Virus record (IMG/VR): IMGVR_UViG_2784746744_000001
Span: 1 to 64,000 of that record
DNA: 64,000 nt
Source: a virus
Reading direction: 5' to 3' (one strand)
Part shown: positions 1-64,000 of the stretch, piece by piece
Numbering within the stretch: position 1 is the stretch's first letter
How the letters are laid out: each line of letters begins with the position of its first letter
The notes under the pieces: model-generated
The model's database searches: none
What the model saw: the letters and a program-made list of their open reading frames with translations, nothing else
Told to the model about the DNA's origin: nothing
Position numbers and translations under genes: made by a program

Positions 1-1113
1 TTATTTCTGGGTCTTTGCAGCTTCAAAGGATTCGAGTTTAGCGATGGCTTGCTCCGCCAACGTCGTCTTGCCGCCGAGGTAGTGAGTATCGAGAATCGAT
101 TCTACGTCCTTGAGGCTGTGACCGGTGATAGACGCGATCTGTGCTGTCGAGCACCCGGCAATCGCCAGCCTTGTAACCGCGGTCCCTCGCAGGTCGTGGA
201 ATGTGAGGTCCGCACAGCCAGCCTTGTTTTTTGCTTTCGACCAGCTGGTGTTGAACCCGTCCTTCGTCCAAGGACGCTTGTGTTTCATGCTGGTGAGGAT
301 AACCGGCGAGATGTGAGGCATACCATCCAGCAGCGTCTTCAGCGGTCCGCCGATCGGTATTTTCACACGTGCGCCAGTCTTGCTTTGCTTCACCTTAATC
401 GAGGAGCCGTCGTAATCGCTCCACGGAGCCGTCAGGAGGTCTCCCTTGCGCTGGCCGGTCCATAGAGCCATCACTACCGCTGCTTTGATCTCAGCGGACG
501 CTATGGCAAAAAGCGCCTCAAGCCTGTCGTCAGTCCAGATGTTCTCTGTCCGATCGGCGCTATATAGCCTGCCGCCGCGTTCCGCGAGGTTGATCGTGAT
601 ACGGCCGCGGTCCTTTGCGCACGAGAGGACGCGTGCGAGCACCGACCAGGCCAGATCTGCGGTGCGTGGCCGGTCGGCCATCGTGTCTCGCCATTCCTTG
701 AACTTGCCGCGAGCGCGCTTGTCCTGCAGCATTGGCAACGTCATGTCGCCAAACTCGTCGCGGATCTGGTCCAGGTAGCGATTGTATTCCTTCTGCGTCT
801 TTGGCGCTGTCTTGGTGAAGTCGGCTGACGCCTTGTACTCGGTGATCAGCTTGTTCATGTTTTCGCCGGGCTCCACGAAGCGATCTTTCGTCGCTTCAAC
901 GAAAGCACGCATGAGAAGCGGATCACCCGGCTGCAGAGGCCGACCAGCCTTGTCCTTGAGGAGTGGGCCGCCACGCCAAGCATAGCAGTAGGTGATGATC
1001 TTACCGCTTGCGAGGCGCTTTTTTACCGTCGCCAGTCCCTTGAGCTTTTCTCGCGTCACGTTCGCGCTCCCATTTGTCGAACTCATCTTCGACGTTGTCG
1101 TTCGCAGCCACAA
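1..1113 (-). CDS. int: tyrosine-type phage integrase
   Basis: 370-aa ORF. C-terminal catalytic region with HDLRGT...H..Y pattern (R-H-R-Y family). Start may be a downstream Met because of the overlap with the Xis-like gene. Confidence 0.9.
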   Translation of the reverse strand: MWLRTTTSKMSSTNGSANVTREKLKGLATVKKRLASGKIITYCYAWRGGPLLKDKAGRPLQPGDPLLMRAFVEATKDRFVEPGENMNKLITEYKASADFTKTAPKTQKEYNRYLDQIRDEFGDMTLPMLQDKRARGKFKEWRDTMADRPRTADLAWSVLARVLSCAKDRGRITINLAERGGRLYSADRTENIWTDDRLEALFAIASAEIKAAVVMALWTGQRKGDLLTAPWSDYDGSSIKVKQSKTGARVKIPIGGPLKTLLDGMPHISPVILTSMKHKRPWTKDGFNTSWSKAKNKAGCADLTFHDLRGTAVTRLAIAGCSTAQIASITGHSLKDVESILDTHYLGGKTTLAEQAIAKLESFEAAKTQK

Positions 1114-1297
1114 GGCCGCTTATCTCGTCCAGCTTCGCGTCGATCGCTCTTCTGTCCCATTTGCGCGTGCCGGGCACAGCCGGCGGCATTTTGTGGGTGG
1201 CCACCCAAAGAGAGAACGTAGACTCGCCGATCCCCAGATAGGCAGCGGCTTCGCGGCGGCCCACGAGGCGAGGGGAGTTGTCGTTGGCGGCGGTCAC
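1001..1297 (-). CDS. AlpA/excisionase-like HTH DNA-binding protein. Carries two AANDN motifs
   Basis: 98 aa. REAAAYLGIGESTFSLWV helix-turn-helix typical of the AlpA/Xis family. Adjacent to the integrase. Confidence 0.7.
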   Translation of the reverse strand: MTAANDNSPRLVGRREAAAYLGIGESTFSLWVATHKMPPAVPGTRKWDRRAIDAKLDEISGLVAANDNVEDEFDKWERERDARKAQGTGDGKKAPRKR

Positions 1298-2724
1298 GGC
1301 CCCAGCTCCCTCGTCTGCGGGGATGGGGCTTCCGAATTGCTATAATGCCAGTCTCGAAACTTCTGTGAAGCTGGCTTAGACTGCCGATTGCGGTATCTTG
1401 CTACGGCTATGGAAAGATGATGGGCAACGAGCGAATGAGTGAGAAAGAATGCTGGTTTTGCAAGAATACTATTCCCGAAAGTGACAAAGGTGCTGTGCAC
1501 ATGCATGTCAGAAATCTCTGGTCTGCTGGAAGGCGTCAGCCTTCTCAGGAGTTTTTTGCACACGCCGAATGCGCGAGCGAACACCTGAGCGTTGGCTACA
1601 AGTTCGATCCCGCCGATCTGCTCAGCTCGTAGTAGGCAGTGAGCGACGCTCGTTTGCGGGGATGGGCCCGCCTTGAAGCGCCCGTAGCCGCTGCAATCGG
1701 GGCAGTTACTTTCGCAATCCTCGATCTCTTCCGTCGTTTTGGCTGAAATGTAGCGGTCCCAATCCTTGATCAGGTTGCCGGTCCCTGAGCATCGGTCGCA
1801 TGGAATGTCGCCATCCGCGCAACCAATCAAGTCCACATGGTTTTCGGGCGCGGGTATTGAAGCAACATCGAGAGACTCTATTTCTCGTGAGCCATGTACT
1901 GTGTTCCGCCGAAGGCCTGCGCCTGGGCTGACCGGTGCGGGCCCTCCTTTCAATTCGCCATTTCGAGCCGCTTCATGACTACTAATGCCGACTGGGTGCG
2001 TTACAGCGCTGTTGAGGAAACCGCGAGCGGATGGAGCGTTATCGAAAACGCCACCGGATTGGCCTTCCTTATCGAGGGTGTGCCGATGGTCTTGCTGCGG
2101 AAAGACGTCGCTTTCGCTCTGGCGCGAACGCTCAACGAAATCGCGACCAAAGGAATAACTGTCCATTGATGCTTCCTGCGGCAGCGATTTCCCGCTCTGA
2201 GTGCTGCCGAGCTTATTAACATCTGCTGATATGTAGTGATCGGAAGGGCGATCCGTTAAAGACGCGCCGTCGCAAGCGCTTTTGGCATCTGCGTCCTCGG
2301 AAGGTCGGCGCACCCCTATTGCTGGCCTTCCATCCACCTGATGCTCGGGTGGAACCATAACTCCCTGAGAGCCTTGTAGAGCGGGCTCGTACCTGCTCAT
2401 CGAGTCTAGAGGCTGGTCGCTGCCCCCGCGATCAGCCTTTGATGCGGCCATAGGTGTCTGGGGTGCGGGTGTCATCCAGTCAGCTTTTTGGCACAATCCA
2501 GCAAATTCGTCGCGATCTTGAAAGCCCACGCAATTGCCAACGGCTAAGCTCGGGTCTCCTCCTGGCTTTGCAATCGGGAGGTCGGACGCATGTTCCCCGA
2601 ATTTCGAGATAGGGGTGGCAAACGTCTGGGCTGTCGCCTCGACTTTGGAAATAGAGGCGGCAGCCAGATCACTATCAGCTGAAGCAGGAGCGGCCGAAGC
2701 CGCCCCCTTGATATCCGCGCGCAT
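1294..2724 (-). CDS. hypothetical protein with two DnaJ-type CxxCxGxG zinc-finger motifs (possibly over-extended ORF)
   Basis: 476-aa ORF. CDRCSGTGN and CPDCSGYGR motifs. The N-terminal part is low-complexity, so the real start may be internal. An AT-richer plus-strand ORF at 1417-1632 competes. Confidence 0.4.
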   Translation of the reverse strand: MRADIKGAASAAPASADSDLAAASISKVEATAQTFATPISKFGEHASDLPIAKPGGDPSLAVGNCVGFQDRDEFAGLCQKADWMTPAPQTPMAASKADRGGSDQPLDSMSRYEPALQGSQGVMVPPEHQVDGRPAIGVRRPSEDADAKSACDGASLTDRPSDHYISADVNKLGSTQSGKSLPQEASMDSYSFGRDFVERSRQSESDVFPQQDHRHTLDKEGQSGGVFDNAPSARGFLNSAVTHPVGISSHEAARNGELKGGPAPVSPGAGLRRNTVHGSREIESLDVASIPAPENHVDLIGCADGDIPCDRCSGTGNLIKDWDRYISAKTTEEIEDCESNCPDCSGYGRFKAGPSPQTSVAHCLLRAEQIGGIELVANAQVFARAFGVCKKLLRRLTPSSRPEISDMHVHSTFVTFGNSILAKPAFFLTHSLVAHHLSIAVARYRNRQSKPASQKFRDWHYSNSEAPSPQTRELGP

Positions 2725-2996
2725 CAGGCTGCCCGCCGGCGCTGCTGATGGCCGTTGTCGTTTGCCGCACGCGGTGCGACTGTGCCGCTGGCAACGCGCA
2801 GCGCGCAGGCAATCACCCGGTGGCGGCTACCACGACGGCGTGGCGCCTCATGCCATTTGGCGACCTGTGCAAGCACGGCCGGCGTGTTGGTGTCAGGGGA
2901 AAGGTTGGCGATGACCTGCAGGGTGTCTTCCTGCGTGGTCGGAGTGAAGTCGTTGTGGAACTGCTGGGCAAGCTTCTTCGCTTCATGCTGTCTCAT
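2724..2996 (-). CDS. hypothetical small protein (C-terminal AANDN motif)
   Basis: 90 aa. Stop overlaps the start of the downstream gene. Contains PRAANDNG. Confidence 0.4.
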   Translation of the reverse strand: MRQHEAKKLAQQFHNDFTPTTQEDTLQVIANLSPDTNTPAVLAQVAKWHEAPRRRGSRHRVIACALRVASGTVAPRAANDNGHQQRRRAA

Positions 2997-3032
2997 GATG
3001 GTCTCCTTCTGGTGGTGGTTGGTCGGTGGTGG

Positions 3033-3200
3033 TTAGATTTTCGCGAGTTCCATCGCGAGGTCCCATTCGGCCAGCTGGAAGCCGATCGCAAACGCGAGAG
3101 CGACCACGACGAGGGCGAACGTGATCGCTTGCGAAATGTCGCGGTGAGTTTCAAGCTGGATTTTCTGGATTGGGGTGATGTGGATGTGACCGCGCTTCAT
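3033..3200 (-). CDS. small membrane protein (about 55 aa)
   Basis: Internal Met of ORF 3033-3524 preceded by GGAGGA. ATGA overlap with the upstream small gene. One predicted TM helix. Confidence 0.35.
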   Translation of the reverse strand: MKRGHIHITPIQKIQLETHRDISQAITFALVVVALAFAIGFQLAEWDLAMELAKI

Positions 3201-3375
3201 GCTGCGGTCCTCCAGTGGGTGGGCTCGTAGTAGACGTACGTCGAGCCGTCGGGGACGAACCACAAATTTCCATTGCGCTTGAGCTTCTGCTCGTTGCGAG
3301 CGCCAGCTGCGTCGTCGATTTTCGTGTCGACAACCAGCCCAACCGGCGGAAGTGCCTCGGTGAGTTTCTTCCACA
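3197..3375 (-). CDS. hypothetical small protein (about 59 aa, coordinates approximate)
   Basis: Minus-strand ORF MWKKLTEALPPVG... Translationally coupled (ATGA) to the flanking small genes and missed by the 60-aa ORF cut-off. Confidence 0.35.
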
Positions 3376-3564
3376 TCAGACGGAGTTCCGCTGGTTTGCG
3401 CGGGCCTTGTCACGGCGCTTGCCGGACGGGCGACCATGGCGCTTAGCCCTGTGGTCAGGCCGGGCCATAGGCTCGGCAGAAGATGCAGCATTGCGGGAAG
3501 GGTAGTAGTCACCTGCCTCGTCATACAGTTCGACGAGGCAAGGTCTTCTGCTTGAAAGTGGCAT
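3376..3564 (-). CDS. hypothetical basic small protein (62 aa)
   Basis: Start is preceded by the phage-typical CACCACCAGAGGAGA leader motif. Lys/Arg-rich C-terminus. Confidence 0.45.
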   Translation of the reverse strand: MPLSSRRPCLVELYDEAGDYYPSRNAASSAEPMARPDHRAKRHGRPSGKRRDKARANQRNSV

Positions 3565-3645
3565 GAGAGCCGTCTCCTCTGGTGGTGTACACCGCATTGG
3601 TGGTGCGGTGAGAGGAGAATGCTTTAATCCAAACGTGGAGTCAAT

Positions 3646-3658
3646 ATCCAAATTGGAT
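3646..3658. promoter_or_regulatory. operator-like palindrome ATCCAAATTGGAT (type A), downstream of repressor 1
   Basis: 11-bp odd palindrome TCCAA-A-TTGGA. Same element is repeated in the divergent promoter region at 4419-4475. Confidence 0.5.
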
Positions 3659-3662
3659 CAAT

Positions 3663-4388
3663 TTAGTATTTTCCTGATAGAACGATTGGATGGACGCTTA
3701 CGACGTCCTCGCGAGCGAATCGTATTTCGCCTTCTGGATTATATTGACGCAGGACCAAGTCGGAACCCGCCCAGCCCACGAACTCCTTCACATAACCGAG
3801 CGGAGGAAGATCCTCTGAGGCTGGCCTTATCTGCACGATGACGTCGTCGCCTCGACGAGATGGCTTGGTGGGATGAACGTACACGGTTTCGCCAGCCTTG
3901 TAGCGAGGCCACATCGACTCGCCGTCAATGTAGACTGCGTAGGCGTTCGGCACGTTTTGCAGTGAGGGTGGGCAGGCGACATAATCGAGAACGTGGCCAT
4001 TGAAGCTATACTCGCCGCCTTCTCCGCCGACGGCCTCGCCCAATACGGGAAGCATCATTTCCAAGCGATTCGTGGGAATGTGCCCCATAATTCGAGCGTC
4101 AGGAGCGCCCGCGCCTGTGGACGTACCGTTGGTTGGAACCCTGCTAGGCACTGCGAAGAATTTTCCGGCAGCGCTCTCCCCACTCGCTTCCTTCATCAGC
4201 TGTCGCATCTCGTCTTCAGCAATGCCTAGGAGGGCAGCCAGTTCACGCCATTTGCGCGGCGACGATGTGTTTCCGCGGAAGATCTCGGAGATGGCTTGAG
4301 GAGTCATTTCCAGCCTGTCTGCGATCTCCACCTGGCTAATATTTAATTCTTTAGCTCGGGCGACGAGCAGGTCAGACAGCTGGGACAC
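3663..4388 (-). CDS. cI/LexA-like phage repressor (HTH_XRE plus S24 peptidase domain)
   Basis: N-terminal HTH (LNISQVEIADRLEMTPQAISEIFRG). C-terminal LexA-like domain with G-E-S-M Ser and K-A-G-E Lys dyad context. Confidence 0.85.
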   Translation of the reverse strand: MSQLSDLLVARAKELNISQVEIADRLEMTPQAISEIFRGNTSSPRKWRELAALLGIAEDEMRQLMKEASGESAAGKFFAVPSRVPTNGTSTGAGAPDARIMGHIPTNRLEMMLPVLGEAVGGEGGEYSFNGHVLDYVACPPSLQNVPNAYAVYIDGESMWPRYKAGETVYVHPTKPSRRGDDVIVQIRPASEDLPPLGYVKEFVGWAGSDLVLRQYNPEGEIRFAREDVVSVHPIVLSGKY

Positions 4389-4418
4389 GTTTTTTTATCT
4401 CCGTTTTTCAACGTCTTA

Positions 4419-4475
4419 CCATTTTGGATATAAAAAAGCAAATCAAGCAATTGACTCCAAATCCAAATTGGATAT
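4419..4475. promoter_or_regulatory. divergent promoter/operator region with one full and two half copies of the TCCAAATTGGA palindrome
   Basis: Full site at 4462-4472. Half-sites TTGGATA at 4424-4430 and TCCAAAT at 4455-4461. Sits immediately upstream of the repressor 1 start. Confidence 0.5.
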
Positions 4476-4779
4476 TGATTGCGCTGTCACCAGATGGCGG
4501 GGGCCTGACGGAGACGAAACAACATGGCGGAAAACACACAATCCTGCACAAGAAGAAGAGCGAAGCTCCACGGTACTGACAGAAGTGGCTTAACGCGGGA
4601 GCGTGGGCCACCAAGAAGAAGCCAACCGGGCATCCCGACCCAAGCGGGATAAGACCCTAAGACGCGGCCAAACAAATTTAGGAGGTTCATTTGATACAGG
4701 AAAATAGCGGCAGAAGAATAGTTGAAAAACAGGGGGGTCGGAGAAGAGCCGACCCGCAGGCCAAGCCACCTTAAAAGCA

Positions 4780-4812
4780 AGCCCGCATGACGCGGGCTTT
4801 TCCTTTTTTTGA
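4780..4812 (+). terminator. rho-independent terminator (GC hairpin plus T-run)
   Basis: aagcccgcatgacgcgggctt followed by ttcctttttttg. Also sits just 3-prime of the minus-strand gene 4847-5635. Confidence 0.55.
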
Positions 4813-4846
4813 GGGCACCAGTTTGGCAATGCAACCCTGCAGTCCG

Positions 4847-5635
4847 TCACTCCAAGCTCACCAGATAGTAGTAGTCGCTCTCACGCTCTTCGATCGTGTA
4901 GGTGATGCCGACGGTGGCGTTTGCATTCGTTAGAACGGAAGCTGAGCATGTCGTCAGCTTGCCTGATTGGGAAACTGTCGAAATGTTAGTGACGTCTTTG
5001 ACGCCAACCTTCAGAAGATTCAGCGGAATGTCTGGGAAGATTGCCTTGACCTGCGCGACACTCAACGACGAGTCGCACGTAGGTGTCGCAAGCCCCAGAT
5101 ATGGCCTCGTGAAGCCTGCGGATGCAAATATCGAGAAAACGACCGAAGCCACCCACGCCAGCATTGTGTATTGCTTCATGCGGAGCCGGCGATTTCGAAT
5201 GAAGATATACAGCGGAGCGAGAAGTAGAGCTCCGAAGAATGGTGTCGCTTCTTTGCGCCGTCCACTTGCCCGCACGGCTTTCTCGTCAAGCGCCGCCAAC
5301 ACTCCGTTTGCCGCTGCGTATGCGAGGAAGATAGCCGGAGTTGTCACTCCGCCATATGATTGCGTAAGTACCGCCTCGATCGCCCAGCCGATTGCCGGTA
5401 CCGTAGCGAGTGTCCAAATCCAGAAACTGTTGATCTCTGATATCGGCAGAGGCGGTGGCGAGCCATCATCTCGCAAGTCATCGACCTCGGCGAACCTGCG
5501 CCAGGTGCTGCCGAGAGATCCGGTCCACACCAGCGTGTCGCTGTTGATGGCGCCGCTTTTGAATTTCGAGATTAATTCGTCGCGAGAGACCGGGCCGAAA
5601 CGCCCGCCATTGTCGCTGTAATGCCAGTCAGTCAT
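4847..5635 (-). CDS. membrane protein with N-terminal GYF_2/DUF4339-like domain
   Basis: 262 aa. N-terminal WHYSDNGGRFGPVSRDEL...DTLVW motif, then multiple TM helices and a C-terminal extracytoplasmic domain. Confidence 0.6.
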   Translation of the reverse strand: MTDWHYSDNGGRFGPVSRDELISKFKSGAINSDTLVWTGSLGSTWRRFAEVDDLRDDGSPPPLPISEINSFWIWTLATVPAIGWAIEAVLTQSYGGVTTPAIFLAYAAANGVLAALDEKAVRASGRRKEATPFFGALLLAPLYIFIRNRRLRMKQYTMLAWVASVVFSIFASAGFTRPYLGLATPTCDSSLSVAQVKAIFPDIPLNLLKVGVKDVTNISTVSQSGKLTTCSASVLTNANATVGITYTIEERESDYYYLVSLE

Positions 5636-5878
5636 CGATGCCCCTCAGATCCCATGAGGAGAATAGCACGATGGATGAGTTCTGGAAGTTGCATGGGCGA
5701 AACGCTGACAAGAAAGAATGCTTACAGACAGCAAGTCGACCCTAAGGCCGACACCACTCGCTTAGCGACTTGCGTCTGAAGTTCGTACTAGACCGAGGAG
5801 GAGACCTGCTTCGTGGGCGTGGCTTTACTCAAGGTCGTTCCATATCGACACCACATCGACAAAAGGCTTGGAACATAT

Positions 5879-5894
5879 TTTGGCAAATTTGTCA
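5879..5894. promoter_or_regulatory. operator-like palindrome TTGGCAAATTTGTCAA (type B) 3-prime of repressor 2
   Basis: Near-perfect 16-bp inverted repeat around ACAAATTTGT. Confidence 0.45.
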
Positions 5895-5903
5895 ACAATC
5901 GGA

Positions 5904-6509
5904 TCACACGCGCTCGGCGAGCACGATGACATGCACCGCGGTAAGATCGCTGACAGTGACTGGATCGCCGGCATAGCGGCTAAGGCGCGCCGTTTCGCCA
6001 AGCTCTTCGAGGCGGCCAATCCATGCCAGTCCACCACGGCTGTGAGCAATCACGTCGTTGCCAGGCTTCGGCCAGACGGTAGGGTCAAGCCACACCTTGC
6101 AGCCGACCTTGAAGACCGGCTCCATCAGCTTAGTGTCAACGATCACTGCGTAGCGGCCATCGGGAACCGCCTTGCGCGTCGAATCAAATTTGAACTTGCC
6201 GTCCTTTCGGTCGGAAACACGACCGTAGGTGCTTGCTTTCGCAAAGGCGGTGAGGGGAGCGATCTTCCCGTCAACCGCGGCATGGCGTGCCTCCTCCACG
6301 AACTCGGCAAGTTTTTCCTCGGAGATGTTGAGGAAGGAAGCCAGCTTTGGGCGGGGAAGGCGAGGCAGGCTGTAGCGCTTCCACGTGCTGAAAGTCTGCT
6401 GCTGCTCGCCCAGTTCGCCGGCCGTTTCTCGGTCGGTCAGATTGCGCTCTCTTTGCTTATCGATAAGCATCTGCGCGAAGCGGGATTTCTTCTCAGGCAT
6501 TCGGTTCAC
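5904..6509 (-). CDS. second HTH_XRE/S24-like repressor (LexA-like C-terminal domain without an obvious catalytic Ser)
   Basis: 201 aa. N-terminal HTH. C-terminal beta-rich LexA/UmuD-like fold motifs (VIVDTKLMEP...GNDVIAH...WIGRL). Confidence 0.75.
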   Translation of the reverse strand: MNRMPEKKSRFAQMLIDKQRERNLTDRETAGELGEQQQTFSTWKRYSLPRLPRPKLASFLNISEEKLAEFVEEARHAAVDGKIAPLTAFAKASTYGRVSDRKDGKFKFDSTRKAVPDGRYAVIVDTKLMEPVFKVGCKVWLDPTVWPKPGNDVIAHSRGGLAWIGRLEELGETARLSRYAGDPVTVSDLTAVHVIVLAERV

Positions 6510-6510
6510 C

Positions 6511-6526
6511 TTGACAAATTTGTAAA
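6511..6526. promoter_or_regulatory. conserved 16-mer TTGACAAATTTGTAAA (type B operator, overlapping promoter elements) in the repressor 2 / Cro-like switch region
   Basis: Identical 16-mer recurs at 18782-18797 and 62635-62650. Contains the perfect 10-bp palindrome ACAAATTTGT. A minus-strand TATAAT lies at 6530-6535. Confidence 0.55.
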
Positions 6527-6608
6527 ATAATTATAGGGTGCAAACGTAAATTTCAAGTATCCGCAAGCCGACCAAGCTTCGGTGCTTCTTCATCACAAGA
6601 GGAGAGAC

Positions 6609-6917
6609 ATGACAAAAATCACCAGCGATCAGCTGGCGAAAATGCACGACCGTCGCCTGAGAGGCGAAAGCTGTGTCGATATCGCCAGATCCTTCGGTCT
6701 TAACGAGATGACCGTCTACCAGCGTCTTCGCCGCGAGTTCGGCCTTGATGTCTACAAATTCCCTCCGCCTGTTGCTGCCAACGACAACGTGCCAGGCCGA
6801 GTTCGTAAAATGACTGCACACAACGGCGGATGCTCGACACTGAGCGGCAAGATGCCGGTCACTCTGGTTCGTATCCCGACCCTTGACGGTCCGGCGCCGA
6901 CGCAGGTGGCAGCATGA
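6609..6917 (+). CDS. Cro/CII-like HTH regulator (sigma70 region-4-like HTH). Contains AANDN
   Basis: Start MTKIT preceded by AAGAGGAGAGAC. HTH motif CVDIARSFGLNEMTVYQRLR. Confidence 0.55.
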   Translation: MTKITSDQLAKMHDRRLRGESCVDIARSFGLNEMTVYQRLRREFGLDVYKFPPPVAANDNVPGRVRKMTAHNGGCSTLSGKMPVTLVRIPTLDGPAPTQVAA

Positions 6918-7198
6918 GCCAGTGCGATTGCGAGACTTTTGACGCCGGTGACTGGGTCGAATGCCAGCTTGATACCGACCTTTTTGGTATCGTCGTCGGT
7001 GATGCTGATTTCGGTCGCATCGTGAGCGTACAGCTCGCCGGCTCCCTCGAAATCCGTCCATTCTTCGCCGTCACACTGCGCCACGTCGCTCCCAAGGAGC
7101 CGCCGGCTGTCGAGAACGACGACACCAACGTCATCCACGTGGACTTCACCAAGCCGCGTGCGCTGGATGCCAACACCACCACAGAAGGAGCTGCGTAA
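6914..7198 (+). CDS. hypothetical protein
   Basis: 94-aa ORF, ATGA-coupled to the upstream gene. Confidence 0.4.
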   Translation: MSQCDCETFDAGDWVECQLDTDLFGIVVGDADFGRIVSVQLAGSLEIRPFFAVTLRHVAPKEPPAVENDDTNVIHVDFTKPRALDANTTTEGAA

Positions 7199-7199
7199 C

Positions 7200-8399
7200 A
7201 TGGGGAAGTTTGAAAAAGGTCAGTACGTCCGCAGAACCAAGGGCAGTTCGCTGCACACTGCTGCTGGGATCCATGAGGCCGGTTTTGTCGGTCAGGTTTC
7301 TGCAGTCGAGATTTCGACCTGCGGCGCAGAGCTGCTCTTCACGAACGGCCAGCGCGGCATCGCCGACAAGTATGAGCCGTGGGTGCCAAAGGTCGGTGAT
7401 CGGGTGACCACCAATATGACCACACGCGTCAATATCGAGCGGCATTGGAACCATCATTTCCGACGTTCCGAAGGCGATATCATCAATGGTGCACTTGTTG
7501 TGACCAGTGTTTCGGAAAAAAACACCGGCAGCAATATCGGCCTTAGCAACAAGGAAGGCCGCAGCTTCTTCTTCATGCCCGAATCGACACTGCGACCTGC
7601 CGATCCGGCTCCCGCCGCCCTCACCATCGAAGCCGGCAAGTTCTACAAGACGCGCGATGGCCGGAAGGTCGGGCCGATTGTGAAGGCGCAATGGGGCTAC
7701 GGACCAGATTGGCTGTGGTCGGTTGAGCATCCGTTCGTCGCCTCCTGCGGCAAGGCGTGGCGCGCAGATGGCACCTTCTCGACAGTAGCTGGCCGCTCGG
7801 ATGAGGCTGACCTCGTTGCCGAATGGGTCGACGAGCCGGCCAGCAATGACAACGGCGGCATCGCCAGTCTGATTGGCAAGTCCGTCACGGTTCAGATCAC
7901 GAAGCCGAAGTTCGAAGTCGGCGATCGCGTGAATAAAACGGACTGGCAGAGTTACAGCCCGAAGGGATATCTCGTGACACAAATCACGTCGGACAGGCTT
8001 TGGCTGGATCCCGGCAATGGGATGGCGCCGGTCAGCTACAAACTGCCGGATGAGGAATTCTGGTTAGTTACAACGAAGCCTGCCACCACCCCCGCCATCG
8101 TCGCCCTCATCGAAAACGGCCAGCCTAAGCCGTCGTCCACCCCGCACGTCCATGCCGACGAAGCCAAGGCTGGCAAGGAAGCGGCCCGTCTTGCCGGTGT
8201 CTACAAGGGCAAGGAGTTCGGCGTCTTCGTCCTGACCTCGAGTGCCCAGCAGGCCGCGCCGGTCTACAAGCACGAATGGCAGCGCCTGGCTGCCAATGGC
8301 AACAAGATCGGCGCCATCAAGGAACTGCGGGCCGCCAACGACCTGACGCTCAAGGGCGCCAAGGATGCCGTCGAGCACTGGCTCGCAACGGCCGCCTAA
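7200..8399 (+). CDS. hypothetical protein with C-terminal ribosomal L7/L12-CTD-like segment. Contains ASNDN
   Basis: 400 aa. C-terminal KIGAIKELRAANDLTLKGAKDAVE resembles the L7/L12 C-terminal domain motif. Confidence 0.5.
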   Translation: MGKFEKGQYVRRTKGSSLHTAAGIHEAGFVGQVSAVEISTCGAELLFTNGQRGIADKYEPWVPKVGDRVTTNMTTRVNIERHWNHHFRRSEGDIINGALVVTSVSEKNTGSNIGLSNKEGRSFFFMPESTLRPADPAPAALTIEAGKFYKTRDGRKVGPIVKAQWGYGPDWLWSVEHPFVASCGKAWRADGTFSTVAGRSDEADLVAEWVDEPASNDNGGIASLIGKSVTVQITKPKFEVGDRVNKTDWQSYSPKGYLVTQITSDRLWLDPGNGMAPVSYKLPDEEFWLVTTKPATTPAIVALIENGQPKPSSTPHVHADEAKAGKEAARLAGVYKGKEFGVFVLTSSAQQAAPVYKHEWQRLAANGNKIGAIKELRAANDLTLKGAKDAVEHWLATAA

Positions 8400-8463
8400 C
8401 CACTCCACCACCATCACCACAGCACGGCCGTGCGGCTAACCACCGCACGGCGAGAGGAGACCT

Positions 8464-8667
8464 ATGTCCAGACATCGCTCGACGACCAATCCCTACGCGA
8501 CCAGCCTGACCCGAACCGGCAAGCTGGATATGACCAACCGCAAGCCGTACCGTACGGCTGCCCAGCAGGCCGACGCCCGCTCGACGGCTGTGAAGGTGAA
8601 CGGCACTTTCGTGTCGAACGCACCGGTCAGCTACCACCGCTCGCCGAAAAAGCAGGTGGCCGCATGA
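8464..8667 (+). CDS. hypothetical small basic protein
   Basis: 67 aa. Strong leader GAGAGGAGACCT before the ATG. Confidence 0.5.
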   Translation: MSRHRSTTNPYATSLTRTGKLDMTNRKPYRTAAQQADARSTAVKVNGTFVSNAPVSYHRSPKKQVAA

Positions 8668-8906
8668 GCAACGTTTTCAGCAAGCTCGCCGCGCGCGAAT
8701 ACGTCAACGACACCAAGCTCGGTCTGCCATCGACCGACCGCGCGCACTTCGACCGCCGCAAGCACCTGATGTCCGTCCTTGCCGGTGGCAAAGGCTGGCG
8801 CGTCCCGTCCAAGGAACCGGCTCGTCGCGCTGATGGCACCACGCGAGGCGAACGCAAGCGCGCGCTGCGCGAGCGCACTTTCGCTCATCTCCGGGTGGCA
8901 GCATGA
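8664..8906 (+). CDS. hypothetical protein (80 aa)
   Basis: Internal Met of ORF 8430-8906. ATGA overlap with the preceding gene. Confidence 0.45.
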   Translation: MSNVFSKLAAREYVNDTKLGLPSTDRAHFDRRKHLMSVLAGGKGWRVPSKEPARRADGTTRGERKRALRERTFAHLRVAA

Positions 8907-9082
8907 CCAAGTCACCTTGGGGCGGTCCGCCCGTCACCGGCACGCCGCTCGATTACGTGCCGATCAGCGCGCCGCTCGGGGCCGGCATCGACATCCCTGA
9001 CCGACCTTCGCGTCTCGTAGGCTACTACCTCGTCTTCGGCGCCCTGATCATCGGCGTCCTGCTCGGTGCGGTGCTGGTCTGA
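8903..9082 (+). CDS. small membrane peptide (59 aa)
   Basis: ATGA-coupled. C-terminal TM helix YYLVFGALIIGVLLGAVLV. Followed by two more tiny hydrophobic ORFs (about 26 and 37 aa) up to 9276. Confidence 0.35.
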   Translation: MTKSPWGGPPVTGTPLDYVPISAPLGAGIDIPDRPSRLVGYYLVFGALIIGVLLGAVLV

Positions 9083-9276
9083 TGGGATCGCCGTTTAGCT
9101 GGATGCCCACCATCATGATTGTCGGCATCTTCGTGCTGTCGATCTGGCTTTTCGGAGGCTGAAATGGCGGCACTCGCAATCATCGGAGGAGGCGTCATCG
9201 CCTTCTTCCTGGCCTTGGGCGTGGCCACCTACTTCGCCCCGAAATCTACCACCACCACAAAGAGGAGACAGAAATA

Positions 9277-10128
9277 ATGGGTCGCATTTTTGCAGGCATC
9301 CTTGGCTTTTTCGTATTCATCGCCGCGTCGAGCGTTGTGTTCGGCAGCTGGTACACGATCGACGAGGGCGAACGCGGTGTCCTAACCCGCAACGGCGCAG
9401 TCGTAGGAACGGCCACACCTGGCCTCGGATTCAAGATGCCGATCATGGACGGTGTCGAGAAGATCACTGTGCGAACGGAGATCATCCAATTCGACAAGCT
9501 CGGCGCCTACAGCCGTGACCAGCAGTCGGCCGAGATGCGGGTGTCGGTGAACTACCGAATCCTGCCGGACGCCGTGAAGGACGTTTACTCGAACTACGGC
9601 TCTGCTGACGGTATCGCTGCCCGCCTTATCCAGCCGCGCATCTTCGAAACCCTGAAGACAGTATTTGGCCAATTCACCGCTGTGTCTGCCATTCAGGAGC
9701 GCGAGAAACTGAACACAATGGTGCGTGACGCCATCGCCAAGTCCGTCGGCGGCCCGATTGTCATCGAAGGTGTCCAGATCGAAAACATCGATTTCTCCGA
9801 TGCCTACGAGGCCAGCATCGAGCAGCGCATGCTTGCCGAGGTCGAGGTGCAGAAGCTCCGCCAGAACGCCGAGCGCGAGAAAGTGCAGGGCGAAATCACG
9901 GTGACGCAGGCCAACGCAAAGGCCGACGCTGTTCGAGCTGCTGCATCAGCTGAGGCTGAAGCCATCCGGATCCGAGGTGAAGCTGAAGCATCCGCCATCA
10001 AGTCTCGCGGCGCGGCCCTCCGTGACAATCCCGGCCTTGTCGACCTGACGGCAGTCGAAAAGTGGAAGGGCGACCTGCCATCCACGATGGTACCGGGCTC
10101 CGCTCTGCCGTTCGTCGGCATCAAGTAA
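9277..10128 (+). CDS. SPFH/band-7 (stomatin/prohibitin/HflK-C-like) membrane protein
   Basis: 283 aa. N-terminal TM helix, SPFH core, C-terminal coiled coil rich in A/E/R. Confidence 0.8.
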   Translation: MGRIFAGILGFFVFIAASSVVFGSWYTIDEGERGVLTRNGAVVGTATPGLGFKMPIMDGVEKITVRTEIIQFDKLGAYSRDQQSAEMRVSVNYRILPDAVKDVYSNYGSADGIAARLIQPRIFETLKTVFGQFTAVSAIQEREKLNTMVRDAIAKSVGGPIVIEGVQIENIDFSDAYEASIEQRMLAEVEVQKLRQNAEREKVQGEITVTQANAKADAVRAAASAEAEAIRIRGEAEASAIKSRGAALRDNPGLVDLTAVEKWKGDLPSTMVPGSALPFVGIK

Positions 10129-10185
10129 CCACCACTGCGGCTGGCCACCACCAGCCGCAACCATTCCCACCACAGAGGAGAAACC

Positions 10186-10959
10186 ATGGCTATTTCCCTT
10201 GGTAGCTTGAACAGCACCAGAAACAATAAGCCTCCGATCGGCGTCATCTATGGCGTCCACGGCGTCGGCAAGACCGCATTGGCGGCCGAGTTTCCCGATC
10301 CGTACTACCTCCCCACCATGGGCGAGGAGCCGCCGGACGACATCGATATGCCGTCGCCGGGCACCGCTGAGAGCCTTGAAGACATCCTCGATGTCATTGG
10401 CTGGCTTCTCACCGAGGAGCACGACCGAAAGACCTTCATCCTCGACAGCGTTGATGGCGCCGAGAGCCTGGTCTGGAAAGCGACTTGCGCGCGCCTTGGC
10501 CTCAACAGCATCGAGGATGCGGGTTTCGGTAAGGGTTATGTCGAGGCGGACACCGAGTGGCGCGAGCTTCTCGCCGGTCTGCAGGCGCTGCGAGACGCAG
10601 GCATCGCCGTCGTGCTCATTGCTCACACTGAGATCACGCGGTTCGACAGCCCGACCAGCGATCCGTTCTCGCGCTACGGCATCAAACTCCACAAGCGCGC
10701 TTCGGCGCTCGTGCAGGAATGCGCCCAGTTCGTCGGCTTCATCAACTACCGCCATACGCTGAAAGAGAAGGAGGTCGGCTTCAACAAGAAGGTCTCGCAC
10801 GCCGAAGGCAGTGGCGAGCGTCAGATCCACCTCGAGGAGCGTCCCGGCTTTCTCGCCAAGTCGCGGTACGGCACGCCGGCAGCCATCACTTTCAAGAAGG
10901 GCAAGGGCTGGGAGGAGCTGGCCAAATACATGCCTGAGCCGCTCGGGAAGGCCGCCTGA
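10186..10959 (+). CDS. Sak4-like AAA_24 RecA-fold ATPase (phage ssDNA annealing/recombination)
   Basis: Walker A GVHGVGKT. Typical Sak4 length of 257 aa. Followed by DUF669. Confidence 0.75.
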   Translation: MAISLGSLNSTRNNKPPIGVIYGVHGVGKTALAAEFPDPYYLPTMGEEPPDDIDMPSPGTAESLEDILDVIGWLLTEEHDRKTFILDSVDGAESLVWKATCARLGLNSIEDAGFGKGYVEADTEWRELLAGLQALRDAGIAVVLIAHTEITRFDSPTSDPFSRYGIKLHKRASALVQECAQFVGFINYRHTLKEKEVGFNKKVSHAEGSGERQIHLEERPGFLAKSRYGTPAAITFKKGKGWEELAKYMPEPLGKAA

Positions 10960-11123
10960 TGTTCAGCGGTGGCAACTGGTTCGCCTGGTTCCCGGTACTT
11001 GTCCGCACATCTCGCGGCAAGCGTTGGGCCTGGCTTGAGAACGTCTGGCGCGAACGCGTCGTCAGCCAACACGGCAGCGGTCCATACCGCTACTACGCCT
11101 AACCACACAGAGGAGATATTGCG

Positions 11124-11339
11124 ATGGCAATTTTCAAGTCGGATTCGCTCGACGGCATCCTGAACACCTTCAACAAAACGATCACGCGCCTCGATGCCTT
11201 CTCGGCTAAGCGCCAGCAGGATGCCGACGCAGCGGCCACCCTCATCAAGCAGAAGCAGGACGAACAGAAGGCAGCTCTCGACGACGTCACCAAGTCGGCC
11301 GCCGTTCGCTCGAAGATCAGTGACCTGATCGCCGCCTAA
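11124..11339 (+). CDS. hypothetical protein
   Basis: 71 aa. Leader ACACAGAGGAGA. Confidence 0.45.
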   Translation: MAIFKSDSLDGILNTFNKTITRLDAFSAKRQQDADAAATLIKQKQDEQKAALDDVTKSAAVRSKISDLIAA

Positions 11340-11375
11340 CCACCGCCTACCAGACACCACACAAGGAGACCACGC

Positions 11376-11963
11376 ATGGCCAAGATTGGCGTAAGAGTTG
11401 AAGCCACCGAAGAGAACACGCAGCAGCGCGATTTCTCGAACCTTCCAAACGGCGACTATCAGCTGGAAATCAGCGCCTCCGAGATCAAGGAGAAGAACGA
11501 GAACACCCGCGACCACAGCATCAACCTCAGCGTGACGATTGACGTCCTCGCGCCGGAGGAGCTCAAAGGCCGCAAGATTTTCTCGAACTACAACCTGCAG
11601 CATCCGAATTCGCAGGTGCAGGAAATCGGACAGCGTCAGTTTGCCTGCCTCCTTCGCTCGCTCGGCATGCAGGACGCGCCGGAGGATTCCGACGAGTTGC
11701 ACTTCATCTCGTTCTTCGCCCGTATCGGCATGGGTAAGGACAGCAAGGAAAAGAACGCCGACGGCTCGCCGAAGTACGCCGCGCGCAACGAGTTGAAGAA
11801 ATACTTCTATCCGGATGAAGGCAACTTGCCGGAGCCGAAGGTGGACGCCGGTCCCGTCGCGGCAAACGACAATCGTCGCGCGCCTGCCGCATCCAACGAC
11901 AATCGTCAGCCGCCGCAGGCCGACGCCAAGCCGGCCGCCCGTCGTCCTTGGGGCAACAAGTAA
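11376..11963 (+). CDS. DUF669-family phage protein (SSB-like partner of Sak4). C-terminal tail has two ANDN motifs
   Basis: N-terminal MAKIGVRVEATEENTQ...NGDYQLEI is typical of DUF669. Confidence 0.6.
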   Translation: MAKIGVRVEATEENTQQRDFSNLPNGDYQLEISASEIKEKNENTRDHSINLSVTIDVLAPEELKGRKIFSNYNLQHPNSQVQEIGQRQFACLLRSLGMQDAPEDSDELHFISFFARIGMGKDSKEKNADGSPKYAARNELKKYFYPDEGNLPEPKVDAGPVAANDNRRAPAASNDNRQPPQADAKPAARRPWGNK

Positions 11964-12065
11964 CCACCGAATAGCGGGTCGCGACCAACGGCCCGCTACC
12001 GACACAGATGACCCGCCGCGCGGCTCACCACCGTGCGGCAATCACCACATCCAGAGGAGACCACC

Positions 12066-13124
12066 ATGCAGCTGAAAACCAGCCGCACCGAGCTCGCGCG
12101 CGTCGTTGGCGCCGTTGGCAAGGTCATCGAATCCAGAACAACCATCCCAATCTTGTCCAATATCCTGCTAGAAGCCGAGGGCGACCGCCTTCGCCTTACC
12201 GGCACGGATCTCGACATCCAAGCGACGGCCAGCGCTGAGGCTACCATCGCCGAACCTGGCCGTGTCACGGTCAGCGCCAAGTTGCTCGGCGATATCGTCC
12301 GTAAGGCCGGCGCTGATGACATTTCGCTCGATCTGAAGGATGGTCGTCTGACCGTCAAGTCGGGACGATCGCGCTTTACGCTCGAAACTTTGCCGGCATC
12401 GGACTATCCGGATCTCGCGGTCGGCACGTACTCTGCCGAATTCGAGATCGACCTCGCTGCGCTGTTCGCACCTGTGTCGTTCGCGATCTCGACAGAGGAG
12501 ACCCGCTATTACCTGAACGGTGCGTTCTTCCACAGTGAGGAGGGCGCGCGCTCAGTAGCCGTGGCAACTGACGGGCATCGCCTCGCGCGCAACCGCGGCC
12601 CCGAACTGCCCGCTTTCGCCGGGATCATTGTTCCTCGAAAAACAGTCGGCTTGCTGCCGAAGGGTTCGGCTAAGGTATCGGTCTCAGACACGAAGATCCG
12701 CATCGAATCGGCAGGATTCTTGATGGTCTCGAAACTGATCGACGGCACGTTCCCCGACTATCGCCGCGTCATCCCTCAGAACAACGACAAGACCATCGTG
12801 GTGGATCGTGATGAAATGATGCGGGCATCTGACCGCGTCGTCACTGTCAGCAGCGAGCGTGGCCGAGCTGTAAAGCTTAGCGTTGCGCCAGGTTCGATCG
12901 CTCTTGCCGCACGCTCTGACGCAGGCGCCGCAGAGGACGAGGTAGCAGCTGAATATAGCGGCGAGCCTTTCGTCATCGGCTTCAACAGCCAGTACGTTCG
13001 TGACCTGTTCAATGTGCTGCCCGCCGGACCAGTCACAATCAACGCTGCCGACGGCGGCTCACCTGCGATCATCACCGGTGGGCTTGATGGCTGGGACGGC
13101 GTCTTGATGCCCATGCGCGTCTGA
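12066..13124 (+). CDS. dnaN: DNA polymerase III beta sliding clamp (DnaN-like), phage-encoded
   Basis: 352 aa. Three-domain clamp signature (MQLKTSRTEL...ILSNILLEAEG...LRLTGTDLD). Leader CAGAGGAGACCACC. Confidence 0.85.
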   Translation: MQLKTSRTELARVVGAVGKVIESRTTIPILSNILLEAEGDRLRLTGTDLDIQATASAEATIAEPGRVTVSAKLLGDIVRKAGADDISLDLKDGRLTVKSGRSRFTLETLPASDYPDLAVGTYSAEFEIDLAALFAPVSFAISTEETRYYLNGAFFHSEEGARSVAVATDGHRLARNRGPELPAFAGIIVPRKTVGLLPKGSAKVSVSDTKIRIESAGFLMVSKLIDGTFPDYRRVIPQNNDKTIVVDRDEMMRASDRVVTVSSERGRAVKLSVAPGSIALAARSDAGAAEDEVAAEYSGEPFVIGFNSQYVRDLFNVLPAGPVTINAADGGSPAIITGGLDGWDGVLMPMRV

Positions 13125-13438
13125 TGGCAACCATCGAGCAGGAAGGCGGGCTGTGGCGGCCCGCCAACGCAACTGAAGGCCATAATTTCGAGAATAACTG
13201 GTGTCGTCACTGCGCGAATCGCGATGGCGCTGGGGATTGGGAAGATGAGTTTGGCAGTCACGTCGATGGCTCATGTCCGATCGCCGAAGCGATGTTCTGG
13301 TCGCCCCAGTTTCAGCCGGACGAACTCGTGATTCGACATGGCCAGCCTTGGTGCTTGGCATTTCGGCAGGATCCGAAGGTGCCAGCGCGGTGCCTTTTCA
13401 CGGAGGAGATGCCGTTTGGCCCCACTACCCAAATCTGA
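13124..13438 (+). CDS. hypothetical Cys/His-rich protein
   Basis: 104 aa. ATGA-coupled to dnaN. Confidence 0.45.
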   Translation: MATIEQEGGLWRPANATEGHNFENNWCRHCANRDGAGDWEDEFGSHVDGSCPIAEAMFWSPQFQPDELVIRHGQPWCLAFRQDPKVPARCLFTEEMPFGPTTQI

Positions 13439-14351
13439 ATCCAGCACAGTTCGCGCCATATACGCCGCCTATGAGGCTGCCGCGAGCTCGTGGGACAGCC
13501 TCGGCATTTCGGTTGGCGAGGCAAACGCACCTTGCGATCGACAGCTTTGGTATGCGTTTCGCTGGGCATCGCCGCTGGAAAAGCACCACGGCCGCCAGCT
13601 GCGCCTTTTCGCCACTGGTAACATCGAGGAAGACAGGCTCGTGGCCGACCTCGAAGCGATCGGCGTGGACGTCTATGGCCAGCAGGATCGGATTCGTCTG
13701 GTTGGAAGCCATGTCCGTGGCAAGTGCGACGGCAAGGCCATGGGGATAGTCGAAGCGCCGAAGACCGAGCACTTGCTGGAGTTCAAGTCGAGCAACACGA
13801 AGGGCATGAAGCTAATCGTAAAGGAAGGCTGCGAGAAAGCGAAACCGCTCCACTACGGCCAGTGTCAGCTGGGTATGCACGCTTTCGGCCTGTCACGATG
13901 CCTGTATCTCGTCAGCTGCAAGGATGACGATACGCTCTATGCCGAGCGCCTAGTCTACGATCCAGAGTTTTGCATGCGGCTGCTGGCACGCCTTGAGCGG
14001 ATCATCAACGCGCCTGAGCCGCCGTCACGCATCAGCGAAGACCCAGAGTGGTTCGAATGCTTGTTTTGCAAGCACAAGCCAGTCTGCAAGCAGTCGGCGT
14101 GGCCACGCGTGACCTGCCGATCATGTATCCACTCGACGCCTGAGATGGGCGGCGATGGCCACTGGTCATGCGCTCGGTGGGCAAAGCCGATCTCGTTCGA
14201 TGAACAAAAAGAGGGATGCCCTACGCACCTCACCATTCCAGCCTTAGTGCCGGGAGAGCAGATCGACGTCGACGAAGAGGCCGAGACCATCACCTATCGC
14301 CTTACCAACGGCGATCTTTGGACTGACGGCGCCACCAACGCCGCAGCCTGA
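13416..14351 (+). CDS. PD-(D/E)xK nuclease, Cas4/RecB-like with C-terminal Cys cluster (TTG start inferred)
   Basis: D...EFK motif (GIVEAPKTEHLLEFKSS). C-terminal CKHKPVC...C...C cluster. GGAGGAGA 5 nt before the TTG. Confidence 0.6.
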   Translation: MAPLPKSESSTVRAIYAAYEAAASSWDSLGISVGEANAPCDRQLWYAFRWASPLEKHHGRQLRLFATGNIEEDRLVADLEAIGVDVYGQQDRIRLVGSHVRGKCDGKAMGIVEAPKTEHLLEFKSSNTKGMKLIVKEGCEKAKPLHYGQCQLGMHAFGLSRCLYLVSCKDDDTLYAERLVYDPEFCMRLLARLERIINAPEPPSRISEDPEWFECLFCKHKPVCKQSAWPRVTCRSCIHSTPEMGGDGHWSCARWAKPISFDEQKEGCPTHLTIPALVPGEQIDVDEEAETITYRLTNGDLWTDGATNAAA

Positions 14352-14373
14352 CACCACCACAGAGGAGACCACC

Positions 14374-14931
14374 ATGACCCCGGCGAACGATAACCGCCCT
14401 ACACCAAAAAGGCCGGCCGGCTTCGACGCCGCGCTCGAATCCTACCTGCCTTCGCTCCGGAAGCAGGCAAACTATATGGCCGGCACACGTGAGGACGGCG
14501 AAGTCCTCCTGCATGAGACCGTCCTGCGGATGCTCCGCTGCGCCGATAACTGCCGCGTGGAGACGTTCAAAACCTGGGCGCAGTACAAGCTGCTCAACAC
14601 CCACAGTGGCATGAGGGCGGCAGCCCGCAGCCAGTGCCGGTTCGCGCCGACGACGTCACTTACTCCTGCCAACGATAACGACCCGGACGAATTCGCTCGC
14701 ACGATCTCCCAGATGCGGACGGCTGCGACGCAGGAAGCGGATGCTGACTTTGCGGATGCGCTCCGGGTTCTCGGCACCATCAAGGACGGTGACTTGCTTC
14801 TCCGTCGCGCGATGGGTTTTGAGCTCAAGGTCATCGGCGACGAGCTCGGCGTGAGCAAGGAGCGCGTCCGCCAGCGTGAAGAGGCCGCAAGAACGGCGTT
14901 CTGCGCAGCGATGCAGCGGAGTGTCGCCTGA
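14374..14931 (+). CDS. ECF-type sigma-70 family sigma factor (regions 2 and 4). Two ANDN motifs
   Basis: Region 2-like LLHETVLRMLR. Region 4 HTH LKVIGDELGVSKERVRQ. Confidence 0.65.
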   Translation: MTPANDNRPTPKRPAGFDAALESYLPSLRKQANYMAGTREDGEVLLHETVLRMLRCADNCRVETFKTWAQYKLLNTHSGMRAAARSQCRFAPTTSLTPANDNDPDEFARTISQMRTAATQEADADFADALRVLGTIKDGDLLLRRAMGFELKVIGDELGVSKERVRQREEAARTAFCAAMQRSVA

Positions 14932-16721
14932 TGGGTCTTCGATACTATCAGGAAGATGCTGTTGCAGCACTGTTCGATTATTGGGGCGAGGAGGCGGGCA
15001 ATCCGTTGATCGATCTCGCGACCGGCACCGGCAAATCCATGGTCATGGCCACGGTTATCCGCCAGCTTGTCGAAGGCTGGCCGGACATGCGCATCATGGT
15101 CGTGACGCACGTAGCGGAATTGATCGAACAGAACTTCCTCGAACTGCTCAGCGTCTGGAATCAGGCGCCGGCAGGTATCTTCTCGGCCGGCCTCAATCGC
15201 CGTGATGCTCGCAGCCAGATCATCTTCGCCGGCATTCAGACCGTCTGGAACAAGGCCGACCTGATCTGTGGCGCGCGCGTCGTCAATGGTGAGAAGGTTT
15301 ATGACCGACCTATCGACGTCGTTCTTGTCGATGAGTGCCATCTGATTCCGAAAAACAGCGACACTCAATACGGCCAATTCTTCCGCGTCGTGCGCGAGGT
15401 GAATCCGGATCTCAAGATAGTCGGGCTTACCGCGACGCCGTTTCGCCTAGATAGCGGTCGCCTCGATGAGGGCGAGGACCGGATGTTCGACCGCGTGGTC
15501 TACACCTATGGTATCGCCGACGGGGTACGCGACGGCTATCTCGCCCCGCTGTCGTCGAAGCACACCGCCACGGAACTGAGCATGAAGGGCGTGGGCCGTC
15601 TGGGCGCGGACTATAAGCAGTCGGCCATGCAGGCGGCCGTGGATAAGCCGGACGTCACGCAGGCGGCCGTTGACGAGATCGTAGCGAAGGGCGCGGACAA
15701 ACGTTCCTGGCTTTGCTTCTGCTCTGGCGTCGAGCATGCTGAGCACGTTCGCGACGAGATCCGGTCACGCGGAATCAGTTGCGAAATGATCACCGGCGAC
15801 ACGCCCAAGGAAGAGCGCCGGCGCATCATCGAAGACTTCAAGGCCTTCCGGATCCGCGCGTTGACGAACAATTCGGTTTTGACGACCGGCTTCAATCACA
15901 AGGGCGTCGATCTCATCGCGGCTTTGCGGCCGACGCTGTCCGCATCCCTTTACCTGCAGATGATGGGGCGAGGGACGCGCGTGCTCTATGCGCCGGGTAT
16001 GTCGCTGGAAACGCCGGACGAGCGCCGCGCTGCAATTGCCGCTGGTCCGAAGCCATCCTGCTTGGTGCTCGACTTCGCCGGTCTCGTAGACAAGCACGGA
16101 CCAGTGGACATGGTGCAGCCGAAGGAGCCGGGCAGCGGTGATGGCGAAGCGCCGATGAAGATTTGCCCGGTCGATCGTCAGGACAAGAACGACAACTATG
16201 GGTGCGGTGAGAAGCTGCATGCATCGGCGCGGGTCTGCTCATGCTGCGATTATGAGTTCGACATCGACGATAGCCCAAAGATCGCCGGCACAGCTGCCGA
16301 CGTTCCGATCATGACGATGGCTGAGCCGGAATCGCGCAACGTCACCAGTCGCACGTTCCGATTCCATGAAGGGAAGGGCGATAAGCCACCGTCAGTGAAG
16401 GTTACCTTCATGTCTGGCATGACGGCCATCAATGAGTGGCTATGCCCCCAGCATTCCGGTTTTGCAAAGACGAAGGCGGATCGTTTCTGGCTGGCGCACG
16501 GTGGCAACCGGCCTTTCCCACGCGAAGTGATGGAGTGGCTAGAAAGGCAGAGCGAGCTGAAGGAAACAGTGGAGATCACCGTCCAGCCGCGCGGAAAATA
16601 CTGGGATGTGGTCGGGCATGTCGTCGGAGATTATGCAGCGGCAAACGACAACGATGAGCCGCCGGCTAACGATAATCGGCCGGCTTGGACGGACGAATTG
16701 GAGGACGGGATTCCGTTTTGA
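14931..16721 (+). CDS. SF2 DEAD/DEAH-box DNA helicase (res-subunit-like) with C-terminal zinc ribbon. C-terminal ANDN x2
   Basis: Motif I TGTGKS. Motif II VLVDECH. Motif III LTATP. Cys cluster near the C-terminus. Confidence 0.8.
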   Translation: MGLRYYQEDAVAALFDYWGEEAGNPLIDLATGTGKSMVMATVIRQLVEGWPDMRIMVVTHVAELIEQNFLELLSVWNQAPAGIFSAGLNRRDARSQIIFAGIQTVWNKADLICGARVVNGEKVYDRPIDVVLVDECHLIPKNSDTQYGQFFRVVREVNPDLKIVGLTATPFRLDSGRLDEGEDRMFDRVVYTYGIADGVRDGYLAPLSSKHTATELSMKGVGRLGADYKQSAMQAAVDKPDVTQAAVDEIVAKGADKRSWLCFCSGVEHAEHVRDEIRSRGISCEMITGDTPKEERRRIIEDFKAFRIRALTNNSVLTTGFNHKGVDLIAALRPTLSASLYLQMMGRGTRVLYAPGMSLETPDERRAAIAAGPKPSCLVLDFAGLVDKHGPVDMVQPKEPGSGDGEAPMKICPVDRQDKNDNYGCGEKLHASARVCSCCDYEFDIDDSPKIAGTAADVPIMTMAEPESRNVTSRTFRFHEGKGDKPPSVKVTFMSGMTAINEWLCPQHSGFAKTKADRFWLAHGGNRPFPREVMEWLERQSELKETVEITVQPRGKYWDVVGHVVGDYAAANDNDEPPANDNRPAWTDELEDGIPF

Positions 16722-16735
16722 GAGGTTACCAGCGA

Positions 16736-17401
16736 CTAACTCTTCGTTTTTATCCCTTTCTCAAGCTTGTGCTCCAGGCCTCGCATGATCGATGTGCTCA
16801 TGGCTGAAAAAGCTCCCACGGGAGAAAGCTCACGCTTTTTCAGATTCCGGTAAATCGCTTTGCGCGTAGCCATGGGTATCGTCTTGTCGGCTAGTTGTTG
16901 GAAAATGAGTAGTATTTTTTCAGCGTGCTCTGTCCTCATCTCTATTAAATCCGGTCTGTTAAGACCGATAATTTCGATCGTGGACAAGCCTGGAATGGAG
17001 CCGCAATGCCCCGCGACAGGCCCAGCAAAGACAATGTGGTCATCGGGGTCGGTGATGTAGGGATCAATTATTTGGGCGGCGGTAGGATCATCGTTCGATT
17101 TGTTTTGATTACATAATTCGCACGCCAGCGTCAGGTTGTCCCATTTGAAAGTCTTCTTAGGATCTAGTGACTTCGGATAGATATGCTCGACATCACCATG
17201 ATGCACATGTTTGAGTTTAGCTTCGCAATAGGCGCACTTGCCATTTGTCTCAAGGGTTAGGACGCGCTTTATGTCGACGTGTCGATATTTGCTCTTGAGA
17301 CCATCGTTTGCGTTCTTACCTGCAGCAAGGAGATCTGCCAGCCAGGCAGCGCCATTCGTTACAAGCACAGTTGGCTCGGTTAACTTAGAGAGCTTTATCA
17401 T
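16736..17401 (-). CDS. HNH endonuclease, PtuB-like (Septu-like defence partner)
   Basis: CAYCE...HHGDVEHIYP...N...CELCN HNH motif. 4-nt overlap with the upstream ATPase. AT-richer than the surrounding genes. Confidence 0.7.
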   Translation of the reverse strand: MIKLSKLTEPTVLVTNGAAWLADLLAAGKNANDGLKSKYRHVDIKRVLTLETNGKCAYCEAKLKHVHHGDVEHIYPKSLDPKKTFKWDNLTLACELCNQNKSNDDPTAAQIIDPYITDPDDHIVFAGPVAGHCGSIPGLSTIEIIGLNRPDLIEMRTEHAEKILLIFQQLADKTIPMATRKAIYRNLKKRELSPVGAFSAMSTSIMRGLEHKLEKGIKTKS

Positions 17402-18648
17402 CTGTTTGCAGCCATTCTCGCGAGCGTTTCTGCGAAGTAATCATCCAGCCCAAGCTGTGTCAGTTGCGAGCGCATTTGCTCAATATTGCCCTCAGTCAAG
17501 TTGTTGATATCGAACGCCTTTGATACCTTATAGAGCTCCTCTTCTGCCCAGATCGGCATCGTTACCGGCACTCCAAGTACCTCGCGCAAGACGTCGCCTG
17601 CAGAACCAGACTTCGAATCTTTGGTCAACGCTACGGAATAAACCGATCCGCCTGAGGGTAAAATGTTGTTCGCGCTCTTATATCTCAAGGCGTATATCGA
17701 CGAATCGCGAACAGACGAAACGACAAAAGGACTGTGGGTGGCGACGATGAATTGCCCACTTGGAAACGCTTGCAGCAGATTTCCCATAAGTGTGCGTTGC
17801 ATAGAAGGGTGTAGGTGATTTTCTGGCTCGTCGATTAAGCAAACAAAATTCGTTCTTTTCCGTGAATATAAGAAAACCTGCCAGGCCAAGTCCAATATGG
17901 AGTGAAGTCCGCCCGATGCACCGTCTATAGGGAAGTCACCTGTGTCAGTAACAATGACTACATCAGGAACTCTAATGCTAAGTGTCCTGAAACCTAGGCT
18001 CTGAGGAAGAAGCTTGCCCAGAACATCCTTGAACGCTTCGTAGTCGGCCTCGATCTGAACGTTACGAGGAATGTTGGGGTTTCCTACCCCAAATGTCGCC
18101 ATTGATATCAGCGCCTCTTTCATCCGAAAGGCCGGCGAGGAGGCCGTGTAACTATTCGCGATCTTGTGCTTTATCTCCTCATCGTAGAGCGTGTACGCCT
18201 GCTCTGCAGACATAGGATTGCTCCTTATGACATCCACGGCTTGGTATGTTGGGATAAACCTGTGAGACGCGATGTACAGGCCGTCCAGAACTTGCGACCC
18301 TCGAGTATGATGCAAGTTATATGCCCCAGAGTCAGTGCCCAGAGCGTGTAATCCTGATTTTGTGCCGTCTGAGAACGTCACCATCCCAATGCGGTTTTGC
18401 TCGTCCATAGCGCGCTGGCCTTGCCTTTTGTCGCGATCGTTCGCGACGTATCGCACGGTACCATCGTCGTCGATGTGCGGCGTCGCCACCAGCAATTGAT
18501 TGAAGCCAAACATCATGCCCAAGGTCTTCAGGATGGTGCTTTTACCCGAACCATTTGCGCCGGCGATTACGGTGAGGCGAGGATGGAAATCAATGTTGAT
18601 GGAGGCGTATTGCCGCCAATTCTCAATCTCAAGGTTATTAAAAATCAC
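17398..18648 (-). CDS. ABC/OLD-type AAA_15/21 ATPase, PtuA-like (Septu-like defence)
   Basis: N-terminal Walker A GANGSGKST. Walker B FVCLIDEPENHLHP. 416 aa. Operon with the HNH gene. Confidence 0.7.
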   Translation of the reverse strand: MIFNNLEIENWRQYASINIDFHPRLTVIAGANGSGKSTILKTLGMMFGFNQLLVATPHIDDDGTVRYVANDRDKRQGQRAMDEQNRIGMVTFSDGTKSGLHALGTDSGAYNLHHTRGSQVLDGLYIASHRFIPTYQAVDVIRSNPMSAEQAYTLYDEEIKHKIANSYTASSPAFRMKEALISMATFGVGNPNIPRNVQIEADYEAFKDVLGKLLPQSLGFRTLSIRVPDVVIVTDTGDFPIDGASGGLHSILDLAWQVFLYSRKRTNFVCLIDEPENHLHPSMQRTLMGNLLQAFPSGQFIVATHSPFVVSSVRDSSIYALRYKSANNILPSGGSVYSVALTKDSKSGSAGDVLREVLGVPVTMPIWAEEELYKVSKAFDINNLTEGNIEQMRSQLTQLGLDDYFAETLARMAANR

Positions 18649-18781
18649 TTTTACACTCCGCGTTTAGAAGATGCTTATACCACGAGGAGATGCGTAGCTA
18701 GATCAAGTATTTGACGGATTGCTCGCTACGTCGCGACCGAAACCAGATAACACGAGTATCGACTTTGAAATGCGCAATAAG

Positions 18782-18797
18782 TTGACAAATTTGTAAA
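18782..18797. promoter_or_regulatory. copy of the 16-mer TTGACAAATTTGTAAA (type B operator/promoter) upstream of the HNH-AP2 gene
   Basis: Exact repeat of 6511-6526. Confidence 0.5.
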
Positions 18798-18859
18798 AAT
18801 AAGCATGATGCAATAACCATGCGCCGACCAAGCGCGACACCACGCCACAAGAGGAGACG

Positions 18860-19411
18860 ATGATGAAGGATGCCCATAGCCTTCAGTACCTGAAAGAATG
18901 CTTGAGATACAATCCAGAGACAGGCGCGCTCCACTGGCGAGAAGATCGTCCCAAACATCACTTCGACTTATCAAGAACACGCAATCGGTGGATTGGGCGT
19001 TTTGGTGGAAAGCAGATCACCTGCGTCGCGGAAAGCGGCTACATCGTGTTCAACTTGCGTGGCGTTGTCTACCTCGCTCATCGCGTAATCTTTGCGATGG
19101 AGAACAACATCGAGATGGCAGAACTGCCTGAGCAGATCGACCACAAAGACACGGTTCGCACCAACAACCGCCGAAGCAATTTGCGAGCGGCAGACGTTGT
19201 TAAAAACGCGCATAACATGTCCGTTCGTCGTGATAGCGCCTCCGGATACAAGGGCGTCACATGGGGCAAGCAGCGTCAAAAATGGCGAGCCACGATCCAG
19301 ATCGATGGAAAACAGAAGCATCTCGGATTCTATGAGGATCCGGCAGAAGCTCATGCCGCCTACATCAAGGCAGCAAATGAGAATTTCGGTCAGTTCGCGA
19401 GGGCAGCATGA
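18860..19411 (+). CDS. HNH homing endonuclease with AP2 DNA-binding domain
   Basis: HNH_3 motif YLAHRV...IDHKD...N. AP2 domain SGYKGVTWGKQRQKWRATIQ...FYEDPAEAHAAY. Confidence 0.7.
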   Translation: MMKDAHSLQYLKECLRYNPETGALHWREDRPKHHFDLSRTRNRWIGRFGGKQITCVAESGYIVFNLRGVVYLAHRVIFAMENNIEMAELPEQIDHKDTVRTNNRRSNLRAADVVKNAHNMSVRRDSASGYKGVTWGKQRQKWRATIQIDGKQKHLGFYEDPAEAHAAYIKAANENFGQFARAA

Positions 19412-20139
19412 TTAGTGAGTTCAATCCCGCTGAAATCGCTGGTGCCGGCCACAACCAAGATCCATTCGAGGCCCTCAAGCGGGAACTCGACGATCTCTAC
19501 GATGAGGCGAAAAACTTTTGTGACGGCGAGCCGATCGGATCGGAAGATATGGCGGAGGCCATTACCGAGTTGCACGACCGCATCCACGAATGCGGCACGC
19601 GTGCTGAGGCTCTCCGCGTTGCAGAGAAGAAGCCTCTGGACGAAAAGGTAGCGGCGATCCAGGCGAAATTCCATCCGCTGATCGGCAACACCAAGACAGG
19701 TAAGGGCAAGGTCGTGCTCGGCAAGGATGCTTGCCAATCCCTCCTCACGCCGTGGCGCAAGAGGGTTGCCGACGACAAGGCGGCAGAGGCTGCTGCGAAG
19801 GCCGCCGAGGCGGCCGCTGCCACAAAGGCCGCTGAAGAGGCGATACGATCTTCGTCCGGCAATCTCGGCGCCCGTGAATATGCCGAAGAACTGTTGGCCG
19901 ACGCGAAAAAGATGGAGCGCGGCGCCAAGCGTGCGGACAAGGCGGCAACCACTGGGACCGGCCTTCGTACTGTGTGGAACGTGAACATCTCAGACGAGAC
20001 GAAGGCGCTCGACTGGGCGTTTGAACACGCGCCGGGCGAGTTCATGGCGATGGCGCTTTCGCTGGCCGAGGAACAGGTTCGCAAGGGTGTGCGCTCGATC
20101 GAGGGGTTCTCGATCGTCGAAGACAAGGTAGCTCGTTAG
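19408..20139 (+). CDS. hypothetical protein with Ala/Glu/Lys-rich coiled-coil centre
   Basis: 243 aa, ATGA-coupled. Confidence 0.5.
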   Translation: MISEFNPAEIAGAGHNQDPFEALKRELDDLYDEAKNFCDGEPIGSEDMAEAITELHDRIHECGTRAEALRVAEKKPLDEKVAAIQAKFHPLIGNTKTGKGKVVLGKDACQSLLTPWRKRVADDKAAEAAAKAAEAAAATKAAEEAIRSSSGNLGAREYAEELLADAKKMERGAKRADKAATTGTGLRTVWNVNISDETKALDWAFEHAPGEFMAMALSLAEEQVRKGVRSIEGFSIVEDKVAR

Positions 20140-20357
20140 TGCGTGGGTGGTGGCGCGAGGTCGAACTCGTCCTTGAGCGGACGCGCCACCTCTTCGACCT
20201 GTCGAAGTAGTGAGATGCTGTTCTGATGATGGCCGATCGCAATGCCCCATCCGCCGCTACGCAGCGCACAAACGGTTAGCTCCGGGCAATCCCAGTCGGC
20301 TGCATAGCGGTCGACGATCATGCGCTGCAATTCTTCGGCGGTTCTCGTTGGCTTTTG
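20136..20357 (-). CDS. hypothetical small protein on the opposite strand
   Basis: Start MQKPT preceded by GGGAGG. Confidence 0.4.
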   Translation of the reverse strand, partial: QKPTRTAEELQRMIVDRYAADWDCPELTVCALRSGGWGIAIGHHQNSISLLRQVEEVARPLKDEFDLAPPPTH

Positions 20358-20436
20358 CATCGTGGCCTCCCGACCCAGCAATACGACACCACCCAACGCT
20401 CAACCAACGCGCTGGTTTCACCACAGAGGAGAGAAT

Positions 20437-21762
20437 ATGACGAGCACGACGATGCACGACGGAAGAGTCGTGCTGCATCAGGCCGACTGCCGCGACGCCT
20501 TGCGCAGTTTGGGCGACAACTCGATCGACAGTGTGGTCACAGACCCGCCGTATGCGTTGGTGTCGATCCAGAAACGCTTCGGAAAACCGGGCGCGGCGCC
20601 GGCCAAGGACGTTTATGGTCGCGGCGCGGCTGGGTTCATGGGCAAGCAGTGGGACACAGGTGAAGTCGCGTTTAGCGATGAGTTCTGGGTGGAAGTGTTG
20701 CGCGTTCTTAAACCGGGCGGCCATGTGGCAGCCTTTGGGGGCACACGTACCTATCATCGGATGGCCGTAGCAATCGAAGATGCGGGCTTCGAGATACGTG
20801 ACCAGCTTGGCTGGGTTTATGGATCGGGTTTCCCAAAATCACATAATCAGACCGGTGATTGGGAGGGTTGGGGCACTGCGCTCAAGCCAGCATGGGAACC
20901 AATCTGCCTCGCGCGAAAGCCTCTGGCCGGTACCGTGGCGGCAAACCTTGAGGAGTGGGGCGTCGGTGCGATCAATGTTGATAAGTGCCGCGTTGCGACG
21001 GAAGAAGCGTTGAGCGCCGGTGCCGGAAAGTTGTGGTCGTACTACCGTGAAGGCGAGGCAAGTGCAGACCGCAGATACAATGACGTGGGTGGCACTAGCT
21101 TCTCATTGAAGCCTGGTACTAGAGGCGGTGATCCTGCCGGCCGATGGCCAGCAAACATCCTGCACGACGGCAGCGACGAGGTACGCTCTGCTTTCCCAGA
21201 TGCGAAGGGTCAGCAGGGAGACCTGAACGGTCAGTCGAAAGACCGCAAGAGCAAAGGTATCTTTGGCGATATGCCTGCCGCTCGGCAGGCGTTGGCTCGC
21301 GTGGAGGCCGACACCTCAGCCGCGCGGTTCTTCTACTGCGCAAAGGCAAGTCGGGCCGATCGGGACGCCGGCCTTGAGCACCTGCCGAAGAAAACAGGCG
21401 GCATGGTTTCAAACACCTCGGGCCAACACATCACCCGACGTGATGCCGAATATAAGCCGGAGCCTCGAGCAAATACACATCCGACCGTCAAACCGATCAC
21501 CCTTATGCAGTGGCTCTGCCGCCTCATCACGCCGCCCAATGGTGTAGTTCTCGACCCTTTCATGGGCTCCGGATCGACGGGTAAAGCGGCTGTCCTTGAA
21601 GGTTTTCGGTTCGTGGGATGCGAGCGCGAGGAAGAATACATGCCGATTGCGTCATCTCGTATCGCGTGGGCAATCGGCGCAGCGGACAAATCGGAGCAAG
21701 CCCCAGTGATACGCGTCGCCAATGACAATCGGGAAGGTGATCTGTTCGGGGTGGCAGCATGA
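20437..21762 (+). CDS. DNA N6-adenine/N4-cytosine methyltransferase (beta-class, DPPY motif first). C-terminal ANDN-x-EGDLF tail
   Basis: DPPY at the N-terminus. AdoMet motif FMGSGSTG near the C-terminus. CcrM-like architecture. Confidence 0.85.
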   Translation: MTSTTMHDGRVVLHQADCRDALRSLGDNSIDSVVTDPPYALVSIQKRFGKPGAAPAKDVYGRGAAGFMGKQWDTGEVAFSDEFWVEVLRVLKPGGHVAAFGGTRTYHRMAVAIEDAGFEIRDQLGWVYGSGFPKSHNQTGDWEGWGTALKPAWEPICLARKPLAGTVAANLEEWGVGAINVDKCRVATEEALSAGAGKLWSYYREGEASADRRYNDVGGTSFSLKPGTRGGDPAGRWPANILHDGSDEVRSAFPDAKGQQGDLNGQSKDRKSKGIFGDMPAARQALARVEADTSAARFFYCAKASRADRDAGLEHLPKKTGGMVSNTSGQHITRRDAEYKPEPRANTHPTVKPITLMQWLCRLITPPNGVVLDPFMGSGSTGKAAVLEGFRFVGCEREEEYMPIASSRIAWAIGAADKSEQAPVIRVANDNREGDLFGVAA

Positions 21763-21989
21763 GCCCGGCCGAGATGGAGGCCGCTTGCAAAGACAGCCTT
21801 GCGGGTGCTGTTGAGTTTGGCCTGCCTGAGAACAGGGCTTGCGTGAACCTCGTCACGCCGCCAGGTTTCAAGCCGCCGCAGGGTTTCCCACGTGGGTACC
21901 TGCTGCAGGTGAAGGAAGACGGCCGGCGCATCAAGAGTTACCCGGCGCTGCGTGTGCTGGCATGGATCAGGAAGGCGGCGGCAGCATGA
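21759..21989 (+). CDS. hypothetical protein
   Basis: 76 aa, ATGA-coupled on both sides. Confidence 0.4.
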   Translation: MSPAEMEAACKDSLAGAVEFGLPENRACVNLVTPPGFKPPQGFPRGYLLQVKEDGRRIKSYPALRVLAWIRKAAAA

Positions 21990-22327
21990 CCTTTCATCCC
22001 ACCATGGTCGGCGGCGCGCCTGCTGTCTGCAACTGCTGCGGCCGCGCTGCCACGGGCGTCGGCATCGGCGATGCGAAGGAGCCACGATTCCTTTGTCAGG
22101 AGTGCGTGCTTATCCTCGAACAGATCAAGCGTGTTCGCAGGTTCGATCCTTACGAGCTTGAGGCACGCCTTGGCGGCATGGAAGCCGCTGGGCCGCTGGT
22201 CGATGAGTTCGGCAGTGACCTTGCTGAATGGAGCGAGGAGCAGGTGCTCATTTTCTGCGGCGCGATCTGGAAGGGCTGCGCTGACAAGTTGAGGGAAGTT
22301 ATCCGCGCCGGCCAACCACCATTCTAA
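21986..22327 (+). CDS. hypothetical zinc-ribbon protein (CxxC...CxxC)
   Basis: 113 aa. CNCCGRA...CQEC motifs. Confidence 0.4.
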   Translation: MTFHPTMVGGAPAVCNCCGRAATGVGIGDAKEPRFLCQECVLILEQIKRVRRFDPYELEARLGGMEAAGPLVDEFGSDLAEWSEEQVLIFCGAIWKGCADKLREVIRAGQPPF

Positions 22328-22384
22328 CCGACGACGCCACCAACGTCTCGGCACCACAACACACCACATCCAGAGGAGACTACC

Positions 22385-24433
22385 ATGACGCTACATTTCG
22401 CGCCGGATCCCGCACCCCCGCTCATCATCGACAGCTTCGCCGGCGGCGGCGGAGCATCAACCGGTATCGAGCTCGCGCTCGGTCGATCGCCGGACATTGC
22501 CGTGAACCACAATCCGGCGGCACTGGCGCTTCACGCTGCCAACCACCCCGATACGCTCCACCTGTCGGAGAACGTCTACAAGGTGGATCCGCTCGACTAC
22601 CTGCGCCGCAGACACGTTGGCCTCGCTTGGTTCTCGCCTGACTGCAAGCACTTCTCGAAGGCAAAGGGCGGCAAGCCGGTGGAGCGCAATATCCGCGACC
22701 TGTGCTGGATCATTCCCGGCTGGATCGAACGCATCCAGAAGAGCGGCGGCAAGGTCGACGTCGTCATCATGGAAAACGTCGAGGAGTTCAAGGATTACGG
22801 CCCACTGATGCAGACCGAGCGCGGCCTCATGCCTGACCCGGCACGCAAGGGCGAGACGTTCAAGGACTGGTGCAAGAAGCTACGCAAACTCGGTGGAAAG
22901 ATTGAGTTCCGCGAGCTCCGCGCCTGCGACTACGGCGCGCCGACGATCCGAAAGCGGCTCTTCGTCATCGTCCGCTTCGACGGCAAGCCAATCGTGTGGC
23001 CGGAGCCTACCCATGGCAAGCCAACGGATGCAGATGTCATCGCCGGCCGCAAGCTGGCATGGCGGACGGCCGCCGAGTGCATCGACTGGAGCCTGCCTTG
23101 CCCGTCGATCTTTGATACGTCGGAGCAGGTGATTGCTCGCCATAGTCTTCGCGCCGTACGTCCGCTGGCTGACGCCACCATGTCGCGTGTTGCACGCGGG
23201 ATGAAGCGGTACGTGCTGGATGCGGAGCGGCCGTTTTTGGTGTCGGTCGGCTGCAACACTGGCGAAGAGCGACGCGCATCCGACGGCTGGAAGCAACGCC
23301 ACGACGTAGCTGGCACGACCGCGCCACACCTGTCGGCTTTTTATGGTGAGGGTAAGGGCGGCAATGATCGCGCAGCGCCTGCGGACGAGCCTGTCCGTGT
23401 AATCTCGACGGCCAACCGGCATGCGCTCATCGCGCCCAACCTTATGAGCCTCAAGGGTAGCGCCCGGCGGGACAGCGCGGCGAACGATCCGCATCCAACC
23501 GTTCTGGCTGGCGGTGGTCACTCTGCAGTCATCGCTCCCGTTCTCAGCTATGCACAGCAGGGCGGCGCCAATCGGTCCGTAGAGGATCCGCACCACACCA
23601 TCTGCGCCAGCCTGAAGGATCAGAACGCGGTCATCATCCCGACGCTTGTTGGTTGCGGTGGCAGGGCCGGACAGTCACGCCCTCGCGGCTGTGACGAGCC
23701 GACCGCGACTATCACAGCGAAAGCGGACGGCTGCGTATCTATGGCGTTCATCGCGCAGCACAACAACGACAACCGTCGCATCGGCGGCGTGAACCCGGGC
23801 CGTGACGCCGGAGAACCCATGTCAACCGTCACAGCCACCGGTGCCCAGCAGGGCGTTGTCTCGGCGTTCGTTTCGCGTCAGTTCGGCGCTTCGATTGGAC
23901 ATGGCATTGAGGAGCCGTCGGCGACAATCACGGCAGGCGTCAACAAGTCGGCTCTCGTGGCGCCGTACCTGCAGGCCTACTATGGCACCGGCGACGGAGG
24001 TGAGGAGAACCAGCCAGCGCGGACCATCACCACGAAGGACCGTCACGGCCACGTCGAAGCCGCCCTGCAGGTTCCGCCCTTCACAGCGGAGCAGGAGGAT
24101 CGCGCCCGCGAAGTGGCAAACTTCATGCGCGAGCACGGCTTCTGGGACGATCGCGAGTTCGTCACGTTGTCGATCGGTGCCGACACGTTCGTCATCGTCG
24201 ATATCGGCATGCGCATGCTGACGCCCCGCGAGCTCTACAACGCGCAGGGATTCCCGTCGGACTATCGCATCGACGAGGATGCCGACGGCAACGCGTTCCC
24301 GAAGTCGGTTCAGGTCAGCTGCGTCGGCAACTCGGTCTCGCCGCCGGTGGCGCGTGCGCTGGTAGCGGCCAACTGCGAACACTTGGCTGCGGCGAATGAC
24401 AATGTCAGCGATGTGTCTCTTCGCGCCGCTTGA
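22385..24433 (+). CDS. DNA cytosine-5 methyltransferase with expanded variable region of about 7 tandem TRD-like repeats (multispecific-type architecture). C-terminal AANDN
   Basis: Motif I FAGGGG. PC motif SPDCKHFS. ENV. Motif VIII RKRLF. Motif IX LTPREL..QGFP. Motif X GNSVSP. 682 aa. Confidence 0.85.
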   Translation: MTLHFAPDPAPPLIIDSFAGGGGASTGIELALGRSPDIAVNHNPAALALHAANHPDTLHLSENVYKVDPLDYLRRRHVGLAWFSPDCKHFSKAKGGKPVERNIRDLCWIIPGWIERIQKSGGKVDVVIMENVEEFKDYGPLMQTERGLMPDPARKGETFKDWCKKLRKLGGKIEFRELRACDYGAPTIRKRLFVIVRFDGKPIVWPEPTHGKPTDADVIAGRKLAWRTAAECIDWSLPCPSIFDTSEQVIARHSLRAVRPLADATMSRVARGMKRYVLDAERPFLVSVGCNTGEERRASDGWKQRHDVAGTTAPHLSAFYGEGKGGNDRAAPADEPVRVISTANRHALIAPNLMSLKGSARRDSAANDPHPTVLAGGGHSAVIAPVLSYAQQGGANRSVEDPHHTICASLKDQNAVIIPTLVGCGGRAGQSRPRGCDEPTATITAKADGCVSMAFIAQHNNDNRRIGGVNPGRDAGEPMSTVTATGAQQGVVSAFVSRQFGASIGHGIEEPSATITAGVNKSALVAPYLQAYYGTGDGGEENQPARTITTKDRHGHVEAALQVPPFTAEQEDRAREVANFMREHGFWDDREFVTLSIGADTFVIVDIGMRMLTPRELYNAQGFPSDYRIDEDADGNAFPKSVQVSCVGNSVSPPVARALVAANCEHLAAANDNVSDVSLRAA

Positions 24434-24593
24434 TATCCAGATAGTTGAGCAGGTCGACCAGATCGTCGGCCTGCTCCATGTCCAGACCGTCTTGGAGAAC
24501 GCCTTTCACCTTCGCCGGTAGGCCAGTGAAGATGTCGAAGACCGTCCACGAACCATCATTCTCTTTGCGCATGTCATAGCGGTTCTTATGCAT
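24405..24593 (-). CDS. hypothetical small protein (62 aa) on the opposite strand
   Basis: Start MHKN preceded by GGAGG. Confidence 0.4.
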   Translation of the reverse strand: MHKNRYDMRKENDGSWTVFDIFTGLPAKVKGVLQDGLDMEQADDLVDLLNYLDIKRREETHR

Positions 24594-24614
24594 GCCGGTA
24601 CCTCCGGAGGGGTT

Positions 24615-26852
24615 ATGCCTGAACATAGCACATCGCTGCAGCCGCTTGAACTAGCGCAGCACTACACCAACGACTTCGGCTGGCCGGTTTTTCCGTGCCG
24701 GTCATCGTCTGTTGAGACGCACGATAGCACCACCGGCGAAATCATCACGCTTGGGGAAAAAACGCCTTTCACGACGAACGGCTTCAAGGGAGCAACGCAG
24801 TTTGCGCGTAACATCGCGAGATGGTGGGAAGACTGGCCGGATGCTGCGGTCGGCCTGCCGACTGGTACGAGAACAGGTTTCTTCGTTCTCGACATCGACA
24901 ACAAACCAGGCGGCGCCAATGGATTCGACTGGCTAGACGACATGGAAGCGGAGCACGGCCCGCTGCCAGACACCGCGCGCGTGACCAGCCCCAACGGCGG
25001 GCTGCACATCTATTTCAACTACGTCGCGGGCACTCGCAACCGCGGCGCTCTCGGTGCTGGCGTCGACATCCGGTCTGAGGGCGGCTACGTCCTCGCAGCT
25101 GGCAGCACAATGTCCAATGGTAGGCAGTACAGCTGGGTCGGAGACACGCGGGAGATTGCGGACGCGCCTGGCTGGCTGCTGGATCTGCTGTTGCCAAAGT
25201 CCGCCCCGACGCACAGCCATTATTCGGCATCGTCCTCAACGAATAACGCTTATGTTGATGCGGCGGTCGACCAAGAGCTTGCTGACCTTGCAAGCGCGCC
25301 AATGGGCAACCGTAACAACATGCTCAACGACACCGCTTTCGCGCTTGGCACGTTCGTCGGCGCGGGCGTCCTGTCCGAAGCGTCAGCAAGGGCGCAGCTG
25401 CAGGACGTCGCTCGCGGCTGGGGGAGGGACTGGACACGGTGCGTCAAAACGATCGAAAACGGTCTCAAGGCGGGCATCTTGCAGCCGCGTCATATTCCAG
25501 AGCCCCAGCAGGACAACACTCGGCTGGTCGACATGACCCGCATGATCCAGCGAGGGCTGGAGAAGGCGCGTGCCAAGGAGGCTGCCGTTGATGCGGACGC
25601 AGTGAGCGAGCCAGCAGCAGCAGCCGACAAGGAGCCCGAAGCCAAACCCCTTGAGCAAGAAAACACCGTGCCAACTGCCAGCAACGACAACCAGCCTCAG
25701 CAGCCTGTTGGCAGCATTGTCGCCACCGCCTTCAAGTGGATCGACCCATCCACGCTGCCCCGGCGCGAGTTTGCCTATGGCACGCACTTCATCCGGAAGT
25801 ACGTCTCGGTCACTGTCAGCCCGGGCGGCCTTGGCAAGACGTCAGCCAGCATCGCAGAATCATTGGCCATGGTCTCGGGCAGGGCATTGCTTGGCGTTAA
25901 GCCGCCACAGCGCCTGCGGACGTGGATATTCAACGCCGAAGATCCGCGCGACGAGTTGGAGCGGCGCATCATGGCGGCTTGCATCCATTACAATCTCAAG
26001 CCGGAAGACCTTGAGGGGCATCTGTTTCTCGACAGCGGCCGTGAGCAGGAGCTTGTCGTCGCCATCGAAGACAAGAAGGCCGGCGTTCGCATCCAGCAGC
26101 CGATCGTAGAAGCGGTGGTTGAGCAGATTGAGCGGTATGGCATCGATGTCATGATCGTGGACCCGTTCGTCTCGACCCACGGCGTCAACGAAAACGACAA
26201 CGGCGCCATCGACAAGGTCGCTAAACTCTGGGCGCAGATTGCCGATTACACGAACTGCAGCATCGACATCGTCCATCACCTGCGAAAGGTGGCGGACCGT
26301 GAGGCTACGGTCGAAGACGCACGAGGCGCTGTATCGCTGATCGGCGCGGCTCGCTCGGTGCGCGTGCTCAATCGGATGTCGGAAGAGCAGGCTGCAGAGG
26401 CTGGCGTGCCTTCTGCTGAGCGGTTCGGCTATTTCTACACGACCTATGGCAAGTCCAACCTGACGCCGCTGTCGCATCGTGCCGAGTGGCGGCACCTGGC
26501 GAGCGTGCCTTTGGGTAACGGGCGAGGGATGACCAAGCCGCAGGACTTTGCGCCGGTGGTGACGGAATGGAGGTGGCCCAGTGCAGAAGAGGTCGCTGGC
26601 GGCATCAGCGACGAGCAGCGGGCGGCGATCGTCACGGCCGTCGCCAACGCCGACTACAAGAAGTCGCCTAAGGCGAAGAACTGGGTAGGGGTAGCCGTGG
26701 CGTTCTCGCTTGGGTTGGACCTGGAGGACGAGCCCTCGAAGAAGCGTGTCAGCGGTCTTGTGCGCGCGCTCATCAAGGAAGGCGCTTTAGTCGAGAAGGA
26801 GGAGCGTGACCCGATCAGGCGGGAGACGGCAGTGTTTGTGCGGGCGGCTTAG
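24615..26852 (+). CDS. primase-helicase (bifunctional Prim-Pol N-terminal domain plus PriCT plus AAA_25/RepA-like P-loop domain). Linker has ASNDN
   Basis: Prim-Pol motifs (FVLDIDNK). PriCT-like NMLNDTAFALG. Walker A SPGGLGKTS. Confidence 0.8.
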   Translation: MPEHSTSLQPLELAQHYTNDFGWPVFPCRSSSVETHDSTTGEIITLGEKTPFTTNGFKGATQFARNIARWWEDWPDAAVGLPTGTRTGFFVLDIDNKPGGANGFDWLDDMEAEHGPLPDTARVTSPNGGLHIYFNYVAGTRNRGALGAGVDIRSEGGYVLAAGSTMSNGRQYSWVGDTREIADAPGWLLDLLLPKSAPTHSHYSASSSTNNAYVDAAVDQELADLASAPMGNRNNMLNDTAFALGTFVGAGVLSEASARAQLQDVARGWGRDWTRCVKTIENGLKAGILQPRHIPEPQQDNTRLVDMTRMIQRGLEKARAKEAAVDADAVSEPAAAADKEPEAKPLEQENTVPTASNDNQPQQPVGSIVATAFKWIDPSTLPRREFAYGTHFIRKYVSVTVSPGGLGKTSASIAESLAMVSGRALLGVKPPQRLRTWIFNAEDPRDELERRIMAACIHYNLKPEDLEGHLFLDSGREQELVVAIEDKKAGVRIQQPIVEAVVEQIERYGIDVMIVDPFVSTHGVNENDNGAIDKVAKLWAQIADYTNCSIDIVHHLRKVADREATVEDARGAVSLIGAARSVRVLNRMSEEQAAEAGVPSAERFGYFYTTYGKSNLTPLSHRAEWRHLASVPLGNGRGMTKPQDFAPVVTEWRWPSAEEVAGGISDEQRAAIVTAVANADYKKSPKAKNWVGVAVAFSLGLDLEDEPSKKRVSGLVRALIKEGALVEKEERDPIRRETAVFVRAA

Positions 26853-26918
26853 AGGGATGGCCGTCGCGGAAACGAGCACTATGTGGTGATAGTGAACATC
26901 CGGAGAGAGGACATTTCC

Positions 26919-27077
26919 ATGAAGAAAACTTTGACCACTTTGCTCGCGATGACTTTCGTCGCAGCAGCCTTGGCGTCGTGCGGCAACACAATTCGCGGCA
27001 TGGGGCAGGACACTGCAAATACCGTTGACGCTACTCAGAGTGCTGGCAGGCGCGTCGACCGCGCAGCAAGCTACTAA
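26919..27077 (+). CDS. entericidin EcnA/B-family small lipoprotein
   Basis: Lipobox LASC, then GNTIRGMGQDTANTVD typical of entericidins. Terminator follows at 27104-27140. Confidence 0.6.
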   Translation: MKKTLTTLLAMTFVAAALASCGNTIRGMGQDTANTVDATQSAGRRVDRAASY

Positions 27078-27103
27078 GCCAGAAGCGAAACCATTTCTAT
27101 ACG

Positions 27104-27140
27104 AGGCCGGGCGAGCGATCGTGCCGGCCTTTTTTATGGC
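27104..27140 (+). terminator. rho-independent terminator
   Basis: GGCCGGGCGAGCGATCGTGCCGGCC followed by TTTTTT. Confidence 0.55.
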
Positions 27141-27181
27141 GTGTAGAACTGCTCCATACGCATGACCTGGCATTTTACCTC

Positions 27182-27331
27182 GGTCTCAACGCGGCGCTTT
27201 TCGACGACGACCTCGATGTCATCGCCGGCCAGCGTGACCAGCTCGAGGGCAAGATCCAAAGGCGTTACGGTTATGAAAAAGACCGGACCAAGAAAGACGT
27301 TGACGACTGGTATGGCCGACAGACTTGGTAA
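27182..27331 (+). pseudogene. CsbD-family general stress protein remnant (C-terminal half only, no start codon in frame)
   Basis: Frame-2 translation ...DDDLDVIAGQRDQLEGKIQRRYGYEKDRTKKDVDDW matches the CsbD C-terminal consensus. The N-terminal half is unrelated and no ATG/GTG/TTG is available. Confidence 0.4.
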
Positions 27332-27375
27332 AGATGAACCCCGCTTCGGCGGGATTTTTCTTTGCCATTTTGTGG

Positions 27376-27400
27376 GGAACCAATATCGCTCGACCTCGTT
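27376..27400 (+). promoter_or_regulatory. EcfG-type general-stress promoter GGAAC-N16-CGTT upstream of the PRC-barrel gene
   Basis: GGAAC at 27376-27380, 16-nt spacer, CGTT at 27397-27400. About 50 nt upstream of the start codon. Confidence 0.5.
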
Positions 27401-27451
27401 ATCTGGCCGACACGAAACGTCGTGATAACAGATGCATACGAGGAAATACTC

Positions 27452-27928
27452 ATGAAGAACATGATTGCCGCCGCCATGACCGTAGCGATGATGGGCACGG
27501 CTGCCTATGCGCAGCAGCCTGCTGCACCGGCAGCCCCCGCTGCTGAGCAGCCGGCCGCATCTGGTGCCGACGCAACTATGGTTGGTCCCGGCCTCACTAT
27601 GGGTAAGGCAGCAACCATGCCGCTCAAGTATGTTGAGATCAAGGACACGGATCTCGTGACCTCCAAGCTGGTCGGCATGAACATTTACAACAAGGAAAAT
27701 GAGGAAGTCGGTGAAATTTCCGACGTTGTGATCGGCAATGGCAAGTCGGTCATCGGCGTGATCGCGAGCGTTGGCGGTTTCCTCGGTCTCGGCAGCAGCT
27801 ACGTCGTTATCGATCCGGCGTCCATGGCTATCGCTGACGACAACGGCACCTGGAAAGCCTATGTTGACACGAACAAGGAGGCCCTGACCGCGGCGCCGAA
27901 GTTCGATTACGACAAGATGAAGAAGTAA
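27452..27928 (+). CDS. secreted PRC-barrel domain protein
   Basis: Signal peptide MKNMIAAAMTVAMMGTAAYA. PRC-barrel core (VGMNIYNKENEEVGEISDVVI). Confidence 0.65.
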   Translation: MKNMIAAAMTVAMMGTAAYAQQPAAPAAPAAEQPAASGADATMVGPGLTMGKAATMPLKYVEIKDTDLVTSKLVGMNIYNKENEEVGEISDVVIGNGKSVIGVIASVGGFLGLGSSYVVIDPASMAIADDNGTWKAYVDTNKEALTAAPKFDYDKMKK

Positions 27929-28070
27929 GATTCTTATGTGTCGCTTTTGTCCGCTACCACGGATGTACTGGAGCGGATAGAGGCGACATCGAGGGCCAAG
28001 CGCGGAAACGTCGCGGCCCTTTTGCCACATGATTTCGTTAGACGGCTCGAATGTCACTGGTGCGAAATGA

Positions 28071-28303
28071 CAAAATTCCACTTTCAGGTACGGAATTCAG
28101 ACGGATCGTTGGGAGAAGTCTTCGAAGCGGATTTTGAATCATCTGCGGAGGCGAGATCAGAAGCAGTGCGAGCCGCTCGGGAGATGGTGTCCGACGGGCT
28201 TTGGCACGGACAACCTCTCGCCAACGAGACATTCGAAATTGTCTCCGAAAACGGCGAGATAATCGAAGCCGTACCGTTTCAGTCAGTGGTCAATTTCGAC
28301 TGA
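28071..28303 (+). CDS. DUF6894-like small protein
   Basis: MTKFHFQVRNSDGS...D.E..E..SAEAR.EA...ARE matches the DUF6894 pattern. Start inferred at the internal Met. Confidence 0.45.
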
Positions 28304-28662
28304 TCGATTGCTGCGGCAAGCGCACTGGCCAGATGTTCGCGTGACGACGGCTTTCCCAACCATGGGAAGTCGGCGAAGAACGTGCCATGATAGTCGGGAT
28401 CGAAACTCGTTCCTGAGTGAATGACAGTTGGTACGCCTAAGCTTCGAAGCGCACCCGCAACTGGCTCACAGTTTCTGCCGCGCACGTGGAAGTCAATGAC
28501 AGCAGCGTCCGGCTTATCCCTACTCAGATAATCCAAGGCCTCACTAACGCTCGGAACGACCGCGACGCGAGCGAAACCTAAGTCTAAAAGCATAGCTTCT
28601 ACGTCGAGTGCGATCAGCATTTCGTCGTCGAGAACGAGCGCGGTCTTGTTTTGTTCTTTCAT
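28279..28662 (-). CDS. single-domain response-regulator receiver (CheY-like) protein
   Basis: DD...D phospho-acceptor pattern (VLDDEMLIALDVEAML...AAVIDFHV). Start MKEQNK preceded by AAAGAGGG. Confidence 0.7.
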   Translation of the reverse strand: MKEQNKTALVLDDEMLIALDVEAMLLDLGFARVAVVPSVSEALDYLSRDKPDAAVIDFHVRGRNCEPVAGALRSLGVPTVIHSGTSFDPDYHGTFFADFPWLGKPSSREHLASALAAAIDQSKLTTD

Positions 28663-29080
28663 GGCCCTCTTTAACACGCCCGATTCAAGCCGCTATATAA
28701 AATGTTAAATCTCGGCATGGTACGGGTTGAATCTCGCGCTCCCCGCGAACCAGCTCGCCATATGCTGAATCACAGCCATATCCCCCCAACACAACCCCTG
28801 ATACCGCCCAGTAGCACGTTTTCATAACCGTGCATTATCCGTGCACGAGTGGGCGGAAACACCTGCACAACGCTGCCCGGTTAGTGCACGTTTAGTAGGG
28901 TATATATTTATATATACCCCTACACGTGCAACCGTGCAGGGCGGTGTGCTGCGCGCACGGTGCCCCGTAGGGTATTTTTAGAAGAACTGGGCGGGCAGGG
29001 CGCACGTTTGAAAATACAACCTGCGCCTTGAATGGCTGCCTCGCTCTCCGGATAAATCCTCCATCAAGACAGGAGGCATC

Positions 29081-29539
29081 ATGGCAAAGGCGACACAGCA
29101 GACAGTTCGCATCAACGGTGCTCGCACGATCATCCGCACCTCTGCAACCGGCAAGATTACAACCAAACCAGCGCCGCCGAAGGAATGGGAGTTGCAGGCT
29201 GCTCAGGTTCGAGCTTTCCGCGCCATGCCGGCCTACGGCAAGCGGTTCCTGCTGGCTGGTGACCAGAACGCTGCCAAGCGCGGTCCGCGCGCCCAGCAGG
29301 AAGCAATCGCAGCCGGCATGACGCCAGGCGAAGCTGACCTCCGTATTTATCTAGCGGGCGGCCAGATCCGGATGATTGAGAACAAGGTTGGTAAAGGCCG
29401 GCTGTCTACCGCCCAGAGGGATCGGCATGCGGCGCTGGCCCGGCTTGGTCATGATGTGACCGTCGTCTCCGCGACCACACCAGCGGATGCGGCCAGCCAG
29501 GCGGTCGAGCTAGTACAAGGCTGGCTAGCTGTTGCCTGA
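29081..29539 (+). CDS. VRR-NUC domain nuclease
   Basis: GMTPGEADLRIYLAGGQIRMIENKVGKGRLSTAQ...LGHDVTVV matches the VRR-NUC core. Confidence 0.7.
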   Translation: MAKATQQTVRINGARTIIRTSATGKITTKPAPPKEWELQAAQVRAFRAMPAYGKRFLLAGDQNAAKRGPRAQQEAIAAGMTPGEADLRIYLAGGQIRMIENKVGKGRLSTAQRDRHAALARLGHDVTVVSATTPADAASQAVELVQGWLAVA

Positions 29540-29710
29540 TGCATCGCGCCACTCGGCGCGCTCAGCCTGCCGGTTGCGCCATTGCTCACGTTTGGCTTCA
29601 CGGTCTCGGCAGATTGAATGTTCGTCGTCGTTCCAGCCTTTGGCGAACCAGATGCCCAAGCCGGCAAGGATAACGACCACAAAGCCGCTCATAAGAAACG
29701 AAGCAACCAT
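29525..29710 (-). CDS. small membrane protein (61 aa)
   Basis: AGGAGGATGTT before the ATG. N-terminal TM helix. Confidence 0.45.
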   Translation of the reverse strand: MVASFLMSGFVVVILAGLGIWFAKGWNDDEHSICRDREAKREQWRNRQAERAEWRDASGNS

Positions 29711-29766
29711 AACATCCTCCTGAACAGGTCAGTCTATAACAACTGATCACAATCCAAGAGGTTCCG

Positions 29767-29952
29767 TCATGGGGTGTGGTGGATTGAGCCGGTCATCACC
29801 TGATCAACGCCGTCTAATCGGCTCATTGCGAGAGATGCTCCGAACATCAGGATGGCGATGATCGGTACGGCGAAGAGAACAATCGATCCAGGCACACGCA
29901 CGGCAAACTCCAAACAGATAGCGGCTACGAAGCCACAAATGCCCGCAGGCAT
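29767..29952 (-). CDS. small membrane protein (61 aa, two TM helices)
   Basis: ORF only, weak RBS. Confidence 0.3.
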   Translation of the reverse strand: MPAGICGFVAAICLEFAVRVPGSIVLFAVPIIAILMFGASLAMSRLDGVDQVMTGSIHHTP

Positions 29953-29968
29953 TTAACGACAAGTTAAC
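29953..29968. promoter_or_regulatory. consensus CtrA-box-like motif TTAA-N7-TTAAC
   Basis: TTAACGACAAGTTAAC 45 nt upstream of the 30012 gene. A second GTTAAC lies at 29986. Confidence 0.4.
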
Positions 29969-30011
29969 TGATGGCGTTTGCGCACAGTTAACCACCACAG
30001 GAGGACACCAC

Positions 30012-30932
30012 ATGGCCCGACATGGATCACTTGCCGAGCAGCTTGGCGGCTTTCGCATCTTCGCTACTGCGCCCGATCATGAACCAGACCCACTCCAGAC
30101 GACATGGACTACCACCGCGGCGAATGACAACAATCCAGAGGACGTCGAGGAGCTCAAGCACGATCGCAAGCGGTTGGTGACGCCGTCTGTCCAGGAAATC
30201 ATGAAGAACGTCGCCACCGGCGAGTTGGAGCGCAACCAGTCTGGGCAGATCACCAAGATCGGCCGCCTAAAGTTCAGCGATGGCACACAGACAGAAAAAG
30301 CCTTCCGGTTCACGATTGACGGCAAGCTTGAGGAATATTCAGCCAGGATGACGACTGGCGCGATGTTGGGATGTCGCGACAAGGTGGACACTGCGCTTGG
30401 CGGCGAAATCAACCCGCAGGAGATCACAGACAGCAACAACTACTTCGCTGCCATGCTCGACACCAAGAAGCCTCGTTACGTCACTGGGCGACGCCACAAG
30501 GGACCACGCGTCAAGCTGACCCATGACGAGGCAAAGGCTGAACTGGCGGCCGCCTATGCAAACACCGATATGGCAAAGGTGACGTTCACCCGATACCCCG
30601 ACGGTCTGCCGTGTGGATCTCAGCGAGTAGCAGACAGCTTTCTTGGAATGCAAAAGACCACATGTGCCGGCGGCGGCTCGGTCATGTGGCAGGACATCGT
30701 TTCGCAGAGAGAAGATCGGCGCGAATGGCTTGAGGCCAAGGACGGCATGGCCGAACACCACTTCAAAACGTTGACAGATGCCGCCAAGGCGGGAAGCCTG
30801 AAACAGCTGGGTCAGGCGCGAGGGTACAGCGGACAGTACGCGATCGAGGCAGGTCGCCGGCTTCTAGTGGCAGCCAACGATAACTTCGAGCAGGCGCTCG
30901 AATTGGCTCGATCCGCAAAAAGTTCAACATAG
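30012..30932 (+). CDS. hypothetical phage protein. AANDN motif near both termini
   Basis: 306 aa. Leader ACCACCACAGGAGGACACCAC. Confidence 0.55.
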   Translation: MARHGSLAEQLGGFRIFATAPDHEPDPLQTTWTTTAANDNNPEDVEELKHDRKRLVTPSVQEIMKNVATGELERNQSGQITKIGRLKFSDGTQTEKAFRFTIDGKLEEYSARMTTGAMLGCRDKVDTALGGEINPQEITDSNNYFAAMLDTKKPRYVTGRRHKGPRVKLTHDEAKAELAAAYANTDMAKVTFTRYPDGLPCGSQRVADSFLGMQKTTCAGGGSVMWQDIVSQREDRREWLEAKDGMAEHHFKTLTDAAKAGSLKQLGQARGYSGQYAIEAGRRLLVAANDNFEQALELARSAKSST

Positions 30933-31081
30933 CGTCTGACTTTCTGCAATCTCGGAGAGAGTAAGGTGAAGGGGTAGCGCAACAGAGTTGCGAGCCCCAA
31001 ACCACTCCGTGCGCTATGCGACGGACCCATCGCCATGCTGCATTCGTTGCAGCCTCTGAGCTTTGGGTAACTATTAGCCGA

Positions 31082-31156
31082 TCAGCGGAAACCGAAGAAG
31101 CTGAGTACGGCGAGAATGATGACGACGGCGCCTACGAGCCAAACGATGCTGTTCAT
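31082..31156 (-). CDS. 24-aa hydrophobic peptide (MNSIVWLVGAVVIILAVLSFFGFR), possible small membrane protein / type-I-toxin-like
   Basis: AAGGA 7 nt before the ATG. Single TM helix. Antisense to a plus-strand ORF. Confidence 0.3.
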   Translation of the reverse strand: MNSIVWLVGAVVIILAVLSFFGFR

Positions 31157-31550
31157 TTCGGTGTCCTTTTTGAATGTGAACTTGTGACGGATCACAATGC
31201 CTCATGGCCCCGTGAGTTCCATGCGCTGTCATCGAAATCAGCCTGCCATGTCGAGCCGCATGGCGGACCATGGCGGCACCCATGAGCATCCTAGTCCTCT
31301 GTGTCTTTGATTGTGCCGGATACATGCCGTCACCATTGCGGGCATATGCCTAACGTCACGAATTAACGTGAGGGCGCTGCTGACGAGTAGTGGCTGGATG
31401 CACCCATACGGCCATTCACCGATAGATGCTTGCGGCTTGGACGCGGCATTCGGTTGGCCTCCTTAATCCCCACGTCGACCTCTCCTCCGTCGTGTGGTGA
31501 TCCCTGCGGCTGGCTCGCTTCGGCTTGAGCCGGCCGCTTTCGGTTTTTTC

Positions 31551-31627
31551 CGCAGAGTAGAGCAGCCAGGTAGCTTGTCAGGTTCATACCCTGAAGGTCG
31601 CGGGTTCAAATCCCGCCTCTGCAACCA
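31551..31627 (+). tRNA. tRNA-Met (CAT), initiator-like (C1-A72 mismatch)
   Basis: Cloverleaf folded by hand. Anticodon loop TTCATAC. T-arm GCGGGTTCAAATCCCGC. 3-prime CCA. High similarity to bacterial tRNA-fMet. Confidence 0.75.
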
Positions 31628-31635
31628 ACTCCCAT

Positions 31636-31711
31636 GCGCGTCTGGCCGAGTGGTTCAGGCAACGGTCTCCAAAACCGTCTAGGTCGGTTCGATTCCGGCG
31701 GCGCTGCGCCA
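31636..31711 (+). tRNA. tRNA-like sequence, possibly tRNA-Trp (CCA anticodon), with imperfect acceptor stem (possible pseudo-tRNA or att remnant)
   Basis: D-arm GCCGAGTGGTTCAGGC. Anticodon arm ACGGT-CTCCAAA-ACCGT. T-arm GTCGGTTCGATTCCGGC. Acceptor pairing only 5 of 7 and no clean CCA register. Confidence 0.35.
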
Positions 31712-31727
31712 ATCACCGAGAAAACCA

Positions 31728-32363
31728 ATGATCGTCATGACAGTCGTCGGCAGTGGCATGGCCCAGCTTGAAGAAGCGACGATCGTTCTCGGCACACAGG
31801 GACGCGCACGACGCGCTTATTCCCGCGCTATCAACCACACCGGCGATATTGTCCGAAACGAAGCAGGCAGCGCGCTGTCCGCCCAGACGGGTCTTCCAAA
31901 CCGTACAGGCAAGAAGGCTTATCGGATATCCGGCGAGCGTGCTAAGCCAGACACGCTGACGTATGTGGTCAACGGGCAGGGCGGCGATATCGCGCTCAAG
32001 TACTTCAAGGCACGAGAGACCAAGAAGGGCGTCAGCGCCGCGCCTCGTAATGCGAGGCGTGTGTTCGCGTCTACCTTCATGAAGGCTGGATGGTGGCCCA
32101 AGCGAGTTGGCAAGCCCAATTGGAATAAGCAGGTCTTCATCCGTCAGGGCGATGGATACAAGTACAACATCTCGAAGAACAATCCATTCAATGCCAAGCG
32201 CGAGCGCATGAAGACCAACTTCCGCAAAGTGAAGTCAGGCGTCTTCGTCCCGCAGGAGATGGTCCAAGGCCTTGCTGCCGAGGCGTGGAGGAAGGGTGCG
32301 CAGCGCCTTCAACCCCGCGTCGAGCACGAAGTCAGGGCAATGACCAAAGGGATCGTCAGTTAA
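31728..32363 (+). CDS. hypothetical phage protein (basic, possible virion morphogenesis protein)
   Basis: 211 aa, upstream of the packaging genes. No confident family. Confidence 0.45.
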   Translation: MIVMTVVGSGMAQLEEATIVLGTQGRARRAYSRAINHTGDIVRNEAGSALSAQTGLPNRTGKKAYRISGERAKPDTLTYVVNGQGGDIALKYFKARETKKGVSAAPRNARRVFASTFMKAGWWPKRVGKPNWNKQVFIRQGDGYKYNISKNNPFNAKRERMKTNFRKVKSGVFVPQEMVQGLAAEAWRKGAQRLQPRVEHEVRAMTKGIVS

Positions 32364-32414
32364 TGCATTGGATGAAAATAATCGCACAAAATACTGTTTT
32401 CATGCACTTTTATG

Positions 32415-32444
32415 TTGACAGATGTATCGCGCTCGTGGTATCAT
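32415..32444 (+). promoter_or_regulatory. strong sigma70-type promoter TTGACA-N18-TGgTATCAT (extended -10) for the packaging/head operon
   Basis: Near-consensus hexamers with TG extension. Followed by a 160-nt GC-rich structured leader to the TerS start. Confidence 0.55.
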
Positions 32445-32611
32445 GGTGAGGCCACCGGTGGGCACCCCCTCCATTGGGTCCCTCTGACCCTCTGCCGGGC
32501 CTATGCGGGCGGGAAGGCCCGGGCTTGAACTAGGTCCGAAAATTTCCAGAACCGCTTTCCTACTTGTCTAGTCGGCCCGTCTCCCCCGTAGGGGGAGGTT
32601 GAGCCGCAACC

Positions 32612-33163
32612 ATGAAAGTGTTGCCGGCGATGTCCAAAGGTAAGGAAGTCAGCCAGGCCGAACTTTCCGACATCATCGGCAAATCGCAGGTCACGCTTCG
32701 TGCGTGGGAGCGAGAAGGCATGCCGGTACTGTCGAAGGCAGGCAAAGGCAGAGCATCGACCTACAACACGGTCGAGGTGATCGAATGGATGGAAGCCCGG
32801 CTGATATCCAAGTTTGCGGCCAGCAAGGAAGACGACACCGATGTCGTTTCCGAGGATGAGGGGCGCCGCCGCAAGATCGTAGCTGAGGCCAAGCTGGCCG
32901 AATTGAAACTTGCTGTCGAGAGCGGGGAGCTTGTCGAGATCGAGGCCGTAGGGGTCGAGGTCGATACTGTGTTGAGCAGCGTGCGAGCGCGGCTCTTGGC
33001 AATACCCGGAACGCTGGCACTGACGCTGACAAACGAACCGGACCCGTCCGTCGTTCGTGATCGCGTCTTTGACGAGATTTCGGGGGCACTGAATGAGCTA
33101 TCAGCCGCTGATCTCGGCAGGCCGAGCGAAGCTACAGGCGCGCCTGAGGCAATCGAGGCTTAA
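32612..33163 (+). CDS. terminase small subunit (HTH DNA-binding)
   Basis: N-terminal HTH (VSQAELSDIIGKSQVTLRAWEREGMP). Position immediately before TerL. C-terminal coiled coil. Confidence 0.6.
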   Translation: MKVLPAMSKGKEVSQAELSDIIGKSQVTLRAWEREGMPVLSKAGKGRASTYNTVEVIEWMEARLISKFAASKEDDTDVVSEDEGRRRKIVAEAKLAELKLAVESGELVEIEAVGVEVDTVLSSVRARLLAIPGTLALTLTNEPDPSVVRDRVFDEISGALNELSAADLGRPSEATGAPEAIEA

Positions 33164-35219
33164 AGGCCTCACGCCTCCGCCCAAGCTCAATCTCGTTGAA
33201 TGGGCCGACACCTATCGCTTTCTGAGCCCAGAGGCTTCGTCCTCACCGGGCCGCTGGCGCACTTCGAATGTCGAGGTAGCGCGCGGCCCGATGCTGGCGG
33301 CCACGGATCCTCGCATCCACACTGTCACCATCATGTGCTGCACGCAGCTCATGAAGACGGAGCTCATTAACAACGTCGCCGCCTTCTACATCCATCAGGA
33401 TCCGGCGCCGATCATTCTGATTCAGCCGACTACAAAGCTCGGCGAAAGCTGGTCTAAGGACCGCTTCGATAAGCTTCGTCGTGATACGCCGGTTATTCGG
33501 GAACGCGTCCGCGAGGCTCGCTCGAAGGACAGTGGCACGACGATCCTGCACAAGGACTTCGACGGCGGCCACCTGACCATCGTCGGTGCCAACAGCCCGG
33601 TAGATCTGGCCTCGCGCCCGATCCGCGTCGTGCTCGCTGACGAAATCGACAAGTACCCGGCCAGCGCTGGCAAGGAAGGCGATCCGCTTTCACTTGCTGA
33701 GGAACGCGCTGCATCATTTTGGAATCGCAAGTTCATTAGAGCTTGCTCTCCGACCATCGCCGGCAACTCAAAAATCGAATCCGAATATGAGGCGTCCGAT
33801 CAGCGGAAGCCTTTCCTGCCTTGCCCTCACTGCGAGGCGCTGCAGGTCTTGGAATTCGAGCGAGTGCGCTGGGATAAGTCGGTCGACGGCCAGCATCTGC
33901 CGGCCACGGCGCGATATCATTGCGTCGAATGTGATGAGCCTTGGGACGAGACGGCACGCCAGCGAATGCTGCGCACGCCCAACTCGATCGTCTGGCGCCA
34001 GACCGCAACATTCATGTGCTGCGGCGATGAGCAGTCTCCATCCAAGTGGGATGACGACGGCCACTCGCTCTGCACTCACTGCAATAAGCGATCGGCCTTT
34101 GACGGGCATGCTGGCTTCTGGGCATCAAAGCTATATTCGCCTTGGGGCGGGCTGGACGATGTCGCGCGCAAGTGGCTGAAGGCTACGGCGTCCAAGAGCA
34201 GCGAACTGCTCAAGACGTTCTTCAACACTCAGCTCGGCAAGCCTTTCCAGATCACCGGTGACGCACCGGAATGGCGCAAGCTCTATGACCGGCGTGACCA
34301 CCATCACCTCGGTATCATACCGAAAGGTGCTGTGTTCCTCACGGCCGGCATCGACGTCCAGCGCGATCGTGTCGAAATGCATATCTGGGGCTGGGGTCGC
34401 GGTTTAGAATCGTGGCTCGTTGATGTTCTCGTCTTTGAGGGTGTGACCGCCGATATCGGCCATCAGGTCTGGAAGGATCTGGCGACCGCACTCAAGCGGA
34501 CATGGCCACATGCCGGCGGTGCCCACCTGCCAATCATGCGCGCGGCGATCGACACCGGTGACGGACTGACGACTTCGGTTGTCTACGAATGGTGCCGGCT
34601 TCAGGGCCGTGGCCAGGTTGTTGCCATCAAGGGCGACCGCGAAAAGCTCAATGCTGTTTCGCCGGTCGACGGCCCTAAATGGATGGACGTCAAGGTTAGT
34701 GGCAAGAAGATCAAACGCGGTCTGGCCCTCTACATGGTCTCCGGCCCGTTCTTCAAGCAGGAGCTTTACCGCTACCTGCGGCTCGACAAACCCACTGATG
34801 AGGATCTGGCCGTCGGCGTCTGCTTCCCAGACGGCTACGTCCATATTCCTCAGGGCGCGACGGGCGAATGGGTCGAACAGCTCGTCGCTGAGCAGTTGGT
34901 CACTGAGAAAAACAAGATCACAGGCTTCGGCAAACTGAGGTGGGTCAAGACCCGCGAGCGAAACGAAGCGCTCGACTGCCGCGTCTATGCGCGCTCGATG
35001 GTCTGGTTGCTCGGTGCGGATCGCTGGTCGAATGCCCAGTGGTACAAACTGGAGGTTCAATGCGGCGGCTCTGATGAGCCCCCCGAAAGGCCGGCAATCA
35101 TCGCCGCGCCGGTGCCTCAGGCCAAGTCCGAAGATCCACCGCCACCACCACCCGCAAACGACAACCCTGCACCTCCTACGGCAAAGAAGCCGAAGAAGGC
35201 CGCATCATCATGGCTTTAG
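33093..35219 (+). CDS. terminase large subunit (lambda GpA-like). C-terminal PPPANDNPAPP tail
   Basis: 708 aa. GpA-family N-terminal and ATPase/nuclease regions. Start may be slightly downstream (71-nt overlap with TerS). Confidence 0.85.
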   Translation: MSYQPLISAGRAKLQARLRQSRLKGLTPPPKLNLVEWADTYRFLSPEASSSPGRWRTSNVEVARGPMLAATDPRIHTVTIMCCTQLMKTELINNVAAFYIHQDPAPIILIQPTTKLGESWSKDRFDKLRRDTPVIRERVREARSKDSGTTILHKDFDGGHLTIVGANSPVDLASRPIRVVLADEIDKYPASAGKEGDPLSLAEERAASFWNRKFIRACSPTIAGNSKIESEYEASDQRKPFLPCPHCEALQVLEFERVRWDKSVDGQHLPATARYHCVECDEPWDETARQRMLRTPNSIVWRQTATFMCCGDEQSPSKWDDDGHSLCTHCNKRSAFDGHAGFWASKLYSPWGGLDDVARKWLKATASKSSELLKTFFNTQLGKPFQITGDAPEWRKLYDRRDHHHLGIIPKGAVFLTAGIDVQRDRVEMHIWGWGRGLESWLVDVLVFEGVTADIGHQVWKDLATALKRTWPHAGGAHLPIMRAAIDTGDGLTTSVVYEWCRLQGRGQVVAIKGDREKLNAVSPVDGPKWMDVKVSGKKIKRGLALYMVSGPFFKQELYRYLRLDKPTDEDLAVGVCFPDGYVHIPQGATGEWVEQLVAEQLVTEKNKITGFGKLRWVKTRERNEALDCRVYARSMVWLLGADRWSNAQWYKLEVQCGGSDEPPERPAIIAAPVPQAKSEDPPPPPPANDNPAPPTAKKPKKAASSWL

Positions 35220-35228
35220 GAGGCAATC

Positions 35229-35420
35229 ATGGCTGACAATTCTGCACAGATTGCCGCCCTTAGAGAGGCTATCTCGCAGGGTGCTCGCCGCGTTGTATTT
35301 CGTGACGGCGGCACCCACCGCGAGGTGGAGTATCCATCGATGAAGGAATTGCGGGACACGCTCGAGTGGCTTGAGGCCCAGCAGTCTCGGAAGTCGCGCA
35401 TCACGCTGGCGGCATTCTGA
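35229..35420 (+). CDS. head-tail joining protein, lambda gpW-like
   Basis: 63 aa. Position between TerL and the portal. AGGAGG RBS. Confidence 0.55.
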   Translation: MADNSAQIAALREAISQGARRVVFRDGGTHREVEYPSMKELRDTLEWLEAQQSRKSRITLAAF

Positions 35421-35421
35421 A

Positions 35422-36942
35422 ATCATGGGATCAGCAAATCTGCTTGACCGCGCCATTGCGGTAGTGGCGCCGCGCGCGGCTGCGCGTCGTGTCGCTGCCC
35501 GTAGGGCGTTCGATGTCATGTCGCGAGGCTACGACGGTGCTAACCGTGACCGCCTTCGCAATAGCTGGCGCTCGCACAACACGAGCGCAGATGCTGAGAT
35601 CAGCGCCGCCGGCTCGCTTCTGCGAGACCGTATGCGCGATCTCGTCCGAAACAATCCATATGCGGCCAATGCTATGGCCGTCCTCGTCACCCACGCCGTC
35701 GGCGCTGGTATTGTGCCGCGGTCGAAAGACAAGAAGGTCAACAAGCTCTTTGCGGACTGGATGAAGCAATGCGATGCCGACGGTCATCTCGACTTCCATG
35801 GCATCGTTTCGCTTGCTACCCGCGAGATGCTGGAATCCGGCACAGGCATGGTTCGCCGCCGCCGGCGTCTAGCCGAGGACGGCTTGGCCGTCCCGCTTCA
35901 ACTCCAGGTCCTCGAAGTCGATCACCTCGACGCTACAAGGCACGGCGATTTGGCCAATGGCCGGCGAGCTTCTTACGGTATCGAGTACAATGGGATCGGC
36001 AAGACGACGGCCTATTGGCTGTTTCCTAACCACCCCGGCAGCTCGGCGCTGACATCAACGACCTCGTTGTCGTCGGTATCGGTACCTGCCGAGGATATCG
36101 TCTTCGGCTTCAAGAAGCTTCGGGCAGGGCAGTCGCAGGGTGTTCCGTGGGGGCATGCGGCCGTCACGTCGCTTTACGACATGGCCGGCTACGAGCAGTC
36201 AGAGTTGGTCCGCAAGCGCCTTGAGGCCTGCATGGTTGGCGTTGTCACCGGTGGTGATGATGAGGGCGGTGTTGGCCTGCCGATGGGCGATGACGACGTT
36301 CCGGGCGTTTATAACGCCGACGGAGAGATCGTTGAGAAATTCGCGCCGGGCATGCTTTACCATGCTCGTGGTGGCAAGGACATCAAGTTCACCCAGCCGG
36401 CGAACACAGCGAACTACGACTCGTACAAGACCTCTATGCTTCACACGATCGCCGTTGGCTTTCATGTGCCGCACGCTTTCCTTTCCGGTCGGTTGGATAA
36501 GGTCAACTATTCGTCGAGCAAGATCGGCCTCGAGACCTACAAGAAGATCATCGATGACCTGCAATGGCAGGTGATCATTCCAATGATCTGCCAGCCTCTC
36601 TGGGACTGGTTCTGTGAGGCAGCATTCTTTGCTGGCAAGATCCGGACGCGCAAGGTCGCCGTCGAATGGTCTCCGCCACGCTTCCCGAGTGCCGACGAAG
36701 CCAAGGATGTCGCAGCACGTGTTGCCGCCGTTCGTTCTGGTCTGCTCAATCCATTGGTAGCTATCGCCGAGACTGGTTTCACGCCGGAGGAGGTCATCGC
36801 TGGCTATGTCGAGTGGAACGCCTTGCTGGACGACAACAAGCTGATCTTTGATTCCGACCCGCGGCGAATGTCACAGGCCGGCCAGACACAGCAGGACGCA
36901 GAGGCCGACAAGGCTGACGCCTCCAATGAGGACACCTCATGA
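35422..36942 (+). CDS. portal protein (lambda gpB-like)
   Basis: About 507 aa. Typical lambda-family portal position and size. Confidence 0.8.
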   Translation: MMGSANLLDRAIAVVAPRAAARRVAARRAFDVMSRGYDGANRDRLRNSWRSHNTSADAEISAAGSLLRDRMRDLVRNNPYAANAMAVLVTHAVGAGIVPRSKDKKVNKLFADWMKQCDADGHLDFHGIVSLATREMLESGTGMVRRRRRLAEDGLAVPLQLQVLEVDHLDATRHGDLANGRRASYGIEYNGIGKTTAYWLFPNHPGSSALTSTTSLSSVSVPAEDIVFGFKKLRAGQSQGVPWGHAAVTSLYDMAGYEQSELVRKRLEACMVGVVTGGDDEGGVGLPMGDDDVPGVYNADGEIVEKFAPGMLYHARGGKDIKFTQPANTANYDSYKTSMLHTIAVGFHVPHAFLSGRLDKVNYSSSKIGLETYKKIIDDLQWQVIIPMICQPLWDWFCEAAFFAGKIRTRKVAVEWSPPRFPSADEAKDVAARVAAVRSGLLNPLVAIAETGFTPEEVIAGYVEWNALLDDNKLIFDSDPRRMSQAGQTQQDAEADKADASNEDTS

Positions 36943-37571
36943 CAGACAAACATGTGAACCTGCCGAAGTTCGGCAGGAACGCCGAGGTGCGTTCTGCGTC
37001 GTTCGACGAAGCGGACAACACCATCGAGGTCATCTGGACGACTGGCGCCGCTGTGCGCCGGTGGTCTTGGCGATCGGAGCGCTACTATTCGGAAGTTCTG
37101 GAGGTTACGCCGCAGGCGATCCGGCTAGACCGACTGAATGCAGGCGCGCCCTTCCTTGATACCCACGACGACTGGTCTCTCCGATCGGTTATCGGATCCG
37201 TTGTTCCCGGCTCGGCCAAGATCGAAGGCGGCAAGGGCTATGCCCGCGTCAAGCTTTCGCGTGCTTCCGAAGACACGGCGATCGTGGACAAGATCAAGGA
37301 CGGCATCATCCGGAACATCAGCGTCGGCTACGCCATCCACAAGGTCGTCAAAACCGACACGGACGGCGACGGCACCGACGAAGAATGGCGCGTCGTTGAC
37401 TGGGAGCCGCTTGAAATCAGCGCTGTTCCAGTTCCAGCGGACGCCGGCTCTCAGATCCGCAAAGACGAGCAGAAGCTCATCCCCTGCGAATTTGTAGGCG
37501 AACAGGCCACCGGCCGAAACGAAGCTCGCCGAATTCGCATGGCGATGCGTCACCGTCAGTCCGTGGCTTAA
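36939..37571 (+). CDS. prohead protease (HK97/S78-like)
   Basis: 210 aa, ATGA-coupled to the portal, precedes the capsid gene. Confidence 0.55.
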   Translation: MTDKHVNLPKFGRNAEVRSASFDEADNTIEVIWTTGAAVRRWSWRSERYYSEVLEVTPQAIRLDRLNAGAPFLDTHDDWSLRSVIGSVVPGSAKIEGGKGYARVKLSRASEDTAIVDKIKDGIIRNISVGYAIHKVVKTDTDGDGTDEEWRVVDWEPLEISAVPVPADAGSQIRKDEQKLIPCEFVGEQATGRNEARRIRMAMRHRQSVA

Positions 37572-37600
37572 AGCACGGCCCACTTTTTAAGGAATACCAT

Positions 37601-39157
37601 ATGACACTTCGTGAGAAGCTGGCCCTGCTGGAAAAGCGCGCCGCTGACAAGCTTGCCGAAATCAAGGACGACACCGCAGCCGACGCTGCCCGCACGATCG
37701 AAAAGGATCATGAAGGCATCCTGGCAGAGATTGCGGAAGTGCGGAAGCAGATTGCAGCCGCTGATGCCGCTGAAGATGCTACCCGCGCTGCACCTCGTCA
37801 GGACCAGACCCAGCCGGTCGACGTCGATGCCGCCATCCGCAAGGCCCTCGACACCGAACACAAGCGAGCGTCCGAAATCCGCACGCTCGCGAAAGAAGCT
37901 GGTGAGGCCGAGCTTGGCGACGAGCATATCGACAAGCGCTCGAGCGTCGAGAATTTCCGATCTGCACTTCTGGAAAAGATGATGAAGCGCGAAGCACCAG
38001 CCACCGACAATCGCAGCCCGGCCAGCGTCGGCGAAGAGCACCACGAGAAGCGCGCCTCTGCTATGCGCGAAGCGCTCGCACACCGCGCCGACCCATCCAA
38101 GCCTCTGGGCGACGGCGGCCGCGAATATCGTGGTTTCTCGCTGATGGATATGGCTCGTGAGTCACTCGAAACCCGAGGCGTCAAGACGCGCGGCATGTCT
38201 CGCGATGAAATCGCTGGTGCAGCTCTTGCTCAGCGTTCGGGCTACGGTTCGACGTCCGACTTCCCGATTATCCTCGGCAATGTGGTCAATACGACCCTGC
38301 GCGCTGGTTATGAGGCTGCCGGTCAGACTTTCCGTCCGCTGATCCGCGAGACGACCGTCGCCGACTTCAAGGCCATCAACCGCGCCCAGCTTGGTGAAGG
38401 CCCGGCCTTCGACAAGGTCAGCGAGTCTGGCGAATTCAAGCGCGGCACGGTCGCTGAAGGCAAAGAATCCTACAAGATTGCGACCTTCGGTAAGGTGATC
38501 GCCATCACCCGTCAGGTCATCATCAACGATGACATGAACGCATTCAGCCGCATCCCGCAGCTGATGGGCGGCGCCGCTGCTCAGCTGGAAAGCGATCTCG
38601 TCTGGGCTCAGATCCTGAGCAACCCGACAATGGGTGACGGCCAAACGCTCTTCTCCGCACCACACAAGAACGTGCTGACCGCCGCCGCTTTCGGCGTTGC
38701 CTCGCTGGGCAAGGGTCGCGCGCAGATGGCGAAGCAGGTCGGCCTCGACGGCAAGACGGTTCTCAACATCCGTCCGCAGTTCCTCGTGGTTCCGGTCGAA
38801 CTCGAAACGACTGCCGAGCAGGTGCTGAAGTCCACGTTCTTCGCGGATGACGCCTCCAAGGTTGCCACGGAATCGATGCGCAAGCTGCAGATCATTGCTG
38901 AGGCACGCCTCGACAACGGTATCAGCAACCCCGCTGCTGTTTCCACAGCAATCGCCGGTTCGACGACTGCCTGGTATCTCGCTGCTTCGCCCGCACAGGT
39001 GGACACGGTTGAGCTCGCTTACCTCGAAGGCAATCGCGGCGTCTATATCGAAACCCGTCAGGGCTTCGACGTCGATGGTCTCGAAGTCAAGGCTCGCCTC
39101 GATGTTGGCGCCAAGGCCATGGACCACCGCGGCCTCGCCAAGAACGCCGGCGCCTAA
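37601..39157 (+). CDS. major capsid protein with N-terminal coiled-coil scaffold-like domain (HK97 fold family)
   Basis: 518 aa. N-terminal K/E/A-rich coiled coil, then capsid-like domain. Confidence 0.75.
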   Translation: MTLREKLALLEKRAADKLAEIKDDTAADAARTIEKDHEGILAEIAEVRKQIAAADAAEDATRAAPRQDQTQPVDVDAAIRKALDTEHKRASEIRTLAKEAGEAELGDEHIDKRSSVENFRSALLEKMMKREAPATDNRSPASVGEEHHEKRASAMREALAHRADPSKPLGDGGREYRGFSLMDMARESLETRGVKTRGMSRDEIAGAALAQRSGYGSTSDFPIILGNVVNTTLRAGYEAAGQTFRPLIRETTVADFKAINRAQLGEGPAFDKVSESGEFKRGTVAEGKESYKIATFGKVIAITRQVIINDDMNAFSRIPQLMGGAAAQLESDLVWAQILSNPTMGDGQTLFSAPHKNVLTAAAFGVASLGKGRAQMAKQVGLDGKTVLNIRPQFLVVPVELETTAEQVLKSTFFADDASKVATESMRKLQIIAEARLDNGISNPAAVSTAIAGSTTAWYLAASPAQVDTVELAYLEGNRGVYIETRQGFDVDGLEVKARLDVGAKAMDHRGLAKNAGA

Positions 39158-39205
39158 TCTTCAAAGGGCGGCTTCGCGCCGCCCGACATCCTCTCGGAGA
39201 AACTG

Positions 39206-39532
39206 ATGAAGAATTATATCCAGCCGGGCAACACTGTCACGGTAACCGCTCCCTACGACGTTGTGTCTGGCGGCGGCGTTCTTGTCGGCACTATTTTCGG
39301 TGTCGCCGCAACGTCGGCAAAGGCAGGAGAAACCGTCGAGATCAAACTCAACGGCGTGTACGAGCTCGGCAAGACGTCCGCTCAGGCGTGGACGTTCGGT
39401 GCGCTCGCTTACTGGGATGACACCAATAAGGCTGTCACCACGACCGCTTCGGGCAACACGCTTATCGGCAAGACGCTTGCTGTTGCGGCTAACCCGAGCG
39501 CCACCGGCATCGTCCGACTGTCGGCCTCGTAA
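39206..39532 (+). CDS. DUF2190-like head decoration/cement protein
   Basis: 108 aa, Gly/Thr/Ala-rich beta protein immediately after the capsid. Confidence 0.5.
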   Translation: MKNYIQPGNTVTVTAPYDVVSGGGVLVGTIFGVAATSAKAGETVEIKLNGVYELGKTSAQAWTFGALAYWDDTNKAVTTTASGNTLIGKTLAVAANPSATGIVRLSAS

Positions 39533-39894
39533 TGGTCAACTGGCGCGCCTTGGAGGCGGGGGTGGATCGCAAGATGGCGTCCACCTTCGGCGAAGAGGTG
39601 CGTCTGGCCTTCAAGAATAGCGGAGTGGCCGACACCGGCCGCCCCGACATCGATATCCGGGGCATCCTCTATACGGCTGGCACTATCCCTGCGTCGCTTG
39701 GACCGGGCTTCACCACGATGGTGTCTGCGGGCCAAGGGGTATTGGTTATAGACCGGTCGACCTATGCCGGTCCGGACATCTTCCAGAAAGACAAGGTTCG
39801 CGCCACTGAGCGCGCCGGTCAGCCTTGGTGGGAAGTCGCCGATGTGACGACCCGGCACTCGAATCTGATCGTGCTGACGCTTACGCAAAAATGA
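39532..39894 (+). CDS. head-tail connector/adaptor protein
   Basis: Position and size (120 aa). Confidence 0.4.
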
Positions 39895-39904
39895 GGAGGG
39901 CGGC

Positions 39905-40699
39905 ATGTCGCTAGTTCGTATTGCCGCTCGCATCGCAGCCGTTCAGGCGCTCAAGGGCCGGACATCAGTCGGCGACAACGTTCTCGACAGCGAGATAGGT
40001 GCGCTCGACTTAGACGGTGATGGCAATCTTCGCAGCACGAAACCGAAGCCGTTCATCTCGGTCTACACAGATGAAGCTCGCGCAGATGACAATCAGCTAC
40101 GAGCATGGGTCGGCAATGGCCGAACAGAATTTCTCTTTGAAGCCGGCGTCACAGCTGCGCATGCGGAGACCGATACGGAGACGGGCGACAGCCTGCTCTA
40201 TCCTGGCGTCCCAGATACGGATGCCGCTTTTGAATTCCACTTGGACCTGATTGCGCGCCAGATCGGCGACGCCTTGTCAGATCCCGAGAACGAATGGGCG
40301 GAGATCTTCCGCAAGTTCATCAAAACGATTTCGCGCATCGAGCGGTCCCGCACGAGCAGCGGCGCCAAGGACGGCATCCGTCTGGCTGCCCATCAGGTCA
40401 AAGTCACGGTCGAGTTGGTATCAGATCCCCCAAAGGGAGAGCCGCTGAGCGCTCGAGGACCAATGGCGATGTTTTTCGCAAAAGCTGCGGGGCTGCCAGG
40501 ACTATCCGGACGCATCGCGCTTATGCAGGAGCAGCTGGTTGGCACGCCACTGGAGTGGGAAGCGGCGATGCGCCGTTTCGGTATCGCCCACAGCGAGGCT
40601 GACTCGTTGCTGATCACGCCGGTGACGGGTGCCGAGAGCGGCTTGCCTATCGTTGCCGTGAACGCACAGCCAGCACAGATCGCAGGAGGCCCGGCATGA
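39905..40699 (+). CDS. hypothetical head/tail completion protein
   Basis: 264 aa, between the connector and baseplate genes. Confidence 0.4.
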
Positions 40700-41145
40700 T
40701 TCCATCGAATTTGCCAGATCAGGTTTCCGACCTTTACTTTCGGATTGCCGAGATCGAAAGACGCGCGCGCAATCGAAAGCGCAAAGGCACAGTGGCCGAG
40801 GTGGGCACTGGTGAAAACGCCGGCAAGTATCGCGCCCAGCTTTCCGACCAGAAAGGCAGGCCGTTCCTAACGGGTTGGCTTAAGACGCGTCAGCTCGGCG
40901 CCGGTGGCGTCAAGATAGATATCATGCTGACCAAGGGTGAGCAGGTAGATATCATTTCTGAAAGTGGCGACCTGACAGACGCTCAGATCGATTTCTCGAC
41001 GTACAGCGACGATAATAAGCGTGAGAATGACAACACGCCGCTACACATCAAGATCGGTGAGACCGTCCTTGCGGTCTCCGGTGATGGCGTCACCATCAAG
41101 GCCGGTACAGCCACCTTCACTGCCGATAGCGGCCACCTTGCCTGA
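40696..41145 (+). CDS. baseplate spike/assembly protein V (gpV-like)
   Basis: 149 aa, precedes the PAAR gene, beta-rich C-terminus. Confidence 0.55.
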
Positions 41146-41402
41146 TGCCACGCATTGCACGGCTGGGTGACAGCGGGACGCATGGCGGCTCGATCATCAG
41201 CGCTGCGTCTAAATGGAAATGTGAAGGCGCGCTGATTGCTCGCAGAGGCGACCTCTACGCCTGCCCAATCCACGGAACAAACCCGATCGTCGGCGGCTCG
41301 TCGAAATGGAAATGCGAAGACGCCGAGATCGCCCGACACGGTGACGCGACGGCGTGCGGCGCATCGATCATTTCTGGCGCCTCCAAGTGGGAGTGCGACT
41401 GA
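41145..41402 (+). CDS. PAAR-repeat spike-tip protein
   Basis: Three PAAR-like repeats (ARLGD...HGGS, ARRGD...CPIHG, ARHGD...CGAS). Confidence 0.7.
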   Translation: MPRIARLGDSGTHGGSIISAASKWKCEGALIARRGDLYACPIHGTNPIVGGSSKWKCEDAEIARHGDATACGASIISGASKWECD

Positions 41403-41776
41403 TGTCCGATTCAGCCGGCGTGAACGTCGGAAATGGCAATCGGCTGACAAACTGGCAGCACGTCCAGCAGTCGATCCACAAGATCCTCACGACCCGGCTC
41501 AATACGCGTGTCATGCGCCGAGATTTCGGGTCGGAACTTCCTGACCTGATCGACGCCAAGATGATTGGTCGAAACGTCCTCGCCGTCTACTCGGCGGCCG
41601 CGACGGCGATCATACGGTGGGAGCCTCGCTATCGGGTGAGGGCGGCCCGCGTCACCAACCTGACGGCAGACGGCCAGGTCACCCTTGAGCTCTTCGGACT
41701 CTATTACCCGCGCGGGCATCTGAACGACTATTCGATTGTCGAGGATGCAAGCACGCGCATAATCTTTGAGGTGTGA
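41402..41776 (+). CDS. GPW/gp25-family baseplate wedge protein
   Basis: IHKILTTRLNTRVMRRDFGSELPDLID matches gp25/GPW lysozyme-like family. Confidence 0.7.
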   Translation: MSDSAGVNVGNGNRLTNWQHVQQSIHKILTTRLNTRVMRRDFGSELPDLIDAKMIGRNVLAVYSAAATAIIRWEPRYRVRAARVTNLTADGQVTLELFGLYYPRGHLNDYSIVEDASTRIIFEV

Positions 41777-42666
41777 CCTTGGCGTCTACTGCGATTGACC
41801 TCGCCTCCCTGCCGGCACCCACCATTGTCGAAACTCTGAATTTCGAGACGATCCTCAGCGAGAGGAAGGCGTCATTCCAGTCGCTGTGGCAGGCCGTTCG
41901 AGCATCGAATCCTGATCTCAATCTTCCTGAATATGACGTCTCAATGTTGGAGACGGACCCGGTCGTCGTCCTTCTTGAGGAGGAGAGCTACCGCGAGATC
42001 ATCATGCGCGCCCGCGTCAACGCCGCGGCGCGCTCGAACTTTCTAGCCTTCGCAACCGGCGCTGAGCTCGAGCACCTCGCTGGGTTCTACGACGTAATCC
42101 GAATGGTTGGCGAACTTGACGATCGCCTACGTGAACGCGTCGTGCTTGCCATACAGGGCAGGAGCCCAGGTGGCACGAAGGAACGCTACAAGTTCATAGC
42201 GATGACCGCGTCTATCGAGGTTGAAGGCGTAGAGGTGTATCGCGCTGGCAAGTCTCCGGTCGTTCATGTCGCTATCTTCTCAACGGCGGCTGACGGGATA
42301 GCTTCGACTGCTCTTCTCGCCACGGTCACTGCGACTTTGCAGTCCTCGGACGTGATCATGGTCAATGACACGATTTCGGTGGAATCAGCTGTCCGCATCG
42401 TCGTCGATATCGAGGCAGACTACTTCCTCGATCCGAGCGCTCCGCTTTCGACAAACCTGACTATGGAACAGAACCTTCGCGACACTTGGGCTGCCGTACA
42501 GGCGCTTGGTCGCGATCTTCCGACCAGCTGGTGGGTCTCGAAGTTGATGGTTTCCGGGGTCCAGTCAGTGATTCCGCTCGTACCGATCGAAACTCAAGTT
42601 GCTCCCGACTACGCAGCGATTTCGCTCGGGACGGTGAAGCTCAATTACAAGGGTAGGGCGTTCTAG
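41773..42666 (+). CDS. baseplate J-like protein (GTG start)
   Basis: 297 aa. Gene order W-J-I. Overlapping stops and starts. Confidence 0.65.
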   Translation: MTLASTAIDLASLPAPTIVETLNFETILSERKASFQSLWQAVRASNPDLNLPEYDVSMLETDPVVVLLEEESYREIIMRARVNAAARSNFLAFATGAELEHLAGFYDVIRMVGELDDRLRERVVLAIQGRSPGGTKERYKFIAMTASIEVEGVEVYRAGKSPVVHVAIFSTAADGIASTALLATVTATLQSSDVIMVNDTISVESAVRIVVDIEADYFLDPSAPLSTNLTMEQNLRDTWAAVQALGRDLPTSWWVSKLMVSGVQSVIPLVPIETQVAPDYAAISLGTVKLNYKGRAF

Positions 42667-43790
42667 TGGCAGAATCGTTGCTCCCGCCGTCGGGCACTGG
42701 TCTCTTCGAAAAGACGTTCGAAGCTTCCGCGTTCCCACGGTGGGACAGCTTCGACGTATCCGCCGATTTCATTCGTGGCTTGAAGTACAGTCCCGACATA
42801 CCGGCCAGCTTTAAACCGTTCATCATCTACGAATACGGGCTGGATGTGCTTCGGCCGTTCGTTCCAAACCTCGACGATCTGGTTGACGAGGCGGTTCGCT
42901 GGCAGAGACTTCGCGGAACACCCCGTTCCATTGAGATCGCCTTGGGGTGGATCGGCTATAGCGCCACCATCGTGCAGCAGTCGCCCACCCGTAATTGGTG
43001 GAACAGCTTCCAGCTCTACTTCTCCGACCTTCCTCGCTACGACTTCCCCGATCTCGTGCAGATCGAGGGCGTCGTCGACCTCTCTGTGCCGGCGCGATCG
43101 ATGTTCCGGCGCGGGGTACATGGGTATGACGTCACCGCACTGGTGGAAGACAGCGGTCGCCTCGACGGGTCGCTGCTCGATTTCGAGAGCGGCACGACCT
43201 ACGCCGACGGCGATACCATCTGGTCTTTCGGTCGCCTGACGGAAATCGAGCACGTCCTCGAAGAGGGCGAGGGCATCGCGATCGGTAACTGGCTTGCCCA
43301 GACCGGAGACGGCGGCATTCCGTGGGTCTCGATGACCTATCCATGGGTCACTGCGCAATTCCAGTGGGCGCTCAATCCTGAGGCTCAGCGTCGCGTCTTG
43401 TTGGCGTCGTTCTTCAGGGAATATCCATCAGTCTACATGGAATTCATCGGAGACGATGACGTCACCATTGGCTACCGGAAGTGCAAGGTCGCGCAGGTGA
43501 GAGCCATCGCGGGCGGAGACTACATCTACGGCGGCGCGCGCTATGCACCGATGACATCCGGCGACGCTGTCTACATTGAGGCTCGAACGGGCTTCAACGA
43601 CGTAGACGCATCGAGAGCGACAAAGGTTCGCCTCGTATCGAGAGCGGTTCTCGCGCCTGGCATTCCAGCCGGACGGCTGTGGCTAGAGCCCGGCGACATC
43701 GTGTCCGGCCCGACATTCTCCGAAACACCATTCGACTTATCGATGCGCTTAACGGTGCGTGATCAGGTCAAGATACTCCTGAGGTTTTGA
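42666..43790 (+). CDS. tail protein I-like baseplate component (GTG start)
   Basis: 374 aa. Position after J. Confidence 0.5.
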   Translation: MAESLLPPSGTGLFEKTFEASAFPRWDSFDVSADFIRGLKYSPDIPASFKPFIIYEYGLDVLRPFVPNLDDLVDEAVRWQRLRGTPRSIEIALGWIGYSATIVQQSPTRNWWNSFQLYFSDLPRYDFPDLVQIEGVVDLSVPARSMFRRGVHGYDVTALVEDSGRLDGSLLDFESGTTYADGDTIWSFGRLTEIEHVLEEGEGIAIGNWLAQTGDGGIPWVSMTYPWVTAQFQWALNPEAQRRVLLASFFREYPSVYMEFIGDDDVTIGYRKCKVAQVRAIAGGDYIYGGARYAPMTSGDAVYIEARTGFNDVDASRATKVRLVSRAVLAPGIPAGRLWLEPGDIVSGPTFSETPFDLSMRLTVRDQVKILLRF

Positions 43791-46700
43791 TGGCTTACGA
43801 ACACAAGTCCGGGCTGGCCTACACGTTCGACCGTGCAGAGGGCCATCCGGAGCAGCAGGGCGTCGTTTTCGGAGGCAAGGACCGCATTATCCAGGCGGCC
43901 GAACTGAACGAAGTCCAGACCATTGCACGCAATCGTCAGACCCGCCTGAGCCGCCTTGTTGCTTCCGACGGTGACCGCGTGGATCGTGCTGACGCCATTG
44001 TCGACATTGAGGCGAAGACCGTTCGGCTGACCGCCGGCATGATCTACGTTCAGGGCGACGTGATGTCGGTGGCTGAGGCGCTTCTCGCCGACGTGCCGAT
44101 GACAGGTCGAATCCAGCTCGGCGTTCGGCTTGGTACGACCTACCTCACGGCAGAAACCAATCCTGAACTGATGGGGCTGGTCCCCGGTTCGCTTGCTGAG
44201 CTTGAACCTGGCGCTGCCCGCGAGGTAGCGACGATCACATGGGCGCGCGGCGACATCGATGCGCCCGGCGACTTCTATGCCGTTTACACGCTGCAGGACG
44301 GCACCATCCTCGATCAGACGTCTCCGTCGATCTTGGAGCCGGCCATGCAGGCGTTGGCCATCTATGACCGGCCCAACGGCAACTATATCGTCTCCGGTTG
44401 CCGAGTGACCGCCGTTGGCCTCAACGCTGGCGCTCGTGTGTTCTCGATCGAGCAAGGCGAGTTCAACGTCTACGGTTTCAAGCGGACCCGCTTTGCCTCG
44501 CTTCGCTTCGAACAGGAAGAAGATTGGGACGAAGGCGCGGTTGTTGGAGAAACCCACACCTACGCCGACACGGCTGGTTCCTATGCCTTCCCGGTCGCGG
44601 AATCGCCGATTGGCGTCATCAACAGCATCCTGCTGACCAAACAGAAGACGGTCACCATCACCAGAGGCAGCATTGCCAACGGTGCCGATGCTCTGCCTGA
44701 CACGTCGGTCATCTCGGTCTCGTCTGTTGTTCAGGGTGGCACGACGTTCGCCAGCCCAGCCTCGTACAATCTGGTCAACAACACCATCGATTGGGCGCCC
44801 GGCGGGGCAGAGCCGACGACAGGATCCTCGTACAACGTGACATATCGCTATCGCGCGGCCGTCACGGCTACGAGCTTCACGGACACGACCATCACGGTTT
44901 CCGGCGGTGTGACTGGCGGCGACGTCATCGTCAGCTATACGCGCAAGCTGCCGCGGATCGACCGCATCGGCCTTCTTCAGGATGGCTCGCCGGTCTACCT
45001 CATGGGCCAGTCGGCCCGTAGCAATCCGCAGGCTCCGGGCGTTCCTGAGACGGTCCTGAACCTCTGCACGGTCTCAAACGACTGGATGACCGCGCCGACC
45101 ATCGTGAATGATGGCACGCGATCCCTGACGATTCAGGAGCAGTGGAAGTACAACAACCGGCTGTTTGACCTCGAATACCTCATCATGAGGGAACGAGGCC
45201 GGCATGCGATCGACAGCAAAGAGCCTGTCGCCAAGAAGGGCGTCTTCGTCGATCCTCTTCTGGACGACACCTACCGCGATCTCGGGTCGGCAGGCGCGCA
45301 GTCCGGCGCCATTGGCAACGGGTTTATGCAGCTCGCGATCCGCCCGACGTTCTTCTATGGCAACATCACCGACCCGATCACGCTCGATTATGTCGAGGAG
45401 GTCATCGTCACGCAGGACCTCAAGACGTTCTGCGAGAAGATCAACCCATACGCCAATTTCAACCCGCTTCCGGGCGCTCTGCGTCTCAGTCCGTCGGTTG
45501 ATTTTTGGACGGTATCGCAGACGACTTGGCTTTCCGAGCAAACTTTGGAGTTCAACCAAGGCGTCCGGACTGACGGCGGCCCGCTGCAGACCACATCCTC
45601 TGAAAATCAGGTTGTGGATCAGCGAACTGAACAGGCGGCGTTCCTGCGCCCGATCTCGGTGAGCTTCACGCTTTCTGGCTTCGGCGCTGGCGAAATTCTG
45701 AAGTCGCTAACCTTCGACGGCATCAGCGTAAAACCTCCTGGCACGCAGACCGCGAATGCCAACGGAGAGATCAGCGGGACGTTCACTATCCCCCCGACCG
45801 TTCCTGCTGGCACGAAGGTTGTCGCGGCAGACGGGATGGGCGGCACTCAGGCCACCAACATGTTTGTCGGGCAGGGCACGGTCCTAACCGACGTGATGCG
45901 CCGGGTCACCACCGTCCAGAACTGGTCAAGGCCGGTCGTTACGGAGGTTGTTCAGAATGCATCCTTAGGTTGGTTCTCAGGTGGCTCTGGCAACGATGGC
46001 TTTGATCAAAGCGATGGCGGTGGAGCTGATCCACAGGCACAGTACTTTGGCCTTAGTCAGGCGCGTCAGATCATCGGCGTTGATTTCCACATGTGCGCCT
46101 TCGGCGATCTGACGAAGCATATCCTCGTCGATCAGGTCACCACCGAAAACGGTTACCCGACGGCTGAAATCAGAGCGGAAGCAGTTGTACAGGTTGGTGC
46201 TGCCGTTCCCGGCTGGCGATCTGCCCGCTATGCGGTTCCGCTGATTACTCTCCCGACCGAAAACCATGCTTTTGTCATCAAGTCCGATGACAACCTGCAC
46301 TCAGTCTCTGGAGCAAAGCTCGGCGGGTTCGATACGGATAGGCAGGAATACGTCTCCAAACATCCGTATGTGACTGGCCCTCGCTTTTCGTCGGTCAACG
46401 CGAAAACGTGGACGGCGCATCAGGACGAGGCGCTGACATTCCGTTTGGTCGCTGCGCGCTACACGCAGACGACAAAGACGGTCAATCTCGGTACCTTCAA
46501 TCTGGTGGATTGCTCTGATCTTCAGGTGCGCTGCGTCGCGGAGCTTCCAAGTTCCGGCTGCTCGGTGGTCTTCGAGGTCCAGCGTTCGAACGGGACGATC
46601 TACAAGCTGCTGCCTTTCCAGGTTCTGCAGCTGACGGAATACGTCACAGACACGGTCCAGTTGCGCGCAGTCCTGACCGGTACGGCGACACTCTCGCCGG

Positions 46701-47038
46701 TGCTTTATGCTCCGGTCGAATTGATCTCGGGTCGCATTGATTCGTCGATGGTCTACATCACCCGCGCATTTGACTTGGGTACTGCCGTCAGACTGACGGA
46801 CTACCTCAAGGCCTATCTGCCGGGCGGCGCGAGCGTCGCGGTGGCCTACTCTATCGACGGCGGAGCGTTTACGAACCTGCCACTCGCGAGCACGGAAGCC
46901 TTGGCCTTCCCGCTCTGGGTCGAGAACAAGTACCAGGTCGCCAGCATCACCGGCCTCAAGGTCCGGCTTCGGATCACCGCGACAGGCGGCCCGTCCGCGC
47001 GCGTCATCCTTGGCGATTTTGGCGCCGGCATCTTCTAA
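43790..47038 (+). CDS. large tail fibre / host-specificity protein (1082 aa)
   Basis: Size, beta-rich Ig-like segments, position in the tail module. Confidence 0.55.
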   Translation: MAYEHKSGLAYTFDRAEGHPEQQGVVFGGKDRIIQAAELNEVQTIARNRQTRLSRLVASDGDRVDRADAIVDIEAKTVRLTAGMIYVQGDVMSVAEALLADVPMTGRIQLGVRLGTTYLTAETNPELMGLVPGSLAELEPGAAREVATITWARGDIDAPGDFYAVYTLQDGTILDQTSPSILEPAMQALAIYDRPNGNYIVSGCRVTAVGLNAGARVFSIEQGEFNVYGFKRTRFASLRFEQEEDWDEGAVVGETHTYADTAGSYAFPVAESPIGVINSILLTKQKTVTITRGSIANGADALPDTSVISVSSVVQGGTTFASPASYNLVNNTIDWAPGGAEPTTGSSYNVTYRYRAAVTATSFTDTTITVSGGVTGGDVIVSYTRKLPRIDRIGLLQDGSPVYLMGQSARSNPQAPGVPETVLNLCTVSNDWMTAPTIVNDGTRSLTIQEQWKYNNRLFDLEYLIMRERGRHAIDSKEPVAKKGVFVDPLLDDTYRDLGSAGAQSGAIGNGFMQLAIRPTFFYGNITDPITLDYVEEVIVTQDLKTFCEKINPYANFNPLPGALRLSPSVDFWTVSQTTWLSEQTLEFNQGVRTDGGPLQTTSSENQVVDQRTEQAAFLRPISVSFTLSGFGAGEILKSLTFDGISVKPPGTQTANANGEISGTFTIPPTVPAGTKVVAADGMGGTQATNMFVGQGTVLTDVMRRVTTVQNWSRPVVTEVVQNASLGWFSGGSGNDGFDQSDGGGADPQAQYFGLSQARQIIGVDFHMCAFGDLTKHILVDQVTTENGYPTAEIRAEAVVQVGAAVPGWRSARYAVPLITLPTENHAFVIKSDDNLHSVSGAKLGGFDTDRQEYVSKHPYVTGPRFSSVNAKTWTAHQDEALTFRLVAARYTQTTKTVNLGTFNLVDCSDLQVRCVAELPSSGCSVVFEVQRSNGTIYKLLPFQVLQLTEYVTDTVQLRAVLTGTATLSPVLYAPVELISGRIDSSMVYITRAFDLGTAVRLTDYLKAYLPGGASVAVAYSIDGGAFTNLPLASTEALAFPLWVENKYQVASITGLKVRLRITATGGPSARVILGDFGAGIF

Positions 47039-47049
47039 GGAATCCATGA

Positions 47050-48447
47050 ATGGCAACGACGCCTAACGTCGGGCTCGATCTTCCGGTTGATACCGCGAAC
47101 ATCGATACCGAGATCTATCGCCTTCTTTCCAACCTGCAGCTCCTCGATACCACTATCGGGGCGTTGCAGACGTTGGCGGCTGGTAAGGCACCGATCATTC
47201 ATGCCCATGAGTTGTCGGACATCACCGGTCTGGTGACGGCCCTTAATAACAAGATGGCCGCCAGCAAGACGTTTGCCTTGGCTGACCTCACGGACACCCG
47301 CAACATCGCGGGTGCTCCGGCGGGTTACATTCTGGTGAAGCAGTCCGACGGCAAGGTTGAACCTGTTTCGGCTCCATCAGTGTTCGGCACCTTCCTGCTG
47401 CGTATTGATTCCGCTCAGGCATTGACGGAAGCGCAGAAGTCTCAGGTCATTGAGAACATCTTCACTGGACTGACTGTAGCGCAGAAGGGCCAAGCCATCG
47501 CCAACATCGGCGGCGGCGTTCTTGCTGGACATCGAAACAAGCTCATCAACGGCAATTTCAACATCGCACAGCGAGGGACAACATTCGCTCAAGCGGCTGC
47601 GGTTAGGTACGCAGTTGATAGGTGGCGTCTGGCGGCATCAAATGGCGCTACAATAGGCATGTCGCGCATGCTTTACCCGAAGGATATTCCTTCAATACCC
47701 GAGGACACCGAAGCCTATGGCCGCTTTGATTTCACGCAAAGTGCTGACGCCTCGCATGTAACTTTTGTGGATCAGGCGATTGAAGATGTTGGAACGCTTG
47801 CAGGAAAACGAGCCACTCTGACATTCAATGCGGCTGGGAACGTAAGCCTCATTGGCGTCGTGCTTATCCAGATTTTTGGCGCAGGCGGCTCCCCACTTGT
47901 AAATATCGGGGCTCGCCAGCAAGCGATTTCTGCAATCAACACGAAATACTCGTTGCTATTCGACATCCCGTCTGTCGCTGGAAAAACGATTGGCTCTGGA
48001 AGCTGTTTGATTGTCCGTTTCATCTTTTCGAGTGGCGCGAATTATGATGCGGCGGGCGGGAAGATTGTGCCTCAAACGGGCAATGTGAACCTAACCCGTG
48101 CCTCTCTTGTCGAAGGTGATGCTTCTAAGGAAGATGATCCATTCTCTCCGCGCCATATCCAACAGGAATTGGAGCTGTGCAAACGATACTACCAGATCAC
48201 GCCGCCGATAGGCCTAAGCGGACCGACCATCGCCGGTTATGGTAATTCCATCGTCGTTCCCTTTTCCCCTGAAATGCGCGCGCAGCCGACCATAGTTGTC
48301 TTCGCTTCGGGAACGGCATCAGGAAGCATGACCACTGGCGGTGTGGACGCACCCCAAAAAACTAGCATTCGGTACATTGCAGGAAATAGCGGAACAGGCG
48401 GCGGAGTTATTTACGGTGACCGTTTTGCCGCAGACGCGGAGATTTGA
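47050..48447 (+). CDS. tail fibre protein
   Basis: 465 aa. N-terminal conserved fibre-attachment region, then a lower-GC variable C-terminus. Confidence 0.6.
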   Translation: MATTPNVGLDLPVDTANIDTEIYRLLSNLQLLDTTIGALQTLAAGKAPIIHAHELSDITGLVTALNNKMAASKTFALADLTDTRNIAGAPAGYILVKQSDGKVEPVSAPSVFGTFLLRIDSAQALTEAQKSQVIENIFTGLTVAQKGQAIANIGGGVLAGHRNKLINGNFNIAQRGTTFAQAAAVRYAVDRWRLAASNGATIGMSRMLYPKDIPSIPEDTEAYGRFDFTQSADASHVTFVDQAIEDVGTLAGKRATLTFNAAGNVSLIGVVLIQIFGAGGSPLVNIGARQQAISAINTKYSLLFDIPSVAGKTIGSGSCLIVRFIFSSGANYDAAGGKIVPQTGNVNLTRASLVEGDASKEDDPFSPRHIQQELELCKRYYQITPPIGLSGPTIAGYGNSIVVPFSPEMRAQPTIVVFASGTASGSMTTGGVDAPQKTSIRYIAGNSGTGGGVIYGDRFAADAEI

Positions 48448-48448
48448 C

Positions 48449-48976
48449 ATGAACGTTATCGGCTACACCGAAAGCGGTTCAATCCGCGCCATCTTTGATG
48501 GGGACGCAAGTGAGAGCACTGTCCCCGACTACATGGGCAACCGACATCGCCAGATGATCGCGGAGTGGGAAGCGGAGGGGAACACCATCCCGCCATACGC
48601 ACCGCCCGCAATCGATCTCAATGCCTATACGGCAACCAAGCGCTGGGAGCGTGAGGTCGGCGGCATTGTCGTCGGTGGCCTGGATGTCGCTACCGACGAC
48701 CGGTCGAAAATCATGATCTCCGGCGCGCGCATGAAGGCGGACAAAGACACTGCCTTTACCGCGCAGTGGAAATGCCCAGACGGCAGTTTCATCACGCTTG
48801 ATGCCGCGACCATCATCCATGCCAGCGACGCGGTTCTTGACCACGTCAATGACTGCTTCTCTATCGAGGCCGATGTGCTGGCCGCAATCGGTGACGGCTC
48901 GATCTCGACCACGGCAGACGTGGATGCGGCCTTCGCCGCGCAGCTTTCGCCCGAAAGTTTCCAGACCCGCGGTTAA
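48449..48976 (+). CDS. tail fibre assembly chaperone
   Basis: 175 aa immediately downstream of the fibre gene. Confidence 0.5.
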   Translation: MNVIGYTESGSIRAIFDGDASESTVPDYMGNRHRQMIAEWEAEGNTIPPYAPPAIDLNAYTATKRWEREVGGIVVGGLDVATDDRSKIMISGARMKADKDTAFTAQWKCPDGSFITLDAATIIHASDAVLDHVNDCFSIEADVLAAIGDGSISTTADVDAAFAAQLSPESFQTRG

Positions 48977-49021
48977 GCCGCCACCACCAGCAAAACTGAC
49001 ACCACATCAGAGGAGGCCGCA

Positions 49022-50482
49022 TTGGCTGACCTATCGTATTTCCATGGCGTGCAGGTGCTCGAAAGCCCTGACAGCCCGTCGCTTCTGCGCGTCACCAACT
49101 ACGGCATTTCGTTCGTCAATGGCACCGCACCGGGCGCTGACGCTGCGACATTCCCGCTGAACAAGCCGACGCTGATCACGAACCTGTCGCAGGCCGCGCT
49201 GCTCGGCACGCAGGGCACGCTTTACAACGACGTGGTCACCATCTTTGGTGAGGGCGGATCGATTGTCATCGTCAACCGTGTTGAGCACAGCGAAACTGCC
49301 GCAACTCTGCAGGCAAACCTGATCGGTGACGCCGGCCAGCGCACCGGCCTCTACTCGGCACTGCGCGCCAAGGCACTTCTTGGCTATCAGCCGCGCGTGA
49401 TCGTCACCGCCGGCAACACAGGCACGTGGATCGAGGGCGGCCTTCTGTCCGTCGCCATTTCTGGCTCTGGCAGCCTGCTGACCGAGGCGCCGACGGTTGC
49501 CTTCACCGGTGGCGGTTCTGATGCCGGCAAGGTTTTGCCGACCGCTGTTGCGGTGCTCGGTACCGGCGTAAATGCCGGCAAGGTCGTGTCCGTTACGGTT
49601 ACCAGCGCGGGCAAGGGCATGACACAGGCTCCCGTTGTTGCCTTCACCGGTGGCGGCTCTGAGTCTGGCAAGGTGCTCCCGACCGCGACCGCAAACATCG
49701 GCGACGTCGGCAACCCCTTCGTTTCGGCACTTGCGACCATCACGGAGCAGGTTAAGGCTCGTGCCTACATCGCCGGCCCGAACACGACCAACGCCGATGC
49801 CGTGCGCTTCCGCGCTACCATTAACAGCGGTCGTATCCTTCCCATTGACCCGGCTGGCATCAAGAACGTCGATGGCGTGCCTGTTATCGTGCCGATTGCG
49901 CCGGTCTTCGCGGGCATTCGTTCGCGTGTTGTCGGTTCGGCTGAGGGCGTTTCCGGCTCGGTATCGAACAAGGAAATCCGCACGCTGGACGGCGTCGCAC
50001 GCACGATCGCTTATCCGACCGACAGCAACTACCTGAACGACAAGCAGGTCGCGACGGTCATCAATGAGAATGGCCTACGCACTTGGGGCTCGCGCCTCGC
50101 GACATCGGATGCCCTCTGGCAGTTCGATAGCGTCCGCGCCACCGCCGACATGATCAACGAGAGCCTCGAGCAGATCTACTTCAAGTGGGTCGACAAGAAG
50201 TTCACGAAGGCCAACCTGAAGATGATGATCGAGGACGGCAATGCCGCACTGCGCGTCTTCAAGAAGAACGACGACATCCTCGGCGGCAAGGTCTGGCTCT
50301 CCGATATCAACCAGCCCACGGTCAATGCCAACGGCCAGGTCTATCTGAATGTTGAGTTCGAGCCCGTCGGCCTGATGGAGCAGATCAAAATCACCACGCA
50401 TCGCAACATCCTCTACTACCAGATCCTTCTGGATGAGGTTCGTGGCGCGATCGACAACGGCCCGCTCACGCTGGCCGCGTAA
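49022..50482 (+). CDS. contractile tail sheath protein (TTG start)
   Basis: 486 aa. P2 FI-like. Leader CAGAGGAGG. Confidence 0.85.
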   Translation: MADLSYFHGVQVLESPDSPSLLRVTNYGISFVNGTAPGADAATFPLNKPTLITNLSQAALLGTQGTLYNDVVTIFGEGGSIVIVNRVEHSETAATLQANLIGDAGQRTGLYSALRAKALLGYQPRVIVTAGNTGTWIEGGLLSVAISGSGSLLTEAPTVAFTGGGSDAGKVLPTAVAVLGTGVNAGKVVSVTVTSAGKGMTQAPVVAFTGGGSESGKVLPTATANIGDVGNPFVSALATITEQVKARAYIAGPNTTNADAVRFRATINSGRILPIDPAGIKNVDGVPVIVPIAPVFAGIRSRVVGSAEGVSGSVSNKEIRTLDGVARTIAYPTDSNYLNDKQVATVINENGLRTWGSRLATSDALWQFDSVRATADMINESLEQIYFKWVDKKFTKANLKMMIEDGNAALRVFKKNDDILGGKVWLSDINQPTVNANGQVYLNVEFEPVGLMEQIKITTHRNILYYQILLDEVRGAIDNGPLTLAA

Positions 50483-50494
50483 GGAGTTTCCTAA

Positions 50495-51004
50495 ATGGCG
50501 ACAAGTCTTCCGCGCTTCCTGATGCGCGACTGCATGCTGTGGGCTGACAGCGTTTCCCAACTTGGTCAGATCGGCGACATCACGCCGCCGGTCCCGCAGA
50601 TCAAGGTCGAGGAAATGCGCAATGCCGGCATGATCAAGCCGCGCGAGGTGCATATGGGCTACGAGAAGCTGGAATTCAGCTTCAAGATGCCCGGCCTCGA
50701 TCCGCAGATTCTCAAGCTCTTCGGTCTCAAGCCTGGCTCCGAATACCCGTTCATGATCACCGGCGCACTCGTCGACGAGGATGGCACTGACCACTCGGCC
50801 GTCATGACGATCCGTGGCTTCCTGAAGCAGGCCGACCACGGCTCGTGGAAGACCGGCGATCAGGCGGAGAACGACTACACGGTCTCGGTCAACTACTACA
50901 AGCTCGAGATTGACGGCGAGCCGATCTACGAAATGGACGACTTTGACGTCCTGATCGGCGGCGTCAGCCAGGTCAGCGGCCAGCGCAACTCGCTGCTGCT
51001 CTAA
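50495..51004 (+). CDS. tail tube protein (P2 FII-like)
   Basis: 169 aa after the sheath. Terminator-like hairpin follows. Confidence 0.8.
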   Translation: MATSLPRFLMRDCMLWADSVSQLGQIGDITPPVPQIKVEEMRNAGMIKPREVHMGYEKLEFSFKMPGLDPQILKLFGLKPGSEYPFMITGALVDEDGTDHSAVMTIRGFLKQADHGSWKTGDQAENDYTVSVNYYKLEIDGEPIYEMDDFDVLIGGVSQVSGQRNSLLL

Positions 51005-51084
51005 GCCACCCACCATCACCAGCATAGCTAGAAGGGCCGCCTCACCAGCGGCCTTTCGCTTTTCAACACCACTGAGGAGTCCTC

Positions 51085-51342
51085 ATGACCACCATTAAGC
51101 TTTCCACGCCCGTCGAACATTCCGGCGTCACCTATTCCGAAATCTCTTTCGATGAACCGACGGTCGGCGATCTCGCCGCTGCGGATCTCGTGAAGGGCGA
51201 AACGCACCAGATGCTCGCCGTCCTTTCCAGCATGTCAGGCGTGCCGATCCCGGCGCTCAAGAAGATCAAGGCCAAGGAGTTCGCCAAGTTCTCGAAGGCG
51301 ATTGATCTGGGAAACGAGCCGGAGCCCACGACTGGCGAATAG
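51085..51342 (+). CDS. tail assembly chaperone gpE-like. A -1 frameshift at G_GGA_AAC (51309-51315) would extend it to 51467 (E-prime)
   Basis: 85 aa. Canonical slippery heptamer in the zero frame. The -1 frame stays open until the TGA overlapping the tape-measure start. Confidence 0.55.
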   Translation: MTTIKLSTPVEHSGVTYSEISFDEPTVGDLAAADLVKGETHQMLAVLSSMSGVPIPALKKIKAKEFAKFSKAIDLGNEPEPTTGE

Positions 51343-51466
51343 TCGCGGGCTTCGTCGCCAGTGTGCTCCACACACCGCTCGAAGTGATCGAGCGGTGGCC
51401 GCCTGAAAAGGCGTTGGCCTACTTCGACACGGCCACAGAAATCCATAAAGCGACGAGGTCTCTCTG

Positions 51467-53635
51467 ATGGCCGTCCTTCAAAGTCAGCTGCGCCTGTCGC
51501 TGCTGGATCAGGTCTCTGCGCCTATCCGCAAGGTGTCGGGCGCGCTGAGTGGCCTGCAGCGTCAGACGATGGCGTTTACCAATCCGCTCCGTGGTGCCAT
51601 TGGGCAACTCGCTGCATTCGGCGGAGCCTACGTCGGAATCACCGAAGGCCTGAAGGCCACCATCGGCTCGGCAATCACCTTCGAATCCGCATTCGCAGAC
51701 GTCCGAAAGGTTGTCGAGGCATCCGACGAACAGTTCGGCAACATGCGCCGGACCATTCGGCAGATGTCGACCGAAATCCCGATGACCGCCAACGATATCG
51801 CCGCGCTGTTCGCAGCCGCCGGCGAATCTGGCATCGCAACCACCGAGCTAAAAGAATTTTCCGAGATGGCGGCCCGCGTGGGGATTGCCTTCGATATCGG
51901 AGCCGGGCAAGCGGGCGAGACCCTCGCTAAGCTCAAAACCCAGTTGGGCGTGTCGGTGGCTGACGTCGGGTCTCTTGCCGATGCGATCAACCACCTGTCA
52001 AATAACATGGCTTCCAAGGCCAGCGACATCACCGACTTCATGCTGCGCGTCTCGGCGCTCGGCAAAATGGGTGGTTTCACTGCGGAACAGATCGCCGGCA
52101 TTGGCTCAGCTATGATCGCGGCTGGCGCGCCCTCCGAGGTCGCCGGCACCGCGATGCAAAACGTCGTGAAGGCACTGACCCGTGGAAATTTCGCGAAAAA
52201 GGACCAGAGAGACGCCGCCAAGGCGCTCGGCCTCGACCTGCCGCAGATTGCCAAGCAGATGCAGAAGGACGCGCCGAAAGCGCTGAAAACGGTCCTGAAG
52301 GCAATCGCCAAGGCACCGAAAGATCAGCACATTGCGATCCTGTCGCAGTTCTTCGGTGATGAAGCCAAAGCCTTTGCGCCCTTGATCGGAAACGTCGGTC
52401 TGCTGGATCAGGCGCTCGATAGCGTCGCTGACAAGGCGAAATACACCGGCTCGGCGTTCAATGAATTCGTTCAGCGTTCGAGCACAGCTGCGAATGCTGC
52501 CCAGTTGCTTGGAAACAAAATTTCCAATCGGTTCTGGGAAATGGGCGACCGAATGCTGCCTACCATCAAGGAAGGCATCGCCGGCATCAGCGAGGTGATT
52601 GACACGCTCGATTCCCGCGTTTCCATCTTCGACAAGATGGAAACCAGCATCATGGGGTTCGCGCAAGGCCTCGGCTACAACGGAGTAAAGGACGTCATCG
52701 CCGACCTCGGCGACCTGTTGTTCGGCAAAGTTGACGGCACTGCCGGTGATCAACTTGGCCGCCTGTTCATGCAGGCGAAGGAGTGGGGCGCCACGATCCG
52801 CGAGCTTAGTGCAGCGATCAAGGAAAACCCGATCGCTCAGTTCTTCGCTGATCTTGCGCCGTATGGTTTTCAGATCATGGTGTGGGGAGCAGGCATCGCC
52901 TCCCTAGCCGGCACAGTCCGCAAACTTGCAGCTGCAATGATGTTCCTCAGCGGGGCATCAGCGATCATCGGCGCGCTGAAAGCCGCCGGTACGATAGCTG
53001 ATGTTGTTTCTGGCGGAACTATGCCGGGCGGTAAGGGCGGGGGGAAGGCCGGTTCCGCAGGCACTTCTGTGCCCAAGCCAGACACTGGCGTCATGGCTAC
53101 GCTGGCTGCATGGGGTTCATGGGTTAAGGGTGCTGTCGTGGCTGGCGCTCCCGGTCTTATGTCGGAAGCAATGTCCTTCACGCCGGGCGATACTTTCGAA
53201 GATCAGGTGCGACTGCAAAAGCAGCACCGCGAAGACCTTGAGCGGATCACCGGCATCAACAGGGCCGCCCTGACTCAAGGCTGGCAGCGGAACTTCGGTC
53301 AGACCACGCTTCCCGGCGTCGGCGCTCAGCAGGCAATGGACAACGCGCGCGCCTTCGGTCCCGGCGGTCGCACCACAGACCAGCTGCCCGGCAAGACGGC
53401 CGACGATCTCGGCATCGTCAGGACCACGCGCATCGACTCCTCGTCGATCGCGGCAATGATCCAGCCATCTGGCACGCAGGACGTTCGCGTCACCAATCCT
53501 CAGCCGCCGAACGTCACCGTCCACGCGCCAATCAGCATCACAGGCGTCGCGGATCCGCAAGCAGCGGCAAGCTCTGCCGCATCTCAGCTGGGCGAGTCCG
53601 TAAGGGCTGCCGTTGAAAGCGCTGACACCGACTAA
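51467..53635 (+). CDS. tail tape measure protein
   Basis: 722 aa. Ala/Gly-rich, helical repeats. Confidence 0.8.
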   Translation: MAVLQSQLRLSLLDQVSAPIRKVSGALSGLQRQTMAFTNPLRGAIGQLAAFGGAYVGITEGLKATIGSAITFESAFADVRKVVEASDEQFGNMRRTIRQMSTEIPMTANDIAALFAAAGESGIATTELKEFSEMAARVGIAFDIGAGQAGETLAKLKTQLGVSVADVGSLADAINHLSNNMASKASDITDFMLRVSALGKMGGFTAEQIAGIGSAMIAAGAPSEVAGTAMQNVVKALTRGNFAKKDQRDAAKALGLDLPQIAKQMQKDAPKALKTVLKAIAKAPKDQHIAILSQFFGDEAKAFAPLIGNVGLLDQALDSVADKAKYTGSAFNEFVQRSSTAANAAQLLGNKISNRFWEMGDRMLPTIKEGIAGISEVIDTLDSRVSIFDKMETSIMGFAQGLGYNGVKDVIADLGDLLFGKVDGTAGDQLGRLFMQAKEWGATIRELSAAIKENPIAQFFADLAPYGFQIMVWGAGIASLAGTVRKLAAAMMFLSGASAIIGALKAAGTIADVVSGGTMPGGKGGGKAGSAGTSVPKPDTGVMATLAAWGSWVKGAVVAGAPGLMSEAMSFTPGDTFEDQVRLQKQHREDLERITGINRAALTQGWQRNFGQTTLPGVGAQQAMDNARAFGPGGRTTDQLPGKTADDLGIVRTTRIDSSSIAAMIQPSGTQDVRVTNPQPPNVTVHAPISITGVADPQAAASSAASQLGESVRAAVESADTD

Positions 53636-53647
53636 AAGGAGGTCTGC

Positions 53648-54118
53648 ATGGCAGGACCGGTAGCGATGGCTCTAGGGCCATTCGCTTTCGAGGCTATTGG
53701 CTTCGGATACGACGGCGTCTCGCGCAAAGTTCAGACACCATGGGCCGACGTCCAAGTGGCGCAGTCACTGAACCAGCAGCAGTGGACTGGACCGACCTCG
53801 GAAGAGATCACGATCAAGGGCGTGTTGTTTCCTGCGGAATTCGGCGGTCAGAGCTCCTTGTCTGGTATCGTGTCGGCCGCAATGGCCGGCACACCACTGA
53901 TGCTGGTTTCCGGTGACGCTGACGAAGGGCTGATCCACGGCACGTTCACCATCCAGTCGGTGGATGAGGACCGCTCCTCGCACAACAGCAGGGGCACCGC
54001 TCGGCGCAATGCCTACACCATCTCGTTGAAACGGTATGCCGATGGAGACCCGGCCGGCTTCGTGCTGTCCGGTGCCATCGGCTCGATCGTCGCCCCCATT
54101 GTGAACCTGTTTGGATAA
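53648..54118 (+). CDS. tail protein U (P2 gpU-like)
   Basis: 156 aa. Order T-U-X-D. Confidence 0.6.
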   Translation: MAGPVAMALGPFAFEAIGFGYDGVSRKVQTPWADVQVAQSLNQQQWTGPTSEEITIKGVLFPAEFGGQSSLSGIVSAAMAGTPLMLVSGDADEGLIHGTFTIQSVDEDRSSHNSRGTARRNAYTISLKRYADGDPAGFVLSGAIGSIVAPIVNLFG

Positions 54119-54334
54119 ATGATGAGCACGATCGTAACCACGAAACAGGGACAGACCGTCGATTTGGTCTGCCTCCTTCACTATGGCCGCACGGCCGAAG
54201 TCACCGAGATGGTGCTCGCAGCCAATCCGGACATCGCGTCGTTGGGCATCGTCCTGCCGCTAGGCACAAAGGTCGTGATGCCTGCTGCCCCCTTGCGCGA
54301 GACGGCGCCAAAACTCGTCAGTTTGTGGGATTAA
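54119..54334 (+). CDS. tail protein X (P2 gpX-like, LysM-like)
   Basis: 71 aa. Confidence 0.6.
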   Translation: MMSTIVTTKQGQTVDLVCLLHYGRTAEVTEMVLAANPDIASLGIVLPLGTKVVMPAAPLRETAPKLVSLWD

Positions 54335-54336
54335 CT

Positions 54337-55494
54337 ATGCATCCGCTCATTGAGGTGAAAATTGATGGCAACCCAGTTGCCGGCGCTTTTTACGAACGTC
54401 TCGTTTCGATCACTGTCACTGACAAGGAGGGTCTCTCCTCCGATACGATCGACATCGAGCTGAACGACGGGCCGCCTTCTTTTCTTGCGATCCCTCGCAA
54501 AGGGGCGATTATCGACGTGCGCCTTGGATATGGCAAGCTTCGGAGTCTCGGTCAGTACACTGTCGATAAAGTCTCGGCCAAGTGTCTTCCTTATTCGCTT
54601 TCCGTTTCTGGGAAGGCGAGGGACATGCGTAGCGGCAAATTCAAAGAACGGCAGGAACGCCATTGGGACAAGGTGAAAGTCAAGGATCTCGTCAAAGAAT
54701 TGGCGGGGGAGGCCGGACTGGGCGCCTATGTGGACCCTGATATCGGCGAGCACGAATACGACTGGGTCGCTCAGCAGGACGAATCCAACATTCACTTTCT
54801 GCGTCGCCTATCCGACCGTCACAACGCCCTATGCAAGGTTAAGGACGGCCGCTTGCTGTTCTCCGCTAGAGGCTCCGGCAACTCAGCATCCGGCCAGTTT
54901 ATCGGCTCGGTCGTCGTTTCGCCTTCGAAGATTATCCAAGGGACTTGTAGTTTCGAGGCCAACGATCGCACGAAGTATTCGAAGGTCGTCGCCTACTATC
55001 AGGACAACGATAAGGCGCAGCGTGTCGAGATCGAGGCCGACGGTGATGCAGATGGCGATAGCGTCTTCCGCATTCCAGAGCCGTTCGCCAGCGTCAAGGA
55101 AGCAGACAAAGCCGCCCAGTCGAAGGCGAAAGCGCTCAAGCGAGGCGAGGGGGCTGCATCAGTCACCGTGGTCGGTGACACGGCCATCATCGCAGGAGCT
55201 CCGCTACTCTTTGGGGATGTGAGGCCGGGCCTTGATGGCGTGCCTTATGTTATCGACACGGCGACACACACCTATCGAAAAACTGAAGGTTATCGCACGG
55301 CCATCAGTGCGAAGCTGTACGATGGCAAGTCTGGCGGGAGCAAGAAATCGGCCGCTAACGACAACGATCCGGATAGCACGTCGGAGACCAGCAAGTCGGA
55401 AGACAAGGTCGCACCAAATGCGCCAGCAGGAACGCCGGCTACTCCATCGGAATGGACAGGGCAGCGACGTTACGGTCGAACGGACGAGAACTAA
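54337..55494 (+). CDS. late control protein D (P2 gpD-like tail/baseplate hub). C-terminal AANDN tail
   Basis: About 385 aa. N-terminal gpD family motifs. Confidence 0.8.
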   Translation: MHPLIEVKIDGNPVAGAFYERLVSITVTDKEGLSSDTIDIELNDGPPSFLAIPRKGAIIDVRLGYGKLRSLGQYTVDKVSAKCLPYSLSVSGKARDMRSGKFKERQERHWDKVKVKDLVKELAGEAGLGAYVDPDIGEHEYDWVAQQDESNIHFLRRLSDRHNALCKVKDGRLLFSARGSGNSASGQFIGSVVVSPSKIIQGTCSFEANDRTKYSKVVAYYQDNDKAQRVEIEADGDADGDSVFRIPEPFASVKEADKAAQSKAKALKRGEGAASVTVVGDTAIIAGAPLLFGDVRPGLDGVPYVIDTATHTYRKTEGYRTAISAKLYDGKSGGSKKSAANDNDPDSTSETSKSEDKVAPNAPAGTPATPSEWTGQRRYGRTDEN

Positions 55495-55634
55495 CTCGCC
55501 ATCTCATGTCCGACATCATCGTTCGCAGGCTCGTCAAACACCGGCGTTTCCGCCAGCTCGCGTAGCGTAGCGGCAAGTGCGGCCAATTGCTGGGCGATTT
55601 CGATGATCGATAGCGCGGCGAGATCTTCATTCAT
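55491..55634 (-). CDS. hypothetical small acidic protein (47 aa) on the opposite strand
   Basis: AGGAGGACGCT before the ATG. Confidence 0.35.
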   Translation of the reverse strand: MNEDLAALSIIEIAQQLAALAATLRELAETPVFDEPANDDVGHEMAS

Positions 55635-55720
55635 AGCGTCCTCCTGACTCTTCGGCAGGACGCAAAACAATCTGCCGACCGCCAAGATAGGCCGGCTCTC
55701 CCTAAAATCAAAGGGGTATC

Positions 55721-55933
55721 ATGAAACTCCTTCCAGACTGGCGCGCCGTGATCGGTCGCGCTTGGTCGTTGCGGCTTATTGAGATCGCAGCAGCCGCCGA
55801 CATCATCCTGAACGTCGTGCCCTTCGTGTCTGACTGGCTGCCATGGTGGCTCACCATCGCGCTGCTCGCAGCAGCTTGGGGCGCGCGCATTCTTTCCCAG
55901 CCCGAAAAGGAGCCGGCGAATGCCGATCAATAA
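55721..55933 (+). CDS. holin (class II-like, probably a pinholin given the SAR endolysin)
   Basis: 70 aa. Two TM helices. Charged C-terminus. Overlaps the endolysin start. Confidence 0.5.
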   Translation: MKLLPDWRAVIGRAWSLRLIEIAAAADIILNVVPFVSDWLPWWLTIALLAAAWGARILSQPEKEPANADQ

Positions 55934-56495
55934 AATCCTGCCCTCCAAGCGGGCAAAAAGCGCTGTTGCCGCTGTCATGGCTGCGGTCATGGTGGGTACC
56001 GCCTCCCTGCTGCCCAGCGGCACGCCAGCGCCTGTCACCCTCGCGGTCGACCACCTCATCAAGCCGTGGGAAGGCCTGCACACGCGTGCCTACCTTGATA
56101 TCGTGAAGGTCCCAACGATCTGCTACGGCGAGACCAAGGGCGTGAAACTAGGCCAGACAAAGACGGTGGCGCAATGCGAAATCATGCTCATCACCCGCGT
56201 CACCGACGACTATTACCAGCCGCTGACAAAGTGCATCGCAGGATTCACCAAGATGCCGGTGAGCGTGCAGGCGTCCATGATCTCCGGCGCCTACAACTTC
56301 GGCGTCGGCGGAATGTGTGGTTCATCTGCTGCCCGCCTTGCGAGGGCTGGCCAGTATCAAGCCGCATGCGAAGCGCAAACGGCGTGGAACAAGGCCGGCG
56401 GTCGTGTCGTCAATGGTCTCGTCAAGCGCCGCGAAATGGGTGATGCGCAGCGGATCGGCGAAGCTGAGCTGTGCGTCTCTGGTCTGTCGAGATGA
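55920..56495 (+). CDS. GH24 phage lysozyme (endolysin) with N-terminal SAR-type hydrophobic segment
   Basis: YLDIVKVPTICYGETKG catalytic region. N-terminal Ala/Gly-rich weakly hydrophobic stretch AVAAVMAAVMVGTASLL. Confidence 0.8.
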   Translation: MPINKILPSKRAKSAVAAVMAAVMVGTASLLPSGTPAPVTLAVDHLIKPWEGLHTRAYLDIVKVPTICYGETKGVKLGQTKTVAQCEIMLITRVTDDYYQPLTKCIAGFTKMPVSVQASMISGAYNFGVGGMCGSSAARLARAGQYQAACEAQTAWNKAGGRVVNGLVKRREMGDAQRIGEAELCVSGLSR

Positions 56496-56890
56496 TCTTA
56501 GCGTTTGCGAAGCTGCTGGGCGTCGATGCCTGGCTTGTGAAGGTCGGCGCGGTATTGCTCGTCGGCCTATCGCTCATGGCAGGCGCGTGGTGGGTTCACG
56601 GCAGAATCTACGACGACGGTTATCAGACTGCCTCGGCCAAGTACGAGGCACAGATTGCTGCCGACGCGCTCCAGCGAGCCGAGGCGAGCCTGAACGAACA
56701 ACGCAGGCAGGCCATCGCCAACAATGCCGCGAAGCAGCGCGAGGCCGAAGCCATCGCCACCCTTGAGGCTCAGGAAGCCGAGAACCTCGAACTAAGTAGG
56801 AGGCTGGCCAGTGAAGCTCAGCAAGATCCTGATGCTGGCCGCCCTAGCCTTGGGGCTGGCAGCGTGCAGCGTATCAACCAAGTCCGCTAG
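56492..56890 (+). CDS. i-spanin (Rz-like)
   Basis: N-terminal TM helix, then coiled coil (AEASLNEQRRQAIANNAAKQREAEAIATLEAQEAENLEL). Confidence 0.6.
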   Translation: MILAFAKLLGVDAWLVKVGAVLLVGLSLMAGAWWVHGRIYDDGYQTASAKYEAQIAADALQRAEASLNEQRRQAIANNAAKQREAEAIATLEAQEAENLELSRRLASEAQQDPDAGRPSLGAGSVQRINQVR

Positions 56891-57110
56891 CATCGTGCCA
56901 CCGGCGCCACCGGTGATCGCGCGACCAGACAGCAGCTTACTGAAGGTCTGCGGCCTGCCTGTCGATGTCGGCAAAGGCGCACTCAGTCAGGCGCAAGTCG
57001 AGGATCTGTGGATCTCGGACCGGGCTGCACTATTGGCCTGCTACCGGCGCCACACGGCGCTCCGCAATTTCATCATAGACCGCGATAACGCATTGAGAGG
57101 TAGCCAGTGA
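56811..57110 (+). CDS. o-spanin lipoprotein (Rz1-like), embedded in the +1 frame of the Rz 3-prime end (GTG start)
   Basis: Lipobox LAAC. Pro-rich. Overlaps Rz by 80 nt. Confidence 0.6.
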   Translation: MKLSKILMLAALALGLAACSVSTKSASIVPPAPPVIARPDSSLLKVCGLPVDVGKGALSQAQVEDLWISDRAALLACYRRHTALRNFIIDRDNALRGSQ

Positions 57111-57448
57111 CCGGCTCTGAAATCATGGCCGTAGTCGGCTTTTTTGTAATGGTGTCCGGTGCCCTTTGGGGCATCTGGTGGCGCATCGAAGGCAGGGTGA
57201 AAGAGGCCAAAGATTCGGCCGTCGGTACCGCTACTGCTGCGCAGGCACTTGCTAACCTTGCTCGCGACGAACTGGCCGCACATCGCCTGCACGTCGCCGA
57301 GACATACATTACCAAGGCTGGCATGCGCGAAACCACCGAGCAGCTCATGGAAGCCATCAGCGGCGTCAAGAGCGCCGTCGACGGCATGACGCTTCGCATC
57401 GACCGGGTGGTCGAAGGCCAGCCTCGTCGATCCACTACTCGTACTTAA
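57107..57448 (+). CDS. small membrane protein (DUF2730-like)
   Basis: N-terminal TM helix plus coiled coil. Confidence 0.45.
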   Translation: MTGSEIMAVVGFFVMVSGALWGIWWRIEGRVKEAKDSAVGTATAAQALANLARDELAAHRLHVAETYITKAGMRETTEQLMEAISGVKSAVDGMTLRIDRVVEGQPRRSTTRT

Positions 57449-57460
57449 GGAAGCTGAAGC

Positions 57461-57778
57461 ATGGCTTTTTCAGGCGTTCACGTAGTGTGCGCATATGCCG
57501 GTTCTCTGGCATTCCAGCGCGCCCCCACACAGCCGATCATCGGCAAGGTCAATTGGTCTGAATCGATATCCTCCGGTTCCATGACCACTAACTCCGCTCC
57601 CGGCCTTCACGGCGCTGCCGGGCAGCCTATCTTCCGCATTCGCTCCTCTGCGGAGGTGTGGGTGTCGGTCGGACCTCAACCGGACCCGGTCGGCGGCAAG
57701 CGGTTCATCGTTCCTGCTGGTGTTGACTACGACGTTTACGTCGATGTTGGTGACCGCCTTGCTTGGACGTCCGCCTGA
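57461..57778 (+). CDS. hypothetical protein
   Basis: 105 aa. AGGAAG RBS. Confidence 0.4.
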   Translation: MAFSGVHVVCAYAGSLAFQRAPTQPIIGKVNWSESISSGSMTTNSAPGLHGAAGQPIFRIRSSAEVWVSVGPQPDPVGGKRFIVPAGVDYDVYVDVGDRLAWTSA

Positions 57779-59097
57779 TGAGTGGCTTACGAGGGCTGGG
57801 CGGTGGTCCCAGAGCACTGACTGATCGCAACGTCAGGATGAGCGGCGCGGAGGCAGTCAACAAGCTGCTCCGCGCGTTCCGCAAGGCAGAAGACAACAAC
57901 CCTTACCAGTTGCCGGAGATGGCGACCCCGCCAACGGTTGCTGTATCAGCGACGACCGACGCCGCCCTTGCCGCATCTATCCCGCTCGCTACGGCTAACG
58001 CTCTGACCGCGGCAGCAGCAAAGGTGGCTTGGTATGGCGGCGTTCCTGCCGTTATCGCGAACACCTTCGTGGGCATGCCGGTGGTTAGTAACTTGCCGGC
58101 CAACGGCAACCTTGCTTCGCTTGCTAATGCCAATGTGAGCGCCGACCTGTCGATGTATAATCACGCGGCCGAAATTATGACCGACGCGGACACCGTTGAA
58201 TTCTCGATCTATTGCCGAACCGATCGGAAGGTCATGTTCCAGGTCGACGGACAATATGTCAGCAAGGCCGGCCATGTCGGCGTTACGGCGAGCAACAGCT
58301 ACAACTTTTTCAAGTTGACGTTCACGAGCAAACGGCCCCGCCGAATCCGCATTCTCATGTCGAACATGTCGGAAGCCGCTAGTTCTCCCACCATGCTCTC
58401 GGCGGTTCGATTATCTGCGCTGTCGGCATTCTGGAAGCCGGATCAGTCCGGAGTGCTACGCCTTGGTTGCTACACTGACAGCTACGGCATGGGCGGCGGG
58501 ACTCAAACCAATTGGGATACTCCGAACGCCGCTTTCACCACGCTCGCTGGTGAACTGCTGGGCATGCGAGATGTTCGCCAGTTGTCGCAGTTCGGTACTG
58601 GATACATCGCTACAGGTTCTGGTCGGTCGAAGCTGCTCGCGCAGATCCCCCGATCCATCTCGCAGCAGGGGCCTTGGGACCTCATACTTGTCGCTCACGG
58701 CTATAACGATGCCGCGCAAGCGCCAGCCACTGTTCAGGCAGAAGCTCTTGCAGCTCTGCGACTGATCCGCGAGGGTGCGCCGAACGTGCCGATCGTCGTG
58801 GTCGGCCCATGGGGAGGCAGGACGGGGCCTAGCGCGGCAGTTGTTGGTGTCGAGAACGCTATCAGTTCTGCGGTCACTGCCTTGGCAGATCCGCTCTGCA
58901 GGTTTGCGCCGAACAGTACGGCCGCGCAGCCCTTCCTTTTTGGGACGGGCTACCAAGGCGCGACCAATGCCAGCGGCAACAGCGACGTCTACATCGGCAC
59001 CGACGGCACGCATTTCACGCCGATCGTCGGCCATGAATATGGCGCATACCGCGTTGCGACTGCAGTGCGAGATGCTGTTGAGGCTATGTTGAAGTAA
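57763..59097 (+). CDS. SGNH/GDSL-family hydrolase with N-terminal beta-rich domain (likely polysaccharide esterase / receptor-modifying enzyme)
   Basis: Block I CYTDSYG (Ser nucleophile). Block III HGYNDA. Block V DGTHF. Confidence 0.7.
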   Translation: MDVRLMSGLRGLGGGPRALTDRNVRMSGAEAVNKLLRAFRKAEDNNPYQLPEMATPPTVAVSATTDAALAASIPLATANALTAAAAKVAWYGGVPAVIANTFVGMPVVSNLPANGNLASLANANVSADLSMYNHAAEIMTDADTVEFSIYCRTDRKVMFQVDGQYVSKAGHVGVTASNSYNFFKLTFTSKRPRRIRILMSNMSEAASSPTMLSAVRLSALSAFWKPDQSGVLRLGCYTDSYGMGGGTQTNWDTPNAAFTTLAGELLGMRDVRQLSQFGTGYIATGSGRSKLLAQIPRSISQQGPWDLILVAHGYNDAAQAPATVQAEALAALRLIREGAPNVPIVVVGPWGGRTGPSAAVVGVENAISSAVTALADPLCRFAPNSTAAQPFLFGTGYQGATNASGNSDVYIGTDGTHFTPIVGHEYGAYRVATAVRDAVEAMLK

Positions 59098-59152
59098 GGG
59101 ATTCCCTCGCGGAATCTCCCGGTGTATGCTGCTAGACAGCGGACCAAGTTTG

Positions 59153-59190
59153 AACGCCCTCTGCCTATCGGTGGAGGGCGTTTTTTTTAT
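59153..59190 (+). terminator. rho-independent terminator
   Basis: AACGCCCTC stem, loop, GAGGGCGTT, then T8. Confidence 0.65.
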
Positions 59191-59285
59191 TTCAGTTGAT
59201 GCGCGCCGCCACCTGGTCCGAAATATTGAGTGGACAACCCTAATTTTGCATGCTTACTTTAGACTTCACGCATATCCAGTCTGTG

Positions 59286-59320
59286 CCCGCCGCCTTGACC
59301 AGGTGGCGGGCTTTTTTTGG
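59286..59320 (+). terminator. rho-independent terminator-like hairpin, part of a repeated element
   Basis: CCCGCCGCC...GGTGGCGGG then T7. A related copy is at 59616-59670. Confidence 0.55.
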
Positions 59321-60050
59321 CATGCGAGCCATTCGGTGACTCTCAGCAGTAATTTTCGCTGTCGCTATCCATCCAAGTGACGGCCTTCGCCCGCTTGAGT
59401 AACCGTAGAGCGGACTCGGCAAGGCGTAGGCTTTGAGCCTTGCTTGCAAGCGGTTCCAGCTTTTTTCGAGATCTGGAGCTTATGCGCTCCGACCTTACCG
59501 AATTCACGCGCTTTCGCTTCATGTCAGCCTCCAGCAATACACGCAGCATTGTGCTTTCGCAGTCTGAATTCAACTCTAAGGCCGCTATATCGTTAAGCGG
59601 TAAGGTTAGCGCGAAAGCATATCCAGCATGTGCCAGCTGCCACCACCATGTGGCGGGATTTTTTCGCGTTCAGGTCTGTCGGGATAGCAAGGGCCGGTTA
59701 ATCTGTGGGAAAACAGCGGGGGCAGACTTGAACGATAACAATCCAGTCGAAGTTTCAAAGCCTACGACGAAACGTAAACCACCAATCTGGCCTTGGGTTG
59801 CGGTGCTGATACTCGTCATCGTCGGCATATTGGTCCACCGCGAACTGACGTTGATGTTTGACGACCTGCAGCGAACAGGCCGAGACTTCATTCAACTATT
59901 CGAGTGGCTGCTGTCACTGGTGGATGGCTAAGCTGCTACGCGAAGCGATCAGGCACACCCGGCTTTCAATCCTCCAGCTATATCGATTGGAACTAATCAA
60001 GTTTCGTCTTGTTGGACATTCGCATCAACAAAAAACAAGAGGAACACCCA

Positions 60051-60389
60051 ATGATCAAGATTCTCACAGTCGCCGCTCTCTCTCTCGGCCTTGCAACGTC
60101 CGCAATGGCTCAGGCATCTGGCGGCTCTTCCGGCACAGGTGGCGACAATGGTGCAGGTTCCGGTAGCTCTAGCGGCGCGAGCGGTTCAAACTCCGGCTCG
60201 ACTGGCACTGGTGGCGGTAACAACGGCGGGGCGTCGACCGGCGCATCAGGCGGCAAGGCTAGCGACGCGCCGGGTAGCTCGCAGTCGAACTGCGGCGCTC
60301 CCGGCGGGACTCAGGGCGCAGCCCAGTCCGGCACGACTTCTTCCGGCTCCACAAATCCAGGAGCAGGCGCTGCCGGCACATCGTGCTGA
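60051..60389 (+). CDS. secreted Gly/Ser-rich low-complexity protein
   Basis: Signal peptide MIKILTVAALSLGLATSAMA. RBS AAGAGGAAC. Terminator at 60404-60445. Confidence 0.55.
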   Translation: MIKILTVAALSLGLATSAMAQASGGSSGTGGDNGAGSGSSSGASGSNSGSTGTGGGNNGGASTGASGGKASDAPGSSQSNCGAPGGTQGAAQSGTTSSGSTNPGAGAAGTSC

Positions 60390-60403
60390 CACCCCGTAAG
60401 TAA

Positions 60404-60445
60404 GGAAGCGCCTCCTGCCCGCCGGCAGGGGGCGTTTTTTCGTTT
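60404..60445 (+). terminator. rho-independent terminator (bidirectional)
   Basis: GCGCCTCCTGCCCGCCGGCAGGGGGCGTTTTTTCGTTTTT. Confidence 0.6.
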
Positions 60446-60817
60446 TTACTGCGGAAAATCTTTCGACGCCTTCGCTGTTGCTAACGTCTTGCCGACTGCA
60501 TCAAGAGCTTTGACCGTAAAGCGGTAAGTGTGACGCATTGGCGGGCAGGGGCCGCTATAACGAAACGCGCCGTACGGAAGCGATTGCTGGCCTTTGTAAT
60601 CAACCTTGCCACCGCCGTGGTTGTAACTCATCGCGTCCATATCAACCATTTTGATGTCGAGCTTCACTGTCCCAGCCGGAACGCCTGACAGAGAGATTGG
60701 AGGGGATTTGGAGTCGAAGCATTTTTTTGTCGGACCCCATTCAACGGAGGCCTTCATATCGGCAAGGGCCACGGTGGTGAGTGACAATGAAAACAATACG
60801 GTAAGGGCGATTCTCAT
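60446..60817 (-). CDS. YbhB/YbcL-family PEBP (phosphatidylethanolamine-binding / Raf kinase inhibitor-like) protein, secreted
   Basis: Signal peptide, then PEBP motifs (YRFTVKALD, HGGG). Confidence 0.7.
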   Translation of the reverse strand: MRIALTVLFSLSLTTVALADMKASVEWGPTKKCFDSKSPPISLSGVPAGTVKLDIKMVDMDAMSYNHGGGKVDYKGQQSLPYGAFRYSGPCPPMRHTYRFTVKALDAVGKTLATAKASKDFPQ

Positions 60818-60906
60818 GTGGATCTCGTATGTTGTTGGCAGCGCCACTTTATGGAGTGCATTCCAACTCACAAGTGTGTTTTCTCGTTTCACCCAATAAA
60901 GGTGTG

Positions 60907-61173
60907 TCAAGGTAGGCCGATGCTATCCGCAAGCTCTGCTGCCTCGTTCCGCACGGTACCGCGTTTGTAAGGATAGTGCTCATAGCACCACCATTTTGGT
61001 TCATCGTGCCCATGGCGAAAGCCCCAGCCTCCCCACTTGCCGCAGCCTTCCACGATGCAGAAGTGAATATACGGTCCGGCCCCGTCCAATTGGGCTGTAC
61101 GGCTTTCGTCGCTCATTTTTTTGCCTCGATGAGTATGTTGGCTTTCAGTAGACAAGGGAAGCGAGCTTCGCAT
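60907..61173 (-). CDS. hypothetical Cys/Trp-rich small protein
   Basis: 88-aa ORF downstream of the imuA-like gene. Confidence 0.3.
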   Translation of the reverse strand: MRSSLPLSTESQHTHRGKKMSDESRTAQLDGAGPYIHFCIVEGCGKWGGWGFRHGHDEPKWWCYEHYPYKRGTVRNEAAELADSIGLP

Positions 61174-61415
61174 TGATCGGTTCCGCGACGGTCGCAGCCG
61201 ATAGCCATTATTCGGCGAAGCTCGACGAACTCCGTCTCGGCACCAAGCTTCTTAACCAGCTGTTTTCGATCATAGACGCCGTGGCGGTCGCACCGGTGGC
61301 AAACCATTTCGATCTTGTCGCCGCGGAAGTCGCGCAGTTTGGGAAGGCTCACAGCGCCACCCTCCATGGGTCTTCTTGTTCTTCGATAGATGTCATGTGG
61401 CCTGTTGCGTTGCAC
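61113..61415 (-). CDS. hypothetical Cys-rich small protein (CHRCDRHG motif)
   Basis: 100-aa ORF. Overlaps both neighbours. Confidence 0.3.
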   Translation of the reverse strand: MQRNRPHDIYRRTRRPMEGGAVSLPKLRDFRGDKIEMVCHRCDRHGVYDRKQLVKKLGAETEFVELRRIMAIGCDRRGTDQCEARFPCLLKANILIEAKK

Positions 61416-62080
61416 GCGTTTACCTCAACGTCAAAACTCTCAGCTGCGCGAACACGCATGAGCTCTAGAAACCAGCGGGGCCGACCAATGCCGGGAACGG
61501 GTAGGGGTTCAGAAGGAAGGGGTGACACCCGCCATCTCGTCATCGAGGCGGTCGGGCTTCCGAAGTCTGTGGCTTCTTGCTGGCGCCGCCACCGACGAAT
61601 GATAAGCCCGGTTGCTCCAGACTGCTCTGCGGCGAGTTGGAAGCGTCGGCTGGCGACCATCGGCAGGCGCACCAGTTCAGCGACAACAACTGCTACGCCG
61701 CGATACCGCAGGCCTTCCTCGGCGCATTCAATCACGCCTTCTTCATCTTTGGATTCGACGAAAATCACGCGGTCCATGCTGAGGCCGACCTGCACCAAGG
61801 ATGGCGCGAAAAGATCGGTGCGAGTTAGACACCATATCACCGGGCCGGGTATCCGCGCTGCTATCCCTGCCGTAAACAGCGCCGACACTGCCCCGCACAC
61901 TACATCGGTTCCGCCGCCCGCAATCTCGTGCGTCGCTCCGAGCGCCAATCCGCCGCCAGGCAACCGGCTATCAATTTCGGGCACTCCGAAAGGGACCGTT
62001 TGGCGCTGACGCACAGCTCCGCCGGCGATCTGGTCGATGCGCTCCTGTAGATCTGCGATGACGGTGCGATTAATTCTCAT
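61349..62080 (-). CDS. imuA: ImuA-like SOS mutagenesis protein (RecA/SulA-fold)
   Basis: N-terminal ...IDSRLPGGGLALGATHEIAGGG... matches the ImuA consensus. SOS box directly upstream. Confidence 0.7.
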   Translation of the reverse strand: MRINRTVIADLQERIDQIAGGAVRQRQTVPFGVPEIDSRLPGGGLALGATHEIAGGGTDVVCGAVSALFTAGIAARIPGPVIWCLTRTDLFAPSLVQVGLSMDRVIFVESKDEEGVIECAEEGLRYRGVAVVVAELVRLPMVASRRFQLAAEQSGATGLIIRRWRRQQEATDFGSPTASMTRWRVSPLPSEPLPVPGIGRPRWFLELMRVRAAESFDVEVNACNATGHMTSIEEQEDPWRVAL

Positions 62081-62099
62081 GATCTCACAATAGGCTTTT

Positions 62100-62114
62100 G
62101 TTCCTATTATGTTC
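62100..62114. promoter_or_regulatory. alphaproteobacterial LexA (SOS) box GTTC-N7-GTTC
   Basis: GTTCCTATTATGTTC about 20 nt upstream of the imuA-like start codon. Confidence 0.65.
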
Positions 62115-62237
62115 TCATTGATAGTGGAGTCAACGGCCTGTTCGCGGTGACCGCGTAGCCAACTGAAACTGCTAATTTATATGTTCAGAATGGGCTGTGG
62201 TTACGCAGTGGATAAACCATTTTTGCCAAGGCTGGCT

Positions 62238-62609
62238 TTAAACGCACAAAGCCCCGCGCATGTCGGTACGCGGGGCAATGGCGCGGCCAGCTGACGCATC
62301 GTCAAGATCAACCGGCGCGATTTCAAAACCGTGATCACCGAAATACGTTCCGAGATTATTTAACTTTTGCTTCAGGCGATTCACCGTCTCTAAGATTTGC
62401 CTGAGTTCCTCGTCTGTGCCCATGCCGAGTGCCAAATTTTCTGCGACCTCGACAACAGCTGCCAGGGTTTCGGCCTCTGTCCAGCCGGCTTTCATCGCGT
62501 CGGCAATAAGCTCCTGCAACTGCCCTTCGATCGCCTCCTCACATTCGATGAAGCGGTCGGAAGAATTCGCGCGGGGTTTATCCATGCCGCCCAACGAACT
62601 CAACCGCAA
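62238..62609 (-). CDS. hypothetical acidic protein
   Basis: 123-aa ORF. Divergent from the protease gene across the operator. Confidence 0.4.
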   Translation of the reverse strand: MRLSSLGGMDKPRANSSDRFIECEEAIEGQLQELIADAMKAGWTEAETLAAVVEVAENLALGMGTDEELRQILETVNRLKQKLNNLGTYFGDHGFEIAPVDLDDASAGRAIAPRTDMRGALCV

Positions 62610-62634
62610 GCAGTTCCCCTCAGTATCACAAATC

Positions 62635-62650
62635 TTGACAAATTTGTAAA
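62635..62650. promoter_or_regulatory. third copy of TTGACAAATTTGTAAA (type B operator/promoter)
   Basis: Exact 16-mer repeat. Confidence 0.5.
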
Positions 62651-62710
62651 TCTATTGTAGTGGTAGTTCATGGCCTCACCAGCCAAATTCACCACACAGA
62701 GGAGGCCGTC

Positions 62711-63367
62711 ATGACCAGATTCAGACGCATTGCGTTCGCATCCGTCGCTGTATTACTCAGCGGTATCGCCTACTTTGCCGCCCCTACAGTAGCGGCCTAC
62801 ACCGAAAAGTTCACTGCCGCGCCGGTTACAGCCGCCGCGACGGTCAAAGTCGTCACAAAGACCGGCCACGGTTCGGGTGTGCACATCGGCACAGGATTTG
62901 TTCTGACTGCTGCGCACGTCGCCCGCGACGTGAAGTCGGTGCAATTGGTGACGAAGGACGGTCAGTCACGCCAAGCCGACGTCCTGTGGATCAACGATGA
63001 ATACGACATTGCGCTGCTGCGCACGTCGCCCGCGACGTTGCCTGCCGCTCACCTGGACTGCGGTCGTATGGATGTCGGGGCGGTCATCGAGGCCATGGGC
63101 AATCCTCTGGTCGTCGATTTTGTCTCGGCCTACGGCAAGATTGCCGGCGACCCTCGGAAGCAGGGTCCTTGGAAGTCGGTCTACGTCACAGACATCACGA
63201 CCGTGAAGGGTATGAGCGGTGGCCCGGTATTCTCGTCATCTGGCGATGTCGTCGGCATCACCGTCGGTCTGCTGTCTGACGCTACAGGGCTGATCCCGAT
63301 CGGCGTGCGATTTGGCTTCGTCGTGCCGTCGTCCGATGTTTGCGCGCTGTTGGGGCGGGTGTCTTGA
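62711..63367 (+). CDS. trypsin-like S1 serine protease, secreted
   Basis: His motif LTAAHV. Ser motif GMSGGPV. Signal peptide. Leader CACACAGAGGAGG. Confidence 0.7.
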   Translation: MTRFRRIAFASVAVLLSGIAYFAAPTVAAYTEKFTAAPVTAAATVKVVTKTGHGSGVHIGTGFVLTAAHVARDVKSVQLVTKDGQSRQADVLWINDEYDIALLRTSPATLPAAHLDCGRMDVGAVIEAMGNPLVVDFVSAYGKIAGDPRKQGPWKSVYVTDITTVKGMSGGPVFSSSGDVVGITVGLLSDATGLIPIGVRFGFVVPSSDVCALLGRVS

Positions 63368-63630
63368 GGGCGCTTTTCGGGGTTCGCCTTCATGCTGGCG
63401 AGCCGGAATTGCCCACCAAACTTCGAGCTTACACAGGCAGTTTGCTATCCAAAAACGCAGGTGGCGAAGCACTCAACAACTACACCGATCATGCGCTGGC
63501 TCGCTGGTACGGGGTGTCGTTCAAACTCAGGTGGTTTGCCGGCCTTTGGATATTCGGGAGCACCACCTACCCATCTGAGCGCGGACCACTTCCGCGATAA
63601 CCACCACACCATCACAAAGAGGAGACTTCC

Positions 63631-63942
63631 ATGTCCGACCCAATCGTCGTCGATATCGGCGCCGCAATGCAGATGCTCGAGGCCAATCCGGAATTGGCGC
63701 GTAAAATGAACGAGCTCGTGCTCGGTCCAGTGATTGCCGAGCAGCTGGCTTCCCGTGAGGAGCTGATCAATACGCTGGGAGAGGCGCTGACCTTATCGCT
63801 CGACAACATGCAGGCGGCATCAGACCTGTTCGAGGATGGCCACAACGGAGAGGCGTGGGAATACGTCTCATCCGCCCAGCTGGCCACGAAGAAGGCTGTC
63901 GCCGAGTTTCGCGAGTATGCTGGCCAGCAGGAGGTTGCATGA
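63631..63942 (+). CDS. hypothetical acidic helical protein
   Basis: 103 aa. Leader TAACCACCACACCATCACAAAGAGGAGAC. Confidence 0.45.
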   Translation: MSDPIVVDIGAAMQMLEANPELARKMNELVLGPVIAEQLASREELINTLGEALTLSLDNMQAASDLFEDGHNGEAWEYVSSAQLATKKAVAEFREYAGQQEVA

Positions 63943-64000
63943 AACCGTTGCCTAAACCAACGATTCAGCTCCCCAGCGAGGCGAAAAACCCACGCGCCGA

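Follow-up and report, generated by a model that had tools for sequence, protein, structure and literature searches.

Replication/recombination module with a phage-lineage beta sliding clamp and recurrent short tail motifs in a Neorhizobium prophage

The region between positions 10186 and 16721 of the 64,000-nucleotide stretch analysed here, referred to below as the window, is probably the early replication/recombination operon of a temperate, phage-16-3-like prophage in Neorhizobium, a judgement that spans the clamp, helicase-tip and ssrA parts of our best explanation jointly. On sequence grounds the window represents a prophage of the strain Neorhizobium sp. JUb45, and its clamp is 100% identical to a protein of that strain encoded on a 1.35-Mb contig. 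The arrangement of the block is already known, while the very regular short motifs in the tails of its proteins appear to be undescribed. A preliminary description had grouped genes for Sak4, DUF669, DnaN, a Cas4-type nuclease, an ECF sigma factor and an SF2 helicase into one module; Pfam, PHROG and TIGR matches uphold these identities and their coordinates, with 6/6 genes on the plus strand, and the primase-helicase likewise holds its place further downstream. The features considered are:

10186-10959, plus strand: Sak4-like RecA-fold ATPase, putative ssDNA annealing protein, C-terminus ...GKAA (AAA_24, phrog_124)
11376-11963, plus strand: DUF669 protein, phage SSB analogue (Pfam DUF669 E=3e-10, PHROG SSB families)
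12066-13124, plus strand: beta sliding clamp DnaN, 352 aa, C-terminus MPMRV (three Pol III beta domains)
13124-13438, plus strand: Cys-rich 104-aa protein (phrog_6074, 2e-7)
~13416-14351 (start codon uncertain), plus strand: Cas4-domain PD-(D/E)xK exonuclease, C-terminus ...NAAA (phrog_1990, E=1e-99)
14374-14931, plus strand: ECF-type sigma factor (TIGR02937, Sigma70_r4, phrog_1740)
14931-16721, plus strand: RadD-like SF2 helicase (ResIII and Helicase_C)
18860-19411, plus strand: HNH endonuclease, C-terminus ARAA (phrog_99, 4e-57)
19408-20139, plus strand: exonuclease (phrog_10477, 1e-54)
20437-21762, plus strand: N6/N4 DNA methyltransferase, CcrM-like (phrog_67, 3e-74)
21986-22327, plus strand: small conserved protein, C-terminus ...GQPPF (phrog_19707)
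22385-24433, plus strand: C5 cytosine methyltransferase (phrog_116, 2e-88)
24615-26852, plus strand: primase-polymerase/helicase, C-terminus ...VRAA (phrog_906, E=1e-108)

The same module is found in 80 IMG/VR loci. A Septu defence pair, absent from the preliminary description, lies on the minus strand directly 3' of the helicase, and beyond it the HNH endonuclease and exonuclease (18860-20139) carry the early operon on.

Concerning the clamp, PF00712, PF02767 and PF02768 each score above threshold, TIGR00663 gives 258 bits (cut-off 138), and residues 1-352 align over their full length with clamp 5wce of Caulobacter (E=1e-79), which bears out the claim that the phage carries a full-length, intact beta clamp with three domains. 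The true start of dnaN is the ATG behind GAGGAGA, the ORF listed from 12033 being a GTG extension. With Neorhizobium DnaN the protein shares 49% identity; comparison with 79 cellular Rhizobiales DnaN sequences (372 aa) gives 46-51%, and with 83 phage-type clamps (345-360 aa) 51-87%. A phylogeny of the clamp against the host dnaN, as had been proposed, separates, in 200/200 bootstraps, the phage-type clade (~350 aa) from cellular DnaN, and the clade has 19 deleted alignment columns in common. The gene has a strong RBS of its own and is intact, at the same operon position, in 84/84 aligned phage-type sequences; the cellular Neorhizobium dnaN is surrounded by housekeeping genes. That the gene should be a recent host capture, maybe decaying and serving no dedicated phage function, would suit a bona fide DnaN equivalog whose pocket residues are common to the host, but the low identity to Neorhizobium DnaN, the position of the clade outside all cellular DnaN with its own deletions, and the conserved integrity, operon position and RBS leave this explanation with next to no probability. 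Tree and identities together refute a recent or broken host copy.

At the 23 positions that we take to form the peptide-binding pocket (E. coli numbering), one and the same residue predominates in the phage and the host clade, and 14/23 are invariant over the 84 phage-type clamps. The window clamp carries the E. coli residue at 20/23 of them and the Rhizobiales host consensus at 23/23, and it has both the pocket between domains II and III and the C-terminal MPMR[LV]. As read from these alignments, the clamp is old in the phage lineage with the host peptide-binding pocket unchanged, and within the present sampling its clade occurs in 16-3-like Rhizobiaceae phages only. Interface positions are mostly common to host clamps, a pattern that looks compatible with homodimers or heterodimers; ring formation, loading and processivity are predicted.

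No DNA polymerase or clamp loader was found among the window ORFs searched, therefore use of the host Pol III is likely. Re-targeting of the host Pol III, or of the phage's own proteins, had been suggested before and seems the natural reading of a phage with no polymerase or loader of its own and a host-identical pocket. As the conserved pocket suggests, the host clamp loader would put the phage clamp on DNA, and host Pol III would then work with it on phage DNA whose primers come from the phage primase. The clamp could also be mainly transcriptional, i.e. once loaded on DNA it would activate the phage sigma factor and couple late transcription to replication, for which T4 gp45 and the Mu MuC-clamp pair offer a precedent (PMC12867686) and with which the conserved neighbourhood of the clamp and ECF sigma genes in the operon agrees. 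This is an unlikely reading, since a QL[SD]LF-like motif is absent at both ends of the sigma factor and of its 43 orthologues, and the methyltransferases are the only clear motif carriers. A transcriptional role would, in itself, be compatible with a replicative one.

For the preferred replicative clamp, the DLF tail of the N6/N4 methyltransferase, which had been likened to a clamp-binding peptide, is a good candidate ligand, as orthologue tails fit the clamp-binding consensus and the MuC motif. That consensus reads QL[SD]LF; MuC and Mor have QPDLF and DLF as functional motifs (PMC12867686). The methyltransferase ends in ...ANDNREGDLFGVAA, a composite tail (21718-21759) of the form ANDN-REG-DLF-GVAA with the DLF at 21739-21747; its pentapeptide EGDLF is degenerate, matching QL[SD]LF at 3/5 positions and lacking the Gln. 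Orthologues in two methyltransferase families show QLSLF, QADLF, PADLF and QLDIF at this place, within tails of the type ANDN-x2-4-(QADLF/QLSLF/PADLF)-G-x-AA. By means of such a C-terminal motif (QADLF, QLSLF or xxDLF) the clamp would tether the phage methyltransferases, and fresh phage DNA would be methylated during its synthesis. The sigma factor, the helicase, the nucleases and the primase yielded no clamp-binding motif, therefore the clamp may have few phage clients.

The helicase (motifs GTGKS and DECH; RadD core 4e-71) had also been credited with a clamp-binding IPF end, which is not borne out, the acidic D-D-D-[IV]-P-F tip of this family resembling that of bacterial SSB. Its tail (16635-16718) contains ANDN at 16641-16652 and 16665-16676 and closes with ELEDGIPF (16695-16718), that is, with the acidic run and the [IV]-P-F at the extreme C-terminus by which an SSB tip is recognized. 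A PF end, mostly DDD[IV]PF, is present in 60/69 helicase orthologues, and 56/69 have ANDN within the last 30 residues. The SSB of phage RR1-A ends in DMDDDIPF and one DUF669 subclade in DDDIPF; orthologues of the small protein at 21986-22327 end in [ED]-A-P-F (~45 tails inspected). The acidic tip of the helicase would recruit Sak4 and/or host SSB partners, and the DUF669 SSB of the window lineage would have lost its own.

The DUF669 protein of the window is, by its Pfam match, a member of the family, but it appears as a tail variant: it has no acidic PF-ending tip (PF ends occur in 6/75 orthologues), its C-terminus is basic (...AARRPWGNK), and its disordered tail carries ANDN at 11862-11873 and SNDN at 11892-11903, ANDN being found on 73/75 orthologues. 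In phage HK620, DUF669 is a proven SSB whose tip, NDYPPF, recruits Sak4 (PMC5928155). The Sak4-like ATPase (AAA_24 E=6e-36; phrog_124 'Sak4-like ssDNA annealing protein', 2e-38) is a RecA-core-only protein with the Walker A sequence GVHGVGKT and a DUF669/SSB gene adjoining, as in Sak4-type annealases, and annealing activity is predicted for it; 54/76 orthologues end in Ala-Ala. The 104-aa protein is translationally coupled to the clamp, because its start overlaps the clamp stop (TGATG). The next gene encodes the D...ExK motif and the four-Cys cluster of Cas4/RecB-like nucleases, with D131, E148, K150, C66, C244 and C250 kept in 95% or more of the 65 orthologues; the cluster consists in the window of C66 and C241-x2-C244-x5-C250 (CxxCx5C), a second 4-Cys set is also conserved, and no Pfam match was found for this nuclease. 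The sigma factor has regions 2 and 4 only and exceeds the family cut-off, as expected for the ECF type (group 4): TIGR02937 scores 44.8 against 42.9 and Sigma70_r4 27 against 24.1, with r2 at 19.1, under its cut-off of 24. It carries ANDN at its N-terminus (14383-14394) and internally (14668-14679), and 26/43 orthologues have the N-terminal site.

Inside the block ANDN or SNDN thus occupies 6 sites, 2 each in DUF669, the sigma factor and the helicase; a further SNDN lies in the primase linker (25680-25691). Overall, 446 occurrences of ANDN were counted where 2.7 are expected, and 419,000 host residues contain it a single time. Ala-Ala ends are found in 516/1972 phage genes and 75/1560 host genes (p=1e-71). 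Since both elements cluster at gene ends, and Ala-Ala ends are enriched at GCA-GCA-TGA/ATGA overlap junctions (43% vs 18%), they might be by-products of DNA or RNA signals such as recombination boundaries or coupling junctions. We consider this very unlikely: ANDN is spread over 31/32 codon quartets, AAYGAYAAY is counted 597 times in sense frame 0 and 3-47 times in the remaining frames of both strands, and the terminal Ala-Ala is coded by all four Ala codons, followed by any of the three stop codons, is still ~5-fold enriched away from overlap junctions and reaches only 7% at host ATGA junctions. Judged by its codon and frame usage, ANDN is a protein-level motif, and the excess of Ala-Ala at ATGA overlaps means that some RNA-level contribution is possible.

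The preliminary description had noted ANDN tails on several proteins of the block in the context of clamp binding; their presence on DUF669, sigma factor and helicase stands, their relation to the clamp does not, as ANDN is missing from AmM-1 and RR1-A, two phages that do carry a clamp. We also weighed whether ANDN docks not to a host factor but to a hub encoded by the phage, be it the clamp or a different protein peculiar to the 16-3 lineage. Of the 83 clamp-bearing 16-3-like loci, all but two short fragments contain the motif, its carriers mostly act on DNA, and the clamp itself almost never bears it (1/82 in the loci, 1/120 among database homologues). Besides AmM-1 and RR1-A, however, three loci without detectable homology to any window protein (L195, L206, L263) have 3-10 ANDN each, also on portal, capsid and terminase proteins, and 25 HK97-type portal proteins from diverse Rhizobiales prophages carry ANDN-x6-11-AA, 25/25 with the Ala-Ala end. 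The ssrA tags of alpha-proteobacteria, moreover, have this very motif as their invariant start, and a phage hub has a low probability in our estimate. As ANDN is also found in unrelated Rhizobiales prophages, the partner that we would guess first is one of the host, such as SspB/ClpXP.

More speculatively, ANDN and the frequent C-terminal Ala-Ala would together mimic the alpha-proteobacterial ssrA tag, of which ANDNNAKEYALAA (Agrobacterium) and AANDNFAEEFAVAA (Caulobacter) served as references. The tail ANDNREGDLFGVAA and the 14-residue ssrA-like tail AANDNVSDVSLRAA of the C5 methyltransferase (24389-24430) both have (A)ANDN, 6-11 residues and a terminal Ala-Ala, and 78 tails of this format were counted in related loci. 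Terminal Ala-Ala is the dominant ClpXP C-degron. In many phage tails the residue before the Ala-Ala is E, G or D, all of them weak in E. coli screens. We tentatively propose, as a real possibility, that temperate phages of Rhizobiales copy the host tmRNA tag over much of their early proteome and onto some structural proteins: [AP]ANDN would dock SspB and Ala-Ala would engage ClpX, handing early phage proteins to rapid turnover. Partner peptides would sit between or beside the tag elements (QADLF on methyltransferases, the SSB tip on the helicase), so that a protein held by its partner, e.g. on the clamp, would be shielded and the free protein destroyed. Roughly one ANDN in two lies inside a protein, at its N-terminus or before a non-Ala-Ala end (helicase, DUF669), therefore degradation cannot be the sole role of ANDN. 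Should the proposal be true, a ribosome-rescue degradation pathway would be used in genome-encoded form and proteome-wide, to time and clear phage products.

The module represents one more 16-3-like prophage, in which an old, dedicated clamp lineage with a borrowed host polymerase is upheld as a reading, and its tails yield three testable ideas in the tractable phage 16-3/Sinorhizobium meliloti system. If true, a bacterial-type clamp that recruits DNA methyltransferases would be a prokaryotic counterpart of eukaryotic DNMT1-PCNA, the nearest functional analogue of a clamp-methyltransferase link; the SSB interaction tip would be transferable onto a helicase; and a phage would link much of its early proteome to the host SspB/ClpXP tmRNA-tag pathway. 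The statistics behind this last idea are very strong, and no placement of a phage early proteome in that pathway was found in the searchable literature.

Among known systems, the closest are the annotated genomes of phages 16-3 (p077-p101), RHph_TM3_3_14B and RHph_X2_25, which share the order Sak4, DUF669, DnaN, small ORF, Cas4 exonuclease, sigma factor and SF2 helicase, followed as in the window by methyltransferases and primase, with clamps 57-63% identical and tail motifs alike. DNA identity is only ~67-73%, and the window lacks their HNH and second sigma insertions, having in their stead the Septu pair, a gene for an SPFH protein and a methyltransferase that is fused and longer. Bacterial-type Pol III beta homologues with three domains are already well known to be encoded by tailed phages (phrog_947, 160 matching phage records; Kazlauskas et al. 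2016, PMC4889955); compared with these in general, the window clamp comes without a phage polymerase or loader and belongs to a distinct short clade. T4 gp45 with gp33/gp55/gp43, and MuC/Mor of phage Mu with the host clamp, rely on similar short terminal motifs (QL[SD]LF, QPDLF, DLF; PMC12867686), whereas here the carriers are DNA methyltransferases rather than transcription factors or polymerases, and the clamp is phage-encoded yet bacterial-type. In HK620, sak4 and DUF669 also adjoin and a C-terminal ...PF tip recruits (PMC5928155), but DUF669 of the window lineage ends in basic RRPWGxK, the acidic D-D-D-[IV]-P-F being located on the RadD-like helicase and DDDIPF being kept on DUF669 by one subclade only. 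Finally, cluster G/P mycobacteriophages have genome-encoded ssrA-like tags on Int and Rep (PMC9635641). Relative to these and to ssrA itself, proteolysis is here a prediction from the tails; the (A)ANDN-x6-11-AA-COOH format fits the Agrobacterium and Caulobacter tags, concerns a quarter of the early genes instead of two proteins, and includes the adaptor-binding half, which also stands alone at N-termini and in linkers.

The clamp encoded in the window has a 100% identical counterpart on a 1.35-Mb contig of Neorhizobium sp. JUb45, hence the window is a prophage, with an integrase, a repressor followed by a long rightward early operon, and then the terminase (32.6-35.2 kb) and the head and tail genes. 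The replication and recombination block at 10186-16721 shows synteny with three annotated temperate phages, 16-3, RHph_TM3_3_14B and RHph_X2_25 (DNA identity ~67-73%), and also with 80 IMG/VR contigs. All gene calls of the preliminary description were right, Pfam, PHROGs and NCBIfam being concordant, and the replication/recombination module that it proposed is borne out by gene identities and by synteny with 16-3-type phages; in itself the module is an ordinary, further one of the 16-3 type.

Features of the window (concordant: Pfam, PHROGs and NCBIfam in accord)
start of window, integrase
5904-6509, minus strand, repressor
10186-10959, + strand, Sak4-like AAA_24 ATPase (concordant)
11124-11339, + strand, small ORF
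11376-11963, + strand, DUF669 protein (concordant)
12066-13124, + strand, full-length DnaN, ATG preceded by GAGGAGA (concordant)
13124-13438, + strand, Cys-rich 104-aa ORF, start overlapping the clamp stop
~13416-14351, + strand, Cas4-domain exonuclease (concordant)
14374-14931, + strand, ECF-type sigma factor (concordant)
14931-16721, + strand, RadD-like SF2 helicase, motifs GTGKS and DECH (concordant)
16736-17401, minus strand, PtuB (HNH) of Septu, PADLOC E=1e-68
17398-18648, minus strand, PtuA (ATPase) of Septu, PADLOC E=2.6e-151
24615-26852, primase-polymerase/helicase
9250, 10168, 11355, 12043, 14352, 18838, 20419 and 22362, + strand, copies of CACCAC(..)AGAGGAGA

The dnaN start is the ATG behind GAGGAGA; the longer GTG ORF that begins at 12033 arises from the way ORFs were listed. 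In the exonuclease, D131/E148/K150 and the cysteines typical of Cas4 (C66 and C-x2-C-x5-C) are conserved in at least 95% of 65 orthologues; besides this cluster the enzyme has a second conserved set of four cysteines (C260, C263, C278 and C294, numbered from 13338), which suggests a possible additional metal-binding domain. Immediately after the helicase stands a complete Septu anti-phage defence pair (16736-18648), with a GC content of 0.52 versus ~0.61 in the flanks and found in none of 82 related loci, which looks like a prophage-borne moron within the replication operon. An SPFH/Band-7 membrane-scaffold protein gene (9277-10128) lies in the early operon directly upstream of Sak4, 2 of 83 related loci having one, and the early protein at 7200-8399 (phrog_4317), whose RHph_X2_25 counterpart is annotated as L7/L12-like, has a C-terminal stretch like the C-terminal domain of ribosomal L7/L12. 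Eight early genes are preceded by the extended, near-identical ribosome-binding region CACCAC(..)AGAGGAGA, whose length goes far beyond Shine-Dalgarno needs and which has just two copies on the opposite strand. Tandem tRNA-Met (CAT) and tRNA-Trp (CCA) genes (31551-31707) separate the early and packaging regions.

The clamp has all three domains, and its alignment with the structure of the Caulobacter clamp covers the full length (E=1e-79). Its identity is 51-87% to 83 phage-type clamps (345-360 aa) and 46-51% to 79 cellular Rhizobiales DnaN (372 aa, from species-representative genomes, including two Neorhizobium chromosomes), with 49% to that of Neorhizobium, one cellular copy of which sits in a housekeeping-gene neighbourhood. 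By neighbour-joining, the phylogeny that had been proposed as a check separates the phage-type clamps from all cellular DnaN as a distinct clade (200/200 bootstraps), and 19 alignment columns are deleted in common in them. At the 23 positions lining the peptide pocket of E. coli beta, the phage clade and the host clamps have the same predominant residue, and 14 of the 23 are invariant across the phage clade. When dimer-interface positions were compared, most proved common to the phage clamp and the host clamps. Identities, tree and shared deletions together show that the dnaN-like gene is neither a recently captured host copy nor a disrupted, decaying one. The window clamp, matched by 160 phage records, is a member of the known group of phage Pol III beta homologues, for which PHROGs has a family and which are discussed in PMC4889955, and is ordinary as such.

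No DNA polymerase or clamp-loader subunit was found among the searched window ORFs. Given this and the unchanged pocket, the economical reading is that the host clamp loader would load the phage clamp, for use by host Pol III on phage templates with primers made by the phage primase, while Sak4, the DUF669 SSB and the exonucleases would presumably assist recombination-dependent replication.

The window methyltransferase ends in ANDN-REG-DLF-GVAA, and its orthologues in ANDN-x2-4-(QADLF, QLSLF, PADLF or QLDIF)-G-x-AA, the tail being otherwise variable. The same ends are found in a second methyltransferase family (~275 aa) of related phages, and a terminal motif of clamp-binding type occurs in no other protein family of these loci. 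The clamp-binding consensus is QL[SD]LF, and QPDLF and DLF of Mu MuC and Mor are experimentally functional (PMC12867686); the orthologue tails fit QL[SD]LF/QPDLF, which gives comparative support to the earlier proposal that the DLF end is a clamp-binding peptide. These tails point to a putative tethering of the methyltransferases to the clamp, by which phage DNA would be methylated as it is newly synthesised.

The IPF end of the helicase had been read in the same way, a reading that did not hold: in its orthologues the tail consists of [AP]ANDN-x3-4-[AP]ANDN, an acidic stretch and D-D-D-[IV]-P-F (PF end in 60 of 69), and this tip is the C-terminal tip of bacterial SSB, as in the end DMDDDIPF of the phage RR1-A SSB. 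In phage HK620 the tip NDYPPF of the DUF669 SSB recruits Sak4 (PMC5928155), whereas in 16-3-like phages DUF669 ends with the basic RRPWGxK and the tip is on the helicase. DDDIPF follows RPWG on DUF669 in one subclade only (viral loci L146, L148-L150, L152 and L153; e.g. L149 8611-9207), where the SSB ends in ...SRPWGQRSNTVDDDIPF and the acidic tip is retained. Since this subclade has on DUF669 what other 16-3-like phages have on the helicase, comparison suggests that the acidic tip may have been relocated between proteins, in effect onto the helicase. The small conserved protein between both methyltransferases (21986-22327, phrog_19707) is the third PF-tipped protein of the module, its [ED]-[AV]-P-F end being invariable in ~45 orthologues.

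The four-residue motif ANDN is found in 446 copies in the 80 related loci versus 2.7 +/- 1.7 in residue shuffles, and in one copy in Rhizobiales chromosomal genes totalling 418,798 residues under the same gene calling; in the window, 17 copies of [AS]NDN compare with 0.2 expected. It uses 31 of the 32 possible codon quartets, and the sense frame holds 597 occurrences of AAYGAYAAY versus 3-47 in other frames or on the other strand, hence selection for ANDN acts on the protein. Its consensus reads [AP]-A-N-D-N-(R)-P; roughly one copy in two stands within 25 residues of a C-terminus, the remainder being N-terminal or in linkers. A C-terminal Ala-Ala (AA end), for which every Ala codon and every stop codon are in use, terminates 26% of genes in related loci versus 4.8% of host genes (p=1e-71), and within the window 12/27 early versus 1/27 late genes (p=9e-4); the phrog_4317 protein has it in 49/49 orthologues. 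The excess is seen at ATGA overlap junctions (43% versus 7% in the host) and away from them (18% versus 3.9%). These tail motifs are statistically unambiguous and apparently undescribed, although the literature search, which yielded nothing relevant on ANDN in phages, is weak evidence as subscription journals were mostly outside its scope.

ANDN, present in several proteins of the block, had been listed beside the clamp-binding-like tails, but the motif is not clamp-related. The clamp-bearing phages AmM-1 and RR1-A, of other lineages, are devoid of ANDN and have AA ends at background; so is the clamp-less relative RHph_X2_26, which differs in lineage and lifestyle and is not a clean control. 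When viral contigs were scanned for AANDNRP-coding DNA, using only multi-motif loci since chance may account for about half of the 98 stretches, loci appeared that have 3-10 ANDN motifs but share no detectable homology with the window proteins. They are placed in Rhizobiales by protein search, the carriers being portal, major head, terminase, excisionase and primase proteins, and homologues of one ANDN portal are found in Sinorhizobium, Mesorhizobium, Brucella, Phyllobacterium, Xanthobacter and other alpha-proteobacteria.

HK97-type portals with an ssrA-like tail (viral loci; portal homologues, proteins P0271-P0390)
L195, 3486-4748
L206, 2958-4226

Tails of such portals in unrelated Rhizobiales prophages are, for example, ...AAANDNKPKPKPKEAAA and ...KPANDNQPQRAAA. 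Among 120 portal homologues the AA end is present in 25/25 with a C-terminal ANDN versus 19/95 without (p=3e-14), at a spacing of 6-11 residues from ANDN. The composite of ANDN and AA is thus portable as a unit and goes with Rhizobiales mobile elements, not with this module, which argues for a host partner.

The tail of the window C5 methyltransferase, AANDNVSDVSLRAA, and such tails as ANDNREGDLFGVAA match ssrA tags in start, length and end, these tmRNA-encoded tags being ANDNNAKEYALAA in Agrobacterium (PMC12493166) and AANDNFAEEFAVAA in Caulobacter (PMC1233412). ARAGORN and Rfam detect no tmRNA within the window (tRNA-Met and tRNA-Trp only), hence the tails are not tmRNA-derived sequence; in 60 host loci no tmRNA lies close to dnaN. 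The adaptor SspB reportedly recognises the N-terminal AAND(N) segment of the tag (Flynn 2001; Chien 2007), and its binding determinants are taken here from this background and from tag conservation. Of the C-terminal ClpXP degrons in an unbiased E. coli screen, terminal Ala-Ala was the strongest by a wide margin (PMC10862746), and in Caulobacter SspB speeds ClpXP degradation of ssrA-tagged proteins (PMC9393093). SspB with ClpXP may be the most likely partner of the ANDN/AA tails, an assignment that we make tentatively. Delivery to degradation cannot account for the whole role of ANDN, because many copies occur without an AA end.

The tail motifs are testable in phage 16-3. T4 and Mu are known to have phage proteins with clamp-binding motifs, whereas here the putative carriers are DNA methyltransferases, for which no such report was found in the literature. 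Some mycobacteriophages have genome-encoded ssrA-like tags on Int and Rep (PMC9635641), but these are not a proteome-wide trait with an adaptor-binding half, whereas the tails of the Rhizobiales phages appear to combine both.

Follow-up and report, generated by a model that had tools for sequence, protein, structure and literature searches.

A probable stand-alone Septu system carried as accessory cargo by a temperate Neorhizobium prophage

We analyzed a 64,000-nucleotide stretch of viral DNA (positions 1 to 64,000 of IMG/VR record IMGVR_UViG_2784746744_000001; hereafter the window) and found two minus-strand genes whose products are PtuA and PtuB of a Septu system, which supports the original reading of this locus. 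Taking gene identity, gene content and genomic context together, we consider that the pair is a stand-alone type I Septu system that Neorhizobium sp. JUb45 carries, as horizontally acquired accessory cargo, in a variable replication-module slot of a temperate, myovirus-like prophage, and we put the probability of this reading at about 0.85. The features on which it is based are collected in Table 1.

Table 1. Positions of the ptuAB genes, their surroundings and selected phage genes in the window.
Feature	Coordinates	Strand	Basis or remark
ptuA, 416-aa ABC-type (AAA_15/AAA_21) ATPase of the predicted stand-alone Septu	17398..18648	-	PADLOC, Pfam, alignments, AlphaFold2/Foldseek
ptuB, 221-aa HNH (beta-beta-alpha-metal) nuclease of the predicted Septu	16736..17401	-	PADLOC, Pfam, PDB sequence matches, alignment
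ATGA overlap, ptuA stop/ptuB start (putative translational coupling)	17398..17401	-	direct sequence reading
Intergenic region, 211 bp, separating the divergent ptuA and HNH-AP2 genes	18649..18859	.	ptuA ribosome-binding site inside; ptuAB promoter presumed
Spacer, 14 nt, between the convergent helicase and ptuB stop codons	16722..16735	.	left insertion boundary
HNH_3 + AP2 homing-endonuclease-like gene, same slot, outside Septu	18860..19411	+	Pfam
SF2 helicase (ResIII/Helicase_C)	14931..16721	+	Pfam
Low-GC variable slot (ptuB, ptuA, HNH-AP2 gene) between the conserved helicase and exonuclease genes	16722..19407	.	
Tyrosine integrase	1-1113	-	PHROG/Pfam
CI-type repressor	3663-4388	-	PHROG/Pfam
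Exonuclease	19408-20139		PHROG/Pfam
Nu1-like small terminase and large terminase	32612-35219		

The original prediction had placed two open reading frames here, encoding 416 and 221 aa and overlapping by 4 nt, and both were found at exactly the positions it gave. The junction reads ATGA, in which the TGA stop codon of ptuA overlaps the ATG start codon of ptuB. The ATPase frame kept its coordinates and needed one correction: it is initiated by a GTG codon, preceded by a GGAG ribosome-binding site 7 nt upstream (18656-18659). The ORF map also bore out the predicted minus-strand orientation, as the pair is transcribed opposite to the plus-strand helicase and HNH-AP2 genes on either side. In the public NCBI annotation, the product of ptuA is named only "AAA family ATPase".

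The identity of the two proteins was evaluated by a profile search against defense-system models using PADLOC, the outcome of which favored the Septu reading. The ATPase matched the PtuA profile PDLC00290 with an E-value of 2.6e-151 (protein residues 1–414 against profile positions 1–410 of 414), and the nuclease matched the PtuB profile PDLC00337 with an E-value of 1e-68 (residues 1–210 against positions 1–212 of 216), values that rule out a chance match. Pfam assigned AAA_15, AAA_21 and SMC_N to the ATPase and HNH, HNH_4 and HNH_5 to the nuclease. The assignment to PtuA and PtuB proposed in the original prediction is thus supported, the top matches being full-length and far ahead of the AriA, MADS and retron models. 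An ATPase/HNH pair serving packaging or homing was rejected: the profile evidence for PtuAB is overwhelming, and the phage encodes small and large terminases of its own.

To place the operon among its relatives, PtuA homologs were gathered at 97 loci, of which 80 lay in genomes and 17 on viral contigs. A PtuB homolog lies directly after PtuA, on the same strand, in all 97 loci. The overlap of 4 nt is the commonest junction (37 of the 80 genome loci), followed by an overlap of 8 nt (18/80), and the relative with 72% identity, L128, has the identical 4-nt overlap. None of the 97 ptuAB loci found elsewhere contains the HNH-AP2 gene. Beside ptuAB in the window, neither a third conserved gene nor a reverse transcriptase was found; the neighbors are the helicase and HNH-AP2 genes, and the 211-bp spacer is the sole space upstream of ptuA. 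An Rfam scan of the window returned only two tRNAs (tRNA-Met and tRNA-Trp), with no match in the low-GC island that holds the pair. As neither a reverse transcriptase nor a retron RNA was found, the pair is best classified, from its gene content, as a stand-alone (type I) Septu.

The phage genes of the window were annotated by PHROG and Pfam scans. Besides those in Table 1, the encoded products include two DNA methyltransferases, a primase/polymerase, a sigma factor, a sliding clamp and a Cas4-type exonuclease, together with a portal, a head protease/capsid, a sheath, a tape measure and a tail fibre. PtuA is 100% identical to an "AAA family ATPase" of Neorhizobium sp. JUb45; because this protein is encoded on a 1.35-Mb contig, the window is an integrated Rhizobiaceae prophage. 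Together with the integrase and the CI repressor, this match agrees with the earlier claim of a prophage and supports the view that the window derives from a temperate, myovirus-like prophage of strain JUb45. Complete identity of PtuA was seen in this one genome only, and its next relative is 72% identical. Judged by the helicase, the nearest named phages are Rhizobium phage RHph_TM3_3_14B (74% identity), Sinorhizobium phages and the temperate phage 16-3. In RHph_TM3_3_14B, the helicase gene is followed by small hypothetical genes only. A megablast search of positions 16000-20000 against deposited phages gave no match, and tblastn of PtuA against the same phages gave weak partial matches only.

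The base composition of the locus sets it apart from the phage backbone. The GC content of the ptuAB region is 0.48–0.51, compared with 0.60–0.63 in the flanks. In the 2.7-kb island (16722-19407), GC content drops to 0.50 (window mean 0.589); no other segment of that length in the 64 kb is lower (z = -3.8), and GC3 is 0.54–0.60 against 0.69–0.78 in backbone genes. The AT-richer segment described in the original prediction is therefore present, but the HNH-AP2 gene, which had been taken as its flank, lies within the low-GC patch. In this gene, the Pfam score of HNH_3 (31.5 bits) exceeds the cut-off, and that of AP2 (30.7 bits) narrowly misses it. A low GC content relative to their own flanks was likewise observed for ptuAB in 10 of 10 other hosts examined.

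The slot was further compared with 29 IMG/VR relatives that carry the helicase at 45–90% identity. PtuA or PtuB was encoded in the fetched flanks of none of these 29 relatives. Nucleotide homology to the closest of them (L001, L002 and L004) stops exactly at the helicase stop codon, at 16721, and homology to relatives restarts at about 19483, inside the exonuclease gene. Almost every relative has its own content in the slot: L001 encodes an RtcB ligase; L012, L016, L018, L005 and L003 encode HNH or HNH-AP2 endonucleases (the last three have homologs of the HNH-AP2 gene there, with ptuAB missing); L026 carries a low-GC pair on the minus strand that includes an EEP-family nuclease; and L028 has a low-GC ORF of 666 aa for which no matches were obtained. 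PADLOC analysis of the relatives' slot cargo ORFs and of the other unannotated ORFs of the window identified no additional known defense system, only generic HNH or protease-domain similarity. The closest relative of ptuAB, a metagenomic sequence with 72% identity, is part of another mobile element: a small integrase/AlpA island that also holds a PIN-domain gene. Direct or inverted repeats sought around the insertion were limited to short two-copy families of chance quality. The absence from all 29 relatives, the homology break, the low GC content, the variable slot and the relative in another element indicate that ptuAB is a horizontally mobile cassette in a recombination-prone slot, and support its description, from sequence comparison, as accessory moron-like cargo.

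The earlier designation of the pair as a moron held with respect to accessory insertion, given the 0/29 count, the homology break and the GC deviation. For a moron in the strict sense, a unit with its own promoter and terminator, the scans for both did no better than shuffled sequences. A sigma-70 scan of the minus strand of 18649-18859, which may not suit alphaproteobacterial promoters, detected no promoter, with counts at or below those of shuffles. A terminator scan downstream of ptuB detected no terminator-like hairpin, again with counts at or below those of shuffles; ptuB and the helicase gene converge with their stop codons 14 nt apart, a gap too short to accommodate a terminator. The promoter of ptuAB presumably lies within the 211-bp divergent region. 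Because the genes are transcribed against the lytic genes, they are probably expressed from this promoter in lysogeny; the antisense placement argues for expression that would be independent of the lytic program. We assume that the pair is expressed in the lysogen, and from this we infer that it would protect the lysogen against other phages.

The nuclease might instead serve the lytic program of the prophage, by degrading host nucleic acid or excluding co-infecting phages. The position of ptuAB within the early/replication module, near the helicase, exonuclease and methyltransferase genes, is compatible with such a role, and without a terminator toward the lytic operon its expression could follow lytic transcription. 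However, the genes run antisense to every neighboring lytic gene, the 29 sister phages replicate without them, and across Proteobacteria this cassette is also found outside phages. We therefore regard a lytic function as very unlikely and favor the defense of the lysogen.

How such a defense could operate is suggested by characterized systems. In E. coli Septu, PtuA and PtuB are described as a 6:2 complex in which ATP binding inhibits the nuclease, with plasmid nicking in vitro (Li et al. 2024, as related in PMC12640716 and PMC12819146). The helical C-terminal domain of PtuB binds the paired C-terminal extensions of PtuA, and a phage tail fibre is cited as the trigger of E. coli Septu (PMC12819146). 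[quoted passage not shown] By analogy with E. coli Septu and retron PtuAB, PtuA of the window would oligomerize via its ABC-ATPase heads, with the C-terminal helical extensions clamping PtuB. In the uninfected lysogen, nucleotide-bound PtuA would hold the HNH nuclease inactive. An incoming phage would switch the complex on, the activated PtuB would cut nucleic acid (tRNA-Tyr or DNA, depending on the homolog), and cleavage would halt either the phage or the infected cell, much as in abortive infection. The Neorhizobium pair is thus expected, on this analogy, to be an auto-inhibited ATPase–nuclease complex in the lysogen that is released by an incoming phage. As its PtuA shares 15–20% identity with characterized PtuA proteins, the analogy does not extend to the nucleic acid that is cut or to the trigger.

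A toxic effector could also act mainly as an addiction or stabilization module, resembling a toxin–antitoxin pair, that penalizes prophage loss instead of providing anti-phage immunity. PtuAB of Retron-Eco7 is toxic without its RT-msDNA antitoxin (PMC12640716), and the integrase/AlpA island carrying the closest ptuAB relative, beside a PIN-domain gene, would fit such a role. Stand-alone Septu has no separate labile antitoxin, however, and the E. coli system shows no toxicity before infection and gives Abi-like protection (PMC13096335); moreover, an anti-phage phenotype defines the Septu family. This explanation therefore appears no more probable than a lytic one, and anti-phage immunity remains the preferred function.

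Other systems that pair an ABC-ATPase with a nuclease, namely the retron I-A effector (type II Septu), PARIS, Gabija/OLD and MADS, were weighed against type I Septu. Weaker PADLOC matches were obtained to ATPase_I-A (2e-32), AriA (2e-26), mad3 (3e-19) and HNH_I-A (3e-18), and sequence matches of the pair in the PDB include retron PtuA/PtuB, AriA and GajA. Among solved structures, E. coli Septu PtuA (8EE4; E-value 1e-14) is closest in sequence to the ATPase, in an alignment confined to the N-terminal P-loop and C-terminal lobe, and retron I-A PtuB chains are closest to PtuB. Nevertheless, the PtuA and PtuB profiles score far better and over the full length, the former lying 100 or more orders of magnitude ahead of ATPase_I-A, AriA and mad3. 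The locus has no reverse transcriptase or msr/msd, and the NCBIfam retron-Ec78 equivalogs fell below their cut-offs (107 vs 500 for PtuA and 53 vs 150 for PtuB). The partner of the ATPase is an HNH protein with no Toprim or DUF4435 match. Membership in one of these other systems is therefore highly improbable, and the assignment to type I Septu is retained.

Sequence motifs were examined in alignments of 88 PtuA and 70 PtuB homologs and in a separate 60-sequence PtuA set. The Walker A (GANGSGKST, with K36) and Walker B (LIDEPENHLHP, with D273-E274) motifs quoted in the original prediction are present in PtuA, together with the signature S245-G-G-L248, the H-loop H305 and a C-terminal helical extension at about 343-414. 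In PtuB, the quoted CAYC and CELCN motifs stood up and correspond to the putative zinc-ligand pairs C56xxC59 and C94xxC97, with E72-H73, N89 and N98 as predicted catalytic residues. The quoted "HH" (H67-H68), in contrast, does not form the conserved catalytic pair; invariance is seen at H65, E72-H73, N89 and N98. Every family-invariant residue of the three alignments is retained in the window proteins: G30-x-N-G-x-G-K36, S128-H-R130, S245-G-G247, D273-E274 followed by E-N-H-L-H-P-S-M-Q-R, and T304-H-S-P in PtuA, and C56xxC59, H65, E72-H73, N89, C94xxC97-N98 and K101 in PtuB. The Walker A and B and the H-N-H residues are needed for defense in Septu Ec-B88 (PMC13096335). All 88 PtuA members have a hydrophobic residue (Ile, Val or Leu) at the signature "Q" position, which is Leu248 here; in stand-alone E. 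coli PtuA, Leu is reported to replace the Gln of retron PtuA, and ATPase turnover to be lacking (PMC12819146). That ptuAB is a decayed or non-functional relic, as its complete identity in a single genome and the step to 72% in the next relative might hint, is the least credible of the alternatives, since both ORFs are full length against the profiles and all invariant residues, the overlap and the ribosome-binding site are kept.

A structural model of PtuA was generated by AlphaFold2 from 60 homologs (mean pLDDT 86.4, pTM 0.86) and compared with the PDB using Foldseek. The top 50 matches were all PtuA chains, from stand-alone E. coli Septu (8EEA, 8EE4 and 8SUX) and from the retron Ec78/Ec83 complexes, with E-values down to 1e-16, TM-scores of 0.45–0.54 and 15–20% identity. 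The model thus places PtuA of the window in the same fold family as the solved PtuA structures, while the TM-scores and identities indicate a divergent subfamily. At this distance, substrate, trigger and oligomeric state may differ from those of the PtuA proteins studied so far.

A survey of bacterial genomes ranks Septu among the commonest systems, and its enrichment in the genomes of myoviruses has been noted (bioRxiv 10.1101/2024.10.26.620412); in the Pseudomonas syringae pan-defensome, no system is more abundant (PMC13182921). Because Septu is abundant and already cataloged in myovirus genomes, a prophage-borne type I Septu is a sound but ordinary find. It adds a further example of a temperate phage with a bacterial immune system, in plant-associated Rhizobiaceae, where phage defense is little studied, and allows the generic public label of the ATPase to be corrected to PtuA. 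Of mild interest are the divergence of the subfamily, the slot in which cargo is swapped beside a homing-endonuclease-like gene, and the antisense placement without a terminator. As the subfamily is distant from the dissected E. coli systems, it could show whether the choice of substrate by Septu (tRNA-Tyr or DNA) is conserved.

A more speculative reading, which we consider unlikely, is that the post-helicase slot is a homing-endonuclease-associated exchange point for defense and counter-defense genes, and that Septu is silenced by read-through on induction. The slot holds ptuAB here and uncharacterized low-GC genes in other phages, and in a sister phage whose helicase is 90% identical it holds an RtcB RNA ligase. 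As ptuAB is antisense and lacks a terminator, lytic read-through could silence it on induction. If true, the prophage would possess a built-in self-immunity switch that works by transcriptional interference.

Among known systems, stand-alone E. coli Septu (8EE4, 8EE7, 8EEA and 8SUX) and Septu Ec-B88 share with the window pair the order ptuA then ptuB and the absence of a reverse transcriptase. E. coli Septu likewise combines an ABC-type ATPase bearing a C-terminal helical extension with an HNH nuclease, has a hydrophobic residue at the signature Gln position, and matches the predicted fold. Its PtuA, however, has 465 aa compared with 416 aa here, at 15–20% identity and a TM-score of about 0.5, and the window pair rides in a rhizobial prophage. 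The retrons of type I-A (Ec78/Eco7 and Ec83/Eco4), which equal type II Septu, have homologous PtuA/PtuB effectors that share the catalytic motifs of the window pair and its logic of a PtuA C-terminal extension and a PtuB C-terminal domain. They differ in possessing a reverse transcriptase and msr/msd, both absent from the window locus, and in a PtuA of ~550 aa with reported extra RT/msDNA-binding elements (PMC12819146), a comparison that for the window PtuA is made by length.

PARIS (AriA/AriB), Gabija (GajA) and P2 Old resemble the pair in that an OLD/ABC-type ATPase head controls a nuclease, and they are frequently found on prophages or satellites. Their nuclease is a Toprim or DUF4435 protein, whereas the partner here is HNH, and the PARIS AriA profile matched the window ATPase far more weakly than the PtuA profile did (2e-26 vs 2.6e-151). 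An identical length, identical motifs and an equally coupled operon are seen in members of the PDLC00290/PDLC00337 subfamily such as those of Phyllobacterium trifolii, Mesorhizobium sp. ES1-4 and Agrobacterium tumefaciens, which are 44–52% identical, with one metagenomic relative at 72%. These copies sit in chromosomal islands or other mobile elements, whereas the pair described here occupies a slot in a phage backbone.

In the public record of Neorhizobium sp. JUb45, the product of ptuA (window 17398-18648, minus strand), the ATPase gene of the predicted Septu pair, is labeled only 'AAA family ATPase', so that its annotation makes no mention of Septu. The closest relative of the pair was found on contig L128, where the two genes show the same 4-nt overlap as those of the window. 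This relative, however, is part of a short island (roughly 10 kb) that also encodes an integrase, a regulator of the AlpA type, and a PIN-domain protein. Its location shows that the ptuAB cassette moves among unrelated mobile elements.

Features of the window prophage and of contigs carrying related slots or cassettes
Feature	Position	Strand	Details
ptuAB relative	L128:2307-4213	+	72% identity; JGI metagenome 3300048929
RtcB RNA ligase	L001:9814-11031	+	Pfam RtcB, E 8e-59
140-aa ORF and 299-aa endonuclease/exonuclease/phosphatase-family ORF	L026:9701-11019	-	pair, low-GC
666-aa ORF	L028:9742-11742	+	GC 0.47
Two small ORFs	L005:7651-8477	-	low-GC cargo
476-aa ORF	window 1294-2724	-	between integrase and CI-type repressor
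GYF_2-domain protein	window 4847-5635	-	adjoins low-GC patch (about 4000-4750)
SPFH/Band-7 protein	window 9277-10128	+	
Large DNA methyltransferase	window 20320-21762	+	
Large DNA methyltransferase	window 22385-24433	+	
tRNA-Met(CAT) and tRNA-Trp(CCA)	window 31551-31707	+	immediately upstream of small terminase gene
PEBP-family protein	window 60446-60910	-	
Stand-alone trypsin-like serine peptidase	window 62660-63367	+	Trypsin_2, E 3.5e-21; close to window right end

Relatives of the phage carry other cargo behind the helicase gene. L001 is a sister prophage with 90% identity in the helicase; there, an RtcB RNA ligase occupies precisely the position of ptuAB, an intriguing arrangement given that tRNA is the target of some Septu systems. 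However, cleavage by HNH nucleases yields 3'-OH and 5'-phosphate termini, and RtcB does not ligate such ends; a direct counter-Septu role for this ligase is therefore doubtful. tRNA-Tyr was absent among the phage-encoded tRNAs of the window. The low-GC cargo found in this slot in three further relatives (L026, L028, and L005) may represent uncharacterised defence or anti-defence genes; the 666-aa ORF of L028 had no match in Pfam or PADLOC.

Furthermore, two large DNA methyltransferase genes lie directly downstream of the ptuAB island. They probably provide anti-restriction self-methylation, which would place defence (Septu) and counter-defence (methyltransferase) genes no more than 6 kb apart.

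Elsewhere in the prophage, genes for GYF_2, SPFH/Band-7, and PEBP-family proteins constitute unusual accessory content. The gap between integrase and repressor is a classic site of lysogenic-conversion or defence genes, and the 476-aa ORF located there in the window had no match in Pfam, PHROGs, or PADLOC. The serine peptidase, which may be of phage, defence-system, or host origin, was matched in part by PADLOC models, through the protease domains of RT-Protease_XI (5e-12), LmuA, and HamA.

Follow-up and report, generated by a model that had tools for sequence, protein, structure and literature searches.

Seven diverged TRD-like units in the variable region of a putative prophage C5 cytosine methyltransferase, and their shuffled relatives in a large phage family

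The target-recognition domain (TRD) of a monospecific C5 cytosine methyltransferase (C5-MTase) is one folded domain of approximately 80-100 aa. How, then, is a phage enzyme to be understood in which the region between motifs VIII and IX is a series of much shorter repeats? Such an enzyme is encoded in the window, i.e. the whole stretch of 64,000 nucleotides of viral DNA that was analyzed. A preliminary description had interpreted the repeats as tandem TRD-like modules, the hallmark of multispecific methyltransferases, an interpretation that is partly supported by the sequence comparisons reported here. The gene and the conserved motifs of its product are located as follows:

22385..24433, plus strand: C5 cytosine DNA methyltransferase gene, 682 aa (ORF including the stop codon)
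22436..22453, plus strand: motif I, FAGGGG (AdoMet binding), aa 18-23, from the sequence
22634..22657, plus strand: motif IV, SPDCKHFS, from aa 84 on, with the predicted catalytic Cys87, from the sequence
22772..22780, plus strand: motif VI, ENV, aa 130-132, from the sequence, at least 90% conserved in 150 diverse homologues
22949..22963, plus strand: motif VIII, RKRLF, aa 189-193, by alignment with motif VIII of 3g7u and M.SPRI
24212..24256, plus strand: motif IX, RMLTPRELYNAQGFP, aa 610-624, by alignment with motif IX of 3g7u and DNMT1
24326..24346, plus strand: motif X, GNSVSPP, aa 648-654, from the sequence

The protein is 100% identical to the NCBI entry 'DNA cytosine methyltransferase [Neorhizobium sp. 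JUb45]'. It matches Pfam PF00145 (E 1.3e-18, 68 bits with a cut-off of 22) in two parts, namely the N-terminal half (aa 14-196) and the C-terminus, as well as phrog_116 'DNA methyltransferase' (E 2.1e-88), while its TIGR00675 score of 67.5 bits stays under the cut-off of 100.65 because of the long insert. Motifs I, IV, VI, VIII, IX and X are all found, in canonical order. Across 150 diverse homologues, residues F18, G20, G22 and G23 of motif I show no variation, and G648, N649, S650, V651 and P653 of motif X are at least 90% conserved. Motif IV, which pairs with PPCQGFS of PDB 3g7u in the alignment, carries a family-specific Asp where Pro usually precedes the Cys; among 78 close and 150 diverse homologues, S84, P85 and C87 do not vary, and D86 is kept in at least 90%. 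The catalytic domain was modeled by AF2 with pLDDT >90, and the folds matched by Foldseek were those of M.HaeIII, M.HhaI and DNMT1. Judged by its motifs, profile and predicted fold, the 682-aa protein is an intact C5-MTase with putative catalytic activity. This agrees with the preliminary description, whose ORF and motifs VIII and IX were all located; the peptide that it had named as motif IX, LTPRELYNAQGFP, starts at aa 612.

Between motifs VIII and IX, aa 319-561 form an array of seven diverged tandem units with a spacing of 32-40 aa. The array and its flanks comprise:

23225..23338, plus strand: aa 281-318, at the 'J' position, possibly a unit that has eroded, judged against the type-J units of close relatives
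23339..23443, plus strand: unit 1 (type I), aa 319-353, ...PADEPVRVISTANRHALIAP, anchor V339, Val instead of Thr
23438..23542, plus strand: unit 2 (type G), aa 352-386, ...AANDPHPTVLAGGGHSAVIAP, anchor T372
23537..23641, plus strand: unit 3 (type E), aa 385-419, AQQGGANRSVEDPHHTICASLKDQNAVIIP, anchor T405
23648..23752, plus strand: unit 4 (type C), aa 422-456, GCGGRAGQSRPRGCDEPTATITAKADGCVSMAF, anchor T442, absent from the relative P0002
23765..23869, plus strand: unit 5 (type A), aa 461-495, NDNRRIGGVNPGRDAGEPMSTVTATGAQQGVVSAF, anchor T481
23864..23968, plus strand: unit 6 (type B), aa 494-528, SRQFGASIGHGIEEPSATITAGVNKSALVAP, anchor T514
23963..24067, plus strand: unit 7 (type F), aa 527-561, YYGTGDGGEENQPARTITTKDRHGHVEAAL, terminal, anchor T547
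24074..24199, plus strand: insert of a helix and a beta-hairpin, aa 564-605, separating the array from motif IX, AF2 pLDDT 79-98

The seven peptides by which the repeats were originally recognized all occur verbatim, at aa 334, 368, 401, 437, 477, 509 and 543, together spanning window positions 23384-24067, and the original count of about seven degenerate repeats of ~35 aa was confirmed by leave-one-out HMMs and protein shuffles. Six of the seven units outscored all 300 shuffles, with unit 6 at the top (21.4 bits), while unit 1 was the weakest (6.0 bits, matched by 1 of 300 shuffles). When whole proteins were searched, seven unit matches of at least 8 bits were obtained in the real protein and none in 200 shuffled ones. 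Units within the array are 12-35% identical to each other, and no tandem repeat was found at the DNA level; taken together, this indicates that the repeats are old and diverged, and the latter result also makes frequent slippage or phase variation unlikely. Unit 1, lacking the anchor Thr, may be a pseudo-TRD, and Val is found at this position in 48 out of 135 type-I units. In unit 3, residues P402, H404, T405, A408, S409, K411, Q413 and N414 are invariant among 78 close homologues. The stretch at the J position keeps the flanks DAERPF.V ... APHLSAFY, but has no P..T core and scores only 3.9 bits with the type-J HMM; this possible remnant was left out of the unit count. The insert following the array (H568-583, E594-597 and E600-603 in the AF2 model) is missing from short family members, i.e. 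the phi105-type, LPM4 and Dolphis proteins.

Units of this kind occur throughout the family. An iterated profile picked out 1,976 units in 279 out of 282 family proteins, from 2 to 12 per protein, and none in the shuffled set. They fall into approximately 17 types, each with a strong consensus of its own, and identity over the 31-aa core averages 0.41 within types and 0.23 between types. The window protein has the type order I-G-E-C-A-B-F, and among 150 representatives 149 different orders were counted. In P0002 of Endobacterium cereale (I-G-E-A-B-F), which is near-identical to the window protein outside the gap, unit C alone is missing, in register. Throughout the family the array tends to end in A-B-F or A-H-L, and these C-terminal units may constitute a shared scaffold, whereas the order of the middle units is variable; the smallest family members have two to four units. 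At 50% identity the family comprises at least 2,223 clusters, and it is found in phages of Rhizobium, Paracoccus, Pseudomonas, E. coli, Klebsiella, Aeromonas, Bacillus, Nostoc, Gordonia and Mycobacterium. The unit types are shuffled over phages of Proteobacteria, Actinobacteria, Cyanobacteria and Firmicutes, and their type-specific polar loops are preserved across hosts as far apart as Pseudomonas, Paracoccus and Bacillus. The expectation that units of the same type would be better conserved than the catalytic core was rejected (0.49 versus 0.59 identity).

Each unit is built around a near-invariant frame, D-E-P-x-x-T-[VI]-T, in which the Pro at position -3 and the Thr at position 0 are found in 98% and 95%, respectively, of 940 non-redundant units. 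Two type-specific polar segments are present, one on each side of the frame, and in the same 940 units the information gained from knowing the unit type has its maxima at +4..+9 and -20..-10, both of which are polar-rich. This layout is shared with the TRDs of monospecific C5-MTases such as M.HhaI and M.HaeIII, which have two recognition loops with a T-L dipeptide opening Loop 2. In M.HhaI, Loop 1 (Gln237) is situated ~13 residues before T-L and Loop 2 (Ser252, Tyr254) straight after it, and the polar segments of the units are placed in the same way. The conserved dipeptide of M.HhaI is T250/L251, and Thr250 acts at the active site. By sequence, the frame of the units is to be equated with this conserved T-L element of C5-MTase TRDs. 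Compared with a monospecific TRD, however, the layout is squeezed into ~35 aa and present in seven copies.

The obvious comparison is with the multispecific enzymes of the Bacillus group, i.e. M.SPRI, M.Phi3TI, M.Rho11sI, M.H2I and M.SPBetaI, and also M.phiBssHII and M.BceSV. That multispecific enzymes have been described mainly in Bacillus phages, as previously stated for this locus, agrees with the literature, where these arrays are credited with protection against many R-M systems. The Bacillus enzymes and the window protein alike have a single catalytic core with tandem modules between motifs VIII and IX, and are phage-borne without a partner nuclease. A P/S-x-T-[LIV]-T core is found in each mapped TRD of M.SPRI, M.Rho11sI and M.H2I, and the modules of the window protein also have a T-[LIV] core, with Thr-[VI] in six units and Val-Ile in one. 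Significant similarity to Bacillus TRDs was found for a single unit, the terminal segment EPAFTVNTIDRHGV. Eight out of 16 residues of unit 7 are identical in the SPR segment (E 2e-5, BLASTP), and the type-F HMM scores the Bacillus enzymes at 9.5-11.6 bits, a level reached by 0 of 300 shuffles. Conversely, in M.SPRI, M.Rho11sI and M.H2I the final T-[LIV] segment is significantly similar to types F, I, L and M. As this segment hardly differs between SPR, rho11s and H2, enzymes of differing specificity, it may be part of the framework rather than a specificity determinant. A generic unit HMM found nothing in the Bacillus enzymes at E<=1e-3, and in an hhalign comparison of the family with M.SPRI, motifs IV-VIII alone were aligned (116 columns, 22% identity, probability 93%), so that no sequence relatedness to SPR-type enzymes beyond the general C5-MTase motifs was found outside the last unit. 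A suspected likeness of unit 3 (HHTICASLKDQNAVI) to the SPR segment SHTLSAS...KQNAVV was dropped, its type-E HMM score being reached by 20 of 300 shuffles.

Other differences concern motif IV, which is SPDC in the window protein and SPCQ in the Bacillus enzymes, the unit length, which at 32-40 aa is shorter than the ~30-48 aa between T-[LIV] cores in Bacillus, and the number of units, up to 12 in the window family versus three or four T-[LIV] segments. Furthermore, independent action of the modules has been proven genetically in the Bacillus enzymes, whereas for the window protein it is proposed. These comparisons place the window enzyme in a C5-MTase subfamily separate from the Bacillus multispecific enzymes, its likeness to them being confined to architecture, core motif and terminal unit. 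The initial reading of the repeats as TRD-like modules has gained the frame, the loop layout, the shuffling and the partial protection by assayed homologues (see below) in its favor, but homology to Bacillus TRDs stands for the last unit only. Similarly, the alignment with M.SPRI-type TRDs that had been suggested as a check returned a shared core and a significant match to the last unit, but nothing for the rest of the array.

The 682-aa protein is homologous over its full length to the ~700-aa phrog_116 group, for which assays had already been published, a fact overlooked in the preliminary description. The enzymes described there as having 'relaxed specificity' are JCM7686_0772 and JCM7686_2655 of P. 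aminophilus, ARM81mr_p29 and ARM81ld_p31 of Aeromonas, Pyei1_p05 of Paracoccus and Phi2LM21_p23 of Sinorhizobium. Like the window gene, this group is located in prophage replication modules; the publications consulted on it neither mention tandem modules nor tie it to the Bacillus multi-TRD enzymes. By tblastn, the window protein is 66% identical to its counterpart in Rhizobium phage RR1-A, 59% identical to Phi2LM21_p23 over 96% of the length, and 47.5% identical to Pyei1_p05. Phi2LM21_p23, its closest assayed relative, was inactive in E. coli. JCM7686_0772 and JCM7686_2655, on the other hand, gave partial protection against 16 out of 28 m5C-sensitive restriction enzymes, which their authors read as 'relaxed specificity'. 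Partly protected sites include AGCT, GGCC, GCGC, CCGG, CCWGG, CCNGG, CCSGG, ACGT and CTCGAG, among others, whereas CGCG, ACGCGT, CCATGG and GGNNCC were unprotected, a pattern that is not explained by any single dinucleotide rule. Pyei1_p05 has eight units and, like Phi2LM21_p23, shares unit types with the window protein; the unit content of the two JCM7686 enzymes is taken from their published ~69% identity to Pyei1_p05 and their 2.1-kb gene size.

Structure prediction of the repeat region, another check suggested at the outset, was run twice with AF2 and yielded no confident fold. With an alignment of the 78 close homologues, pLDDT was <50 over aa 266-563; with a diverse alignment of 150 sequences the mean pLDDT was 74 and one weak beta-hairpin per unit appeared, the array having values of 25-67 in this run as well as across both runs. 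Foldseek matches to the AF2 model were confined to the catalytic domain, a profile of 65 diverse units had no meaningful match among all PDB sequences, and neither did the C-terminus of a short-type family member match the PDB. The models are compatible with TRD-like packing, with a single composite domain and with the beta-helix that the preliminary description had named as a refuting outcome.

On this evidence, we consider it reasonably probable that seven mini-TRDs are arranged on one core, and that they act as independent units of an active, multispecific enzyme. The window gene would then be a prophage 'orphan' C5 methyltransferase with a variable region consisting of seven miniature target-recognition modules. 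In each ~35-aa unit, a Loop-1-like polar segment would be followed by the frame, a Loop-2-like polar loop and a short hydrophobic beta-strand, with the frame (D/E-P-x-x-T-[VI]-T, the TRD 'T-L' element) holding the flipped cytosine and the DNA backbone. Docked singly or in small sets on the catalytic domain, the units would enable the single active site (Cys87) to methylate several different short sequences, whereby replicating prophage DNA would be shielded from many host restriction systems simultaneously. In-register gain, loss and exchange of units between phage enzymes could then retune the set of protected sites. We infer that one unit would correspond to one specificity. A more far-reaching proposal, which we put forward tentatively, is that the ~35-aa unit is the smallest autonomous C5-MTase reader, and that phages draw on a common library of at least 17 cassettes, which in-register recombination would reassort into arrays of 2-12. 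The make-up of an array would then dictate which motifs are methylated, a cassette-to-motif code extending over thousands of enzymes in many bacterial phyla.

Alternatively, the units might pack into a single enlarged small domain, e.g. a hairpin beta-sheet, and thereby form one composite, sloppy TRD with one relaxed specificity, where the number of units sets affinity or processivity and not discrete targets. The single beta-hairpin per unit predicted by AF2 could build such a sheet, and the partial protection seen with the assayed homologues could also be the work of a single sloppy TRD. The relative constancy of A-B-F or A-H-L at the C-terminus points in the same direction, as do the smallest members with their two to four units, which imply that a functional small domain may need several. 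Against this, no one short rule accounts for a pattern where GCGC, ACGT, AGCT and GGCC are protected but CGCG, ACGCGT and GGNNCC are not, and a purely structural repeat would have no need for the Thr that is kept in 95% of the units, nor does it readily account for type-specific polar loops conserved across distant hosts. The variable order of the middle units and the gain or loss of single units without other change are likewise awkward for a tightly packed fold, and we regard the composite domain as rather unlikely.

Less probable still is a working TRD formed by the terminal unit or units only, with those upstream being pseudo-TRDs left by decayed duplication or doing something else, e.g. 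tethering DNA flexibly and non-specifically or offering replication proteins a platform for interaction. The last unit is indeed placed relative to motif IX like the T-L of short members and Bacillus enzymes, unit 1 lacks its anchor Thr, an eroded remnant is found at the J position upstream, and the array is predicted with low confidence, as flexible regions are. Inactive 'pseudo-domains' in Bacillus phage enzymes were reportedly described by Lange et al. in Nature in 1991. Upstream types are nevertheless constrained, as exemplified by DPHHT..AS.KDQN in 78 out of 78 close homologues and by the 95% retention of Thr, and under decay ~17 types would not have stayed recognizable across the 2,223 clusters (50% identity); the broad protection by the homologues would also be hard to obtain with one ordinary TRD. 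A chance or low-complexity pattern without any unit structure, in a linker rich in Gly, Ala, Pro and Thr, might be suspected from the 12-35% unit identity, the lack of a DNA-level repeat and the low AF2 confidence, but its probability is negligible considering the leave-one-out profiles, the whole-protein shuffles, and the 1,976 units, conserved by type family-wide, against 0 in shuffled controls.

If the units are independent mini-TRDs, much more would be available for study than the handful of Bacillus phage enzymes examined to date, and DNA reading by C5 methyltransferases could be investigated with this family, where natural single-unit variants might serve to assign motifs to unit types. 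This would also account for the 'relaxed specificity' of the ~700-aa enzymes, and would improve the prediction of m5C methylomes, a modification poorly covered by PacBio-based surveys. Stacking of recognition modules would then be a general phage counter-defence against restriction, beyond Bacillus, and the units would offer compact, swappable recognition modules for engineered targeted cytosine methylation.

Lastly, the same module holds another methyltransferase gene:

20437..21762, plus strand: separate N6/N4 DNA methyltransferase (PF01555, E 4.9e-30; phrog_67, E 2.6e-74)

Its presence had been pointed out in the preliminary description and is upheld by the PF01555 match. It shows no homology to phi2LM21_p21, which was assayed as GANTC-specific, and thus no specificity can be transferred from the latter; the gene between the two methyltransferases has no similarity to phi2LM21_p22. 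The C5-MTase gene is (pro)phage-encoded and situated in the prophage replication module, together with an exonuclease-like gene, the N6 methyltransferase gene, a DUF6511 gene and a primase-polymerase/helicase gene. It has no partner endonuclease, in that no restriction-enzyme gene was found adjoining the methyltransferase genes. An HNH-AP2 endonuclease ORF is located at the upstream edge of the replication module, and terminase, portal, capsid and tape-measure genes follow downstream.

The open reading frame at 22385-24433 (plus strand) encodes a C5 cytosine DNA methyltransferase of 682 aa, as identified by Pfam PF00145 (68 bits, cut-off 22), by the PHROG family phrog_116 ('DNA methyltransferase', E 2.1e-88) and by a complete motif set, namely FAGGGG (aa 18), SPDC with Cys87, ENV (aa 130), RKRLF (aa 189), RMLTPRELYNAQGFP (aa 610) and GNSV (aa 648). 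Neorhizobium sp. JUb45 has a 100% identical protein in NCBI. Its catalytic domain, modeled by AlphaFold2 with pLDDT >90, superimposes on M.HaeIII, M.HhaI and DNMT1. Motif IV reads S-P-D-C-K-H-F-S (aa 84-91, 22634-22657), with Asp instead of the canonical Pro before the catalytic Cys; S84, P85 and C87 never vary among 150 diverse family members, and D86 is kept in at least 90% of them. The N-terminal sequence weakly matches a C5-carboxymethyltransferase structure (8yf3).

The gene is situated in a prophage, with the following features in its surroundings:

14931-16721, SNF2/DEAD-like helicase near the Septu genes
16736-17401, minus strand, PtuB HNH nuclease of Septu (PDLC00337, E 1e-68)
17398-18648, minus strand, PtuA of Septu (PADLOC PDLC00290, E 2.6e-151, full length)
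18860-19411, plus strand, HNH endonuclease fused to an AP2 DNA-binding domain (PF13392, E 1.4e-7; PF00847, E 4e-7, slightly under its cut-off)
20437-21762, plus strand, N6/N4 methyltransferase (PF01555)
22385-24433, plus strand, C5 cytosine DNA methyltransferase
31551-31707, plus strand, adjacent tRNA-Met (CAT) and tRNA-Trp (CCA), inside the prophage between the replication and packaging modules

Upstream of the C5 gene are the HNH-AP2 gene, which starts the replication module, an exonuclease-like gene, the N6/N4 methyltransferase and a DUF6511 gene. A primase-polymerase/helicase gene follows directly 3', and farther downstream come the genes for terminase, portal, protease/capsid and tape measure. 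The 221-position PF01555 profile is stretched over aa 30-405 of the N6/N4 methyltransferase, which thus contains a large internal insert. No similarity was found between this enzyme and the assayed, GANTC-specific phi2LM21_p21, whose gene has the corresponding place 5' of the C5 methyltransferase gene in phage phi2LM21. A complete Septu anti-phage defence system (16736-18648, minus strand) is located just 5' of the replication/methylase module.

All seven tandem peptides listed in the preliminary description between motifs VIII and IX were recovered, at aa 334-561 with a spacing of 32-40 residues. Since unit-to-unit identity is just 12-35% and no tandem repeat was detectable at the DNA level, the duplication must be ancient. 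In leave-one-out profile tests six of the seven units scored above all 300 shuffles, unit 1 being the weakest, and shuffled versions of the whole protein gave zero unit matches. An iterated unit profile (consensus GRSVDEPLHTVTAGGDHHALVAAFLAKYYG), searched on 282 family proteins, identified 1,976 units in 279 of these and none in shuffled controls. Together, these tests exclude a chance origin of the repeats. Structure prediction was confident for the catalytic domain but of low confidence for the array in two AlphaFold2 runs, and profile searches against solved structures gave no match.

When 940 units from 50%-identity representatives were aligned on their conserved Thr (position 0), a generic frame emerged, D-E-P-L-x-T-[VI]-T-A, with the Pro at -3 present in 98% and the Thr in 95%. 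Two polar-rich segments, one directly after the frame (+4 to +9) and one upstream of it (about -20 to -10), are conserved only when the unit type is known. A hydrophobic stretch at +10 to +15 is weakly predicted by AlphaFold2 as part of a beta-hairpin. In the target-recognition domain (TRD) of M.HhaI the conserved T-L dipeptide is numbered T250/L251, and Thr250 holds the flipped base. In M.HhaI and M.HaeIII, Loop 1 (Gln237) is found about 13 residues upstream of this dipeptide and Loop 2 (Ser252, Tyr254) begins at it. The units have the same layout, so that each stretch of 35 aa resembles an entire TRD on a small scale.

Clustering of 45-aa segments around each anchor Thr yielded about 17 unit types (A-Q), each with a strong consensus of its own, for example:

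Type E, AQQGG.NRSVedPHHTITASkKDQNaVI
Type C, GCGGRAGQSRPRggDEP.aTiTAKAD
Type K, FNtGATGs..dEP.pTiTANSyIKrPGGAAP
Type F, YYGtgdg...eP.rTiTTKDRhGHVEA

Unit cores share 41% identical residues within a type versus 23% between types; the catalytic domain is better conserved than cores of one type. The architecture of the window protein is I-G-E-C-A-B-F. The unit types that it carries are shared with very distant phages (Pseudomonas F116, E. coli phage Flotzy, Aeromonas LPM4, Paracoccus Pyei1, Rhizobium RR1-A and the phi105-labelled Bacillus phage record KY197768.1), in differing combinations of 3-9 units per protein. The family is very large, with 2,223 clusters at 50% identity (E<=1e-30); its 150 best-scoring representatives are 424-1,191 aa long. 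A set of 150 representatives has 149 distinct architectures. There is fairly little variation in the C-terminal frame (A-H-L or A-B-F) and at the first position (J or N); the middle units differ in presence and order. A homologue in Endobacterium cereale, with 86% overall identity and almost no differences apart from the gap, lacks precisely unit C, the join being in register.

The M.SPRI, M.Rho11sI and M.H2I enzymes of Bacillus phages were also compared with the units. Within the variable regions of these enzymes, 3-4 segments display the core of the units as P/S-x-T-[LI]-T (SPTITTNKGEG, SHTLSAS, IATTLTSQS, SPTLTTMGEGH and EPAFTVNTIDRHG), but only the last is significantly similar to units, namely types F, I, L and M (5-12 bits, reached by none of 300 shuffles, or one of 300 for type L on M.H2I; BLASTP E 2e-5). 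As the three enzymes hardly differ in this segment, it may belong to the framework. Alignment of the catalytic cores covers motifs IV-VIII only, with 22% identity. These comparisons place the window protein outside the SPR-type subfamily, as an architectural counterpart in another C5 methyltransferase branch. A likeness of unit 3 to the SPR CCGG-region segment had no statistical support and was dropped.

Homologues have been assayed by the Dziewit/Radlinska group, who reported such large proteins to be common in phages of Alpha- and Gammaproteobacteria. Two prophage enzymes of about 700 aa from Paracoccus aminophilus gave partial, never complete, protection against 16 of 28 restriction enzymes, a set in which m5C sensitivity is established for most members. 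Among the protected sites are AGCT, GGCC, GCGC, CCGG, CCWGG, CCNGG, CCSGG, ACGT, CTCGAG, CAGCTG, GCN7GC and RGGNCCY, and among the unprotected ones CGCG, ACGCGT, TCGCGA, CCATGG, GGNNCC and GATC. The closest assayed relative, Phi2LM21_p23 (59% identity to the window protein), was inactive in E. coli.

We consider it fairly probable that a single catalytic core (Cys87) works with an array of mini-TRDs, each bringing the Thr-containing frame that the active site needs and two reading loops of its own. The units would engage DNA in alternation, so that a list of short motifs is methylated and replicating phage DNA is shielded from many restriction systems, and cassettes would be gained, lost or swapped through in-register recombination. 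The main alternative, a single composite domain of low discrimination, seems rather unlikely to us. The family is already reported as having relaxed specificity. No single dinucleotide rule accounts for the protection pattern: GCGC and ACGT are protected, unlike CGCG and ACGCGT. The pattern would be explained by some 7-8 discrete targets of 4-5 bp, a number similar to the eight units of Pyei1_p05, a relative of the assayed enzymes; this numerical correspondence is our inference.

It is also conceivable, though quite improbable, that the terminal unit or units alone work, the others being pseudo-TRDs or tethers. Some decay does occur, as the anchor Thr is replaced by Val in unit 1, and aa 281-318 (23225-23338) look like an eroded eighth unit in the J position upstream of it, with type-J flanks kept (DAERPF.V ... 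APHLSAFY) and the P..T core replaced by SDGWKQRHDVAGTT. 

The presence of the tandem peptides is confirmed. The proposal that the units are TRD modules is partly supported: unit anatomy, comparative architecture and, indirectly, the homologue assays speak well for it, but it is unproven for the window protein.

The gene was already an annotated methyltransferase. Reviews up to 2025 credit TRD arrays to Bacillus phages only, and tandem units are not mentioned in the published accounts of the assayed homologues that we searched. Neither arrays of 2-12 mini-TRD units, nor the roughly 17 shuffled types, nor their wide occurrence outside Bacillus phages is described in the literature searched.

Certain relatives have further peculiarities. 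A close homologue in Gellertiella hungarica (1,098 aa, about 400 aa longer) contains a Hint domain (PF13403) and so may have an intein within the methyltransferase. The cyanophage Nostoc phage Nsp-JY10 (PP395642.1) encodes a homologue whose catalytic-domain DNA is 79% identical over 822 bp and whose full-length protein is 59% identical, which indicates that the gene was recently transferred between phages infecting very different hosts. Lastly, the Paracoccus sp. ME4 chromosome harbors four separate family copies (L014, L017, L042 and L051; matches of 1.9-2.4 kb, of differing length), presumably one per prophage.
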